From the IMG/VR virus record IMGVR_UViG_2061766007_001346, positions 32,001-96,000 of that record: DNA of 64,000 bases; one strand, written 5' to 3'. This DNA comes from a virus (lineage: Duplodnaviria; Caudoviricetes). Made by a program: the position numbers and the translations under genes. How positions within the stretch are numbered: position 1 is the stretch's first letter; the number at the start of each line of letters is the position of its first letter. Under the pieces are notes generated by a model. The model searched no databases. It was not told where the DNA came from and was given only the letters and a program-made list of their open reading frames with translations. Below, in pieces: positions 1 through 64,000 of the stretch.

Positions 1-3000
1 AATATGCTCGCGTTCCTTAAGTCCACGGTTTCTTCCATCAAGTTCTCTTAGGTATAAGAGTTGATTCTCGAGATAATCAAGATCGTTCTTATAAATATAA
101 GCAATGTCGTTGGGGATTACTGGCAATAATTCAGCGCCCTCTTCTTTGAGCATCTCATTTGCAGACTCATTCATTCCTGAACTTGCAGCAAAGATAACAC
201 CTCTTACAACAGGAAGAATATTTTCTGCCATTTCGAGTTGAGTTCTACTGAATTGATTACTATAGAAATATTCAGTGACACCTTTTTGGCCTAGCGTAGC
301 TCTCTCGTTTGCAATTATATCTAATAGCGGATTTTCTGTCCCCATTAAAGAGAACGTTAGTACCTTTGCTAGTTCAATTGTCGGAGTAAGCTTTAGAGTC
401 TTAGATATATCAACAGCCTGCTTCATCTTCTCTGCGATAGACTTAAGTAGGTCTATATTAAATATATCCATAACCGCCTGTTTTGCAGCAGGATCTTTAG
501 CAACATTTACGTTCAAATCCTTTTCGAATTTTTCTATCAGTTGGATAGCTTTTTCTGGATCCTGGTAAAGACTATCAAGAATAGCTTTGTAACGATTAAC
601 TGTATCACTATAAATAGCAGTATTTGTTCTATCGAAGAACCTATTCTCTGCAATATAGTTGTCTCTCTCGTTCTTAAGTCTTTCTCAAATTTTTTCGCGT
701 ATCTCGTTTGACCATTCTTCGTCATCGACAGCTTTTTTTAATTCTTCGATGTCGTTCGCAAAACGAGGATCATTTTCAAACAATTTGATAATCACCTCAT
801 TATTCGATTCGTTTTTCATCAAATCGTATTCATGAATTACAGGGGTCTGTTTGATAAAATCCTCCGTATTAACAGGAACGGCATTAATGCGTCTTGATAA
901 ATCTTGACTGATGGCCTTAAAAGCATATTTGATAAAATCGTCAGCACCTAAACCAACGATGTTCTGCTCTTTCATGGCCTTATACTGATTTATTGCGAAG
1001 TCGAGTAACTTATGATAACGTTGCCCGATCGTTAACGCGTTGCCAAGCTCGTCTATACCAGAATTAATAATAATATCAATTTGTCCGTGTAGACTTTGGA
1101 ATAGTTCGTCGAGATCCGGATTTTCGGCATCCAGTGCCTTTACGTTGATACGTGTAGCACGATCGAGTAAAGTAGACGGATCTACGTTTTCAGGATGTTC
1201 GAGCGTTTGACCATATACATCAGATGTAAGATTGACACCGGTTATATCGCCAAGTTGCTGTTGTAACACAGGAGTAAACAAGTCCTGTGCATATTGGAAT
1301 AGTTCGTTAGAGCGTTGAAGAGCATCGATTCCTGTGGACTTAATATAGTTCTCGTATTCTTTATCAATGATTTTCTTTTCGTTTTCATCAGCATCACTAT
1401 AGGTGGTACGATGTCTTAAGAATGCAAAGGAATCTTTGCTGAGAACGTTAGGGCCCTGAGCGGAAATCATCGAACTAACGAGACCAGAATGTGAAGCGTA
1501 GTGAGCATATCTTATGTAATAAGATGCCGCTTTACCACTAAATAGTGCTTCTAACTGTTCTTGTTTCTGTTTCTTTTTTTCCTCTAGGTCTTTGATGAAC
1601 GGATCTTTGTTAATGGCTTCGTTTCGTTCTGCAGAACGTGTGTCTGGGAACTGAGCCGTTAAGAATCCTTTGCGGCCTTCAATTTCTTGTTCTAACTCAA
1701 CGATATCGAGTGCGAGATTACCAAAATCGGTAAGAATGATATTTGCAAAACCAGTGCGTTTGGCAAATTCCTCAAAGTTGTTGATTTTATGCTTTTTACG
1801 GTATTCCTGTTCAGTAATTCCTTCTTTTTTGGCACCCTCTTTAACTTCCTTACGGAGTTGGTCCATGATAGGATTGCCACTATTTTCGAATTGTTTAAAC
1901 TGTTCGGGAGAAAGAACCTTACGTAAAACTTCTTCATCTGTAAGAAGTAACTGATTCTTTTTCATTATTTCCGCAAGAGCTTTGATCTTAACCTTAAGGG
2001 CGTTATACACAACGTCGTTCTGGCTAGGTTTGTCTCCCTTCTCATCTCACGTCCAAACTTCCTTGGATGGATCTGTTGCATCTTTTACTCATTTTCCATC
2101 CATGGACAGATTTGTATTAGCAAGACCACGCTTATATAGACGATTTAATTCACCTATAGTACGATCTTCACCATATAATTGAATTGCTCTGATAAGTGCA
2201 CCATCGACACCTGTGCCAGTATATTTAGAAATATTACTATTGAGTACTTTGCTATGCCAATCGTCCAATCCTTGGAATACAGCGCCACCAACAGCGCCAC
2301 CAACAAACGCCGTTGCATATCGTTGCATTGCGTCGTTCCACGTAAGTCCGAATTCAAGCTGATCATGAGTATCGTCAGAAATCTTATATCCAAGATGTTC
2401 AAGTCCGAGAGAAACGAGTTTGATGACATCAAGAGCCTGCTCTTCCATTACTTCCTCAATACCTTCGTTTAATGCATGATGTACATATACACCACCAACA
2501 TTCTTTATCGCGCCAACGCTTCCGGGTATTGCAAGATCTAACGCCTTAATAGGAGCGAAACTCTTTTCCGTTCATGCCTGTTTGGTAGCATTGAATACGC
2601 GTTTAAATAGGTTCTGAGCTTCTTTCTCCGTTGCGGTAGGAGCCAATTTCAGTAAATGCTGTCCTTTCTTACTAGCCTTAACACTCTGCGCAATTCCATC
2701 TGCTACAATATCAGACTGTTTCTTAAGAGCGTCTGTTATTTCAGGTGCTGCGTTGACCCAAGTATTTCTGAATAACCAGCCTTTAAAATAATTGGACTGC
2801 ATTAATCCGAACATTGCAGCAGTATAGGCAAGCATAGAAACACCTGCTGATACATCAGACATGCCGGCTTTCTTAAAGGTTTCTAGTGAGCTTTCTGCAG
2901 ACGTTAATGCCATATAACCAAGGCTCATGGATCCGAACAAGCCTGTATTGAATTTCGTTGAAGGAAGTTTTAAGATTTCAGGAATTCTTGTAAATGTTCT

Positions 3001-4020
3001 CTGCTCAAACAGTTGTTTCGCAGAAGTAACAATCATATCACCGATATTTTCAAAGGACCACTGATTTTCAAGCGAATGTCTACTCTTAGACGTGTCAAAT
3101 TGCGAGAAGAACGCAATTCTGTTATTAAGTCTCTTACCATATTCGGTACTATCCGAATCGTGTGTAAGAATACCATTTACAGCTTTAGCAAGTACTGGTA
3201 GTGATCTTGCAAGTCCATATACAGCACCAATGGCACCAAGAGCGGGACCAACATATGGAATCAAGTATGGAGCGACCATAGTAACTGTTCTTGCAATTGT
3301 ACCGGCAACACTCTTATCCAAACTATCGTTGTCAAAGAAATCATATTTGTTTAGCCAGGTGTCTTCAGCAGTAAGGGTGTCTGTGTAATGGAGCATCTCT
3401 TTGCCAAAAGAACTCTCTCCATCACGAAGCTCCTTATAATACGGATCTCCCGTATCTGGGTCTAGCAACGGAACACCGTTTTCGTCAGTAGCAATATACA
3501 TCGGCTTTCTTGATAATGCCTTGAACAAACCGCCCTTATCGTTTGGTGTATAGTCCAAGACATTATCATCAGCGTCGTGAACACGATTAGCCTGAGCAAC
3601 CTCTCGATAATCATAACTTTCCTTTCCGGTTTCACGTAGATTACCAAGGCCTCTCTGGTGTCGCCACATATCGTTTACTTCGAATACTTTTGTACTAGTA
3701 TCCCAGATGTTTGTATCACCCATTCTGGAGATATCTTCTGGACTTCTTGCAATACTTTTTACAATAGTATCCGCAAAATCGGTATTTGCTCATTCGTTAT
3801 ATGCCCTTCTAGCACTATCATAAAATTGATTAAATGCGTTCTCATCAAAATTTCCTTCGTCATCAGAAAATCGTTCAACTACTTTATCAATTCCTTTGTA
3901 ATAACTCGCATCCTTTAGTCCGGTGTTACTCGGAGTAAGGCCATACGCGTAAAAATCTAATAATGTAAAATCTTCTGGTGCATTTAATTGTGCTGCAAAA
4001 AAGTCATTTAATTTTTCCAT
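1..4020 (-). CDS. Giant putative virion cargo/ejected protein (>1339 aa, runs off the window edge)
   Basis: Track ORFs 3790-4020, 2572-3723, 2089-2448 and 685-2010 share one frame, joined only by TGA; frame stays open to base 1; Gly/Ala-rich hydrophobic segments; position after the tail genes matches crAss cargo genes. Confidence 0.8.
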
Positions 4021-4021
4021 A

Positions 4022-5902
4022 CTAAAAATGTTGTCCTATTCTACTTAATTCATCATAACGAGGGTTGGCCCTTGCCTCTTCTGTTGCTTGTAAAAGATAA
4101 TCATTTGCCATCACACGTTCTGGAACATTTCTGGTCTCTTGTTTGGAAATCGCCTCATCCATGGTAGAATTGAATCCATACCATGCAGAATCTTTTGCAT
4201 AAACAAATACAATTCCTTCCCAAAAATCTCCAGATTCTGATTCTGCGTATTTTCGATTGAGAGAATCTTTCTTCTTATCACCATACGCTTTATCATATCT
4301 AACATAGTTATTATAGGCGTCTTTAATCTTCTTTGCTTCAGACTTATCAACTTTTCTTAAGAATAATTTTTCATCCTTTGTTAACTTAATAGTATCGTCA
4401 CCAGCAAAAGCAGAAAATGCCAAGAATGGCCGTGTATCGCGAAGCGTGAATGATTTTCCATCTTCTGATGGAATAACATCTTGTGCAGATAGCTTTGGAT
4501 ATTTAGCAAGCATTGCGTTTCTTTCTGTCGGAGTAAGATTCCTCATATTACCAGAATCTTTAACATCCTTCATAAACGCATTAAATTCCCGTAATTTCTC
4601 AAAATCGGGACGAATGTGTCCATTATCGTCTTTTCATGGAAGATATACTTTTGAAGTTCCACTACCTCCATTATAGAAAATTGTCGGGCGTTCGGATTCG
4701 GTGACCGGATGGTCTCCAAAAGTTATATCTTGTGTATTAACACTAGACGATAAAGCGTGTCCGTCTTTACCGCTACTGAAGAACATTTTCTGAAGATTCA
4801 TTGGATCAAGTGGCTGCATATCCCAGTTTAACATCGGACCCCAGTCTTCACCCTGAGCAAGATATGTACCTTTTTCATGAATCTTAGATGCCGTAGGCGC
4901 AATTAAGAATTGCTCTCTAGTTCCTTTTCCTAATCCAAAACGATATTGATATGTGTTGTGAGTCTTCAAATCCTCATCGTCTCCACTGCCACCTCCACCA
5001 GCAGCCTTACTAGCAGAAGCTTCATAAGAGTATTTTTCTTCTCTATCAACCTGTGAGAAGATTATTTTACGTAAGTACTCTTGCGGGTCTGTTCCACTCA
5101 TTGCCGCACGAGCTCTTAATAAGTTCTGTGCATCTCTTGATAATTGGCTAAATAATAACGATGAGAAATCATATAAATCTGCCTTAGAGTACTTTGAAGA
5201 AATTTTATAAATATCTCCGTCAATAACGTCCCCGGCAAGTTCTTTTATTTTACTTCCTACTGCAAACTGATCCTTTGAAACATTTCCAAAATTACTAATA
5301 ATAGTATCAATTTCCTGTCGAATGTCTTTCTGACCAACAATATCTGATGTAACTGTATCCAAGATTTCATCACTGAATGCGAACTCAGGATTGCGCTGAC
5401 GCAAGAACATCAATTCTGAATTGGAAATCGGAGCGTATCTTTCATTCGAATAATCGTCAGGACTAACTTTGGTAATTTTTCCGTCCTCTCTGTCTCGTAC
5501 CCACATCTTACCATATGAATCCAATGCTACTTCAGAACCAGCGTCGTGTTTCTTAATTTCGGTTAAAGCGTTATCTCAATGTTCTTTATTAGCTTTTGCA
5601 ACACTAGCTAACTGCATTATTTGAAGCATACCAGGCATAGCAGAACGATAATCGCCATCAATCATGAGTTCCCGAGATTTTCTCTGGAATTGAATCAATT
5701 TATTATAAATCATCTGAATATCACTTGGAAGTAAATTTTGATCCTTCATTAAAGAAATCAATTCTTTATCCAGTGGATCGAGTTTTGCTTCAGAACTAGA
5801 AGCCTCAGATCCGGAACCTCTGGAACCTTGGCCTAATCATTGTTCTGGAATAAAGGGGGTGTATATTAACCCACCCCCTTGTTGATATACTTTTAATTTC
5901 AT
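4022..5902 (-). CDS. Putative cargo protein, 626 aa, N-terminal KVYQQGG motif
   Basis: ATG 5902 overlaps the upstream TAA; joins 5576-5761, 4634-5524 and 4022-4573 via TGA; ends TAG. Confidence 0.82.
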
Positions 5903-8900
5903 TATTTTAACGCTCTTAATAATAGTTTAATTGTATTATCGCTTAGTTTAGCTATAGCATGATGTGTAGCCTTATTATTGTCGATTCAGATTTGTTCCTC
6001 CGGCTCCTTAGTGTATCGGGTCGAACCTCTCAGATATCCACCTTTCTTATACACACCAGATGATGTACCTGTCATTGCACGAGGATAACGATAATTTAAT
6101 CCGTTTTGATAGAGCCAATCCCTAATAGCATTTGCAGATGATTTCTGCCAATTCTCAATGGTCTCTATATTTGCGGACCAAGTTTCGGGATATTTTCTAC
6201 GAATATAATCTTCAAAATCAACATATTTAGCTTTCTCATCAACACCCAACCCATTATATTCAGCTCTGGCACCAGGGAATAAAGTATCAAGTTTTCTATT
6301 GAGTATGTCAGATTGACGTTCAATCTCTTTTTGTTTTTCATAATTAAGTATAACATTTCTATCTTGCTTAATATTGTTCTGAATTTCAAGTCCGAGATTT
6401 TCAATAGATTGTCCCTTACGTTGTAGATACTCGAGTTCTGGATTATATAATGCAGAATTAATAGAAGCGTTTCTAGCACGATTCTGATTTGCTGTAGATA
6501 TCTGATTAGCGATATTCTGATTCATTATATTCAACGCTTCCTTCTTTGCTTCCCAATCGGCCTGAGAACGTTGTGTTGTAATGTTCTGCTCTCTATCGTA
6601 TAACTGAGCCTCTCTTTGATTAGCCATTGCATTATTTGCAATAACATCGGAAGTTACAGGTTTAATTCCAGCCATACGTTCAGATCGCACTTGTTGTAAT
6701 GCTCTATCTAAAGCAGGATTATCATTACGTGGTGTATTTAACTGAACCGGAAGTTCGTTAAATCGAGCTGCTTCGATCGCTTTCTTAGAGGTATCGCGAT
6801 ACTTTCTCTGTAATCCAGAATTGATAAGATATCTTACCAAGCTGATTGCAGGTATCAAGTTCTTCGTACTATCGGAAAGATCTTCTGGTATTCCACCACC
6901 ATCATCAACCTCAGTATCTGTGGCAGTACTTGTCGAACGTGGTAAGATACCACTATGATAAGTAGTTGCTGACGGATTAAATTTATCATCCAATTTCATT
7001 CCCACAGTCTTAGTTGGATCTACGGCCTGAAGTTTTGGTCTTGGCAGACCATCTTCTTCGACAGGAATTTCTTCGACATCTTTAGGACCATATGCACTAA
7101 GATCAGGAGCACTTGATTTAGCATTTAAATTCCAAGCTTCATTAAATATATCTTGAATACCAGAGAGATAGTTCTCTTTTGGTTCGACACCAGGATCATT
7201 ACCATATGGCGTATAGATGCCATTGATGTATGTTCCCCAGTCGATACCCGGACGATAGGCGATATTATTGATTTCGTCAGTACTTAGATTAGAAGGAAGT
7301 GCATAATCAGGAACTCCGTATTTTAGATTTAAACCACGCTGTCCTTTTAGTACGCCACCGACCTGTTTTTTATCTACTAGTTGTCGCAATACATTCACAA
7401 GATCGTCAAAACTTTGATTATTGTTAGTTTTTACTTTTACAACATTTTGTTTTGCGAGCGGAACCGATACTGTAGGAACCGACAGCGGTGTACCATAATC
7501 ACCAACGTTGTATCGTAATGTGGTTGCTTGACCTAAATCCTTATCTGTATCTGGAAGAAAATGAATTGTTTTACCAGAATCCTGAATATACTTTACAGTG
7601 GTCTTTTCAGGACTTTCTTTTTCTGTTTCCTGAGTTTGTTCTACATAGTTGTATGGGGCAGGATTTCTTACCACAGTCATTTTTGGATACTGACGAACGG
7701 TAGCATTTCCTTCCAAACCGGATTTGACCCACGTACCTCTCTTTTCTCTTTCTTCTGAAAGGAACGCTTCTAAAAGTTCATCTGGAGGAAGTTCGTCATA
7801 AGTAACGTCTTCGTACTGTCCATTTCCATAATCCCATCTAACTGTTCCTCCGCGTTGTGATTTTGGAACAAATTTTTGTTTAAAAGAGTCAACCTTAGAT
7901 TTAGAAATTGTACCGCCTTCTTTATAAGAGTCTGAAATATTTTGATGCCATTCAGCACGTGTAATTCCTAAACCTTGCAGAATTTTCTTGGCATAATCCT
8001 TATTAATTTTTCTAGTTTTCCCATCACTTCCAACAGCATATCACGTATCATTGATATCGCGCATAATACGTTGTGTTACATTATTAAATGGAAGGACAAC
8101 TTTATCTATTTCAGATAATCTTAATTTCCTTTGTGTTGATGGGACACTAACTCCACCCCAGTTATCTGATCAACTTGTTGCTCCAGTTCATTTGTCAACA
8201 AAAACATCTTCTGGATTTCATGTTCCTTCAATCATAGATGGCGCCGATTGACCAGAAGCATTAAGATTACTAAAGGCTCCGTTAAAAGCGGCCTCGTTGC
8301 CATTTAGTTGTAAATTACCGTCTTTATCTACAACTAAATAATAAGGACTCCTAAATCCCCATGGATTATTGCTTGCCTCGCCATTATTAAAATATTTGAA
8401 AACTCTATACCCATTTGGATTTTCAAATTGTTGCTCGGAAATACCTGCAGATAGGATACCATTATCTCTAAAAATATTATCCAAATCAACGCCTTTAATT
8501 TTAGTACCAGGAATCCAGTCAGAATAATTTTCGATACCGGGAATATTGAGTCTTTCTGATATCTTAGCATATCTTTCAGACTGCGGCATATTTTGTTTAT
8601 TTATACTCTCTACGTAATCCATAATGGAGTATAAATTTCTGTTTGTTTTAACTTCCTCTGGAGTATATTTGTCTCCATTTACATCTATCAAACCAAAGGT
8701 ATATTTTGGATCTAGACCCATTTTGGTGACCATATCTGGAGTAATAAGCGTAGGATTGTTAGGATTTGCGGACCGTACAGACGGCGCTGTAGGTGTATCG
8801 GCAACAGGAGTCTGTGTAGTAGCAGATGCATCAGTATTACCGTCTGTTGCTCGGCCACCAGTAGTTCCACCGGTAGTTCCACTGGTACTATCAGTACCTC

Positions 8901-9669
8901 CACCTGTGCTGCCAGATGCTGGAGGAGCGATGTTATATTTGATACCAAACATTTCAAGTAAGTCCTCTACATCGGCATCATATTTATAACCAGGTTTGCC
9001 CATTGCAGCCCACAGACTGCTAAAATACTTGTTGCCAGAAGCGTATTTATCAGTATCCTTATACTCTTCTGTTTCGGCAATTTTATCCAACCATGCAGAA
9101 ATTGCATCGGTATTATATGCACTATAATCGTATTCAGACGCATCCCCGGCCTTTAAATGAGTTATGAGGTCGGAAACGCGTTTCTGCGCATTGAAGTTAT
9201 CCTCTTTCGTAGGAGAAAGGACACTATTATTATAATCTAACCGAATAGTACTTTTTTCAACAGCCTTCTTAGGTGAAGACTGTCCCGTAGTCGCAGGACC
9301 CTTACGAAGCACGTTGCGAATTATATGCAATACCTGATTGGTAGCCTGTTGAGATCTGTAAACCTTATTATTTGTCGCAGCGTCTCACTTCGAAGATTTC
9401 CTATTTTTTAGTTTGTCCAAGTCTTTATTACTGACACCAGTATATACATCTAGACTTTGGACGTTTTCTTTTAAGTTGCCAGTATATCGTCCGGATTGGA
9501 TGACACTTGACAGATTGCCGACCTGGGCCCTGAGTGCTGGCTCCATATTATCTACCTGATCGTTTATATCACGTAGTTGATCCTCGGTAATGTAATATTC
9601 CTGGTCGTCAAATAATATTTTGTATTTAGAAGTTTTTCCACCTTCTTGTAGTTTTCTCACTTGGGACAT
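5902..9669 (-). CDS. Putative cargo/internal protein, 1255 aa, five GG motifs
   Basis: Joins 9385-9669, 8218-9330 and 5986-7716 in one frame via TGA; ends TAA 5902-5904; Thr/Gly/Ser low-complexity linker; Gln/Asn/Ala-rich helical C-terminal part. Confidence 0.82.
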
Positions 9670-9702
9670 AAGGCATTATTAATATTAAATTAACATTATA
9701 TC

Positions 9703-9737
9703 AAAAACAGGGGATTAGTATTTCTCCAACCCCCTGT
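9703..9737 (-). terminator. Intrinsic terminator after the 9759-10049 gene
   Basis: Minus strand ACAGGGGGTTGG...CTAATCCCCTGT stem with G-U pairs, followed by a T tract. Confidence 0.75.
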
Positions 9738-9758
9738 GTATCTGTCGTTGTGAGAATC

Positions 9759-10049
9759 CTACTTTACTTTCAGACCTCCACAAGCCTTCTTACAACCTTT
9801 CTTTAACTTACCGCCCTTTTGGAATACGGGTTGAGCTTCGGAACCTTGTTCTGACTGCAGGAGTTCCATAATGGCCTGAGCAAGTAACATTGCTGCATCT
9901 GGACCCATCTCTTGAATAATCTGTGCTGCCATTTGAGCGATTTGCTGCATTGCGGCCTCTTGTTCGCCACCCTGCATAGGAGCGGCCTGAGCTTCCGGAG
10001 CTGCTGCCATAGGAGCAGCGCCACCCTCTTGAAAACGTTTTATCTTCAT
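9759..10049 (-). CDS. Small Ala/Gln/Met-rich protein (96 aa) with three GG motifs; monocistronic; putative internal head protein
   Basis: Clean ORF with its own upstream promoter and downstream terminator; RFQEGG, VFQKGG, KKACGG. Confidence 0.85.
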   Translation of the reverse strand: MKIKRFQEGGAAPMAAAPEAQAAPMQGGEQEAAMQQIAQMAAQIIQEMGPDAAMLLAQAIMELLQSEQGSEAQPVFQKGGKLKKGCKKACGGLKVK

Positions 10050-10103
10050 TTGTATAAATTATTAATAATTAAACATTAATTTTCTTATAAGCATTTCACA
10101 GTG

Positions 10104-10134
10104 CGAATTTACAAAAAAAATAACGATTATCAAA
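10104..10134 (-). promoter_or_regulatory. Bacteroidota-type promoter (variant -7 box)
   Basis: Minus strand TTTG-N19-TAAATTCG, one mismatch to TAnnTTTG. Confidence 0.6.
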
Positions 10135-10167
10135 ATTTTTTCACAAAATAATTTCTTTGCCAGAAAT

Positions 10168-10198
10168 TTTGATTTTTCAAGAACCTTTACTATCTTTG
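10168..10198 (+). promoter_or_regulatory. Bacteroidota-type promoter, divergent
   Basis: TTTG (10168-71)-N19-TATCTTTG (10191-98), perfect consensus. Confidence 0.7.
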
Positions 10199-10201
10199 CA
10201 T

Positions 10202-10301
10202 TAGCAATTCAGAACAAAGAGTGTGAACGAACTTATAAGTTACTACATTAAAACAATTATCTGAATTCCTCATCCCTGACTGTTACAGTTGGGGAATTTT
10301 T
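10202..10301 (+). ncRNA. Candidate ~100-nt small RNA
   Basis: Lies between a perfect plus-strand promoter and a plus-oriented terminator hairpin (CCCTGACTG-TTA-CAGTTGGGG, then AATTTTT); no ATG-initiated ORF; AATTCAGA/TCTGAATT pairing. Confidence 0.45.
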
Positions 10302-10725
10302 ATATATACATCTCTGCTAAACTATCCATATCTTCTACTGATACTTCTTCTGCAGTTACATAATCGGATAAATCAATAGTTTTGCCAAAGTCTTGTTGGT
10401 TCACCCATTCCTTAGTAGCGAAAGCGGCTAAGTCTTCTAACTTGATAAATCCAGATGTATCTAAATCAATAAGACTCGATAGTTTAGATAGGATTTCTTC
10501 TTGGATATATTGTTCGAGCTCTCTACGAGTAATATATTCGCTAAGATTTGCTTTCCTGTTGATAGGAACTCATTCACCGTTTACATACTCGTAAAGGATG
10601 CCGTTTGGTTTGTGTCATAAATAGTTTTTAGGAGGTTCGTTATCGTCAAACATGATTTTGACAACGTGCTCGTGTCTATAGAATTTATGACCTTTTGGAT
10701 CTGCGTGTGTTACAATTTTTCCCAT
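10300..10725 (-). CDS. Hypothetical protein, 141 aa, fibre-like motifs (FATKEWV, DLSDYVT); absent from ORF track
   Basis: ATG 10725 to TAA 10300-02 with 2 internal TGA; fills the gap exactly. Confidence 0.75.
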
Positions 10726-10726
10726 A

Positions 10727-11365
10727 TTATGCTTCTGTATATTCAGGTTCTCTATTATCTTGGGCGGTCATCTCGTTAAAAACATATCTACCCAGTGCCT
10801 TATAATCCTTGTCTTCTTTCGATACATAGGCTTTCTTGGCCTTTCTGATTATAACAACGCTCGATTTTCTACTAAAGATGCGTTCTCCGCCTTGTAATTC
10901 TGCTTGTACATTACCATCAGACCCGTATACATATAAACGATTAACTCCTAATTCCGGATGTTCGTCTATTTCTTCTTCATCCTCCGGTTCTGCATTATTT
11001 ATTTCCGAAAACAAATCTGTCTTATCCCCCGGCTTTACGCCAGAGTTAACATTCAATTCAATCACGCAAGATATAAATTCGGAACTTTCTGTTATTAGTT
11101 CTTCTGAGTTTGGTTGCCCCTGTTTAACAGAAATCACAACGCCGTTTTGATTTACAAAAATGATATCAAGCGGAATTTCTGTATCTTTCATTCAGAAGGA
11201 TAATTCTGACTGAGGATCATCTGAATAATCAAATAACATACCTTCGTCGGGTTCCATTTCGGTAACTCCCATTAAACCAGTAGCTTTATCTTCTTCTGTT
11301 TCCGCAACCATCAAATGGAAAACCCTTTCTCCAATTTGAACATCAATTCATTTTCTATTTTCCAT
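10727..11365 (-). CDS. DUF192-family protein with extra C-terminal domain, 212 aa
   Basis: VAETEEDKATGLMG..EGMLFDY..SF(W=TGA)MKDTEIPLDIIF matches the DUF192 FWMKNT motif. Confidence 0.85.
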
Positions 11366-12464
11366 TCTCAACCTCCTCTGTTATCATTCCAACATTATCT
11401 TGTGTATTTTCTATAAGTTCTTCAGCAATTAATTTACCTGCAGCAATCATAGCTTCATCGGAACCGTCTTTACGTAACTCCTCTAATTGTTTGGTTACAT
11501 CTAATCTAAAGATGATTTCCGAATTTTCAATCTCTGCAACTTGTTCTCCGACCGTACCGCCCTCGGCAGCCATTACGGGAATGCCTTTCTTAGTGGCGTC
11601 TTCCAAGTCCGGATTCACATCTGCAAGATTGTTCTTACGTGCGTGTAGAGCACCTTCAGGGAGGATATTAGTGTCAATACCAATTGTTCCACCATTCTGA
11701 AGTTTTTGGGCCTCCTGTTTCTTTGCAAGAATGGCTCTAACTTCTTCGGCAGACATTAGTTTTATACCATTCTTTCCTACAGTAACACCCATATAATTCT
11801 GTCCGGCGTAACGCATAAGATTCTGATGGTTTAAATCCTGGTAATAATCAGATTGCTTACGCATCGTGTTAGTCTCATTAATCTGAGAAAGAATTCTATC
11901 TGTAGAACGAGCTTCGCCAAGATAATTATTGATTTTCTTTCTTCCGAAAAGAACTCGTTTATTTGCAAGATCCTCCCCAGCTCTTAAATCAGCAAGTGCT
12001 GCTCCATAACCAGACTGCATTTCTTCTGCTTCATCGGACAGTTTATAATTATTAGTTCTACTTCCCATCAAACCTCAAATCATTGAATTACCAGGAAGCA
12101 TGTTCATTAAGTTGTTAAATATAGCAGTTCCTCCAACACCAGCCCGTTTTGCAGAATTTTTATCAATATTGCTTAGATTGGTGCCGGTAGCGTTACCAAG
12201 TGCGTCCACAACACCTGTTGCAGCAGCAATGATTTGGCCATAACCAGGGATCATGGCCAAACCTTGCCGTATTGTACTTTGTGCCGCTTTCTGGTCGGCC
12301 GAAAAATCGTCACCGTATTTATTACCAATAGCAGAACCCATTCCGGATATTGCATCTCCAGCCATAGAACCTCAGCCGCCAAGTTTAAGTCCCTGACCGC
12401 CGCTACTATTTCCGCCGCCAGTATTACTTTTTCCCATGTTATTTAAATTAGTCAAAAAACTCAT
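11355..12464 (-). CDS. Putative cargo protein, 369 aa, Gly-rich/hydrophobic N-terminus, GG motifs
   Basis: ATG 12464; joins 12075-12365 and 11355-12071 via TGA; KLQNGG, MAAEGG, EGALHARK. Confidence 0.8.
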
Positions 12465-12466
12465 AT

Positions 12467-15400
12467 CTACACATTAATTAAAGTTTTAATAGCGGCAATA
12501 ATAGCCAAATCTTTACCAGAATATCTAATGCGAATCTTAGCCCATTTGTCTCTAATCCGCACTTCTTTCTTCTGCTGAGCTCCAGCAATATCCATTCGTA
12601 GAGGTTCTATTTGTGCGAATCACATTCCATTCTTATACTGAATATTTCCTATTCTACGACCGTATCTATAGATGTCTTTAAATATCTGAGACTTAACTAA
12701 CATCTTTTGATTTAGTCTTAAATCGTATTTATATGTTCAATCATCAGAACGATATGTATTATTATCGTGTGTGTTGGATGTTGTCTTAATATCGGTAATA
12801 TTATTATATTCAGCCCTTTCCTTATGTACAGCTGTAAGCGGTGTGTTGTCCCGTTTAAATTCATAGTCATCTCCCATTATAGAGATTTCCATTTCATCGG
12901 GCTGTACATTATTTGAAATAATCTGAAGATTATCGAATATCTTTCCAATACCGATGGGATTGGATACTACGAATTCGAACTCAAATCCATTTTCATTATC
13001 GTACCAGCTTGAAACATGTCCACCGTTAAAAGCAACATCATATTTATGGTCTCAAATATAATAGAGATTATCGTTAGAATCGTCCTGCTTTTTATTTAGT
13101 GAATAAAATTCATCGTCGACATTTTCGGAAACAATCGGACATCAGTCATATTTAGTAACCCAAAGATTCTGACGTTCGTTGAAACAGATAGAATAAACCC
13201 GCTGTCCAGAATATCAGGTAAACATCACATCGCCCTTCTTTGCATTATAATGCGTTCTAATATCTGAAGTTCCCATATCCACTGATAATGGCTGAAGATT
13301 GTCTTTTAAATAGGTCTCAACCTTCATATCAGAGATTGTTTCGAATCCATTCCTATCAGAATATCTCCAGACCTTATTAGCATCAACATCGACACCATAA
13401 ATACCAATTGGTGTTCTTAACACAGAGTGTTCATATTTAGAACCATAGTCCTGCGAAATTACTGTAATCTCGTCCGGTAAAACCCCGTATCCATATATAT
13501 GAATCATCTCTCCGGTTGTTGTTTGCATAAGTGCTTTTGGATTCACAGCAACTAATCCTAATCCATGTTCCATGACAATAAAGATATTCTGTCCAAGCGA
13601 TATCAATTTAGTTATTGCACCATATTGTTTATCATAATCTTTGTAAGATAGTCCTTGGAACGTTCTATATCCATTTGTATAAGCATCTGTCACATGTACA
13701 TTCGAGAACATAATTCTGTTTGAGAATTCAGAACGCGAATATGGAACATCCGGCATCAGATTATATCGTTTTCTACCCACGGTTGCAGAAAGACCGTCGT
13801 TTAAAAGTAGGGATTCTTCTATCTTATTACCGGTTGCGGTAGACATACTATTTAATGGATAGAATGATCGAGGTGACCCAAACATAGACATTTCGTCGGT
13901 ATGGAAATTATCCATACACCGTAAACCTAAATTATATGAGGACAAACACTTAAATGTTACCCAATAACCCAAATCTACCGTATTTACGTCAGATAAATTC
14001 ACGTTGGATCATGGATCTATCGGTTCGTTGTTAGAATTTGTAGTCGGATTCTCTATGGCCTGTAGTACTTTATATCATCCTTCTTCGTCTAAAATCTGAT
14101 CGGATACTGGAGCTGTCGAATCTACGAAATTGTTAAGTATACGCATTGTTATTGTATTTGTATAGCAATCGCCGCGATATACATCTGAATTATAAATCTC
14201 GTTTTCTCCATTCCGTATTGGATTTCTTTCGGATACACAATAATATTCGGAAGAGTCCTGTTTCCTGACTAAAAATAAATTGGAAAGATTTGTATTTGAT
14301 TCATCCAAACGAATTGAGTAAATTTTACCTTCTGCAATATCATTTGCAGCAATTCCGACATATGGTGTAAACTTACCACGAACGATATTTAAGTCGTTAT
14401 TTTCGTTTTCAGACTTTATATTATATATTGGAACACCATAATGTAAATCTTTATAGTAAGATTCTGTTGTATACTTAAATCGATTTACTTCTGCCGCATT
14501 TCCCGCTATATTACTAAATTCGTAATTATCGATGACTTTTATGTTAGTATTAGGAGCCACATATACACATTTGCGTGCTTTTTTAGTGGGATCAGATCCA
14601 GTATATATATAATTTTCGTGATCTACCTTTAAATAATTATCGTTATAATATAGATCTGTTTCCGATTCTTGTACTCCGAAAGCACAATTCACATTATATT
14701 CATCGACGATTTCAAATATAGAACCATCTAGCATTCCACTAATAGAAGAGTTTACGCACGGGTCCAAACTTAGCAAACCTCGTCCCTTTAAGTTAGCAGT
14801 ACTTTCATAGATATATCTATCACAATATTTGGCAAAACTTCTAATTAATGCGTTCTCTGTTTCAAATGCCTTTCGCATGTTAGCAGGCATACGATAGAAC
14901 TCACCCAATATATCGGATATTTCGCTTGGTTCTGTAAATAACGGGATGCGTCTGTTTTCTCCATGACGTTCTACAATAAGATCGGTTATATATTCTGGGT
15001 CATTAGATATAAAATATATATGTGTAGCATGTTCTAACGGAGAATTTCCAATCGGTAAGGTCATATTTTCCGGTTCTATTAGAAGATAGTCTCAGAAAAA
15101 CACAGCATCGTCTTGGCCTACCTTATCAACATTATCGACGAGCGCTACTTCTCCAGCTTTGTATTTAGGATCTTTTATATAAGCACTATACCATTCGTTA
15201 TAATTTGTATACATGTGTGTATAATATGTTCCTGCTGGAGCGTTTGAATCGCGTTGTTCACATACACCAAATGATGTCAGTTCAAATTCTTTTAGTGAAT
15301 CTGCAAGATAATAAAGCATCGGTTTTTTAGATTCAGAAATATTTCTCTTCAATGCTTCCAGTTTAAGTTTGGAGCTTACAGTAGTCGTCACACCATATGA

Positions 15401-17317
15401 AACAGCAACGGTAAACATCTCCGGTGTTATGAAAATACCAGCGACTGGTGCCACGAGCAGGCCGAGGGCGACCTTCCATCATGTGTTGTTATAGTCACCT
15501 TCAAGATCTTCTATCCGTTTGATTAGTTCTTGTTGTCTATCTTTATCCGTACGATCTAGAGATAGAAAACTTTCTATCATTCAGTCATTTCCGTTTCAAA
15601 TCATCGGAAGATTACTCTTTTCATCGATCCCGATGGTTAATCCTTGACAAATAGTTCTTGGTATTCGTTTTTGCCGTACTACAAACCATCCCGCTACATT
15701 GTTACTTTCCAATAAAGAAACATCGCTCGGCAATTCAAAATTAAAGTATAATGGGCGAACTTTGTTTGAACTCGTTATAATATCGGCTCTTGGTGTACGG
15801 AATACACCAAGATCGTTAATGTACTGTGTATAAGTACTTTGCGTAGTTATCTCAGAATTAACAGATGTAAATACGCCGCCAGTAACATTAAACACAGGTG
15901 TTGTAGAACCATCTTTTAACACATAAACAATGCCGAAACGATAAATCTCATCTGGCCAGTATCCCAGTTTCGAATAGATGTTGGCTGTACTATAATACTC
16001 AGTTCCAGATTTATAGTCAGATGTAACTTTTGATATACCTTGTTCTTCTCCAAGATCTTGTTTTATCGTTACAGTAAAGCCTTTAGTAAAATCTTTTAAC
16101 TGTTGATACAACTTGAACGTTTCCTCTTGCCCAACGTTTCCTAAGAATAACATATTAGAATGTTGTGCTTCCGCTCTTGCCCAGTCAATAGTATGATAAT
16201 CGACATTAAGTTCCTCAATATCTACTGGAGTTTGTTGTTCAAATCCAGTTAACCATACTGTTTGATAGGGGTCTACATTCTGCCGCTTTTCTTCTGCAGT
16301 TCGCATGTCTTTCAAATCAATTGGCTCCGAAAGCATACCACATTCCGTCATACGATATCCTTGTGTATCAGAATATTCTCTTGTAAAATAAATATAAATT
16401 TTAGAGTAAATGAGATTTAAACCTGTAATTTTAAGATTTATCATCTTATCTGTGCGTTCATCTAAGAGCGTACCAGATATCGTTGATGGAACCGCATCAT
16501 TTCCATTAAATATAGAAACAATTCCTGATTCTCCTACAATATCTGTCTGATTAAAATCTCCGTCTCCAAATTTAATATAGAATGTATAATTACCGCCCTT
16601 CCATTGTCCGCCGGACTGTACACCAAGTAGCCCAATATTGGTTAAGATGCCGCTTGTTCTGATTAATTCGGATTCTTTACCAATCTCGGAATCAGAATAT
16701 ATATTTGTAAGAACATCTTGTGCTCTATTTACGAACTTGTACTGATTGTTTGGCAATACACTAAATCCAGAATTGATTATTCTTGGCTTACAACCGTCGG
16801 CAATCAGAATGAGATTTACAGAACCGTCATACGAATCCTGGATTTCAATAGTAACTGGTGTTTCCGTTGTATATCCCAAATCGACATTAGTTAAAGCAGA
16901 GTGTCCTTCTAATACATGTAGCGCGTCGTATATTACAAATCCATTTTCGTCTTTAAACGAACCTTTGTACTCTTCATCGTATAGTGTATTATCTCACGAA
17001 CTAGGATATCGTGGAGCGGGAAATGTTCCAATTTCTGTTTTATTACCATTGACTGAAACAATATACAAAACACCGTTACGCTCCTTGATACCAATTGGAG
17101 TGTAACCGTTTGTTAAATGAACGTATGATATTGTCTCGTTATCGATATCACTAACAATCTTCTTATTGCCTCGGTCGTTTTGCAGACAAAACTCATTACC
17201 GTTGTATGTGATAAACGTTCCGTTTATGTTATCTGTGAGTATTGTATTTGGAGTTACAATCGGATGTAAATCGAGATTAAGTCCATCCTTGAATTCGTTA
17301 TTTGCGTTTTGTCTCAT
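12467..17317 (-). CDS. Tail stabilisation / muzzle protein (P22 gp10-like), 1616 aa
   Basis: Five track ORFs plus an unlisted C-terminal part in one frame via TGA; N-terminal F.DGLNLD..P and C-terminal RIRDKWAKIRIRYSG as in crAss-like tail stabilisation proteins; ends TAG. Confidence 0.8.
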
Positions 17318-17879
17318 GTTTATCTTTTCCGCTTATAAATGTATATGCAAACTTTTCATTACGAGTGGCAATTAATTTAAAATCTTTTACATATGCCGAA
17401 GTCAATTTCTTATGGAAACCATATATTGGGTCCTTAACACATACTTCAAAGACATATGCTGGACTATGAATTAAGCATTCGTCAAGAATTTTAAAAAAAT
17501 GAACTTCTTTGAGGAATATAGTCTTTCTACGTTTATTAGATTTACTCCGAATTTGAGGTAAGTATTCGTTTTGATAACTTTCTTCGGATAATCCAAAATA
17601 GTATTTCCCATTATACTGAACCCTATTCTTTATATAGTAAAAACGATATTTTATGGATTTTTTCGCACACCTGTATCGATTTGCAAGGGTTTTGTTAACA
17701 TATATTTTTCCAATAAATGCTGTATAATAAGGGCTTTTAAATAGGACGTCTCCTCTAATATTATAATATCAAAGTTTTCTTAGTCCACTTTTTATGATTT
17801 TATCTACTTGTTTTTCTGTTAATCTCGGATATCTTTTTAATACTTGCTCATAATATTTTTCTGGGTTTACAATGTCCAT
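17298..17879 (-). CDS. Basic hypothetical protein, 193 aa; absent from ORF track
   Basis: ATG 17879 in TAATG overlap, one internal TGA, TAA 17298-300; Lys/Tyr-rich; occupies the position of the IHF-like genes of crAss phages. Confidence 0.7.
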
Positions 17880-18343
17880 TAGTAATACTGTTTTCCTGAA
17901 TTAATTTTCGAATAAAACCATTGCTTTAGATTACACGATATATATATTTTCTTTTCGTATATGCTTCGTCCACATATTCGTTGATATACTAGATAATAAG
18001 CTTTAAAATCGGTTTTAATGAAATCTGTTCCTATAAAAGCGCCGTTAGCCACGGCACGTTTTAATTCTTCTCCCTGAATGCATTTAACAAACATGTACGC
18101 TCTCTGTTTGGAAAATAATGGGAGTTCAAAGGTAACATTATTTTCGATTATATCCAAAATTACTAGATATATAAAGTAAGTAAATATTTGTCCGCACAAT
18201 TCGACAATAGTATCCGCACCGTAATATGTTGGTAATACTTTACGGATTCCTATTGCCTGTGCGTCCTTTAACTCAAATAGTTCTTTTGGAGTAAAACTAA
18301 AGTCGTTGTAAAAGTCTCAATTTCGTTCACCTCTAGGCTGCAT
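17879..18343 (-). CDS. Conserved phage protein, 154 aa (possible IHF-like gene by position)
   Basis: ATG 18343 in TAATG overlap; one TGA; joins 17879-18199. Confidence 0.7.
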
Positions 18344-19035
18344 TACTTTGTAGGTTTAAAAGAATGCCCATAAAATTTTCTATTCCACGAAGCTCTCGCA
18401 TCCAAAACAGCATCCATATCATTTTGAGACACATGTTCTGGTATTCTTGCAGCATTGCAAGCACGCAGCCAATCCTCTTTGACGGTCTGCGCAAATTTCA
18501 TAAGATTTGCATCTTGTTTTTTAATTGAATCTTTATAAATTGATGTATACGCAATAAATGCTGCAACAGCTCTAAGTTCCTTGTCATTTACGAGAGGCAT
18601 TCCCGTTTCTTCATCTGCAAAAATTCCATGATAGACGACCATTACAGCGGGATAATCATGAGTGAAATAAAGTGTTCCATTGCCCTCATCATATCTTATA
18701 AGCTTACCTTTTTGTAATAGTGGGTCGGTATTAAAGTGTCATCTATCGATATATTGTTCTACTCAAATTGATTCTGATCAATAATTATGTGAATCCGGAC
18801 CTATAAATTTAGCATCCGGAATAGGAATGTGTACCGATTCGATTACATCCGCATTGCACGGAAGTTCTAGTTTCTTATCCTCGACACGCCCAATATACTT
18901 ATATAATCGCGTGTGTTTGGTTCCTATTCTACCCCAAGCGTCTAATGCCAAATCTTCGAAAGAAGATTCATCTGGAGAAATGCCGTATAAGGTTTCACAA
19001 AGACCATAAGCAGCATTTAAATTAGTTAGTTCCAT
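18343..19035 (-). CDS. Putative tail tubular/ring protein, 230 aa
   Basis: 18778-19035 and 18343-18642 joined through three TGA; position upstream of the tail stabilisation gene. Confidence 0.65.
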
Positions 19036-19037
19036 AA

Positions 19038-19709
19038 TTATCGTGCGGTTTGGTCATTTCTATGTGGAGGTTGTAATGCACTTCTGTAGTAATATAATTT
19101 CTCTTTGGTGAGCCTAGTCTTTATTTCGGAACTAATACTTCCGAGATCTCCACCGCCACCATCACAATCACCATTACAGCCAATCTTTTCTAATTGTCTA
19201 GGATCTCTGAAAACACCAATCACCGAGATGTTCTTTACATAGGGCAGATTATAAATCCAACCATCATACATTCCGTTTTCATTTGGAGTGGTTTCTATAT
19301 ATACATATGGTTGATTGACGTTTCTTTTTTTGTATTTATGATATTTCACTTGCGTTGGCGAGAAATACACTTTATATTGTTGTTTTCTGTCGGCAGACCC
19401 AACTCAGGCTATAGCATCGCCGCCAATTCCCGATACTAATTGCGGAATTTCAAAATGCATTTCCGATTTTCCCACTTTCGTGCAACATTTGGTAGAATCT
19501 TTACAGTCCACCTCAATGCAGTTAATAGCGGTGAGCAAATCATTTTTGTGAAGCAACCCACGTCTCCACTTTTCGATAATAATGCTTTCTCTTAATGCTA
19601 CGACTTCGTCTTGTAATTGTTCTTCCGAAATAGTTACATTTTCGTGTAAACCAACAAGCCCAGATACAACATCATTAAGAATTGCATATGTTAATTGTTC
19701 TATAGTCAT
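19038..19709 (-). CDS. Putative tail ring protein, 223 aa
   Basis: Start at ATG 19709 (MTIEQL) just after a terminator; joins 19038-19370 via TGA; GVFRDPR motif. Confidence 0.65.
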
Positions 19710-19726
19710 ACGCAAATATATTAAAG

Positions 19727-19764
19727 AAAATAGGGCGAGCGAGACAATTCTCACCCGCCCTATT
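19727..19764 (-). terminator. Intrinsic terminator
   Basis: AATAGGGCGGGTGAGA-ATTG-TCTCGCTCGCCCTATT then TTCTTT; G-U pairs only on the minus strand. Confidence 0.85.
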
Positions 19765-19769
19765 AAAAA

Positions 19770-20018
19770 CTATCTTACTATGTAATCTACAATAGAGGGC
19801 TTAATCTGAATATTAGGATCGTCTACAACTGCTGTAGTTTTCACAGTAAAAATATCACCCGGTTTAGCATTAGAACTAATCGATAGAACACCTTTACTAT
19901 CAACACTTGCTATAGATGAACCTTTTAAGATACTCCAAGTAAAGTGATAGTTTCCTTTAGGAAGTGGATATATATCACCTACCAATTGAGTTCTCTGCCC
20001 AGGTTTGATACATTTCAT
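19770..20018 (-). CDS. Small Ig-like (Big-2-like) domain protein, 82 aa
   Basis: FTWSI..GSSIASVDSKGVL motif typical of Ig-like group 2 domains. Confidence 0.65.
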   Translation of the reverse strand: MKCIKPGQRTQLVGDIYPLPKGNYHFTWSILKGSSIASVDSKGVLSISSNAKPGDIFTVKTTAVVDDPNIQIKPSIVDYIVR

Positions 20019-20020
20019 GA

Positions 20021-21031
20021 TTATTCTCCGCTGTTGCTAGAAGAAGCGGCCTCAACAACGTTGGTATCAGGGTTGGTCACCTGAATGTCGTTAGTAGTAA
20101 CCACGGTAGCACCGAGATTCTCAAATGCGGTCTGGAACTTGTCAGCTTCAGTCGTCGGCACATAGTAGACGTGACGAGTGATAGCCATCATAGCTTGACC
20201 AACACCGGAGAGACCACCAAGACCCGGACGAGGTGACTGATATGCGAAGGAGAACTGGGTGTAAACCACACCAGGGGTCGGATAGTCACCGTAACCAGGA
20301 GCGTGATAACGAGTGTTCGGATAGGTAGGGAAGCGGAGATTCTCCTGCAGCCACTCACCAGTAGCGAACGGAACAACACCAGCGACAGCGATAGAAGCAG
20401 CGTTTACAGAAGCGTCATCGTTCTTAAGAATGTCAACTGGAGCAAGATACTCACCAATGCAGGAGTCGCAAGTGGTTTCATCGTAGAAGGATAGACCAAC
20501 GCAGTCGAAGCGAAGAGCCGGATGTAGAGCAAGTAAGCTCACAACGGTATCGTTCTCAGCAAATGGCTGGAGGGCACCCTCGACAACCTGTCCGCCCACC
20601 TTGAATTCTTCGTCGCGAAGAGCGAGTAATAGAGACTCGTGAAGCTTAGCAGCAATAGTAGCGGCAGTATCAGTGCTGACTACATCATAGCCGATAAGAA
20701 TCTGGCGACCGAAGGTGTTGTAGTTAGGATAACCAAACTCATAAATAGCGTGAGGATCAAGCAGTTTAACAAACATGTTGAGCTGATAGGTACCAGGATC
20801 GGTAGGAAGCTTGGAAGCATTGATGGAAAGAATTTCGTTCTTTCCGACCACACCGTCAGTACGATAAACAACATGTTCGTTAGCACCCTGAGACTGGATG
20901 AATGCTTTGAAATACTCACCACCACGTTGGATTACAAGTGGTTTGCCAGCGCCAACCTCAAAGATAATACGATCGGAGCCGTCCGGCATTGTAAGGGAAT
21001 TAAAAACTAATTCGTGTGTGTACTGAAACAT
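20021..21031 (-). CDS. Putative auxiliary capsid/structural protein, 336 aa
   Basis: TGA-free ORF with codon bias resembling MCP; lies in the capsid operon. Confidence 0.65.
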   Translation of the reverse strand: MFQYTHELVFNSLTMPDGSDRIIFEVGAGKPLVIQRGGEYFKAFIQSQGANEHVVYRTDGVVGKNEILSINASKLPTDPGTYQLNMFVKLLDPHAIYEFGYPNYNTFGRQILIGYDVVSTDTAATIAAKLHESLLLALRDEEFKVGGQVVEGALQPFAENDTVVSLLALHPALRFDCVGLSFYDETTCDSCIGEYLAPVDILKNDDASVNAASIAVAGVVPFATGEWLQENLRFPTYPNTRYHAPGYGDYPTPGVVYTQFSFAYQSPRPGLGGLSGVGQAMMAITRHVYYVPTTEADKFQTAFENLGATVVTTNDIQVTNPDTNVVEAASSSNSGE

Positions 21032-21057
21032 AATTCTAAAATTTAAAAAGTTAATAA

Positions 21058-21990
21058 TTAAGACCTATCCCTAGACGATTGACTTTGAGGAACGGCGGTA
21101 GGATCTGCTACCGACTGATTGACAGTGAAATTGGTTTGAAGTCTAGGGTCGCTAGAATTCTCCATCAATAACTTGACAAATTCGTTCACAATCTCATAAC
21201 AAACGTAATCAGGAAACTCTAAAACTCTTGTATTATCAACAGTATCGATTGTTTCTTGATAAGTCAATCTTATAAACATAGGGGCTTTAATATAATCGAT
21301 ATATATCGTTTGTGGAGTGAATACTGTATCGTCATCTCCAAAACGAATCTCCAACCTAACGTTTGACGCATTAGATAATCTAATATCTGCTGGTTTTACT
21401 GAATCTACATGATCACTAAAGGATTGATCGGTATGAACAATGGGGGAAACGTCTGCATCAGCAGTTGTTCTTCCTTCAATTTCATTTTCTTTCAGTGCAG
21501 TTCTTGACTCCTCTGCTTTAGGATCACTGATATCGTTCACATTATTTATGTAGAAATAAGGACGTTTATAATCAGGCTTCATGTAAACATTATGTAATAT
21601 TCCAGAAGTCATATCTGCAGTTAGTCTGCGAGCAGAGAAATCGATATAATCTCCAGCACTATAGCACTTAAAGGATTTATTTACTTTGTATTCAACAACG
21701 CAGTTGAGAATGTGCATATAATCTGAAGGAAGATATGTCACATAAACAAACTTTTGTCCCCTTCCAACTCGACCAATAACCTCTTTAGTTAAATCTAATT
21801 GAGCAGTCGCTTTTAGAACTCTTAAGTCATCTGAAGATTGCTGATTTATATCGTATCGATTATATACTTTGTTTATATATTGTTGGACAGCCTTATTCAT
21901 AAAATAATTAAAGTCTTCTAGCAGTAAGCTAGGTGCTTCGACTTTATTCATCTCGATTAAAGCGTAATCGTATAATTCACGAATTGTCAT
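21058..21990 (-). CDS. Putative head-tail ring/connector protein, ~310 aa
   Basis: ATG 21990 preferred over TTG 21999; conserved crAss-like position downstream of MCP. Confidence 0.6.
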   Translation of the reverse strand: MTIRELYDYALIEMNKVEAPSLLLEDFNYFMNKAVQQYINKVYNRYDINQQSSDDLRVLKATAQLDLTKEVIGRVGRGQKFVYVTYLPSDYMHILNCVVEYKVNKSFKCYSAGDYIDFSARRLTADMTSGILHNVYMKPDYKRPYFYINNVNDISDPKAEESRTALKENEIEGRTTADADVSPIVHTDQSFSDHVDSVKPADIRLSNASNVRLEIRFGDDDTVFTPQTIYIDYIKAPMFIRLTYQETIDTVDNTRVLEFPDYVCYEIVNEFVKLLMENSSDPRLQTNFTVNQSVADPTAVPQSQSSRDRS

Positions 21991-22053
21991 AGTACTCAAT
22001 TATTTTAGTTAAACATTATAGACTGTCTTATTTGGTGTCTATTTAAATTTAGA

Positions 22054-22929
22054 TTAAGACTTTTTCGTAGTTTTCTTTGGCGGATTTACCGACGGTTTTT
22101 CAACGGTGTCTTCTGGTTCAGTGTTATTGATGGCTGCTAAATGTGCTGCAAATTCTGGATACACATGCGCTTTAAAAGCGTCCAGAATCGGTTTGTTCAT
22201 AGGAGTTTTAAGGAATACGAGGACTGCTTCTTCGTTAGCTCCCATGTTTGTATCACCATACATAAACCATCCGTTGATCTTCTTAAGGACACCCTTCTCT
22301 TTTGCGTCAAGAATGAGCAACTGAAGTCCTGTATCCTGACCAGTATAAAGGTCTATGATTCTTCCCGGAGACTTATCGGCAATTTCAAATAAGAATGCCT
22401 GTGCGTCTGCAAATGGTGCGTTCCGCATGTTTCTTCCGAGCAAACGGCACTTTGTGAGAATACCGTTCATAGAGTCACCGTTGATATACTGGTATGCTTC
22501 CATAATCTGTTTCTTACGACTGATTATGCGTTCAGATTCCTCACCTGCAACATCCACATATAACTCGGCAATACCATACTTGGTCTTATCTCCATCAATT
22601 AAGAGATTTCCTTTTTCATCTTTTGCATTGCGGGTCGGTGCAATTAAATCACTATCTTTAATTGCGATCCACTTATTATACTGAAGGGGATCAGATAAAT
22701 CAAAAGTTGTTCCTTCTGTTATTACAATGTCCATATCTTCGGGAATAAAATATTTCGAATTCGGGTCATTGCGTTCTGCTTCAGAAAGTATCATGTAAGA
22801 AGTACCATCAGCATCATATCTCACAGGTTTAACAAAATCATAATTCAAGCCGTTAGGCTGCTTCATAGGAGTAAGATGATACTCCTTTACTTTGTAAACC
22901 GATCGTAAAGTAATTACTTTATTTTCCAT
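22054..22929 (-). CDS. Conserved crAss-like protein immediately downstream of MCP, 291 aa
   Basis: Clean ORF; synteny. Confidence 0.7.
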   Translation of the reverse strand: MENKVITLRSVYKVKEYHLTPMKQPNGLNYDFVKPVRYDADGTSYMILSEAERNDPNSKYFIPEDMDIVITEGTTFDLSDPLQYNKWIAIKDSDLIAPTRNAKDEKGNLLIDGDKTKYGIAELYVDVAGEESERIISRKKQIMEAYQYINGDSMNGILTKCRLLGRNMRNAPFADAQAFLFEIADKSPGRIIDLYTGQDTGLQLLILDAKEKGVLKKINGWFMYGDTNMGANEEAVLVFLKTPMNKPILDAFKAHVYPEFAAHLAAINNTEPEDTVEKPSVNPPKKTTKKS

Positions 22930-22965
22930 ATTAATCCATTAAATTCTATTAAAAAGTCTAAATCT

Positions 22966-22996
22966 AAAAAACTCCCTCCCTTACGAGAGGGAGTTT
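22966..22996 (-). terminator. Intrinsic terminator after MCP
   Basis: AAACTCCCTCTC-GTAA-GGGAGGGAGTTT then T tract on the minus strand. Confidence 0.85.
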
Positions 22997-23018
22997 ACTT
23001 ATCTATTCAAAAAAGCTA

Positions 23019-24449
23019 TTAGAACCAAGGGTTCTGTCTCTTGGCGCTCATGAGCACCACAGACTTGTAAGGATTGAAGACTGCGATGGAACCAGTACCC
23101 CAAGCGATGAGTTTGGAACCAGCGACCGGGCTGGAAACCTCACCAGAGGATGTACCATTTAGACCACCAACACCAAGAATATGGTTCTCGATATAATCGG
23201 TACCCTTGAAGGTGTATTTGGCGATAGCCGGTTTGCCAGTCTTAGTATCCGGAGTAAGATCAACAAGTAAACCGTACTTGCGATCAGGGAATTCGACGTC
23301 GAGAGATCTGTCGAGTTTGAAACCAATCGTATTTCCACCGTAAGTATAGGTGTCATAAGTTGCACCAGCGGCGATATAACCATTGGAACCACGGCTCCAT
23401 AGGAAGTTACCATCAGTATGGCGATCCTTCAGGAAGAGATCGATAACGCTCTGTACATCGTCCCACATTAGAGTGTTGCAAAGGAATAGGAACTTATTGC
23501 CCGTACCCTTGTCACATTTTGCTACGAGAGCAGCGAGAGCTTTCTTCAGCCAAGCAACAGTTAGTCTGGAGAAGACAAACTTGGTAGCAAATCTTTCGAT
23601 CTGGCTAATAGCACCATCAGAGGTGATAAGTGGTCTGCCAGTTTCGGGCTCGTAAATCTTAGGATTACCAGCGGAATCAACATCACTCTTACCCCAAGCG
23701 AATTTATTCTCACGAACGAGCATGAAGTTGTCAAGAAGGACTTTCTTCACACCAGGTAGACGATACACAGGATCGTCGTCTTTGCCCTTACCAATCTGGA
23801 TGAATACATCCTCCATGGTAGCGTACTGTGCGGAATAATCGATATCGCAACGGTGAGTGGAAATGAAGCCTCTGAATTTCTCAGTGTTGGACTGATACTT
23901 GGTATAACCTTCCTCGTGCAGTTCGGGCATGTAGTTGGTCACGAATCTGGTGAGACGGCCAGCTGCATTAGCCACAAAAGCGTCAGGAATCTGAGACGAA
24001 TAGTCATCGTCAACAAGCTTACCAACTACGATGAAGCAGTTATCAGCAATTCTCTGAGGTCTGTTAAGAACAATCACATACTGACGAAGATCTTCGATGA
24101 TAAACGTATCATATTTCTGATAATAATTCTCAGGGAATCTGAAGATGATGTCGCTAGCATTGCAACCATTTCCTTCCATGGAAAGAATAGGAAGTCTCTT
24201 AATGCGGTTGACTTCGAGTTCCCACTCGTACATATAGTTGTTGATACGCTGCCAGGAGTTCTTGGAAACCTTTTCATTAGTAAAGGTGTTCATCAGGGCC
24301 TCGGTAAGATTCGTAAAGGTATACTGATCGTAAAGAGTCGCTACAAGGCCAATTCTTTCTGGACGAACGCCTAAGAATTTAGAGAAGTCTTCAAATGTTC
24401 TTGTAGTGTGCATCTCTGGACGCACAGTAGTAAAATTAGTAATTCTCAT
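23019..24449 (-). CDS. Major capsid protein, 476 aa
   Basis: Size, strong codon bias, followed by a terminator, preceded by an acidic scaffold-like gene; crAss-like MCP features (YEWELE, G.P..T.DG...QI). Confidence 0.85.
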   Translation of the reverse strand: MRITNFTTVRPEMHTTRTFEDFSKFLGVRPERIGLVATLYDQYTFTNLTEALMNTFTNEKVSKNSWQRINNYMYEWELEVNRIKRLPILSMEGNGCNASDIIFRFPENYYQKYDTFIIEDLRQYVIVLNRPQRIADNCFIVVGKLVDDDYSSQIPDAFVANAAGRLTRFVTNYMPELHEEGYTKYQSNTEKFRGFISTHRCDIDYSAQYATMEDVFIQIGKGKDDDPVYRLPGVKKVLLDNFMLVRENKFAWGKSDVDSAGNPKIYEPETGRPLITSDGAISQIERFATKFVFSRLTVAWLKKALAALVAKCDKGTGNKFLFLCNTLMWDDVQSVIDLFLKDRHTDGNFLWSRGSNGYIAAGATYDTYTYGGNTIGFKLDRSLDVEFPDRKYGLLVDLTPDTKTGKPAIAKYTFKGTDYIENHILGVGGLNGTSSGEVSSPVAGSKLIAWGTGSIAVFNPYKSVVLMSAKRQNPWF

Positions 24450-24486
24450 ATATAAATAAAATTAATTAGTAGATGTTACCAAATCA

Positions 24487-25623
24487 TTATTTCCACAAAT
24501 CAAATATATTAGGATTAGGATTTAAATCTGATTTGGGTTTATTAACAACAACGGTGTCGTTCTTTTTTGCGTACTTCTCCAACGCTTTTTTTGTCGTAGC
24601 CAATTCTTTACGAGTTTCTGCAAGTGCTTTCTTTCAGTATTGTGAAATACCCGTGATAACACTACGTCCGTTCGTACGAAGCCAAGCTAACTCAATTAAA
24701 GCTGCAGGATCTGACAAATCTTTATCAAATTGACTCCTACCGTCCTTATCTGGAGCAAGAAGGTAATTCATAATTGCCGCCTTATCTCCCTCCTCAATTT
24801 CAAGAGCGTCGCTCTCTGGATCGTCTGTATCTAAAACAACCTCAGAAAACCTATTTACTGCATCTAAAAGTGAATTCTGAAGCGCTTCATACTGCATTCG
24901 TTCTGCCTGTTGGGCAGCTTCTGCCTGACGATCTTCTTCGCCTTTATAGTATACTCGGAGAGCATCTACCTCTTTCTTGAAAAGTTCCTCATTAGTTTTT
25001 GCCGATTCAAGTTTACTGCGAACTTCGTCCTCAGTAAAATCTGGGAATTTTGCGAATAAATCGGCCATATATAATTCGTCATCAGAATAATCGTCAATTT
25101 TATATGACTTCTGATGTACAGCTTCTGGATTTTCAGCAAGATATGCTTCAATTGCCTTTTGCTGATAGGCAGCAATTAGATTTTCGAGCGTAGTATTATT
25201 CTTACGAAGAATATCGATAACCTGCTTCTCATAATCAGTGTACTGATTATTAGTTAGTTCCTGAATAACACTTAGCTGTTCCTCTTTCGACAAAGCGTTA
25301 AAATCTTGCTCTTCTATCTCTCCAGCCTCATTCTCGAACTGGAGCTTTGTGGGATCTTTGATTCCAAGAGACATTAATAAACTTTCCATGACAGAAGGTT
25401 CCGGATTTGTAGGTTCCGCATTAACTGGTTCTGTCGGCTCACTTGGAGTCTCTTCGACTTTTTCAGTTGGTTCTTCCTGTTCAGGCTCTTTATCACTAGG
25501 CTGATCTGGAAGAAGCGGCTCAATTGGTGCCGCGTTAAAGTCTACTGTTTCTTGTCCAGTGTTATCCACCGGATCATCGAGTAGGGAATCATAACTCCCT
25601 GTAAATTCGTTAGAAATATTCAT
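24487..25623 (-). CDS. Acidic putative scaffold/assembly protein, 378 aa
   Basis: Glu/Asp/Pro-rich; directly upstream of MCP; single TGA at 24634-36, then TAA 24487-89. Confidence 0.7.
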
Positions 25624-25665
25624 ACAACATTAGTCCTTTTAGTAGAGTTAAACTTAAAATCGCTG

Positions 25666-25696
25666 CAAATATACAAATAAAAAATTGGAAATCAAA
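25666..25696 (-). promoter_or_regulatory. Bacteroidota-type promoter for the capsid operon
   Basis: Minus strand TTTG-N19-TATATTTG. Confidence 0.8.
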
Positions 25697-25700
25697 ATTT

Positions 25701-26321
25701 TTACTTAATTATTTTGATAAATTTCTGTTCTTTTTGAACACAATATGGATTTTCTTGAATAACGTCCGCCTCTACAACAATTTGTTTCTTTTGAAATAGC
25801 CTGGCTAATCAGCATTTTTTGGGAGGGTCGACGGTGACCTTCTCATCGTGGAACGCCACAATTGTCGAATTCTTAAACGCATAATCTACATTTAGAATGT
25901 TTGGATATTCTGCGTGAATCGCAACCGTACTCCAATCATCCCCAACCAATGTGTCTAACAGAACACCTTTTTTAAATATTGTATCGTGAACAAAGATACT
26001 ATCTTTCTTCTGCGTTAAGGACGCTATATACTGCAATTCGGTTATTTCCTTATCTTTTATTTTCAGCTTTTTTCGAACATCGTTTAAATGTGAAACCAAA
26101 GAATCGTTAGAATGATTCAATTGCTCTACAGCGAACTGAAATTGAATTGTTTTGTCTTTTAACGAGTCTCGTTCGGATTCATAGGCCTTGTTGTTATTTG
26201 TAGCAACTAAAAGCTCGGTGTTCAATTCATGAATTTTATCGGATTGGGTTTTGACTGCCACACCCAATCCAATGAATGTGGCAATCAAAATACCAATTAT
26301 CCAAAGTTTTAATTTACTCAT
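25701..26321 (-). CDS. Membrane-anchored coiled-coil protein, spanin-like, 206 aa
   Basis: N-terminal TM helix, coiled coil, KDSIFVHDTI; extends through TGA to TAA 25701-03. Confidence 0.6.
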
Positions 26322-29300
26322 TAGAATGTACGATAGTTATGACGCGAAGTTGCCGTCGATACAGTACGAGGCGACTCGTGCGTTACAGTATTAGGATTGT
26401 ATCCATCAAATACATAGTATTCATTATTGTTGGTAGATTTACCGAAGACATTGTTGAACGCCACATATTGTCTTGATACATTGTCTCTTGTTTCATTCGG
26501 TGTCGACTTCATGTTAGACTGTGCAAATGCACCGTAAGCATTGGCGACATTATTACGTGAGAACACATTAGTTACGAGAGTCTTATCATTAGCAGAACCT
26601 TCTGCGAATCAAGCATGATAGAAGATCTGTCTTACATTCAGCGAACCGGTAAGTTTGCTAAATACTTCATATAACTGCGGATTCTTCAGGAAGGAAACAC
26701 CTTCGAATGCGTATGACAGGTTGGTAACCCTTGGCGCATATGAGAAGAATGATGGAGGAATCAAATATGCCTGTCCATTAATATTATATGAATATAGATG
26801 CGTACATCAAGCGAACATTTCCTGTATGGAAGTTGTATTTGGAACCGGTTTAAGCATATATGGACAAATTCTACCCTTCAGACCATAAGGACCGGATAAG
26901 TGTGACGAGTAACTCAACGTACCGTTTGTATCATGACCAGCGCCCGTGAACATATATGCGACCGATGCGTTACTAGTGCACCATCTAAGTAGATCTGGAG
27001 GAGCGCAGAAGTTAAGCACAGGTGTTGCGTTACTGTCAAACAGAGGATGCCAACTTGCAAATACATCATCTTCTTCGGTAAACTCATCGAGCGATAGGTA
27101 TGAATTTCCAGTTTCATCGATGTAATTACAACCATCGAATTCCCACATATAGGTCTTATCGTTCTCATCCTTATTAGCTCTGGTTCATACACCGCCACTG
27201 ACAAGGTATTCATATGGACAATAGGTTGGATTGTTTTCCACAGTAGGTTCGAGACATACATATGGATCACAGTTAACTCCGGCGAAGCATCCTGTTAAGT
27301 CGGTAATCGTGTTCTTAGGCAGACTAATGTCGTAGCTTACAGATGTGACGGTTCATGTGTCGTCAACATATTCTGTTGTACTGGAAACTGTTACCCAATC
27401 ATTATTCTGCCAATACTGCACCTCTCTTGTTATTTCGGACAACGGCGTGTATGTAAGTACATCGTCTTCCAAAGAACAGTAAGTGTAGGAATCGCGGTAT
27501 TGAACATTTACCGTCTCTCCATCAACAACTTCCGTACCAGCAGCAGAAGTAAGCACGAGATAGTTTCCTATAACGCTCTGACTATCAAACGTAACCGTCT
27601 TTGTTCTTGAGGTCTCGGTTGTACCACGTAATGTGCGAGTAGATGTAGTAAAACCAAGATTGAACAGACGTCTGGGAATCTCGCCGATAAGTTGGCTGTT
27701 ATCCGAAGCAAAACAGTATCTCGCCTGTTTCAGCTTCGTTCCAACAAAACCGTCGGAAGTCAACTGATAAGGATTGTTGAAATTGTAGAAACAGTGCTCT
27801 ACATTTTCAAGACTCGAACAGCCCGTGAACAATGTTCCTGGTAACTCAACCGTTCCAACTGGATTTTCGAACGAAGCGTTCTTAAAGAATCCCGTAAACA
27901 TCACAAGTTTTCTTGCAGCACCACTATTACGAATAATATCGTACGGGAACGCATTACCCTGGATGACTTTTACGATACCACTTCCGCTAAATGCCGTATT
28001 CGTAGCAGAACCGACATTGGAACCAGAAGCAATATATCCAACTCTTGTTAGATTGCTGAATCCGAAGAATGTTTGATCGTCAATCGGCATGGTTACTGTC
28101 GAATTGCTTGAACTCGATACTCTAAAGCTATGATATATATTTATAACCTTAGACTTATTCTCGAACAAGTTTTGAACATTAAGGGTTCCCTTTCCATTAG
28201 TACTGATAAAGCAACCTCTCACGGTAGTAACAGTCGCGGGAATCTTACTGAACGTATCGTAATCAATTATCGCAGTATTATAAAACAAAGAATCCATCGT
28301 TCCAGTTAGACCAGGAATATACCTGAAGAAATTTGATATATTACCCGAACCAAATAAATAATCCGAAGGTGTAGTAAGTCTTGCATAAGTGCTTGCTGTA
28401 TCCAAAGTGTTGACATTTGCTACAATCAATACCGGAGAGAAATATGCAATTGTGGTTGCTGGAAGATTACTACCATTCAGTCCTTCAAACGCACGTCTAT
28501 CACTAATATATCTTGAACTATAGAATATTGTACCATAATTCTTACAGCTTGCCAGCGGACTAAATAGTCCTTGGTGTGACGAGCACATGGTAAATATTCT
28601 GAAGTTATTGCTTCCAGTAGAATAGAACATGGAATTAACCGTAGTAACTCTTCCGCACTTGTTAAACATCGTTCAATGTGGCGAATTATCTACCGTTTCG
28701 GTACAAGTAAACTCAACGTTCTTACAATGTCTGAACATATCAGCCAAACCAGTAGCATTACCAATGTTCCAGAGAATGTAGTAAACGTCGAAGTTCGTGC
28801 AACTTGTAGACTCAAAGGAACTTGTGGCAGTTGTATTCTGGAACGTCATGTTCGTTACTTCGTCACCGGGCACGTAAGCTTCGAAATGAATTGCTTCGTT
28901 GGAACTAACATCGTCCGTAAAGTGCTTAATATAGTCTCCATCCATTGCAGACTCTCCATTAAATGTAGCTTCGCTCAATGGACTGCCCAATATCGAGAAC
29001 TGCGAACATCCGCTAAATGCAGAAGAGCAATTGATTCGAACATTACCATAAACACGTTTTAATGATGTACATCCACTGAAGGAAGAATTTATAATAATAG
29101 GTTCGTCCTCAATATTATCAAACTGCACATATTCGACACTAACGTTGGAACCTAAACTCAAACTTTCAAGAGCTGTGCAACCCTTTAAATTAAGAGTGTC
29201 TGTGATTATACTTCCAGAAGGAGTGATCCATGTGATAGATTTTATTCTGGAGGCACTTAAATTAAGCACTCTCAGTGTGTCTCTACACTCAATAGGAAGA

Positions 29301-32300
29301 TATACCGTACCGAAGTAGCAATCACTTAAATCAAGTTCTTCCAGTTGTGTAGCACCAGCCAGCGAAATCTGTGCGCTCGTACCATAACAACCGTTAATCT
29401 TCACGGATGTCAGATTCGGAGTATCGGAAACGTTCAGAATTAAATTATTCTTAGATTTATTACAGTCGATTTCAATTTCCGTTAACGCAGGACATTCACT
29501 GACGGTGACATTTTGCAGTGATGCCATATTCATTAATGACAGTTTACGATATACAGAGCACTGATTAAGCACCAACGTGTTCAAAGCACTACATCCTGTA
29601 AAGTCAACATTATCAATAATAGACTGTCCTCTAAGTTCTACGTTACGGACCGCAGATCCTGCAACATTCAGTGTAAACAGAGAAACTCCGTCCGGAAGAC
29701 TGACGCTCGTAACACAAGAGTTAGTAATATCGATATCCGTTAGGTTTTCGAACGGGTTCGCATAAATCATATCCGAAACGGCGGTTAAACTCAACGGGAA
29801 TGATGTTACATTAGGTGACTTAGTGTTACTCAGATTAATTGATTTCAGCGAATATGGCTTAGTGGCGTCTCCTTCGTTCCAAGTCTTAAACAGTTTGATA
29901 AAGTCAATACCGTCGTTATTGAATGAAGTGTTGCCACTCATATCAAAGTTCGTAAAGCTACTTAACGCACCATATTGCGAAGTATCAATATTACCATCAC
30001 CAGCACCAATCTGGCTAGGAGCTATTGCTCTAATCTGAAGGTCTTTCAGATTGTCGATATCAAGTATGCAGTCGGCATTATTGATTGTAGTCTGAATATT
30101 CTTGTTATTACCGCTATTGGCAACTCGTACATTAACAGGTGTGTTGGTCGGCAGATAGTAGTAATTTATGGTATCCTGCCCAATACTACTGGAAACGATA
30201 ATCGGGCAGTTCGACACAAACGGAATTCTTTCTGCACCAGAATTGTGAGTGAAAATTACCTTCTTATTATAAGAAGCGTCCTTAATCGTAGTAATATTCG
30301 TCAGATACGCATTATTACCGTTTCTCTGCTTGTATCCAAATATAGAATCGAGGAACTTAATGCGTTTATTTAACCAGTCTCTTACGAACGCCTTTCTATC
30401 ACCATGCATAAAGTTTTTCTGCGTGGTATTTACATACTTGACCGTAAAGTCCTGATTATAAATAAGTTCACCAATTCCCTCAGTCTGCATGCCAAAGAAA
30501 TCATCCATAAACGAGTCGACGCTCGGAATTAATTTCTCACGAATTTCGTTCCACATTTGGGCATATAAGGAATTATAGGAGGAGTCACCAGATAAGTCAT
30601 CATACTGACGTTTGAATTCTGTAGAATCGAGGATACCTCATAATTTAGCATCCTTAACAGTATATATATTATCAGACGTTTCATCTCCGGCTACAAATCC
30701 GTTCACAAGAACATCGTCGATGTTATACAATGTTTCGTCAAATACATCGGGTTTGACAGTCTCATAACCGGCGTTATCGATACCGAACGCTGTATCCATA
30801 TCGTAGAAGGAAGTAAATCATTTAGATACGTAACTTCCTAATCCTCTACGCCATGTTCGCATATTAAGGTTCTTACCGAGGTTATCAACAAGTCCTGCGA
30901 GCAAGCAAACAATATAATAGAATCTTGCGTTCTTGATATTGAACTTAATAGATTGCGCACCACCGTCGCCAACACGGCCCATCTGTTTAGGCTCGGCACC
31001 ATCTGGAATGAAGAAGCCGCGAGCGGCACTCCAGTCATATTCCTTGAACGAGGTACCGATGTTGAGGTTTAGATTGCCCTTAGCGTACGGGTGTAACACA
31101 AGTTCTCGGAATAGTTCCTGGAAACCAGCAATTGGTGCACCACCAGGATATTTATTATTCCAGAAGTGTCGGATATGTCCTTCAAGACTAGATCAGAAAT
31201 ATCCAGTTGGTCTAACCGGCATTTCTTGTTCCATTTCGGAAGTAGGTTCGTAATCAATAGGCTTGGTGTCGCAGTTCAAAGAGTCGGCACCTTCCCAAGA
31301 CTCCGCGTTCATATCAATGACATCCGTGGATTCTACAGGAGCACCTAATAGCATTGGAGCAGAACTACTGTCACCAAGAACGTCGCCACTTATGTTTCTA
31401 AACTTATTAAGAATCTTAAAACCTAAGTTGAAGTATGCCGAACGTCCAAGGTTGAATGAATAGATACCAAGGGAACGCACATCGGTTGTTACGGCAGAAT
31501 AGAATCTGCAGATTAACAATACCGGGAATCCTTCCAATGTATGCTTAATAGACGCATTACAAGTGCTTGGAATTATAAAGTTATTTGAAGACTTATTAGC
31601 GTCATAGTATTCCATTGCGGGCGTAGGATCGACTATACCGACTTCTGCGCACTTATTAATAAATCTACCAATACAAGCGTTATTAGCGTGTGCAGAGTCA
31701 ACAACATCAGCCTTTAAGGTATATACCCTCTCTGGGAACCAATCACTCTTAGCCCAGAACAGTCTGTTTTCTCCAAAGTCAATATCAATGTTCTTAATGG
31801 TGTATCCTGTAGTAGTCGTACCCTGAATTTCAACAGTACATGTCGTACCAGCAGGAAGGACGTTTACGCCATCAACGAAATAGTAGATTGCTACATTTTC
31901 AGCAGGAGGGATCTTGCCACTTGCGGACATAACCTGCGTGAAGTTATCTCATGTCCAGTTTGTAGATGTACTGAAGTCAAGAACCACGACAGGTATCTTT
32001 GCAGCATCAGCCAAGTTAGACGACAGCGAGATTGTATTATTGGAAATATTAATCCACTGTTTGTCATTAAATCCACCGTTATTTCATAGTGCACAACTAA
32101 ATTTTTCTGTAGAAGAATCGTAAACAATAAGGTTGGAACGCATCTTCTCTTCGATGATATCGTAATTAAGCTCGTTGTTATTCTCGCCAGTAAGATTATA
32201 TCTTGCGAGGTTATTAATCCATCTGCAGGTAATCTGATAAGGGTTCAGACAAGTATTCCATAACGCTATGGACTGTAGATTAAAGTTTGTGTAATTCTCT

Positions 32301-34249
32301 TGATTTTCATCACAACCAAGGAAAATCTGATTAAAATTCCTGAAAGCATATATATAAGAGTCCTGAGTTTCTACTGTCTGAAGCAGTACGCCGTTCTGAT
32401 AGACTTTGACGAACACAGAAGTTCCATTATTTGTAGTCTTAATGACCTCGCCAAATACAATATCGATTTGCTGGAATATAGAATCTTGTAATTTACCAGT
32501 GATTCGAGATGAAGAGCCACCCAACTGTATATAGTAATCATGATTATTGATAAGAATACCAGTACCAGTTGCTACACCGCCATTTTCATAACTCTCAGGA
32601 ACATAGTTACCTAATTTAAGTATTGTACGATTATCATCCGGTGTAAAGTCATTATAGTACGAAATGGACAGCGTAAACTGTGGTCTTTGTGCCGAAATCA
32701 AACCATTAGATGTTGATTCGGGGAACCATTTCTGCGATACACCATTTAACACGGAAGGTTGAATGATACCGTGAGCCTTATTGGAAAATCTACAGTGCGA
32801 AGACGTAATGACAGATTTACCACCCATGTTGAACATTTCCAGTTCGGTAGTTACTGTACGAACGGCATTGTTATATAGGAACGAATCGTTCGTAGATACC
32901 CAAGAGTTTATTGTAGCGTTAGAGCCAAACACATAGAAATCGAAGATATTGTTATAATCTGCATCGACAGGAAGTGTTTCTCCGGCACCGGAGGACACAA
33001 AGATATAAGTATCAAGAGAGCCTGTTTTAGAAGGATTATTGACGTCTGTTACAGAAGTTGTAATTCTATAATACGCATTTCTTCTAAATCAAGAAACACT
33101 CGGAAACTCATTATACTGAACAACCGTTGTTCGTCCATATTCACCACGTCCGTCCGTAATTATCGTATAAGGTTCTCCGACATTAATTCATTCCTCTCCA
33201 CTAAGTTCGATTTCCTGAGCACCGATGTTATATCTATAGAAAGCACTACCTCCTGCGAGATATGCGATAAAGTTAGCATATAACACACTACTCCTCGAGA
33301 CTACGGCTGGATTGGATATGTCTGTAGAAAGGCTAACCTTAGCAACCGCGATATTATCAGGACTCACAATTAATATTGTAGAGTTTACCTGTTCAGAGTG
33401 TAGCACACTATCCGAAGCATTAACAAGTATGAAATACAGATCGAACGTCTGTCCTGTGGCAATAGTTTGTACGTTATGTAATAGTTCTGTATAAGGAATC
33501 GTATAATCCAACATACTTGTTGTCGGAATATTTAATTCCACAACACCTTCCGCTAAGGATAAATTCTTATACAGGTCTTTATCACGGCTATAATATAAAT
33601 TATATATGCCAATTTCGCTAGCACTATAAGATACATTCAATCCAGAAGTTTCAAAGTCCGTTCGATTAACATTGATGGAGTTTGGAACAAGAATCTTTAC
33701 AGATAATTCTGCGATTGTGCAGTCTGCATAGATTTCGTTTCCAAATGCATCGGTGGCAATTATTCTGAGCCGGTGAATCGCATTTGAAGAATAGGCGTTA
33801 ATGTTACGAATCTGAACACTTCTTACATTAGTCGCAGAAGGCTGTAGACCAGTACCAGACCAAATCTGCGTACCGTCAAGCAAGACGGTAACGGTAAATC
33901 TGGTAGATGTTTTCGATGATAGTAACCTGTAATCTACTGATTTGGAATTCTCTGTCCATAATATAGATGTTACAACATCACCGTTGTTTATAAATTCGAT
34001 TGAATTTTCTACTTCGGAACTTCCACCGCCGCCACCGGAGCCACCACCTCCGTGCAATGCTAGTCATGCAACATTTTTCTTAAGCAGTTCGATATCTTCT
34101 TTGTTACGAACAAGTGCTTGATCCACAGTTACATATTGTTCCGAATTCTCTAAAAGTAAAGGATTTATAGAATAAATTCCAGAGGCTGAACTAGCAGCCC
34201 AAGGGACTCATTGCCCAGTCTCTGGATTTTTCTTTTTAATTATGGCCAT
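26321..34249 (-). CDS. Giant 2642-aa protein: beta-sandwich/LamG-like region + CotH-like kinase + leucine-rich/BspA-like repeats
   Basis: Eight track ORFs in one frame, each internal break a TGA (not every linker read in full); kinase motifs GFPVLL, LGIYSF, GLVDNLGKN, (W)FTSFYDMDTAFG; LxxLxLxxC repeats. Confidence 0.8.
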
Positions 34250-34253
34250 ATAA

Positions 34254-37200
34254 TTAATCTAATGGAATTTCACAACTTGCCCAATGATAACGATATACAT
34301 TACTCATCTTTGCATCATGACCATTTGGCATATCTCTACTAATATTTCAGAAGTCTGCTTTGGAACTCGGCGTATAAAGTCCGCCAACGCGTTCCATATT
34401 TACATAGATGCGAGTAGGCGTTATTCTAAAGCGAGTATAGAATGGATACCACTGTGCAGAACCACCCAGCGGAACAAGATTACGTAGTCACTGGCAGTAA
34501 TCTGTATCTGCAGAAGTATCGGAGTTAGACAGATTCTTAAATCCTGTTGCCTGACACATTACATACGTAGGAGCTGTAACAGCATCAACAATTTCCGCAC
34601 GAACCAGAGGTCGTCCATTAGCGGAAGTGTTTGTTGATTGTGCGTCAAACGTTGTACTTCCGATAGTAACGGCTGTATTTGTCGAATTGAAGATATTACC
34701 GCGCTTATCGCTAAAGTTAGTAAGCAGATAAGAAAGTTTATCGTTTAGTCCGTGAGTAGTTTCGTTGGACGTTCTAAGCACCTGGATAATAGGATTAAAC
34801 GTATCCTTGTTTGACAGATCTCCCATTAAATCCTGAGGAGTATCAGAATAAGGAACATATGCCGTAGGAGCGTCGTAAATTGGATAGGAAATTGAGCACG
34901 TGTGCTTATGTCCACCGAAAACAAGACGGATATTCCAAATCTTAAATAGTCTCTGGAATTCGAAATTATGTCTTAGGTTGAGGTTGGCCTTTGCTTTTTC
35001 ACGCCAGATAGTACCTTCCTTAGTAGGATCGACATATTCTTCATATGTAGCTTCAGCAGTAATAGTGAATGGCATTTCATGGCAGTATACGATTGCTTTC
35101 TGGCAATTCTGAGGAGTATATCTGTCATATTCTGCGGGAACAGAACCTTGTTTCCAGATAAGAAGATCTCTAACCATCCAATCCTCAATTTGATCATAAA
35201 TAACGGAACGTCTTGCGCCGTTGGCCTGATCTTCTACACCAAATTCACCACGTAGCGTAGTAATCTTCGAAGGGTCGTCCGGCATAGTTCTAATCTCAGA
35301 GTTGAGGCTTATGAAGTGATAAGGGCCGTAGTTGAATGAATACAGCGAAGGAACCTTATACGTCTTTGTAGCACCACTGACAACAGATGTGCCTTCGAAA
35401 ATAGGAGGATTATTGTAATCCATTTCCTGAGTATAGAACAGATCTGCAACAACATGATTTACTTTATAAGGAGTTTCGGAACCATTTCCTAGTAACGTCA
35501 TTCCAAGTAATTCAGGATTAGATACGTCATTAGGATTTTCCGGAACTGGAGCAAGGTCATTATTGCCAAGCGTCAGCATTTCCTCTTTATCATCAAGATA
35601 AGAATATCCTCTATAGTAGTCAATCCATTCATTCGGACGGGAACCGTTATAGGTGATGTCGCCAGTATTGATAGTAAAGTCAAAATCGTGTTCGTTTGCA
35701 GAAGGGGTGGGATCGCCTTGTGCGACCACAGGTGTCTGTCCAACACGCTCGTTTCTATTGATATAATCTGCCGACAGATCCCATACTTGATATTCTTCCC
35801 AGTTTGCACCTTGTTGATCAGTCGTCTGAATGAAGTCAAACGATTGCACATCATTATCAGCACGAACAACAAACGTTCTGGTCTTACTCACATAATCGCT
35901 AACTTCTCCAGAAGCGTTCTTTCTGCCAACCTTGAAACTATATGTACCAGCAGTCAAACCAGCAATCATCACTTTGTGAGTTGTTATAGCAGCACCATAA
36001 TAAGTCTCCCATCTAATACGAGTGTAATATTCGGATAGGCCGAGTTTGATACATTCAGGATCAGTAGGGCGATTCAGGCCGGTTGCAGCAGTATAATCGA
36101 CACCTTCCTTATAAGATTCGACGCATGACCAATCGGCGTCTGTAGATTTCTTATACCACAGGAATTCGTCATAGTATCCAACCGAGTTCCAGTTAAAGCA
36201 TCGTGTAGCACCATTGCCACCCGAACCAGTATTATCAGTAGCCTGGATACCAAAGGAACAAGTTAGTGTATTCGGGCGATCCTCTAAGAAGTTATGCTTA
36301 TCGAAAGAAGCGTTCTTATTTTCAAAACTAGCCTTTGGAGTAAAGTCGACGATATTGTCGAATACCTCCTTAGACATATCGATATCTTTCCAAAATTTCT
36401 TGTTGTTTCGTTTATCAATTGATTTAGCGTTAGATTGAGATACCGGATCAAGAGTATAGTTTCTCTTGAATAGGGTATACGGAGTAATGCCGCTGGTAGG
36501 AACATACTTATTCTTTTCAGCTATGCTCGCTCCATTACCAACGCCTGCTAAATCAACGTAACCGCGAGCAACAGAAGGCGCGTTTTCATCAGTATTAATT
36601 AAGTCCAGTGCAGATTCCGGATAATCCTTCATAGGATTGGATGTTCCACCGGACGTATCTCTTACATAAATTTTGCCAGATTCAATATCATATCAGCACA
36701 GATAGAATGTGGCACATTGATTATTTCTATCAAATTTGATTAATTCTCCGTCAGCACGCCATTCCATATCGAATGTCTTAACCTTTATTAGAGTCGTATT
36801 AACATCCATTACGGAACATTGGGCACCACGAATTAGGAATGTAGATTGAGCTTTGCAAACACCCCATAACGGAAGTTTAAACCACCTACTGTTATCATAG
36901 GTATACATTAACTGTAAACCGTTTAGATTAATATCGTCGTAAGATATATTTGCGATTTCCACATAGTTATGAGAACACGGCTGATATGAGTGTTCGTCTG
37001 TATCCAGCCCACCTAAATAGAACGAGTTGATAATCAGGCTTCCCATTCCACTATTATTGAAGTAAATGGTGTTACTTGTTGGCTCGGCCTGTACAACATC
37101 GTTATTTGAATCGTAAACGATTAGATTTCCGTATTCATTAACACGAACAGTATATGTGGAATTTTCGTCGTTTAGTGGTACAAAACTAATCGAAGAAAGA

Positions 37201-37820
37201 TTGTTTAAATAATTTTGAAGTTCTGCAGTATCCATTTCGTCATCAGTTGGTGTGGGAGAATTCGAAGATGCCACTATGTAGAAATTACCATTATTATAAA
37301 TGTACATACATAAACGATCTGTACACCATACTAATTCTCCGTTAATAAAAAATCTTTTACTACTTTGTATCTCTTGATATGTGCCCATTTTAATAGACAC
37401 ATGATTAACCGTAGGCTCACTTTCCGAAGCGTATTCTGGAAATTCAACATCTCCGGATTCTTCATAATCATCTTCAATAATAGATGGAATTACCGCTTCG
37501 GTACTGTTGCCTAGTTCTGTCAGAGTACCGTCTGTAAGGTTACCGGAAACAACACCGTTGGTTCTTAGTAACATCAGTTTCGATACTTTCTGCTGTAATG
37601 TATATACAGCTGTCTGAATAGATCTAATAATTGTAGATTGGTCAACAGGCAAATCTCCTACATTATCCGAAGTATCAATCCACATGGACGCGTGTTCTGG
37701 AGCGGTGTCTCCAACATGCACCTCTTCCACTTTTATATCCGGAGGATTTAATATATTTTCATACTTGGTTATAGGAAATATCGCTTCACCTTTCTTTTTA
37801 AGAATTACATTTTTTGACAT
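34254..37820 (-). CDS. 1188-aa protein: lamin-tail domain + FN3/PAP N-domain + calcineurin-like metallophosphoesterase
   Basis: NYVEIAN..INLNGLQL (LTD); THKV.I.GL..GTYSFKVG (FN3); TDQQ, TGDITY, GNND, CHEMPF, GGHKH metal-binding motifs; joined via TGA; TAA 34254-56. Confidence 0.85.
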
Positions 37821-37926
37821 GCTTGTATCTATTATATTAAAAAACTTTATTGATTACTTTCCCTAAAACCAAATCTACAGCTATCGGGAATCTTACTCTC
37901 TTATGGACATAATAATACATTTGCCG

Positions 37927-37957
37927 CAAATATACAAAAAAATTATTAAATATCAAA
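37927..37957 (-). promoter_or_regulatory. Bacteroidota-type promoter for the phosphoesterase-kinase-spanin operon
   Basis: TTTG-N19-TATATTTG. Confidence 0.8.
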
Positions 37958-37988
37958 AAGAAAAGGCGAGAATTTTCATTCCCGCCTT
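37955..37988 (-). terminator. Intrinsic terminator ending the six-gene accessory operon
   Basis: AAGGCGGGAAT-GAAA-ATTCTCGCCTT then TTCTTTTT. Confidence 0.8.
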
Positions 37989-37993
37989 AACAA

Positions 37994-38413
37994 TTATAGT
38001 ATTTCTTCTCTACAGTGCTCACATAAAAATCTTTTTGCCATAGGAAACATATTAAATCCAATATCTCCTGCTAAATAAGCTAAATCTTCGCTAAACGGAT
38101 CAATCTTATCTACTCGTGCAATATGCATTGCCAAATGTAGTTTTTCATGATCATAACTATGTGCAAATTCTGCAGGACAGCTCGTTTCACCTATAACGAT
38201 TATAGATTCACGATTTTCACTATTGGAAAATGTAATACCTCTGTTATCTTTATCGGAATCTAATACTTCAATTGCAGATTCGATATCTTGTTCATCGCAT
38301 CCAATCTCAACTAATTCATCAATAATAAAATCAATGGGAATAAGATCGACGACATAAAATGCCCTAACACGTCAGTTTCATTTTTCCAACGTAAAATCCT
38401 GTCCAAGTAGCAT
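37994..38413 (-). CDS. Small zincin-like metallopeptidase (HEKLH...E), 139 aa; absent from ORF track
   Basis: ATG in TAATG overlap, two TGA near the start, SYDHEKLHL and downstream SEDLAYLAG, TAA 37994-96. Confidence 0.75.
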
Positions 38414-38823
38414 TATATCAAATCCTCTCAATTAATTGGAGTACCTGTTCCTATACAATCTCCATAAAATCTTGTGAACGGAAGTTCTGGATATCCATCT
38501 GGATCATCCACGTAATCTTTAACAAATAATGCAAGATGTTGCTCATCAGGAACAGAAGAACCTAAATAATCAGCTTTACACATATTTGCTGCAAATACGT
38601 AATCATATCCAAATTTGTTTTCCAGAGTAATTCCGTATCTTTTTAGAAGCTCATCGACATTTTCTTTTGAAAGTGTTTGAACTTTAACCTTTCTTCCGTT
38701 TGGTTCTTTTTTATACATCATAGAACTTACTCATTCAAACATCTTTTTAGAAAAATGTCAACCGTTTTGAGCTAAGTATTCCTCCATTCCTGAAGGAAAA
38801 CTATCTCTTGCATCTAATCTCAT
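38413..38823 (-). CDS. Conserved hypothetical protein, 136 aa
   Basis: YLAQNG(W)HFSKKMFE(W), ANMCKADYLGSS, DDPDGY; 3 TGA; TAATG overlaps at both ends. Confidence 0.8.
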
Positions 38824-39005
38824 TATCTACGCATTCTATATGAACGAGAAGACATTTTATAAGACTTCTCTCCTTCTTCCATCTCTTTCATTGCATCTTC
38901 CCAGCCATCTTCGTAGCCACACTCGTATGCTTCCTCTACTGATTTTTCATCGTGACGCATGTTTTTATAACCACGGTCTTTTTCTCTAATTTCCCACATT
39001 CTCAT
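38823..39005 (-). CDS. Small charged protein, 60 aa (AYECGYEDG)
   Basis: Track ORF, overlapping both neighbours. Confidence 0.7.
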   Translation of the reverse strand: MRMWEIREKDRGYKNMRHDEKSVEEAYECGYEDGWEDAMKEMEEGEKSYKMSSRSYRMRR

Positions 39006-39507
39006 TAATTGGTCCTCCTTTAAGTTCTTTAATCAATAAGGCCATATTCCTACTCATTTCATCCATTTGAGCGCGTAGTTCACTTATTTCTTTTTGTTGT
39101 GCCTGTTTTTCAGCCATTTCTGGATTAAAATCAGATAACAATTTATCATAAGTTGTAATTAAACTTTTATGATATGGTGCACTATTAATTATATCAACAC
39201 TCTTCTGCTTTAAACTCAATATTTCAGAATTCATCGCTTCTCTACTATCTGAAATAACTAAATTTTCACCATTACTGTAAGAATCCGCTATATCCAATTG
39301 AGCTGGAATAGCATTCATATTTACAGTAATATCGTTGAGTTTAATAACTAAATCTACTACCAATTCTTGAGGTTGTCCAAACGCATTAGGCATTTGATAT
39401 TTAGGTTTCGGGATAGGTTGATTTACAACATATCCTGTTTCCAACCTAGGATTATCTCCTTTATGCAATACATAAATAGGACTATTTGGTCTTACTGATT
39501 GAAACAT
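38986..39507 (-). CDS. Conserved hypothetical protein with C-terminal coiled coil, 173 aa
   Basis: Clean ORF in the operon. Confidence 0.8.
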   Translation of the reverse strand: MFQSVRPNSPIYVLHKGDNPRLETGYVVNQPIPKPKYQMPNAFGQPQELVVDLVIKLNDITVNMNAIPAQLDIADSYSNGENLVISDSREAMNSEILSLKQKSVDIINSAPYHKSLITTYDKLLSDFNPEMAEKQAQQKEISELRAQMDEMSRNMALLIKELKGGPINENVGN

Positions 39508-39514
39508 AATTAAA

Positions 39515-39853
39515 CTAAATTAATAATTGTAATATACCATTTTCTCTATCATAGAATACTAGATGTATTCCTTCTGTCATTTCAACTCCACTTACAGGTG
39601 TACCTCCAAATGTAGTAACGGCGATATTAGTGCCAGCTACACTAGGAACATTGAAATAAACAGGAAGTGCGTCTCCACTTGTTGCTGCTTGTTCATCAAT
39701 TCTTACAGCAATTAAACCAGAAAATCTAGAGTTAACTGCTGGAGAAGTATTGAAATTGAAAGTAACAGAACTAGTAGATTCTGTAATACTTCTAGATTCG
39801 ATACATGGAATTCCATTAATATTTACTCTGTTATATACGAAATTCGTTGCCAT
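39515..39853 (-). CDS. Small beta-rich hypothetical protein, 112 aa
   Basis: Clean ORF in the operon. Confidence 0.75.
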   Translation of the reverse strand: MATNFVYNRVNINGIPCIESRSITESTSSVTFNFNTSPAVNSRFSGLIAVRIDEQAATSGDALPVYFNVPSVAGTNIAVTTFGGTPVSGVEMTEGIHLVFYDRENGILQLLI

Positions 39854-39867
39854 AGTTAGGAGCCCTC

Positions 39868-40737
39868 CTATGCTCAGATGGAGCCAGTGCCTCCGTAATA
39901 TGGGAAATAATTAGAATTACCGTATAAATAGTAAGACGGAATAGCGGTTAATTGAGGATACTGTACTGTAGCGGTGCTAGGTTGTGCAGCTTTGATTTCA
40001 GAAACTTCTTTCTGAATTGGAGCGAGCATAGCGGCAACAGCAGCTGTTTGATTAGCATTATCAATCTGAGTCTTAAGAGCTGTATTATTAGCAGTAAGTA
40101 AATCAATTTTATCTTGTAATTCACGTTCTTTAAGAGCACAGAATTGGTCGTTCATAGCGATAGTTTGAGCGTTGATAGCGTTAATTATAGAACTAGCGTT
40201 TCTATCGGCTTGCGAACCTAACAGATTGGTTTGTTCAATGGTCTGAATTCTTGTTTCATAACCTTGCGTTGTAGTTAAAAGGCGATTTTCGCAGCAACAT
40301 TCTTGAAGTTTAGCAACAATAGAAGCATCGCCAGAAAGAATTGCGTTTTGTACCTGTAAACCAGAAAGTCCAACCTGAGAGCCAACATTAGCAAGAGCTA
40401 ATCTAGCATCAGAGATTCCCTGACTTATAGTTTCATAATTCATTCCTAAAGTGGTAGCTAACTGACGAACATCTGCATCGGTTCCATTAATTGCTTGAAG
40501 GACAACGTCACGATTGCTGTCAGAATTAACCATACCGTTAATGCCGTTTCCACCAAAGCCGCCGAAACCACCTCAACCACCAAAACCGCCAAAAGCGAGA
40601 CCGAGCAGGAATCCTACGATTCCGCCACCTCAGCCACCTAATCCGTTACCTCATCCGCCTCCATTATTGAGAGCGTAAGCAAGTGGGATATCGTTACGAG
40701 AAGCACCATCAAATACATAAGTTTTTTCGTCTGCCAT
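39868..40737 (-). CDS. Gly/Trp/Phe-rich membrane segment + coiled-coil protein with CCCEN motif, 289 aa
   Basis: ATG 40737; GGG(W)GNGLGG(W)GGGIVGFLLGLAFGGFGG(W)GGFGG; LQECCCENRL; ends (W)A-TAG. Confidence 0.8.
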
Positions 40738-40828
40738 TTTAATAAAATTTAAAGTTATACATGAAATATTTGTTGATCAACAATACAAAAATACTATGTA
40801 AATAATATAAAATCGACACAATACTAAT

Positions 40829-40871
40829 AAAAAAAAATAAACCCTCGCAACCTATAGGGTCACAAGGGTTT
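40829..40871 (-). terminator. Intrinsic terminator after the Stealth gene
   Basis: AAACCCTTGTGACC-CTATA-GGTTGCGAGGGTTT then A and T9. Confidence 0.8.
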
Positions 40872-40898
40872 GTAAGTTTATAAATTAGCAACACATTG

Positions 40899-41798
40899 CT
40901 AATTCTCATATTTATCTGATTTTTCGGGGACTATCTCTTCAAATCAATCTTTTAGTTGTTGCGTCTGTGCATCAACAGCGGTGTCTAGGCCCGTATCATT
41001 AATGCAAACTATATGATATTCTCCGTTAAGTAAATCTTTTAAATTGATACACTTTTTAAAATCGTAGTATTTAGTCTTAATATCTCGAGATACTACATTA
41101 CCGGTGAAATACTCGTAATATGTACTTATCTGTTGAACTAGGTTACAACCTTTACGAAATGTGCTACAATATTGTTTAAAGTTTTTTTCATCTTTGTGCA
41201 ATATATCTCACGTGGATTTATGCATTGCTGTCCAGGAATGTCCATCGCGATAGAACTGGTTAGAATTATTTCTTGCTCTAATTCCTAAAATACGTTTTAC
41301 AAATAATTCAGAATACTTCAACATTGACCTATATGTATCAACTTTCTGTGTTTCTATTCTTATGTTCGCTCGTATTTTTCAATCTTCCGAAAAGAAGTCA
41401 GACGCATGCAATTCCGACAACGGATACATATCGTCATTTATATAAATAAAATTCTCAGATAAATTAGGAATTCTATAGACATAGCATTCTATCGTACCAC
41501 TATTATATGTGGGTAATAAATCTTCCGGAATTATATCTTTATGCTCAATTATTTTTAACTTACCAGATTCTTTTACATAATCAGGAACCTGATCTCTTGT
41601 TTGCACAACCAAATATAAGGTTCTTATGAAAGGGCAGTATTTATCTATACAACGTAAAAGATATTTCAAATCCAGCAGTTGCCTGTACCTATTATCCTCG
41701 GATAATTTCCTATGTAGTTTTAAATTTGTTTCGTTATAAAGTTGTTTCCATGCATCCTTACTCATATCAACATAAGGCAACACCAGATCTATATCCAT
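40899..41798 (-). CDS. Stealth-family hexose-1-phosphate transferase (SacB/CpsY-like), 299 aa
   Basis: CR1 IDLVLPYVD; CR2 LKYLLRCI...HKDIIP..LPTYNS..IE...RIPNLSENFIYINDD; CR4 CIND...(W)FEE..PEKS..E; 3 TGA. Confidence 0.88.
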
Positions 41799-42163
41799 TA
41801 TTCCTTATGAGTAATTTCTTTTCTCCAAGCTTTTATGAACCATTTCTTTCCATAAATCGGATAGTATTTATATCGAGCCAGTTTCATTAGCTCTACCGGT
41901 GCGTAGAAAATAAGACTTACAAGTATGCCAACGGCAATTCCGCCGACAATCCATTTGGCTACTTCCTCGAATAGAGTTGCTTCAACAACCTTTCCAAAAA
42001 TTAGTCCTAGAATCCAAATGAAACCAGCAACAGATGCTGCAATAACAGCAAAGGCTTTATGACTTCATTTGTTATTTTCCTTAACCCACGCGAGTTCTTT
42101 TTCTTCTTGTTCCAACTCTTCCTGAGTTTTCACTACTTCTTGAATTTCTTGATTCTCTTCCAT
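41798..42163 (-). CDS. Two-TM membrane protein, ~121 aa; absent from ORF track
   Basis: Acidic N-terminus, two hydrophobic helices, one TGA, TAATG overlap with Stealth. Confidence 0.7.
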
Positions 42164-42195
42164 AATCATTAAAATTTTAAATTTTTAATCTATCA

Positions 42196-43656
42196 TTAAC
42201 CGGCAATAGACGCTTCTATGGATCTGACTCTATCGTCAAGTTCATTTAACGCCGCCGCAGTCACCTTTTCGTTTTCGATAATGACATCTTCGATATTTTT
42301 TGTTGTGTACTCTGTTATATAAACAGTTGGGAAACCACCGCTCTCCGATGTAATTTCTATGGGAGTTCCAATTTCAGTAGAAACAATTCCGTCTGTTCAA
42401 TTATCCATATCTATGCGTGTAGGAGTCATTGATGCATATTGAATTTTTGCAAGTTCTTCCAACTCAGATCTATCTGTAATAGAATCGTCACATATATATA
42501 GTACAAGCGTATCACCATTTATATCGAAGCCAGCCTTTTTATTTCCCAACTGTATTGTGCCATTTAAATTAACAACGTCGCCATATCTAGCAGAATAAAA
42601 CTTCTCTGTATATAGATCGGATATGGGAGTGTCGTTTAATACCGTATGATACGTATACATATGCATATCAGATTCGTAGCTATAGTCTCCGTTCAGAAGT
42701 AAATCGTGTGCATATTTTTCAATATATTTCGGATATGCAATATCACACATACTTCCCACACCGGATAAAAACGCTTCGGTTTCAAATGTGTGTTCGCCGA
42801 TAGTAACAATCGGATGCAGAACGATATTATTAATTTCTCCATTTTTAGTAATATCGTATCCTAGACTATGTATATATGTATATTTATTGCTTGTGTTTTC
42901 TAATTCAACTATTTCTTCGGGACGCAGCAGATCGTTTAATGAACAAATAAACCCATCGATCAACACATGATAATAATATTTTTTTGTTCCCGAATTCGTA
43001 TTAGATCCAACAGATACTGTATTTTTTAAAGTTGTTAGATTGGTATTCGCTTTAACAATAACATATTGCGATCTTGTTCCAGAAATTGAAGAAAGATACG
43101 TATTCCCGAAAGTAAAAACAGGACTTATATTCTCTACACTACCGGTAGATATATTTGTTCTAGTGGAATTATTTGTAATTTCCATATAATACCAATAATC
43201 ACTTTTTGTTACATACTGACGGGAGATTGTATTTGCTGACAATCTACTGGCAGCATAACTAGAACTATTTCCAGTGGTATCTATATCTATATTAACCTGC
43301 GTGAAAGAATAATGTCGTGGTTCCCTTCCAATAATTTTATCTACCGTAATAAATGTGGTCTCTGTTTCACTACGGCAAGCGCTTCTGGTATTTCCCGTAA
43401 GTAAAAAGTTCTGTGCGGTTAAATCCTTATATACAGTCTGTGGATTAAACGAGTTCTTTCCGTTGGAAGAACTTGTCTCATCACCGAGTTCCATTCATGC
43501 AATTAGTTGCTGTATCTTCTTTTTATTAATTATCGATCACTTGCCGTCTTTATATTCAAATCATCCAACAAATTCACCATCGTTATTTAATCGATATCAA
43601 ATATCAGATGTTGAAGTTGGCTCCGATGTATCTTTTCAGATATTTAATGTGTCCAT
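42196..43656 (-). CDS. Putative fibre/spike protein, 486 aa
   Basis: ATG 43656, five TGA in the first 54 codons; C-terminal NEKVTAAALNELDDRV coiled-coil motif; ends TAA TGA TAG. Confidence 0.7.
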
Positions 43657-43657
43657 A

Positions 43658-43951
43658 TTAATTGTTTTTGATATTAATTAAATCCTCTTTAAGTCAAAAG
43701 AGTTCTTTAAACCCTTGTTCCTTTTTTCCTTTAGGAATTTTTCCATCTCTAACTCAATTGTCGAAAGTGGCTCTGCTTTTATTTAAAAATTTGCAAGCTT
43801 GATACTTACTCAGTTTTTCTTTTGCGTTAGTTGTTTTGTTTATCATATCTAACACTTCATCACACTGTTCGTCCGGCATATTGGAGTTATTACAATCTAT
43901 ATTATTGATTATTGTCTGAAGCGCTGTTCGCACTAATTCTATTTTTGACAT
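43658..43951 (-). CDS. Xis/AlpA-like winged-HTH DNA-binding protein, 97 aa
   Basis: LSKYQACKFLNKSRATFDN(W)VRDGKIPKG...F(W)LKEDL. Confidence 0.8.
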
Positions 43952-44315
43952 TACTCTTTTCTTTTAAATACATTCCTATTATAATAAACACGATCGTAAT
44001 CATTAGATATATTGCCAACATCGGTTTTCCGGTAATTGGCAGATTAAAATAATAATATATTGCGTTTAACAAATCTATCAGAACACAATATCACAATGGA
44101 AGTCTATGCCAACTGCAAAATCTCAATAACTTTGATATAGCAAAAATCACTATAAATGACATTATACTTAGACTGCATAGGCACGAAACAAAGGGAAATG
44201 TTATACCAAAACAAGATGCACCGGACATTATAAAATAACCAATTGCGATCACCATTGGTATATATTTGACAATGATTTTACAAAGTCTAAATTCTGTTCG
44301 CGATATTTCCTCCAT
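43902..44315 (-). CDS. Multi-pass membrane protein, ~137 aa
   Basis: About four hydrophobic segments; one TGA; TAA 43902-04. Confidence 0.7.
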
Positions 44316-44532
44316 TTCTATTTGCAACAGGTGTGTTTGTTCACGGAGTAAAACCCGCATAATAGGTGATACGAGGAATTCCGTATTTATTTCTGGGAAG
44401 TGCTTTTTGTCGAGAAGAAAGTCCCTCTATAGTATTTTTCTTATACATTGTACTAAGTTTTCTCAATTGTTCTATCAACGGAACAGAAGAACCCTTGTAC
44501 ATATATGCATTTCAATTTATCAAATCGTTCAT
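44287..44532 (-). CDS. Small basic protein, 81 aa, C-terminal ANRNGGNI motif; absent from ORF track
   Basis: First ATG after promoter 44558-89; two TGA; TAG 44287-89. Confidence 0.6.
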
Positions 44533-44557
44533 ATTAACAATAATTTATAATTTCCCG

Positions 44558-44589
44558 CAAATATAATAAATATTATTGAATTTTCCAAA
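44558..44589 (-). promoter_or_regulatory. Bacteroidota-type promoter
   Basis: TTTG-N20-TATATTTG. Confidence 0.7.
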
Positions 44590-44601
44590 ATTTATATAAA
44601 C

Positions 44602-44630
44602 AAAAATCCCGGATATTAATCCGGGATTTT
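44602..44630 (-). terminator. Intrinsic terminator (possibly bidirectional)
   Basis: Perfect inverted repeat AAAATCCCGGAT-ATTA-ATCCGGGATTTT. Confidence 0.85.
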
Positions 44631-44637
44631 ATTAATA

Positions 44638-45678
44638 CTATATAGATTGTTGTTCAAAGTATGCTTCTTCTGCGAAACTATTTGTTCCAGAGCAACTGAC
44701 AACCAAACTAAAATCATCTGCAATAGCCCCATTATAAGTTAACTGGGCTTTAGTATGATCGGCAAAGTTCGCTGCATTAAGACCCCAATAAACAGTCTGG
44801 TGAGCACCAAGACTCAGTGATTGGTTAGTCATTAATACTTGTTCTACTTGTCCATTATCTATATTTTGAATAAACACTTCAATTCCATTGTAATATGTGG
44901 TGGTATCACCTCCGACAAATTCAATCTGCCAGCTTTGTTTATTCAACCAACTATTATTGGAATCATTATATCAGTTGATTACTCTTGGTGTAATGGTCAC
45001 GGATGATTGTGATCCACCACCACCAGAACCAGATTGTGTAACAGTTATTGTTGCCGATTCACGACCCTCACTTTCCGAAATATAAATATATCCAGTTCTT
45101 AAAGCACCTGTATTTGCGGCAATCACTACCGAAACATTTGTACGACTTCCAGAACCATTTAAATTGTTTGAATCGACTGTTATCCAAGGGTCAGAACTGA
45201 TAGTTCATTCAAGACGAGAATCGATGGTGAAACTAAACTGTGTAGTTAAACCTGCGGCGGGAGCACTGATTGTATCAGGATTTACAGTAATTGTCACCGG
45301 CAAACTATCCTGATAAACAGTAATTGTTACCGATAGATTGCCATATGTGAACGTTACCGTTCCGGTCCTTGTATCAAAACTATTATTTTCTGCACAGGTT
45401 ATTACACAAGTGTTTCCGTTCGTTCCGCTATTTCGACTCAAAGTAATCCAGGCCCTATTTGAACTAGCTGTCCAAGTTCCAGTACATGTAACCGTTACTG
45501 TTCTAGAACCGCCACTTGCCTGACAACTAAAAGTCGAATTTGGACTTACTTGTAGGTTCTCTACGGGTGCGGTAGAACCCCACACCCGTGTTGAACCATA
45601 ATAAACCGATTTTACTTGACTGTTTCCATATCACATTTCGTTTATGGAACCAGAAATACTATATTTAATATCTCCCAT
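44638..45678 (-). CDS. Tandem BACON-domain protein, 346 aa
   Basis: Two repeats of W.....WIT....G....V...N....RTG.......ITV.Q; joined via TGA. Confidence 0.85.
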
Positions 45679-45679
45679 A

Positions 45680-48600
45680 TTAATTTAAAACGAAATAAAG
45701 AGTTCTAGGATCACGACTCTGTGGCAAGGCACTAACTACTTCGATACGGTCAACAATATTACTAACATTATAAACGCTATCTTTTATAGTTGGTGTTTTA
45801 ATAACTTGATAAGTATTACCATTAGTTACATCTTGGAATTGCAATTGTTGCGAACTTAACACCGCGGTATCTATAAATTCATTACCGGTACTTCCTAGCT
45901 CAGAATGTACTTGTACCATGCCTAGTGAAAGTTTTGCATAATTTTCTAAGTTAAACATGGTATCTACACCAAGATCGTTTCTAATTTCATCTGGTGAGAG
46001 TGTTGATTTTTGAGTTCATGTGCTAGTCCCACCATCGCCGTTACTTCCAACTGTAACTGCTGTTGTAGTAATGCCACCTTCGCTACCAATAGTTAATACA
46101 CCGTCAATTGTACCACTTTCTGCATGAATTGTACCAGTAATTTCAGCATCGTCGGAGACAAGTTTACCAGTATTATCAACAGTAAATGGAGCGGTAGTTA
46201 GATCTCCCGGAGTTTCTGGTTCACCAGCCCAGATACGAACGTTGCCAACGGTATTTGCACCAGAAGCAGAAGCAACATCTGCACTAGATGCCATACCAGC
46301 AACAACAGCGTTTCCATCGGTGATAATAACCTGTTTTGCGGAAAGTTGATTGATATATGCGGAATTAGCCAGCATTGTTTCAAACCAACTATCGCTTTGA
46401 GGAGTATATGTTTCCCAATGACTAGGATCTGAAGCAGGACTTGCGGGCTTATTATTCGAACAAGTTACATCAGCCTTACATTTATAATAAGAAGTCGTTT
46501 GTCCAGAAACATATCTTACAACATCGAGACAATATATACCGTTAACAGCAGTCGTTCCACTAGAGTACTCGTTCTGAGGATCGGTCCAATCGGAAACTCT
46601 TACAACCTTACCGTCAAGATATTGATATGTTACCACAGTTTCACCGGGCTCACCCTGTTTACCAGGATAAATTACACCAACAGGTTCTGTATCAGTAACA
46701 GTTTGATTATAACCAACAATCGCCAACACGTTGTTCTTGACAACAGCAGATAGCTTCGTCAGATCGAGTATACCATAACAGCTGTAATCGTCGTAATTAC
46801 GCTGATTATCATCGGAATTATAGAATCGAACTGTGAATACAGCAGATGCTGCATTACCAACCCGATTGCCACTTTCGTCAAAGTATAATGTTGCATCAGA
46901 GACACCAGCGGAAACACTTCCACCATATTCTGTGAAGTTGAATGTACTTCTATCGTTGCCGGACGGTGTGGCGATATAATTCTTAAGATATACTAACTTC
47001 TGAGCACCACCATCAAGAGAGTAGCCAAGAACCATATTTCTTTGTGCATCCAGACTATTCGTGCCCATATAACCAGAAATCATAACCTGATTTGGACTAT
47101 AGTCTGTAGCATCCTCGCCACCCTTCTTAATTGCGGCAGGCATAGTATCAAGAACCGTCACAATCTTTTCTGCAAATACAGGAGAGATCGTTATCGTTTC
47201 AGAACCACTATATCCATCAGCATTAGAAGCGGTGATGGTCAGTACAAGCGTGTCGTCCAATATTGCCGGATCTGTAAACGTAACAGATAGCGAAACACTA
47301 TAGTAGATATGTTCGGAAATATATGCATATGCCGGGCGAATCGTTACTGTACCAGTAGATAATGGAAGCGTAACATAGTTGTTGCTTAACGTCTTAGTAA
47401 GATTTGTATTATTGAATGATACGAAATCTATACCGTTAATTGCAACATTGTCAATTGTACGAAGGGTCCCGCTATTATCGTACATAGCAAGGAATCCAAG
47501 ATTGAACGTGGTCTTCAGCGATGCATTCTCCACTCTATCTACGTTATTAATCATCGTCGGATGATTCTGATTCTCAACGCTTAATGAACAAGCCTTTGTA
47601 ACACGAGGGTCTATACCAGCCCAGAGAACTGCGTCTTGGAAGTCTCCCCATTCGCCACCAGTGCCGTCATCGTGGTATTTACGCTTGGAAGCATAAACGA
47701 ACGGACGAGCGTCGGTAACGCCAGGATTGTTATCGGTTGCCTGCAGACCAGGTTCTACCCAAGCGTTAAGAGCGTTCTTATATTTGCAGTAAGGACGTGC
47801 CTCATCTTGAGTATGATATACTGCAAGATTGATAACGGTTAACTTACCACTATTATTGCTCTGAATTAATCGATGCTGAGCGTCAGTTACAGCAAAGAAT
47901 ACATATTCAAGCCCATCGCCATCTCTACCATTCTCGCCAAACTTACTCCAGATAACAGGCGTGCTGAATGAACCATACACAGGATTATTGGAGGCGTCGT
48001 AGGTGATATCACGCTGAGATACATATTCGTACTTATTGACTGCATCAACACCTTCGGGATTATCTGACCAGAACGAAGACGGCGTAGTAACACTTGCGTT
48101 ATCGCCCGGAATGAAATCCTTATGCTGATTATTTACAACAGTCCTATTAGTATCTCCGGAAACATAGCCCTTCGTCTGATGAATTGCATTGAGTAATTCA
48201 GTAGCGTTAAGCTCGTGATCATACAGATGATATATATATTCTACATAGTCACCGTCTTTACCATCTTCAGCGTAACGATTATATATTTGCGGTTGGGACC
48301 ACTCTCTTAGAGTTGGATTGTCAAGCTTTCTTACGGAAATCCAGCAAGGCATTCCGTTAGCAGGAGTAATAGGGGTATCTTCCCACGTTTCATAAGTAAT
48401 AGTTGCGGGAGTTGTGCTATTATCAACAATACGAACTCTTGGAACAACGTTATACTGATAGTAGTACTCGTTCAGATTCGTAGTTACCGTAGAACCGTCG
48501 GGCAAATCAATAGCACCAACATTAGATGAAGTAGGAGTTGTAGGTCTTGTGGCGCTTAGTATAAAGATTTGCTCCATACCGAAGCCGTCATCACCAGACC

Positions 48601-51600
48601 ATTTTGCCCAAGTGTAATCGGTAATCGTAGAAGAATCTTCTACATTGAAGTCAACATACATACCAACATACTTACCAGGGAATTCACCAATTTGCGTGAA
48701 CGGTTGTGTAACTGGAGTAAATGCGAGACGAACCTGTCCAACACCCATTACCGTACATAAAGCACCGTTAGGAGCTTCGTTAGCAAACTTCTGATGGATG
48801 TAGGAACTTTCACCAGCAGGACCTTGAAGGGGACCAACACATCTCCAACCGTATACAAGACCATTTGCACAGTCATCAACAGCGGGAGTTTCTCCGGTAT
48901 AGACCCACATATCAGTATGGTCGATAATATTGTTACTATCAAATACAGTTACCAAGATGGAAGCACCAACCGTTGCAACAGAATTGAACGCGGCCATATT
49001 GGACTTCCAATTACTGGTTGCTTCAGTACAGCCTTCGTATTCAGTAATAAGGGCGTTTACAGTACCAATAGGAGCAAAGGATGTACCATCCTCACCTCGC
49101 CTACCAGTTTCACCTTTAATCTTAGCATACGTCCAGCCACTCCAAGTACCACCGTTTCTGACAGCCGTTGCCATCCATACAGGGGAAGGAATGTCATTTT
49201 CGTCGCCCCAGACAACATTGCCATCTTTTAATCCAGCGGCAGTTCTAAAGGCAACTTCGTCAACACCACCCAAAGCAGTATCATCAATGTATGCATCGTT
49301 GTTAAGATTAGGGAGCGGGTATGCGGTCTTGGCATTCTCTTCGGCACTGAATTCAATCTGGATTCGAGAAGAGTCGCCCAGCATACAAGGTGAAGACCAG
49401 CCAGTATCAGGAACATCTCCAATCAAGTTGTAGGACATCCAAACTGGAGCAGAACCACTAGGGATACTATCACTCCATTCGACATTAACTGTACTTCCAT
49501 TAATGGTAGTTACAATGTCAGAAGGGTCGGTATCGTTACTTAGTACAGCTGTAGAAAGGTTAATACTTGTTCTTGCAAAAATATATGATGTATAAACGCT
49601 TTCGCCATCTACAACATGTCTGTTTCATAGAACAGGAGTAGAGAATGGTTTCCAAACTTTATTGACACCATCATATTTTCTTATAGAAACGAACTGATAA
49701 GGAGTTGAACTGTTAACATTTAACGGTTCGTCGGTCCAGTTTCTATCCCAACCAGTATCGGACTGCCAGCCTTCCTCGGTTATACCAGTCGTTGCATTAG
49801 GATTGGTTCCACCAGGAATCCAGTCGTTTTCCTGATAGTGAGGCGGTACGACAAATTCATTATCCTCAAAGTCTTCTACAGTAGGAGGATATACAGCGCC
49901 ACCAGTATTGTTAAGAGTAACAGCACGGGTTACGCCGTCAATAGTAACATCGCTTTCTCCAGCGAGTCTATAGATGTATTCGACACCGTCGCCATCAACA
50001 CCGTTTTCTCCCCACATGGACCAGATAAACGGAGTGCAGTAGGCACCCCACTGGCCAGTTTCTCCATCCTTGATACGCATGGACGCACCTTCGATTTCGT
50101 GATCCACATCAATACCCTGAGGGTGATTGTACCAGTGTCCAACAGAATCTTCAGGTTCGGTGCTCGGAGGAATATTAACCTTATCTGCATTAAATGCGGC
50201 TAAATCAGCATATAGTTTGAAGATGAATTCAACGCTATCTCCATCGACACCAGGATTGCCATCTATACCAGAAATACATATAGGCGTTTGCCAATCAGAT
50301 GAGGCAATAACTGTACCATCGGAATCAAATGTAGCAGAAGTCATCCATAATCGACTACCATCGTTTGGATTGTTTTCCGGACTTTCCTTCCAAGGGCTGC
50401 CAGCAGCTAACGTAAGCGTGTTAGTAGATCTATCTCATGCACAACCAGCGGGTTTAGCAGGAACGGCAGGATCACCAGTACCCGGCTTATACCAACGATA
50501 GACAAGGAATGTTCTGGAAGTTACCACATTGAACTGACCGCCAGCAAGATTATCGATACGCGCATTAAGTGCGTCAATACCGGCCTGATAAGTAGCTCTT
50601 GTAACATAGTCGGTCAAATCCTGAATTGTATCGCTGTCAATGAACTCTCCTACATCGGTCCAAGTAGAACCATTGTTATAAGAGATATATAGATGATTTT
50701 GTGCAGGAGTTCCAACACTACCATCACCAATCTTTATCTTCAGCGCAGTAAGATCTGCGGAAGTACCGGAACCACCACCACCAACAGCACCGACTGGTTG
50801 CCAAGAATCTGCAACACCGTTTCGATATGAGATATAAAGATAGTTGTCCTCAATCTTAAGTTTGATATTAAAACCGTTAGCAACTAGATCCTGAAGTGTA
50901 GCGGAAAGATTATTAAGTTCGGTTTTAGTAGCATATGCAGATAAATCCTGATTTCCGCCGCCACCGGTGATAACGATATTTCCACCTTCGGTAATCTTTT
51001 GGCCATTAATCGTAGCCATGTCGGAATCCTTAAGGAAGCGTGCATCAGATTCAGCCTTTGTGTATGCATCCGGAACTTCGGATTTCTTGGCGTAATCGCT
51101 TAGATTTTCTGCAGTAAGATAAGCACCCTTGGTCTGATATCTTAAATCAGATTCAGTCTTGCTGTATGCATCAACAGGAGCGATGCTATTGACGGCAATT
51201 TCCAGTTGACGTAATTTATTATTAATTTGATTTAAATCTATTTCGTAATTGGCGAAAGGAATTTTACCAGCATCAAACAGAATATCGCCTAATTCAACGT
51301 CGGAAATAACTCTATGACCTTCGGCAGTGCTATCGTATGTGGCATGAATAACCTGTCGGTGTCCAAAGTGATAATAACCATCGTCATCGGCCCAGAACGA
51401 GACTCCTGCAAGAGCCAGGTTCATCAAGTCTGAGATGTGAATTAGGTTGTTCCATTCTTCATCGCCTTCGCGTTTCCATTGAATGAAATTAGCAGGTCCT
51501 GATTCTTCGTCAGAACGCTTAGTATTATCGGAATCAACTCTAAGGATAAGAGGTTTGTAATCCTGTGCACGAAGATCGTCTAAATTAATTGGTGCAGGAG

Positions 51601-52027
51601 CACGATTGCTTCTCGTTCTTTCCCAAACGATTGTATTATTAATTCGTTCCGGTCTCCAGGAAGGAGGGGTTAGATCCGTAGTGGCAGCAATACGTTCTCC
51701 GTCAGCATAAAGAATCACCTGTCCGTTGTCGAATCTTGCGGTAATTCTAGGAGTACGTCCAGGAATACCCTGAGCTCCAGTAGCACCATCGTGTCCGGTC
51801 TCACCTTCACTAACAATCTTCATTAAGTTGACCTGATCTTCTATATGAGCTGCAGTAGTAACAAGTTCCTGCACTGCGCACACATAAAGATTTCGGCCAT
51901 CGGTAACAAAGTCTACGTCTGTTCCATTATTATGGTAAGTAGCTCCTTGCTGATACACATAAAAGTTTAGTTTGGGCACAGAAACATTAGGGCTTGATGC
52001 GATATCTCTTGTTGTAGTTTTAATCAT
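45680..52027 (-). CDS. Large tail fibre/spike protein, 2115 aa
   Basis: 50435-52027, 49625-50344, 46016-49438 and 45680-45958 in one frame with only 3 TGA; collagen-like GxxGxxG segments; repeated GxDGDxxEYIY modules; AYxKxESDxR repeats. Confidence 0.82.
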
Positions 52028-52205
52028 AATAGTCTAAAATTTGTTTACGTTCTTTTAAACTTAAAGTATTACTATCTAATAACTCGTAGGCATTCATCAT
52101 ATCTCAGATTTCGCATACCATACCATCGGTAAGTACGTGTCCTACTTGTAAATCTCTCAGGTTCTCTATAAATTTATCATAAATTAACATCAAAAGTCTA
52201 TCCAT
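52020..52205 (-). CDS. Small hypothetical protein, 61 aa; absent from ORF track
   Basis: ATG 52205, one TGA, TAA 52020-22; overlaps both neighbours. Confidence 0.6.
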
Positions 52206-52788
52206 TGCAGCCACAGTTTTTATTATCAAGTAAATCATCACAGATTGAACCACAACTTAAAATTCCTTCGTAGATGTTATGTAATTGTTCAACTTTATCT
52301 TCTTCTGCGAGATGCTCCATTAACCAATTAGCGATGAAGAGAAAATCTCTTTGTGCTTTTAGTTCATCGTTTTTGCAACGCATTGAACCGCAGTTCTTTA
52401 ACATCTCTTGGAATACTTTCATTTGTAAATTTAAGAGACATTTCTTTAATTTACAATTACAGAATATTTCATCTGTATCAAGTTTTGCGTTATTAAATCC
52501 GACAACACCAGATTCAACAGCATCTATAAACTCTTTGACTGTATATGAAACAGAACCAATACGTAAGTTTCCATTCTGAAGTGAGATATCGTTTCCTTCA
52601 ATCATATACAACTTATAGATTCCATCTTTGGATAAGTCGTATTCAAAATCACCTGTTCATTGTACAAATTCCGAAACATCTTTTGTTTCTTCATTCAATA
52701 AAACTTGATACATATTCTGGTTGCCATTCGCCACATCTATAACGAGATGGCAACCATTCATGTATGCAGAAATATCAAATTTAGTCAT
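52198..52788 (-). CDS. Cys-rich structural protein downstream of portal, 196 aa
   Basis: ATG in TAATG overlap with the portal stop; one TGA; C-terminal CGC. Confidence 0.72.
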
Positions 52789-55013
52789 TATACATCACGT
52801 ATTTGATTATTATAAGGATTACCGTCTCACATTTGCATAATTTCAGATTGCAATTGTTTCTCTTTCACTCCGATGAGTTTATCATTATAATCCTTCTTAT
52901 CACGAGCCTCTTTCTCTTCGATTTTGACTCTCTGAGCTTCAAGTTCGAGTTTAGCCTGATTATTAGCCTCAACCTGGGATTGCAGACGTTTGATTTCGTT
53001 CTGTAGGTCGGAAATAGTCTTCTGTGCCTGTTTGGCATCAGACTCATACTGTTGCACTTGTTGCTGTAATTGCTCGAGCATATTATTCTCGGCTTTCTTT
53101 TGTCGTATTGCTTTTGTCAGTCTACGACGTAACTGAGTTTCATTTTTTGCAGTTATAATGTCGATTGCCATTTCAACATCAACTTGATTGTTCTTAATAA
53201 GTTCAATATTCAGTTGCTTGGCAGTCTGCATTATTTCATAAGAATCAGAACTATCGGACAGATGGATATCAAAGTCACTCATTGTGAAATGCTCTGGAAG
53301 TGCTGTGAATGTTTTTACTAACTTGTCTCCAAGAATAATTGTACCGGTTAGTCCGTTCTTAAATACGAACTTGGACAGATTAAGTAAATCATAATAGATT
53401 TCTCTCTGCGCCAAATCCATTGCATAGAAGTATTGTTTTGTAATCAAACTGGACTGATGAATTCCCACCTTCACATTTGATGCAGCCTCACGTTCTTGGA
53501 TCTGGCCAAGTTTCTGAGGAAATACTCCAGAAATCGCAGATGCTTGGGCTTCGATAGAATCAATTGCAATCTGGATTGCCTGAATCGCTTGTGCTTTTAA
53601 GGTATCATCATATCCATTAAATGTGGTATTTAACAATTGGGCGCCGTCCTGAGAAGAATCGTATAGTGCCATTCCGTTCTTTTTATATGCCTGCCATTTC
53701 TGTAATCTTTCAGGCAATTCAACCCCTAAGAACGCTGGTAGACTTGCAACATCAATCCAATCTCCGATTGTGCCAGAAGTGGCAATAAGATTATCTCTGC
53801 AGTAAATGAGTAGATTATATTTCTCCTGCAGAGCCATTGTTGAACCTATAAGAGAAAATGGTTGTCCGTTCTTATCATTGAAGAACATGCCGTTTATGTT
53901 CAAACTACAGGAACGAGGATTGTGTTTACTTCGAATATAATAGTCTGGTTCTCCACGAACTACGTATATGTCATCACCTATTTTAACGCCTTCGTGCAAA
54001 ACAGACCTATTCTTTTTTCTATCGAATTCAAGTCATTGACACTCATACACCGGAATAACTTTGTTTCGCCATCTTGTAAAGTATTCCTCTCTATCTCAAA
54101 TCGGATGTGCTTCCAAACCTGCTAAAATACCTGGTTTAAGTCCCGCTTTTGATGATCGTTCTCCGTCGTCCAGGTATGATTCCATTACATTGGGTACTGT
54201 AATATGGGCGACAGATTGATCGTTTCTATTTTGCGTGGAATAGTAACTTTCCAACTTGGATGCAGCATCGTCAGAAAGATCCTCTCCAAATTCTTCAAAA
54301 ATTTCATCTTTTGTAAGCCAGCGACGAATAACAGCACGTCTGGATTTATTAAGAAAGAACTCATTTGAATTACGTTCGATAAACGTGTCTATAGGATTTA
54401 ATACATCAAACCGTAGATTGTCTTTTCCTCCAGATGGTTTCGTCCGCCAGTACATGCAACCTCCGACAAATAAATCCGTCAGAAGTTCTCTTAATTTATT
54501 TTTTACATCAAGATCTCTATTATGCCTTATATATTCTAAGATATTTTGTGCGGCAATTTCGAAATCCGATTCGAAAGAATTTTCAACATCATTCTTAATT
54601 CTTTCCAATTCTTTTTCAACAAACGGATCGTTTATTGGCGCTCTTCCATCTAATAAAATGCCTATTAACGCATTATGAAGATATTTTTGAAGATATTTAT
54701 ATACTTCTGTATCGATTTTTAATTTTTTGTCTCTCTGAATCTTCGCAATAGTCTCATCATCCTTACATGTAACCTGCATGCTCGGATCCATTTCGAGATA
54801 CTCACCAACCAAAACATCAATATGTTTCTTCATTAATGGAATAAACTCAACACTTGTTGGGACGCCAATTCCATAATTCTCTTCTATACTTCTGTATTGC
54901 TCGGCATCTAATTTGCCGTGATAATAATTGTATGCCTTTCGCAACGCTACTTTATCATAAACTAATTCCGCAATACAAAGGTCTATTTTTTCTATTTCTT
55001 GTTTTTTATTCAT
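52788..55013 (-). CDS. Portal protein, 741 aa
   Basis: 54096-55013 and 52827-53999 joined; AYNYYHG, IDVLVGE, IPVYECQ(W)L, ISGV....LGQI, C-terminal coiled coil; follows TerL. Confidence 0.88.
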
Positions 55014-55278
55014 CGTCCCAATCAGTTAAATCGACAAAAGGTTCACGAACTATCTTATAGTAACGAGTCTTTTCCATTTTACGAGTTTTGAATTCGTGAC
55101 GAAGAAACTTTTTAAACTCGGTTTCCGTTCCTTCCATGGCGAATACAGTAGGAGTATATTCTCTATCAAAATATAATAATAACTGCCACATATTGCCATC
55201 GTTCAATATTCGTAACTTACCAATATATTCGTAACCAGTTGTTTCTTTTATTAATTCATAAACCTCTTGCTCTTGCAT
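55006..55278 (-). CDS. Small protein between TerL and portal, 90 aa
   Basis: Clean ORF. Confidence 0.75.
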   Translation of the reverse strand: MQEQEVYELIKETTGYEYIGKLRILNDGNMWQLLLYFDREYTPTVFAMEGTETEFKKFLRHEFKTRKMEKTRYYKIVREPFVDLTDWDDE

Positions 55279-55279
55279 A

Positions 55280-57541
55280 CTATAAATAATTTTGTTTACT
55301 TGGGATTACGCCGTGTTTCAAATAACCTCGTTCATCCCTATACCAACCAATATCTTTTCATTGTGATGTAACAGCGTCTACTTTTTTAGGAGTAATTCCG
55401 GACATTGCTTCATCACCAATTTCACATGCCGACATAGCAGCAATTATATCGAACTTTCTTTTATCTTCATATGTATACTTAAGTAACTCATCAAGCATTT
55501 CTGTATAAGATATTGTATAATAATAGTCACTTAAGAATGCAGATATCAATTCCAGTCCATGTTTTATAACCGCTTCTGTTGACGGAATACCAATCAAGCG
55601 TTTCGTAGTTTTTTTCTTATTCTTTGCAGATACTGCATATTCTGGTCTACTCATAAGTAAGCCTTCTTTTTTACGCTCAATCAAAAACTGCTGGAAACTC
55701 ACTTTTGTAAATTCCAGCATACATTGACAGTTATACCACGTGAGTAGTTTTAATGCAATCATGTATGCAACTCTAATATCTCTCGGGCGATCTTTATACA
55801 AAGCAACATACTTCGGTTCTTGATCGCCAAAAACACGTTTCTTAATCACAATGCAGAAATTGGACACATCCGCGTCTTCTGCAGAATTATCTGTACCAAT
55901 ATCGATACTATCTATACCAGCTACATATAAATTCTTTCATACGTTTCCATCCGGATCTCTCTGCGGAGGCTCAATTATCTGAATTTTTGAATCTCCGGAT
56001 GTATAAGCGTTAACTTTAGAATATCGAGGAGCCTCCTTATCCCATTCTAACTGCATGGATGTCACCTTCTCTCCTAGATTTCGAATCTTAATATTCATCA
56101 TCTGTTGAGAGATCAGTTCGGCATCAAAGACGTTCGCACCAGTTTTAGCCAAAGCTTCTTCTGGAACGAAACAGTGCTCAGCACATTCGTCTAAGTACGC
56201 CTTTCCGCTAAGTTTAGAACGTTGTTCCTCGTAATATTTCTTTAATTCCGGCCAATTGGTAACGCCACGATTATCGAGATATTTTTTAGATAATGCAAAT
56301 TTATGGGCGGGTGCAAAGAATGCGGTAAGTTCTGGTTTGCCATCATAAGTGTCATAGTTCTTATAGGGCAATACGTCAAAACCTTTCGGATTGGTAAAAA
56401 GTGTACCTATACCACCAACAGCGACTTCGTCACCACCGGTGCCTAAGAAAATTCTTGTTCCGAAATGTATACCACCCAACTGTGTTAGAGCAGCACCCTG
56501 AATCCACGATTTGATAAGCTGCTTGTTAGAACCAGCTTCCTCATATACGAGTCTATCAACACGATGTCCTCTGATTTTATTTGGATTATCTGCAACAATA
56601 GAGTTAATCTCAGACATTCAACCGAATTCTTGATTATCGCGAGTTACTTTAGACGCACGTTTCGTTTCATTGTTATTGACTTTTTGTCTTACGTGCCTAA
56701 GTCCTCCACACGTATTCATATTCAATCAGTCCAACTGCAACCAGCATTTATCACGCAGCGGCTGTAATTTATCGTCAGCTTCACAAGTAAGAAGTATCTT
56801 ATACGAACTGTTGGTCGTGTAGGGTCTGACAGACATCGCAGCAGTCATCTCTGATCAACCAGTACCTCTAGCCTTTAAAGCACCGACATCCATGTGTAAC
56901 CGTTCGCCCATCTCCACATAATGAAACCATTCGTATTGTTTGGCAAGAAACGAGGGAAAGTTCTCCACACGACCTTCACCAGCGATTCTATCCTCTGGAA
57001 TGGTTTGCATTCTATAGTAGTTGATAAAATAATAATTATCCCCTGTTATTCTGTATTTTCCAACAGTATAACCGTTTACCATCTTATCAATTTCCGCGAA
57101 TCAAAAATCTCTATATGGTTTAGTTCCTTCAGGAAAATCTGTATATTTTCCGTTTGAATTATAGATTGCCGCCATTTCTGTAAACGGCGTTGGGTCGAAA
57201 TCCAATCCTTTCTCCATAGTGATAGGCCGATAACCTGTCAATTCGTATGATAACTCTGGATCAAAATACTGAATCTCTTCGGTAATTGGTACATCCCATT
57301 CTTCATTAGGTCTTTCGTGATGTACAAATGGACCAGCATAATTTGTTTCTTCTAAACCAATAGTTGAATCATCTACATAATTTTCTAATTTCTGTTTTTT
57401 GTCTTCAAAAAGCTGTTTAATTAACTCTTCTTCGTAGGTAGTATCGAACTTCGGGAGGGCTTTCTTGCGTTTTTCCTCTTGTTCCTCCAGAACGGTCTTT
57501 ACTATTTTTTTCCTCGTACCTGTAACTTTATCAATAGCCAT
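55280..57541 (-). CDS. terL: Terminase large subunit, 753 aa
   Basis: Walker A LKARGTG(W)SE, Walker B LVYEEAG, nuclease YVAGIDSID and FDIIAA; 6 in-frame TGA; TAG 55280-82. Confidence 0.93.
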
Positions 57542-57542
57542 A

Positions 57543-58115
57543 TTAGTCCAACATTCCTAAGGAAACTCCACCACGCACAGCAGCTTCTGCTTCCATACTA
57601 GTTTTATGTAACTCTTCAAGAGTCTTCAATTCAGTTCTTATTTTACTAATACTTGTTAAGTCAGCAATTACGTCTTTTGGTTTATAGATTGGTTTTCCAT
57701 CAGCGTCAACTTCACTGAAATCGATATTATCCAGATGGATTCTCATCTTATAAATCGTATTATACGCTGTCTTAATTAGTGCCAATATAGGATCTTCTTC
57801 CTGAATCTCCCTATATTTTCTAAATGCTGCAAGAAAAACGTCGTCTTCTAAATCTGCTTCCGTTAAACCGGAATCAGCTAAAGCAGCTTCGTGTTTATCT
57901 TTTTCAAGATACTTAAAATAAGGACTTTTGAAATCAAGAACCAAATAAATGTAAGTCAGTTCCTTATAGGCGCGAATTCGCAGCTCGCCTTTTTTATCCT
58001 CCTTACATTTATTTCTTTCTGGTTCTCATAATTTTGCGAATTCCTTAACTAATAATATGCTATAATCGTCTATTCGAAGAGAGTTTGTTGTATTATCGAA
58101 TATAAAGATTTGCAT
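57543..58115 (-). CDS. Conserved protein upstream of TerL (possible small terminase), 190 aa
   Basis: ATG in TAATG overlap; one TGA; joins 57543-57944. Confidence 0.7.
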
Positions 58116-58486
58116 TATTTTAGATATTTTGAATATATAGCCCCATTACCTCTGGCAACATTTGTGAATATCTCCCGTTCATCAACAGGAAGTCCTTGTT
58201 CTCTCATTGACATGGCAATTTTGTCGGCCATTAGTTGTGTATCCGTTTTTCCACTCATATATCTATCTATATTAGACATCTGGCTTTTCGCTCTTTTACT
58301 TGCTCCAGATACACCTTCTTTAACGATTTTTATCTTACTTCCGTCAGGCAGAGTTTTTATAATAAATCCAGGAGCGGCTGCTAGACCTAAGCCTTCTGTA
58401 GCATCTTTAGGAATCATCCCATCGATTACTTTGCCCATTGCGGAATTTTTAAACTGATTAAAGCCGCTCTTTATTCGAAAAAATCG
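58115..58486 (-). CDS. -1-frame continuation of the 58471-60198 gene (or separate ORF from ATG 58438)
   Basis: Translation RIKSGFNQFKNSAMGKV continues an internal repeat begun in the 0 frame. Confidence 0.7.
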   Translation of the reverse strand, partial: RFFRIKSGFNQFKNSAMGKVIDGMIPKDATEGLGLAAAPGFIIKTLPDGSKIKIVKEGVSGASKRAKSQMSNIDRYMSGKTDTQLMADKIAMSMREQGLPVDEREIFTNVARGNGAIYSKYLK

Positions 58487-60198
58487 TTACTTCATTTATT
58501 TTTATAAAAATCAATTAGTCCGCCAGACTGTTTCTTTTCAGCGCTTTTGGAACCAGATTTATTTTCTTTTTTATCTTTTGTTTCAGATTCTGCCATTTTT
58601 GCTACAGCATACGCGGCTCCACCTAAAGCTGCTGTAATGCCACCACCAATAAGTCAATCTTCTAGATTTGCATGAGGCATTGTGATATTATTGAAATCAA
58701 TTCCACTATAATCCGTTTCTATGAAATTTGGTTGATTATACTCCGGCATTTCAAATTCCGGCCATTTGGTCTTATTCATATAATCTCCAGCATTTCTTAT
58801 CACATCGTCACCTTCCGTCTTAATGAAATTTCCTAGTTCGTCGAAGTATCCAAGAACTTTTACTTCATCGTCGAGTTTAGAAGCGGCTTTTCCTAATGAA
58901 GATATTTTGCCAACTGGTGCGGCAGCTCCTAGCATTCCAGACTCAGAATTAGGGTTTGGTATAAAAGCACCCCAAACTTTACCAGGAGCAGAATCTTTAA
59001 ACTTATTCCATCCAGAACGAATTCTATTTAAATCATTAGACCACTTGTTAGTATAGTAATCAAGTATACTTCCATCCTGTGCTTTTTCTACTTTGCCACC
59101 GTTTTCTTTAGATTTAGCTTTATTTTTTGTTTTAGCTTCGAGATTTTGTAAATCAGCAAGGTCTTTTTCTGAGAGTTTTGTACTACCAGTCGTTCCTACA
59201 TTTCAAGCTTTAAACTTTCCGAATGGAATAAAACCGTCTACTTGATTTGGATTAAAGAACATTATATCTGGACCGTTTCGATATGAATAAGAACCGTCAC
59301 GAAGTCTACTCCACGATACATCATTTCCATTAATATCTTTAAAATTTAATGCTTTAAATAAAGGATTATATGTAACTTTACTGGAATCCATCGGCGTTGT
59401 AGAAACAGGCTTCTGGTATGGAGTAACTCTTCCGAAAACATCGACATTGCCCCCATCCTGTTTGGACGAAACCCGTTGAATATCTGGACGCATTCTTTGC
59501 ATAATTGCTTCGCGGTCATAACTATCCAGAGGAGTAAGATGTTCGGAAGGAAGTTTCTGCATGATAATCGTATCTTTTTTAGGAGTTACGTTTACCCAAG
59601 TATCAGCAGAAGTACCATTAATACTGGCTTGTTCAAGATAATATTCGTTTCCGTTCTGTGTCGCATGACCAAATTTTCTATTCATAGCAGCACCTACAGT
59701 CGGAGTTCTCTTAGAATTAAAATATGCTTTCATATAAGCTAAGAATGGAACATCAAACTTACCACTAGATACACTGCGTTTTCCTATAACGCCGTTGGAG
59801 TTCTGATGTTTTTCAATCTTGTCTCCATTTTCCATTCCAGCAAGTTTTTCTTTTGGGCTACATCCGCAATCGGCCTTTCCACCTTTTCCATGCTTACAAA
59901 TAAAGTCGCGGAATTTTCCGCCGTCTCGCATAGAAGTAGGTTGCGCAGAAGCCGTTTGCGTAAATAAATTAACAATTAACTGCACACCTTTCTTTTTATC
60001 GGTTTGCATTACTTGAACCGCATCATGAAGCTGTCGCGATTCTTCAGGATTGGATTTTATCTCTTCAAATCTAGCCCTTACGTCTTCTGGATTTTGTCCT
60101 AACTGCTGAGCAATCGCGTTGATGAAATCTTCCTCAGCTTGTTGTTCAGCCATTGTGGTTCCACCAGCAGCATACTTATTTAAAGGATTTTCAAACAT
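58471..60198 (-). CDS. Modular GG-motif protein, 575 aa (694 aa with -1 frameshift); putative internal/cargo polyprotein
   Basis: 59203-60198 and 58654-58935 joined via TGA; KYAAGG, SMRDGG, HGKGG, SKQDGG, SKENGG, KAQDGS, KKQSGG; TAA 58471-73. Confidence 0.8.
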
Positions 60199-60211
60199 AA
60201 TATTTTATATT

Positions 60212-60454
60212 TTATTCTTTTATTAACATCAAGTCTTTCGTGTTGAAAATTCCTTCTTGTATATCGCCGTTTTTATTAAACCACCGGCATTTCATGCCTT
60301 GGAAGATTGGTTCGATTTCGTTTGTGGCGGAATTCTTTATATTTCGACTTGACTTCTCTACTACCCACATAATGGGCTTATTATCAACATTATGCCGTAC
60401 GGTGACCAAATCTCCTGGGGAAAAGAAAACGTACGACTCGTTCAAACCATTCAT
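60212..60454 (-). CDS. YodC/DUF2158-like small protein, ~80 aa
   Basis: FSPGDLVTV....P.M.V...CRWF...G.....F....L. Confidence 0.75.
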   Translation of the reverse strand: MNGLNESYVFFSPGDLVTVRHNVDNKPIMWVVEKSSRNIKNSATNEIEPIFQGMKCRWFNKNGDIQEGIFNTKDLMLIKE

Positions 60455-60875
60455 ACTTTTTACATTTACTAATTCTACATATAATGAGCTGTTCACCTGT
60501 CATAACCCAACCTTTTTTTCTAAACGGAATAACCGTCTCAGAATAAGTTGTATAATAAACATCGTCTCCAACTCTAACATTTTTACATGCTGGACCGATA
60601 GCCAGAACCTTTCCACATTTAATTACTTGTTTATTCTGTTCAATCTCTCCAGTCTCATTTGATTTATAGGTTTTGCTACTTTCTATACCGACGATTAAGC
60701 CGGATTCAGTAGTTTCTATATGTCTATAAGGATTCGTCTTATAAGGTTGTATCAACACATTCGCATTAACGGGTGTCACATAAACCTCATCCATGCAGAT
60801 ATCCTCAGTATTTTTTTCTACAATAACATCAGCTGTATTCTTAACAAGCTGCTCGAAACCATTAGGTATATTCAT
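60390..60875 (-). CDS. GroES/Cpn10-like co-chaperonin
   Basis: PVNANVLI, TTESGLIV, GKVLAIGP...VRVGDDVYY. Confidence 0.8.
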   Translation of the reverse strand: MNIPNGFEQLVKNTADVIVEKNTEDICMDEVYVTPVNANVLIQPYKTNPYRHIETTESGLIVGIESSKTYKSNETGEIEQNKQVIKCGKVLAIGPACKNVRVGDDVYYTTYSETVIPFRKKGWVMTGEQLIICRISKCKKYEWFERVVRFLFPRRFGHRTA

Positions 60876-61087
60876 TATCATTTTTCATTTAAACATTTTT
60901 CTTTAGGAGAACGCGTTTTTGCACGGAGAAAACATCCGCATTCGGAACATATCCATTCGTTCTTCCCGATCTTTATCTTACTATCGCATTTCATGCAAAT
61001 CTCGTATCTTCTTTTTGCTTCAGGAGTTTCCTTTTGCATGATTACATTTCATCATCCAATAATAACTCGGCCGATTCAGTTTATCAT
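60875..61087 (-). CDS. Cys-rich Zn-binding small protein, 70 aa; absent from ORF track
   Basis: RYEICMKC...CSECGCFLRAK.R....C...K(W)-stop; 4 TGA. Confidence 0.75.
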
Positions 61088-61299
61088 TTTCCGCATACAC
61101 AATGATTTTTGGGATTACGAGCTTTACGACTTAATATACATCCACAGCCTTTTTTTCATCCGGGATGTACAAAAAACGAACCTTTCGTACCATCAGGACT
61201 GATTCATTTTCTATCGTCACATTTCATTCCATCTTCGGTCATCCTCATTATTGGGCACATTCTGCATATAGCCAAACGAGCCTCTATAAATTCTTCCAT
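61081..61299 (-). CDS. Cys-rich Zn-binding small protein, 72 aa, paralogue of its neighbour; absent from ORF track
   Basis: RLAICRMCP...C...GCGCIL..KAR.P..HC..GK(W)-stop; 3 TGA. Confidence 0.75.
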
Positions 61300-61300
61300 A

Positions 61301-62257
61301 TTATATAATATAAGGCGTATTCCTATCTAATAACTTCTTGTTTCTCTGTTTCTTTGCAAAGTCCTTGATAAGTCTATCCACGTCTTCCTTTAAATAAGGG
61401 ACTTCGTATAAGGATTGGTTGCCATCATGATCTATATGAATAATCTGCAATTGTTTAATCTTATATTTCGGATTTCTCTGCTGCAGCATTCTTGCATATA
61501 GACTTAACTGTAATTGATAGTGAACAAGGGTAGAATCCATGAGATTGTTTATGGGAGCTTTCATCATTTGATACTTCTTTCTTTTTTTATCGAAATAAGA
61601 AGTTTTCTTTATTTCTTTATTCGATTTATAGTCGCCAATATAAACATCATTTCCATCTACTATTAATAGGTCCGCTTGTCCTACCAGAGTTAAATCTTCG
61701 AATGTAGCTGATATCAGAAATTCAGGATAGACACCTTTATCTAAATCAAGAATGTTGTGATTCTGGATGCATGTGAACGAACCCTTCAATCCTTTGAAAC
61801 CATATGGTTCAAAATCGAAGGTATGTGAGCCATACATCTGCAATTCTTTTTCCAAATGTATGGCTGTACCTCTTTCACATGCCGTATCTCGTTTTTCTTT
61901 ATATTCTAATTTTATTTCGTTTTGTTTTAGAAGAAACGCTTCGCGATTAATATTATAGTTTTCAACAATATAATCTAATGTTTTACTGGAAAATTGCTTT
62001 GTAGCAAGTAACTTTGGTTTCAAGAACGATCATCTATCGCAATCGACCATTTCTTCAAGAGCTTTATACGCACTCCAGAAATTTTCATCAAATGGCTGCG
62101 AATATTGCGAAATTAACTGCGTGACCGATGTGTACTTTTCACCAGTTTGTTTATTAAAATAGAGATGCTTTTCGTCATTGAATGCACATAATTCATCTTC
62201 CTTGTCAACTCGAATTCCATTAATATATTTTTCTTCTATATTTTGAGCTTTAGGCAT
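61301..62257 (-). CDS. PD-(D/E)XK (Cas4/RecB-like) nuclease, 318 aa
   Basis: SVTQLI, RGTAIH, PE, GQADLL, DYKS, QLSLY; two track ORFs joined by TGA. Confidence 0.85.
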
Positions 62258-62288
62258 ATAACATAATCATTAACATAACATAATCTAT

Positions 62289-62705
62289 TTATTCTTCGCT
62301 GACGTCCAGTTTTTCTGTGATTACTTCTTCCGGGCTAAGTTCCGTATAACCAAGTGGGGGTTTGCGCCGATCGCAGACGAGTCTTGTACACTTTAAGAGT
62401 GTTGCTTTCGCTAAATTTGTGTTTGCCTCATCTAATTTGTTCCTTAGTTCAGCATTTTTGTCACTCAATTCGATTATACGTCCGTCCTTGTTGGCAAGAG
62501 CCTCGTCTTTCTTTTCGTTCTGGGCCTGGAGTCTTTCGACTTGATCTTGCAATTGATCGACCAAGTGCTCCCATCTACTATCCTCTTTTTGCTTATTATC
62601 CAGCTTCATGCCGCGTTTGGTTTCTCTTATAGTGAACAGATGAATAATCTCGCTCACACTGAACGTTCCAATAACGGCAAGAACAACAGTTCCTCATTCA
62701 ATCAT
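62289..62705 (-). CDS. N-terminal TM + coiled-coil protein (holin-like), 138 aa
   Basis: MIE(W)GTVVLAVIGTF..., coiled coil, C-terminal C...C.RRKPP. Confidence 0.65.
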
Positions 62706-62773
62706 CTATATATCAAAAGTTTAAAGTTAAACATTCATTTTCTTATAAACACATTTATCCGATATTATCGGCG

Positions 62774-62804
62774 CAAATATAGCAAAAAAATTTTGTAATT
62801 CAAA
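62774..62804 (-). promoter_or_regulatory. Bacteroidota-type promoter driving the leftward late operon
   Basis: TTTG-N19-TATATTTG. Confidence 0.8.
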
Positions 62805-62822
62805 ATTATTTTAGTATTTTTG
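62792..62822 (+). promoter_or_regulatory. Overlapping divergent Bacteroidota-type promoter
   Basis: TTTG (62792-95)-N19-TATTTTTG (62815-22). Confidence 0.75.
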
Positions 62823-62845
62823 CACAAATATTTAAGTACAATGCT

Positions 62846-63220
62846 ATGAAACCGCTAAAAGTTATATTTTCAAAATATATCCCATTTAAAGGTTATTATG
62901 CAATAACCTTATTTGACTACATGGTTATCAGGAAGGAGTTTGAGAATTATCCGATTAAAGCAAATGTGTATAATCACGAAAGCATCCATCAAGCGCAAAG
63001 TAGAGACTTCGGATTGGGATTCTTCGGATATTTCTTATTTTATCCATTGTATGTGCTGGAATGAATTTTCAAATTACCGTGAGCGTTACTGGGATACAAG
63101 CCCTATAAAAGTATAAGTTTCGAACAGGAGAGTTATCTCAATGAAGAAAATCCGACTTATTTAGATGAAAGAAAGAGATTTACATGATTAAAATATTTAT
63201 TTAAAGGAGTTAAAAAATAA
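62846..63220 (+). CDS. HExxH zincin-like membrane-associated protein, 124 aa
   Basis: NHESIHQAQ, hydrophobic stretch, ISFEQESY; 3 TGA; TAA 63218-20. Confidence 0.78.
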
Positions 63221-63639
63221 TGGCAAAATATTTTACACTTAGAGAAATGTACGCGTCCGATACCGCAAAGAAATTAGGTATTACAAATGTTCCGCCATCA
63301 AGTGCTGTAACGCATCTAAATGAGTTGATGGACTTCTTAGATGGATTACGTGCTGCATGAGGAAGCCCTATCATCGTAACTAGTGGTTATCGGTGTGCTA
63401 AACTAAATCGTGCTGTTGGTGGCTCTACTACTTCTGCACACTTAGTTGGATATGCTGCAGACCTAGTTCCTCAGAATGGAAAAATGGAGGAATTTAAGAC
63501 ATTCTGTCAGAAATGAATCAAAGATAAGCAATGGGATCAACTATTGTTAGAGAAATCTAAGACTTCGCAGTGGGTGCACATCGGATTAAAGAATAGATAT
63601 GGTGCTCAAAGAAAAGAAGTCAAAATGCTCACTGTATAA
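63220..63639 (+). CDS. Peptidase M15A-type endolysin, 139 aa; absent from ORF track
   Basis: VTSGYRC..LN.AVGG...SAH..GYAAD...WVHIG; two in-frame TGA. Confidence 0.9.
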
Positions 63640-63929
63640 TGGAAGTATTTGATGACATGGTATGCGTTGTAACCTCCAATAAAATAAAGATAAAGGATAG
63701 TTACAAAATAAAATCTCGTGCCGATATGGCAGAGATTTTATACGCAATCCAACACAAGCATCCAGAATGTGAAGCATTCAAAAGAAGTTACACTAGTTTG
63801 ATTGCGGAATGAAGAACGCACAATAGATTGTATAGATTGGGATATAAACAACATCGTACTCGCGACGTTGATTTAGACTATCCGTTAAAATGATATTTTG
63901 AATTTGCTTATAGAATATTAGGTATATAA
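63639..63929 (+). CDS. Hypothetical protein, 96 aa; absent from ORF track
   Basis: TAATG overlap; E(W)RTHNRLYRLG..RTRDVDLD; TAA 63927-29. Confidence 0.7.
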
Positions 63930-63930
63930 T

Positions 63931-64000
63931 ATGAAACATTTAAAAACTTTCGATTCAGAGGCAGAACAAAGTAGTTTTAGAGTCAGTTCGAATTATGTGG
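63931..64000 (+). CDS. Start of a gene truncated by the window edge (MKHLKTFDSEAE...)
   Basis: ATG 1 nt after the previous stop, open to the end. Confidence 0.55.
   Translation, partial: MKHLKTFDSEAEQSSFRVSSNYV

What the first reader, a model, noticed from the sequence alone, without database searches (positions are those of the whole stretch)
5870..12464. Recurrent xxQ/KxGGx[ILV] motif tags the putative cargo proteins: candidate capsid-targeting or processing signal
Seen in sequence: the same short motif opens three consecutive, otherwise unrelated proteins (MKIKRFQEGG at 10049, MSQVRKLQEGG at 9669, MKLKVYQQGG at 5902). It recurs internally or near C-termini: SYKEGGTI, KSQRGGTV, KKQVGGVL and VYKKGGYL in 5902-9669; VFQKGGKL and KKACGG in 9759-10049; KLQNGGTI and MAAEGGTV in 11355-12464; ANRNGGNI in 44287-44532; and about 7 copies in 58471-60198. 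I did not see it in MCP, portal, TerL or the ring proteins. Copies are conserved as peptide, not DNA, and often sit in basic linkers between domains. Established: T4 internal proteins use a short capsid-targeting sequence removed by the prohead protease, and double-Gly is the recognition end for C39 leader peptidases and ubiquitin-like processing. Inference: this is a phage-encoded address or cleavage label that loads a variable set of effector modules into the head for ejection. No cognate protease is identifiable in the window.
Basis: partly seen in the sequence, partly recalled or inferred. Interest (0 to 1): 0.82.

Follow-up and report, generated by a model that had tools for sequence, protein, structure and literature searches.

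The report
Gly-Gly junction tag on crassvirus cargo
A short conserved peptide (aromatic, Gln/Lys, any residue, Gly-Gly, any residue, Ile/Leu/Val) really does cap and join the swappable modules of the proteins this 177-kb rumen crAss-like phage probably carries in its particle. I found no published description, and whether it is a docking handle or a protease cutting site is still open.

Summary
Read with TGA=Trp, three neighbouring, otherwise unrelated genes downstream of the muzzle gene start with M-K-x-K-x-[FYL]-Q-x-G-G. About 15 credible copies lie in five window proteins and about 7 more in a cell-wall-enzyme cluster outside the window. Strict patterns are 4- to 9-fold above shuffled proteins. 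In relatives the tag is the best-conserved part of these proteins, and homology blocks begin and end at tags. MCP, portal, TerL, ring proteins, muzzle and three giant downstream proteins lack it. The label idea is only partly supported. The T4 capsid-targeting, C39 double-glycine and adenain models each fail defining features. None of six protease families searched (nor the DUF4157 zincin-like domain) is found in the whole genome. AlphaFold leaves the invariant N-terminal tag disordered, as expected for a peptide read by a partner. In crAss001 the ordered portal-bound C1 domain starts at A-F-G-G (uncut there). Yet my re-analysis of published gel-band spectra finds no intact C1 between 58 and >300 kDa. 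I favour an uncut docking or hinge handle (about 0.42) over a cleavage site (about 0.30). Earlier notes of this scan report the same tag in at least 15 other crAss-like genomes. My literature searches found no description.

The parts
4022..5902 (-). 626-aa tagged protein; N-terminal tag at 5861-5893 (KVYQQGGGLIY)
   Evidence: In 120 listed homologues of 34-61% identity, the N-terminal 19 residues are nearly invariant in about 117. AlphaFold: residues 1-41 have pLDDT<50.
5902..9669 (-). 1255-aa modular tagged protein. Tags at 9625-9657 (N-terminal), 7900-7932, 7834-7866, 7342-7374 and 6025-6057
   Evidence: Homology blocks to relatives start and stop at tags.
9759..10049 (-). 96-aa two-tag mini-protein: tag 10008-10040, helical core, tag 9798-9830, basic Cys-bearing tail
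   Evidence: The family has 70 representatives that keep both tags.
11355..12464 (-). 369-aa protein directly downstream of the muzzle gene; tag at 11676-11708 (KLQNGGTIGI) and a weak copy at 11544-11576
   Evidence: The tag region has pLDDT<50 in AlphaFold.
58471..60198 (-). 575-aa modular tagged protein. Tags at 60148-60180 (N-terminal), 59905-59937, 59437-59469, 59083-59115 and 58507-58539
   Evidence: Relatives of 328-847 aa carry shuffled modules; 45% of block ends lie within 10 residues of a tag, against 14% at random.
12467..17317 (-). Muzzle protein gene (landmark, untagged)
   Evidence: PF25731, E=7e-26; its Gly-Gly contexts are not tag-like.
10727..11365 (-). DUF192 protein inside the cargo block (untagged)
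   Evidence: PF02643, E=1e-21.

Best explanation
The motif is a short, partner-read 'junction tag'. It is about 11-14 residues long: basic-x-[FYL]-[QK]-x-G-G-x-[ILV], often followed by K-[AGL]-Q-x-G. It caps the N-termini and joins the exchangeable modules of one class of virion cargo and ejection proteins of crAss-like phages: the small and mid-sized, probably envelope-directed ones, not the giant polymerase-type ones. Shown: it is under strong purifying selection as a peptide, it is disordered on its own, and it sits exactly where modules are swapped. Inferred: it stays uncut in the particle and works as a docking or hinge handle that folds on binding a common receptor inside the virion (portal wing, tail-barrel lumen or another cargo protein). 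This would load and order these proteins for ejection. Because each module brings its own handle, modules can be exchanged freely.
For: - Enrichment and clustering.
- Conservation: the N-terminal 19 residues of the 626-aa family are nearly invariant while the rest is 34-61% identical. Both tags are kept in 68 small proteins. The 575-aa family keeps YQQGG at the N-terminus in 15 of 19 members.
- Homology blocks end at tags.
- AlphaFold with a 99-sequence alignment leaves residues 1-41 of the 626-aa protein unstructured, with pLDDT 33-38. The tag region of the 369-aa protein behaves likewise. This is the behaviour of a motif that binds in trans.
- Conservation extends on both sides of Gly-Gly.
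- In crAss001 the cryo-EM-ordered, portal-bound part of cargo protein C1 is residues 425-552 (PMC10172136). By the sequence this stretch starts A-F-G-G-W, and Pfam PF25725 starts at residue 424. That copy is therefore ordered and continuous with its domain.
- None of six protease families (S77, S78, S49, C48, C5, C39), nor the DUF4157 zincin-like domain, is found in the 177-kb genome.
Against: - No partner has been identified.
- Several copies per protein are more than a loading signal needs.
- The giant presumptive cargo proteins lack the tag.
- My peptide-mass re-analysis of the published crAss001 gel bands finds portal, fibres, muzzle and gp47/49/50 clearly. C1 (90.8 kDa) is never above chance in any band from 58 to >300 kDa, which is what processing would give.
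- Separate parts of C1 lie in the tail and in the capsid, which is simpler if C1 is cut.
- A tagged 1051-aa protein carries two HExxH motifs.
Confidence: 0.42

Rival explanations
1. The tags are cleavage sites. The cargo proteins would be polyproteins or pro-proteins cut at or next to Gly-Gly by an unrecognised phage protease (for example the HExxH modules of the tagged 1051-aa protein) or by a host protease. Cutting could occur in the prohead or after ejection, releasing the modules, a 10-residue N-terminal leader and small basic peptides.
For: - The tags sit at module boundaries and at N-terminal positions 6-10.
- The mini-protein has a tag at each end and a basic tail.
- Intact C1 is not detected in crAss001 gel bands of 58 kDa and above, although the portal, with the same expected copy number, is found at z=5.5.
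- C1 segments lie in two compartments.
- Two HExxH motifs occur in a tagged protein.
Against: - The crAss001 C1 model starts at A-F-G-G-W, so the bond after that Gly-Gly is intact.
- Strong conservation continues for 5-9 residues after Gly-Gly.
- None of six tested protease families is present.
- The hydrophobic residue is at P5, not P4 as for adenain or C39 substrates.
- The gel evidence is negative only, and bands 11-13 (54, 35 and 15 kDa) were not readable.
Confidence: 0.3
2. The tag acts after ejection. It would be an envelope-, peptidoglycan- or membrane-interface-binding element, or a refolding nucleus, that holds each module in the periplasm as the unfolded chain leaves the tail.
For: - Tagged proteins include a lysozyme-LAS/M15 peptidase and glycine-rich membrane-like proteins. 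One relative carries PG_binding_1 directly after a tag.
- The giant proteins, presumed to act in the cytoplasm, are untagged.
Against: No similarity to any known cell-wall-binding motif was found. In crAss001 one tag is ordered on the portal inside the capsid.
Confidence: 0.12
3. The tag is a passive flexible hinge: Gly-Gly linkers that merely separate modules so that they can unfold one by one, with no specific recognition.
For: Tags lie between modules and in regions of low predicted order.
Against: A passive linker would not keep an aromatic residue at P5, Gln/Lys at P4 and Ile/Leu/Val at P2'. It would not keep 19 invariant residues at an N-terminus across proteins of 34-61% identity. The true linkers next to the tags (Ser/Gly-rich or Pro/Ala-rich) vary freely.
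Confidence: 0.1
4. The pattern is a chance or composition effect of glycine- and lysine-rich proteins.
For: The pattern was defined after looking at the data, and some listed copies are weak.
Against: No shuffle in 2000 reaches the observed counts. The tag is conserved in hundreds of homologues in five unrelated families.
Confidence: 0.02

Closest known systems
Cargo proteins C1 (gp45, PF25725) and C2 (gp46, PF25712) of Bacteroides phage crAss001 (Bayfield et al. 2023, PMC10172136; PDB 7QOG and related entries)
   Same: - The genes lie directly downstream of the muzzle gene.
- gp45 carries related tags (F-x-x-G-G or A-[FY]-G-G) at residues 20, 209, 263, 332, 391, 427 and 562.
- These tags flank the two cryo-EM-resolved segments, 214-245 and 425-552.
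- A 54-residue module of the 418-aa protein of this genome is 70% identical to gp45 residues 370-423, E=3e-20.
   Different: - No PF25725 or PF25712 match anywhere in this genome.
- No detectable similarity between the 369-aa protein and gp45.
- The paper does not describe the tag: 'protease', 'cleav' and 'scaffold' have no occurrence in its text.
T4 capsid-targeting sequence of the internal proteins, removed by the prohead protease gp21 (my own knowledge)
   Same: A short N-terminal peptide of about 10 residues on otherwise unrelated packaged proteins.
   Different: Most copies here are internal. There is no L/I-x-E site and no S77 protease. Conservation continues past the putative cut.
Gly-Gly-X maturation sites of adenovirus (adenain, C5) and ASFV and poxvirus core proteins, cut by clan CE proteases (my own knowledge)
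   Same: Gly-Gly preceded by a hydrophobic residue; found on core or cargo proteins and small basic proteins inside a capsid.
   Different: The hydrophobic residue is at P5, not P4. P2' is conserved. No C5 or C48 peptidase is present.
Double-glycine leaders cut by C39 peptidase domains (my own knowledge)
   Same: An N-terminal leader ending in Gly-Gly.
   Different: The leader here is 9-10 residues and basic, without the hydrophobic pattern at -4/-7/-12/-15. No C39 domain or ABC exporter is present.
Polyvalent proteins of phages and conjugative elements (Iyer et al. 2017; recalled, and named in earlier scan note e1-5853221; not read here)
   Same: Strings of exchangeable enzymatic modules thought to be delivered together with the DNA.
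   Different: As far as I could check, no conserved junction peptide is described for them.

Membership tests
crAss cargo protein 1 (PF25725 crAss_CARG1) | Sequence match to the portal-binding domain | tested here: not met
   No hit in the window proteins at E<=10 and none in the six-frame search of the whole genome.
crAss cargo protein 1 (PF25725 crAss_CARG1) | Gene directly downstream of the muzzle gene; glycine-rich, membrane-like N-terminal part | tested here: met
   The 369-aa gene follows the muzzle gene. Its Gly-rich N-terminus gives only a weak hhalign match to gp45 residues 138-161.
crAss cargo protein 2 (PF25712) | Sequence match | tested here: not met
T4-type capsid-targeting sequence | N-terminal position on packaged proteins | tested here: inconclusive
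   Five of about 22 copies are N-terminal (626-, 1255-, 96-, 575- and 745-aa proteins). Packaging itself was not tested.
T4-type capsid-targeting sequence | Prohead protease (S77 or S78) and its L/I-x-E cleavage motif | tested here: not met
   No S77 or S78 match in the genome; the tags have no L-x-E.
Double-glycine leader / C39 | C39 peptidase present; leader with hydrophobic residues at -4, -7, -12 | tested here: not met
   No C39 match; P4 is Gln/Lys.
Adenain-type (M/I/L)-X-G-G|X sites | Hydrophobic P4 and a clan CE protease (C5 or C48) | tested here: not met
   The aromatic residue is at P5; no C5 or C48 match.
Adenain-type (M/I/L)-X-G-G|X sites | Cleavage after Gly-Gly in virions | not testable with these tools
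   Indirect evidence only. The crAss001 C1 model begins A-F-G-G-W, so that site is uncut. Intact C1 is not seen in gel bands of 58 kDa and above.
Short linear motif read in trans | Conserved short peptide in a disordered context, next to variable linkers | tested here: met

The most novel reading that the evidence does not exclude
Crassvirales may run a cargo-maturation system that has not been recognised. The Gly-Gly tags would be cut by an unidentified protease, turning modular pro-proteins into separate envelope-acting effectors, an acidic core peptide and small basic peptides. That would be a phage counterpart of adenovirus and ASFV core processing. It would also explain why parts of C1 sit separately in tail and capsid, and why intact C1 is missing from crAss001 gels. 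A more remote variant: the Gln-type N-terminal tags and Lys-type internal tags pair or cross-link to chain cargo proteins head to tail.
Probability: 0.3. Interest if true: 0.85.

Novelty: new variant of a known kind. Interest (0 to 1): 0.6.

Why it matters
Crassviruses are the most abundant phages of the human and animal gut, and how they load and eject several megadaltons of protein cargo is unknown. A single peptide that marks every joint and end of one class of cargo proteins, from rumen to human-gut lineages, gives a concrete handle for experiments:
- It predicts which proteins are carried in the particle.
- It explains how the modules are exchanged.
- It can be tested directly in crAss001 by terminomics, tag-peptide pull-downs and reporter fusions.
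- If the tag is a cutting site, it would reveal a new phage maturation protease.
- If the tag is a docking handle, it could be used to load foreign proteins into crassvirus particles.

Tried and rejected
Only four IMG/VR loci were obtained.
- tblastn of the 1255-aa and 626-aa proteins against INPHARED phages gave no match.
- PHROGs and Pfam gave nothing for the tagged proteins.
- The idea that the C-terminal part of the 369-aa protein is the C1 portal-binding domain was rejected: no match by BLASTP, hhalign, PDB sequence search or Pfam. Its AlphaFold model was too poor there to search.
- Foldseek of the 626-aa model against the PDB gave no match.
- The giants could not be confirmed as virion RNA polymerase. 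There was no BLAST hit to gp47/49/50, no D-x-D-G-D motif and no family match except PD-(D/E)XK in the 1518-aa protein. Their cargo status rests on position only.
- The gel-band re-analysis of crAss001 is limited to bands 1-10. The three low bands, where C1 fragments would be, were cut from the stored file.
- The supplement of the 2023 paper holds no peptide lists.
- Literature searches for a description of the tag found none.
Full report
**Setting**
- The window is bases 32001-96000 of a single 177,170-bp IMG/VR virus record that CheckV rates complete.
- Reading TGA as Trp raises coding density from 74% to 92-96%.
- Landmarks on the minus strand:
  - TerL, 55280-57541, and portal, 52788-55013
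  - major capsid protein, 23019-24449, and ring proteins 2 and 1, 19038-19709 and 18343-19035
  - muzzle protein, 12467-17317 (PF25731)
- Downstream of the muzzle gene follow, in order:
  - a 369-aa protein
  - a DUF192 protein
  - a 96-aa protein
  - a 1255-aa protein
  - a 626-aa protein
  - three giants of 3197, 3471 and 1518 aa
- In crAss001 this position holds cargo proteins C1 and C2 and the polymerase-associated gp47, gp49 and gp50.

**Observation**
- The proteins are otherwise unrelated.
- Against 2000 within-protein shuffles of all 187 proteins:
  - [QK]xGGx[ILVM] occurs 18 times against 4.9 expected.
  - [FYL][QK]xGGx[ILV] occurs 7 times against 0.8.
  - Neither count was reached by any shuffle.
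  - An N-terminal [QK]xGG occurs in 4 proteins against 0.5 expected.
- A broader tag pattern is about 20-fold denser in nine proteins (10% of residues) than in the rest. That set was defined by the motif, so the figure is descriptive only.
- The copies share no DNA similarity.
One of them lies in a doubtful overlapping ORF.

**Extent beyond the window**
- A second cluster at genome 96.5-108.5 kb (outside the window) holds more tagged proteins:
  - A 423-aa protein has a phage-lysozyme domain (Pfam). Its C-terminal half shows an LAS/M15-type H-x6-D ... H-x-H signature, read from the sequence. A tag (F-Y-A-N-G-G) lies between the two.
  - A 745-aa protein starts M-K-Y-K-F-K-D-G-G.
  - A 1051-aa protein has two HExxH motifs and a tag between them.
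  - A 418-aa protein carries three copies.
- The last 54 residues before the final tag of the 418-aa protein are 70% identical to crAss001 gp45 residues 370-423, E=3e-20. This is the only detectable sequence link between the cargo sets of the two phages.

**Conservation**
- 626-aa family: the 120 listed homologues (of 138 found) are 34-61% identical overall, yet about 117 start with M-K-L-K-x-Y-Q-Q-G-G-G-L-I-Y-T-P-F-I-P. A freely varying Ser/Gly linker follows.
- 96-aa family: it has 70 representatives at the 50% clustering level.
  - Of the 68 short ones, 67 have an N-terminal x-x-x-G-G, and Gln is at P4 in 62.
  - 46 have a strict C-terminal tag, with Lys or Arg at P4 in 43.
  - The tags flank Pro/Ala-rich spacers, a helical core and a basic tail.
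- 575-aa family: members begin M-F-K-N-P-L-K-Y-Q-Q-G-G. They range from 328 to 847 aa and carry different numbers of modules, each preceded by x-N-G-G-K-V-E-K-A-Q.
- Four IMG/VR relatives keep the same gene order and the same tags.
- N-terminal tags are Gln-type and internal or C-terminal ones mostly Lys/Arg-type. In this window several internal copies also have Gln.

**Junction role**
- BLAST blocks between the 1255-aa protein and its relatives start at the Gly-Gly of a tag (771 aligns with 1248 in L003).
- One relative has an extra module inserted between two tags.
- Across all pairs, internal block ends lie within 10 residues of a tag as follows:
  - 45% against 14% at random in the 575-aa family
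  - 17% against 6% in the 1255-aa family
- The block ends are not independent, so the p-values overstate the case.
- The tag therefore marks the seams at which modules are exchanged. Because the DNA is not conserved, the seam is kept by selection on the peptide.

**What the tag is not**
- It is absent from the shell and tail proteins and from the three giants, so it is not a universal head-loading label.
- I could not confirm that the giants are the virion polymerase.
- The genome has no match to peptidase families S77, S78, S49, C48, C5 or C39, nor to DUF4157. It has no match to crAss_CARG1 or crAss_CARGO2 either.

**Cut or uncut**
- For an uncut, partner-bound handle:
  1. AlphaFold with a 99-sequence alignment leaves residues 1-41 of the 626-aa protein without structure, at pLDDT 33-38, although this is its best-conserved stretch.
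  2. The tag of the 369-aa protein behaves the same way.
  3. Conservation runs on both sides of Gly-Gly.
  4. In crAss001, gp45 carries related tags at residues 20, 209, 263, 332, 391, 427 and 562.
  5. The portal-bound segment seen by cryo-EM, residues 425-552, begins A-F-G-G-W, and Pfam's domain model begins at residue 424. That Gly-Gly bond is therefore intact and ordered.
- For cleavage:
  1. The position and form of the tags fit a processing site.
  2. The two-tag mini-protein ends in a basic tail.
  3. I re-analysed the published crAss001 gel (source data of PMC6235969) by peptide-mass fingerprinting of bands 1-10.
     - It identifies the muzzle, gp47 plus gp50, gp49, the portal (z=5.5), and gp26, gp22, gp25 and gp23 at the expected sizes.
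     - gp45 (90.8 kDa) never exceeds chance (z<=0.3) in any band from 58 to >300 kDa.
     - This is negative evidence. Ion suppression by co-migrating fibre proteins is possible. The three low bands were not available.
- I therefore keep both readings open. I put the uncut handle at about 0.42 and cleavage at about 0.30.

**Known or new**
- The papers I could search do not describe the tag.
- Earlier notes of this scan report the same kind of tag in at least 15 other crAss-like genomes, with the same open question. I treated these as leads only.
  - the Gln-type and Lys-type split
  - the large two-tag mini-protein family
  - the disorder prediction for an invariant tag
  - the whole-genome protease search
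  - the gp45 370-423 module shared across families
  - the gel-band re-analysis

Noticed in passing
L001:4108-5364 (-), genome 100108-101364, outside the window: The C-terminal module of a 418-aa protein (K-G-K-F-T-x-Y-C-G-G-K-V-T ... R-K-R-A-T-F-A-x-N-A-R-x-W) is 70% identical over 54 residues to crAss001 gp45 residues 370-423. It is flanked by tags in both phages. It may be the most conserved cargo element between distant crassviruses. Its function is unknown, and the stretch is unresolved in the cryo-EM maps.
   Followed up: partly
protein P0290 (homologue of window 9759-10049): One database member joins the mini-protein core and its C-terminal tag to the C-terminal half of ribosomal protein L2. 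The join lies at K-G-G-K-L-V-R-T-A-G, which resembles L2's own G-K-G-G-Q-L-x-R-S-A-G hairpin. It is probably an assembly chimera at a micro-homology, but the resemblance of the tag to that L2 turn is curious.
   Followed up: no
L001:9308-12463 (-) and L001:7032-9269 (+): The 1051-aa double-HExxH protein starts M-N-Y-K-T-D-N-K-I-I-K-L-Q-R-A. This parallels the N-terminal tag of the 745-aa protein (M-K-Y-K-F-K-D-G-G-V-V-K-L-Q-N-A), with Gly-Gly replaced by Asn-Lys. The Gly-Gly can therefore be lost while the flanks stay.
   Followed up: no
window 10300-10722 (-): An ORF between the DUF192 gene and the 96-aa gene was dropped by my greedy gene call because its long form (175 aa) overlaps DUF192. 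It is probably a real, untagged gene of about 140 aa starting at an internal Met.
   Followed up: no
window 10727-11365 (-): A DUF192 (COG1430) protein with an acidic C-terminal extension sits inside the cargo block. Relatives have other genes at this place (L005: 340 and 524 aa).
   Followed up: no
crAss001 gel data (PMC6235969, source file for Fig. 3a): The two top bands (>300 kDa) are the muzzle protein gp44 (z=5-7), which also appears at about 150 kDa. Part of it therefore runs as SDS-resistant multimers even on a reducing gel.
   Followed up: partly
window 58471-60198 (-), residues 93-115: The 575-aa family keeps a Cys-rich element (G-G-K-I-x-D-F-I-C-K-H-x-x-G-G-K-x-x-C-G-C) right after the second tag. 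It may be a small metal-binding module.
   Followed up: no
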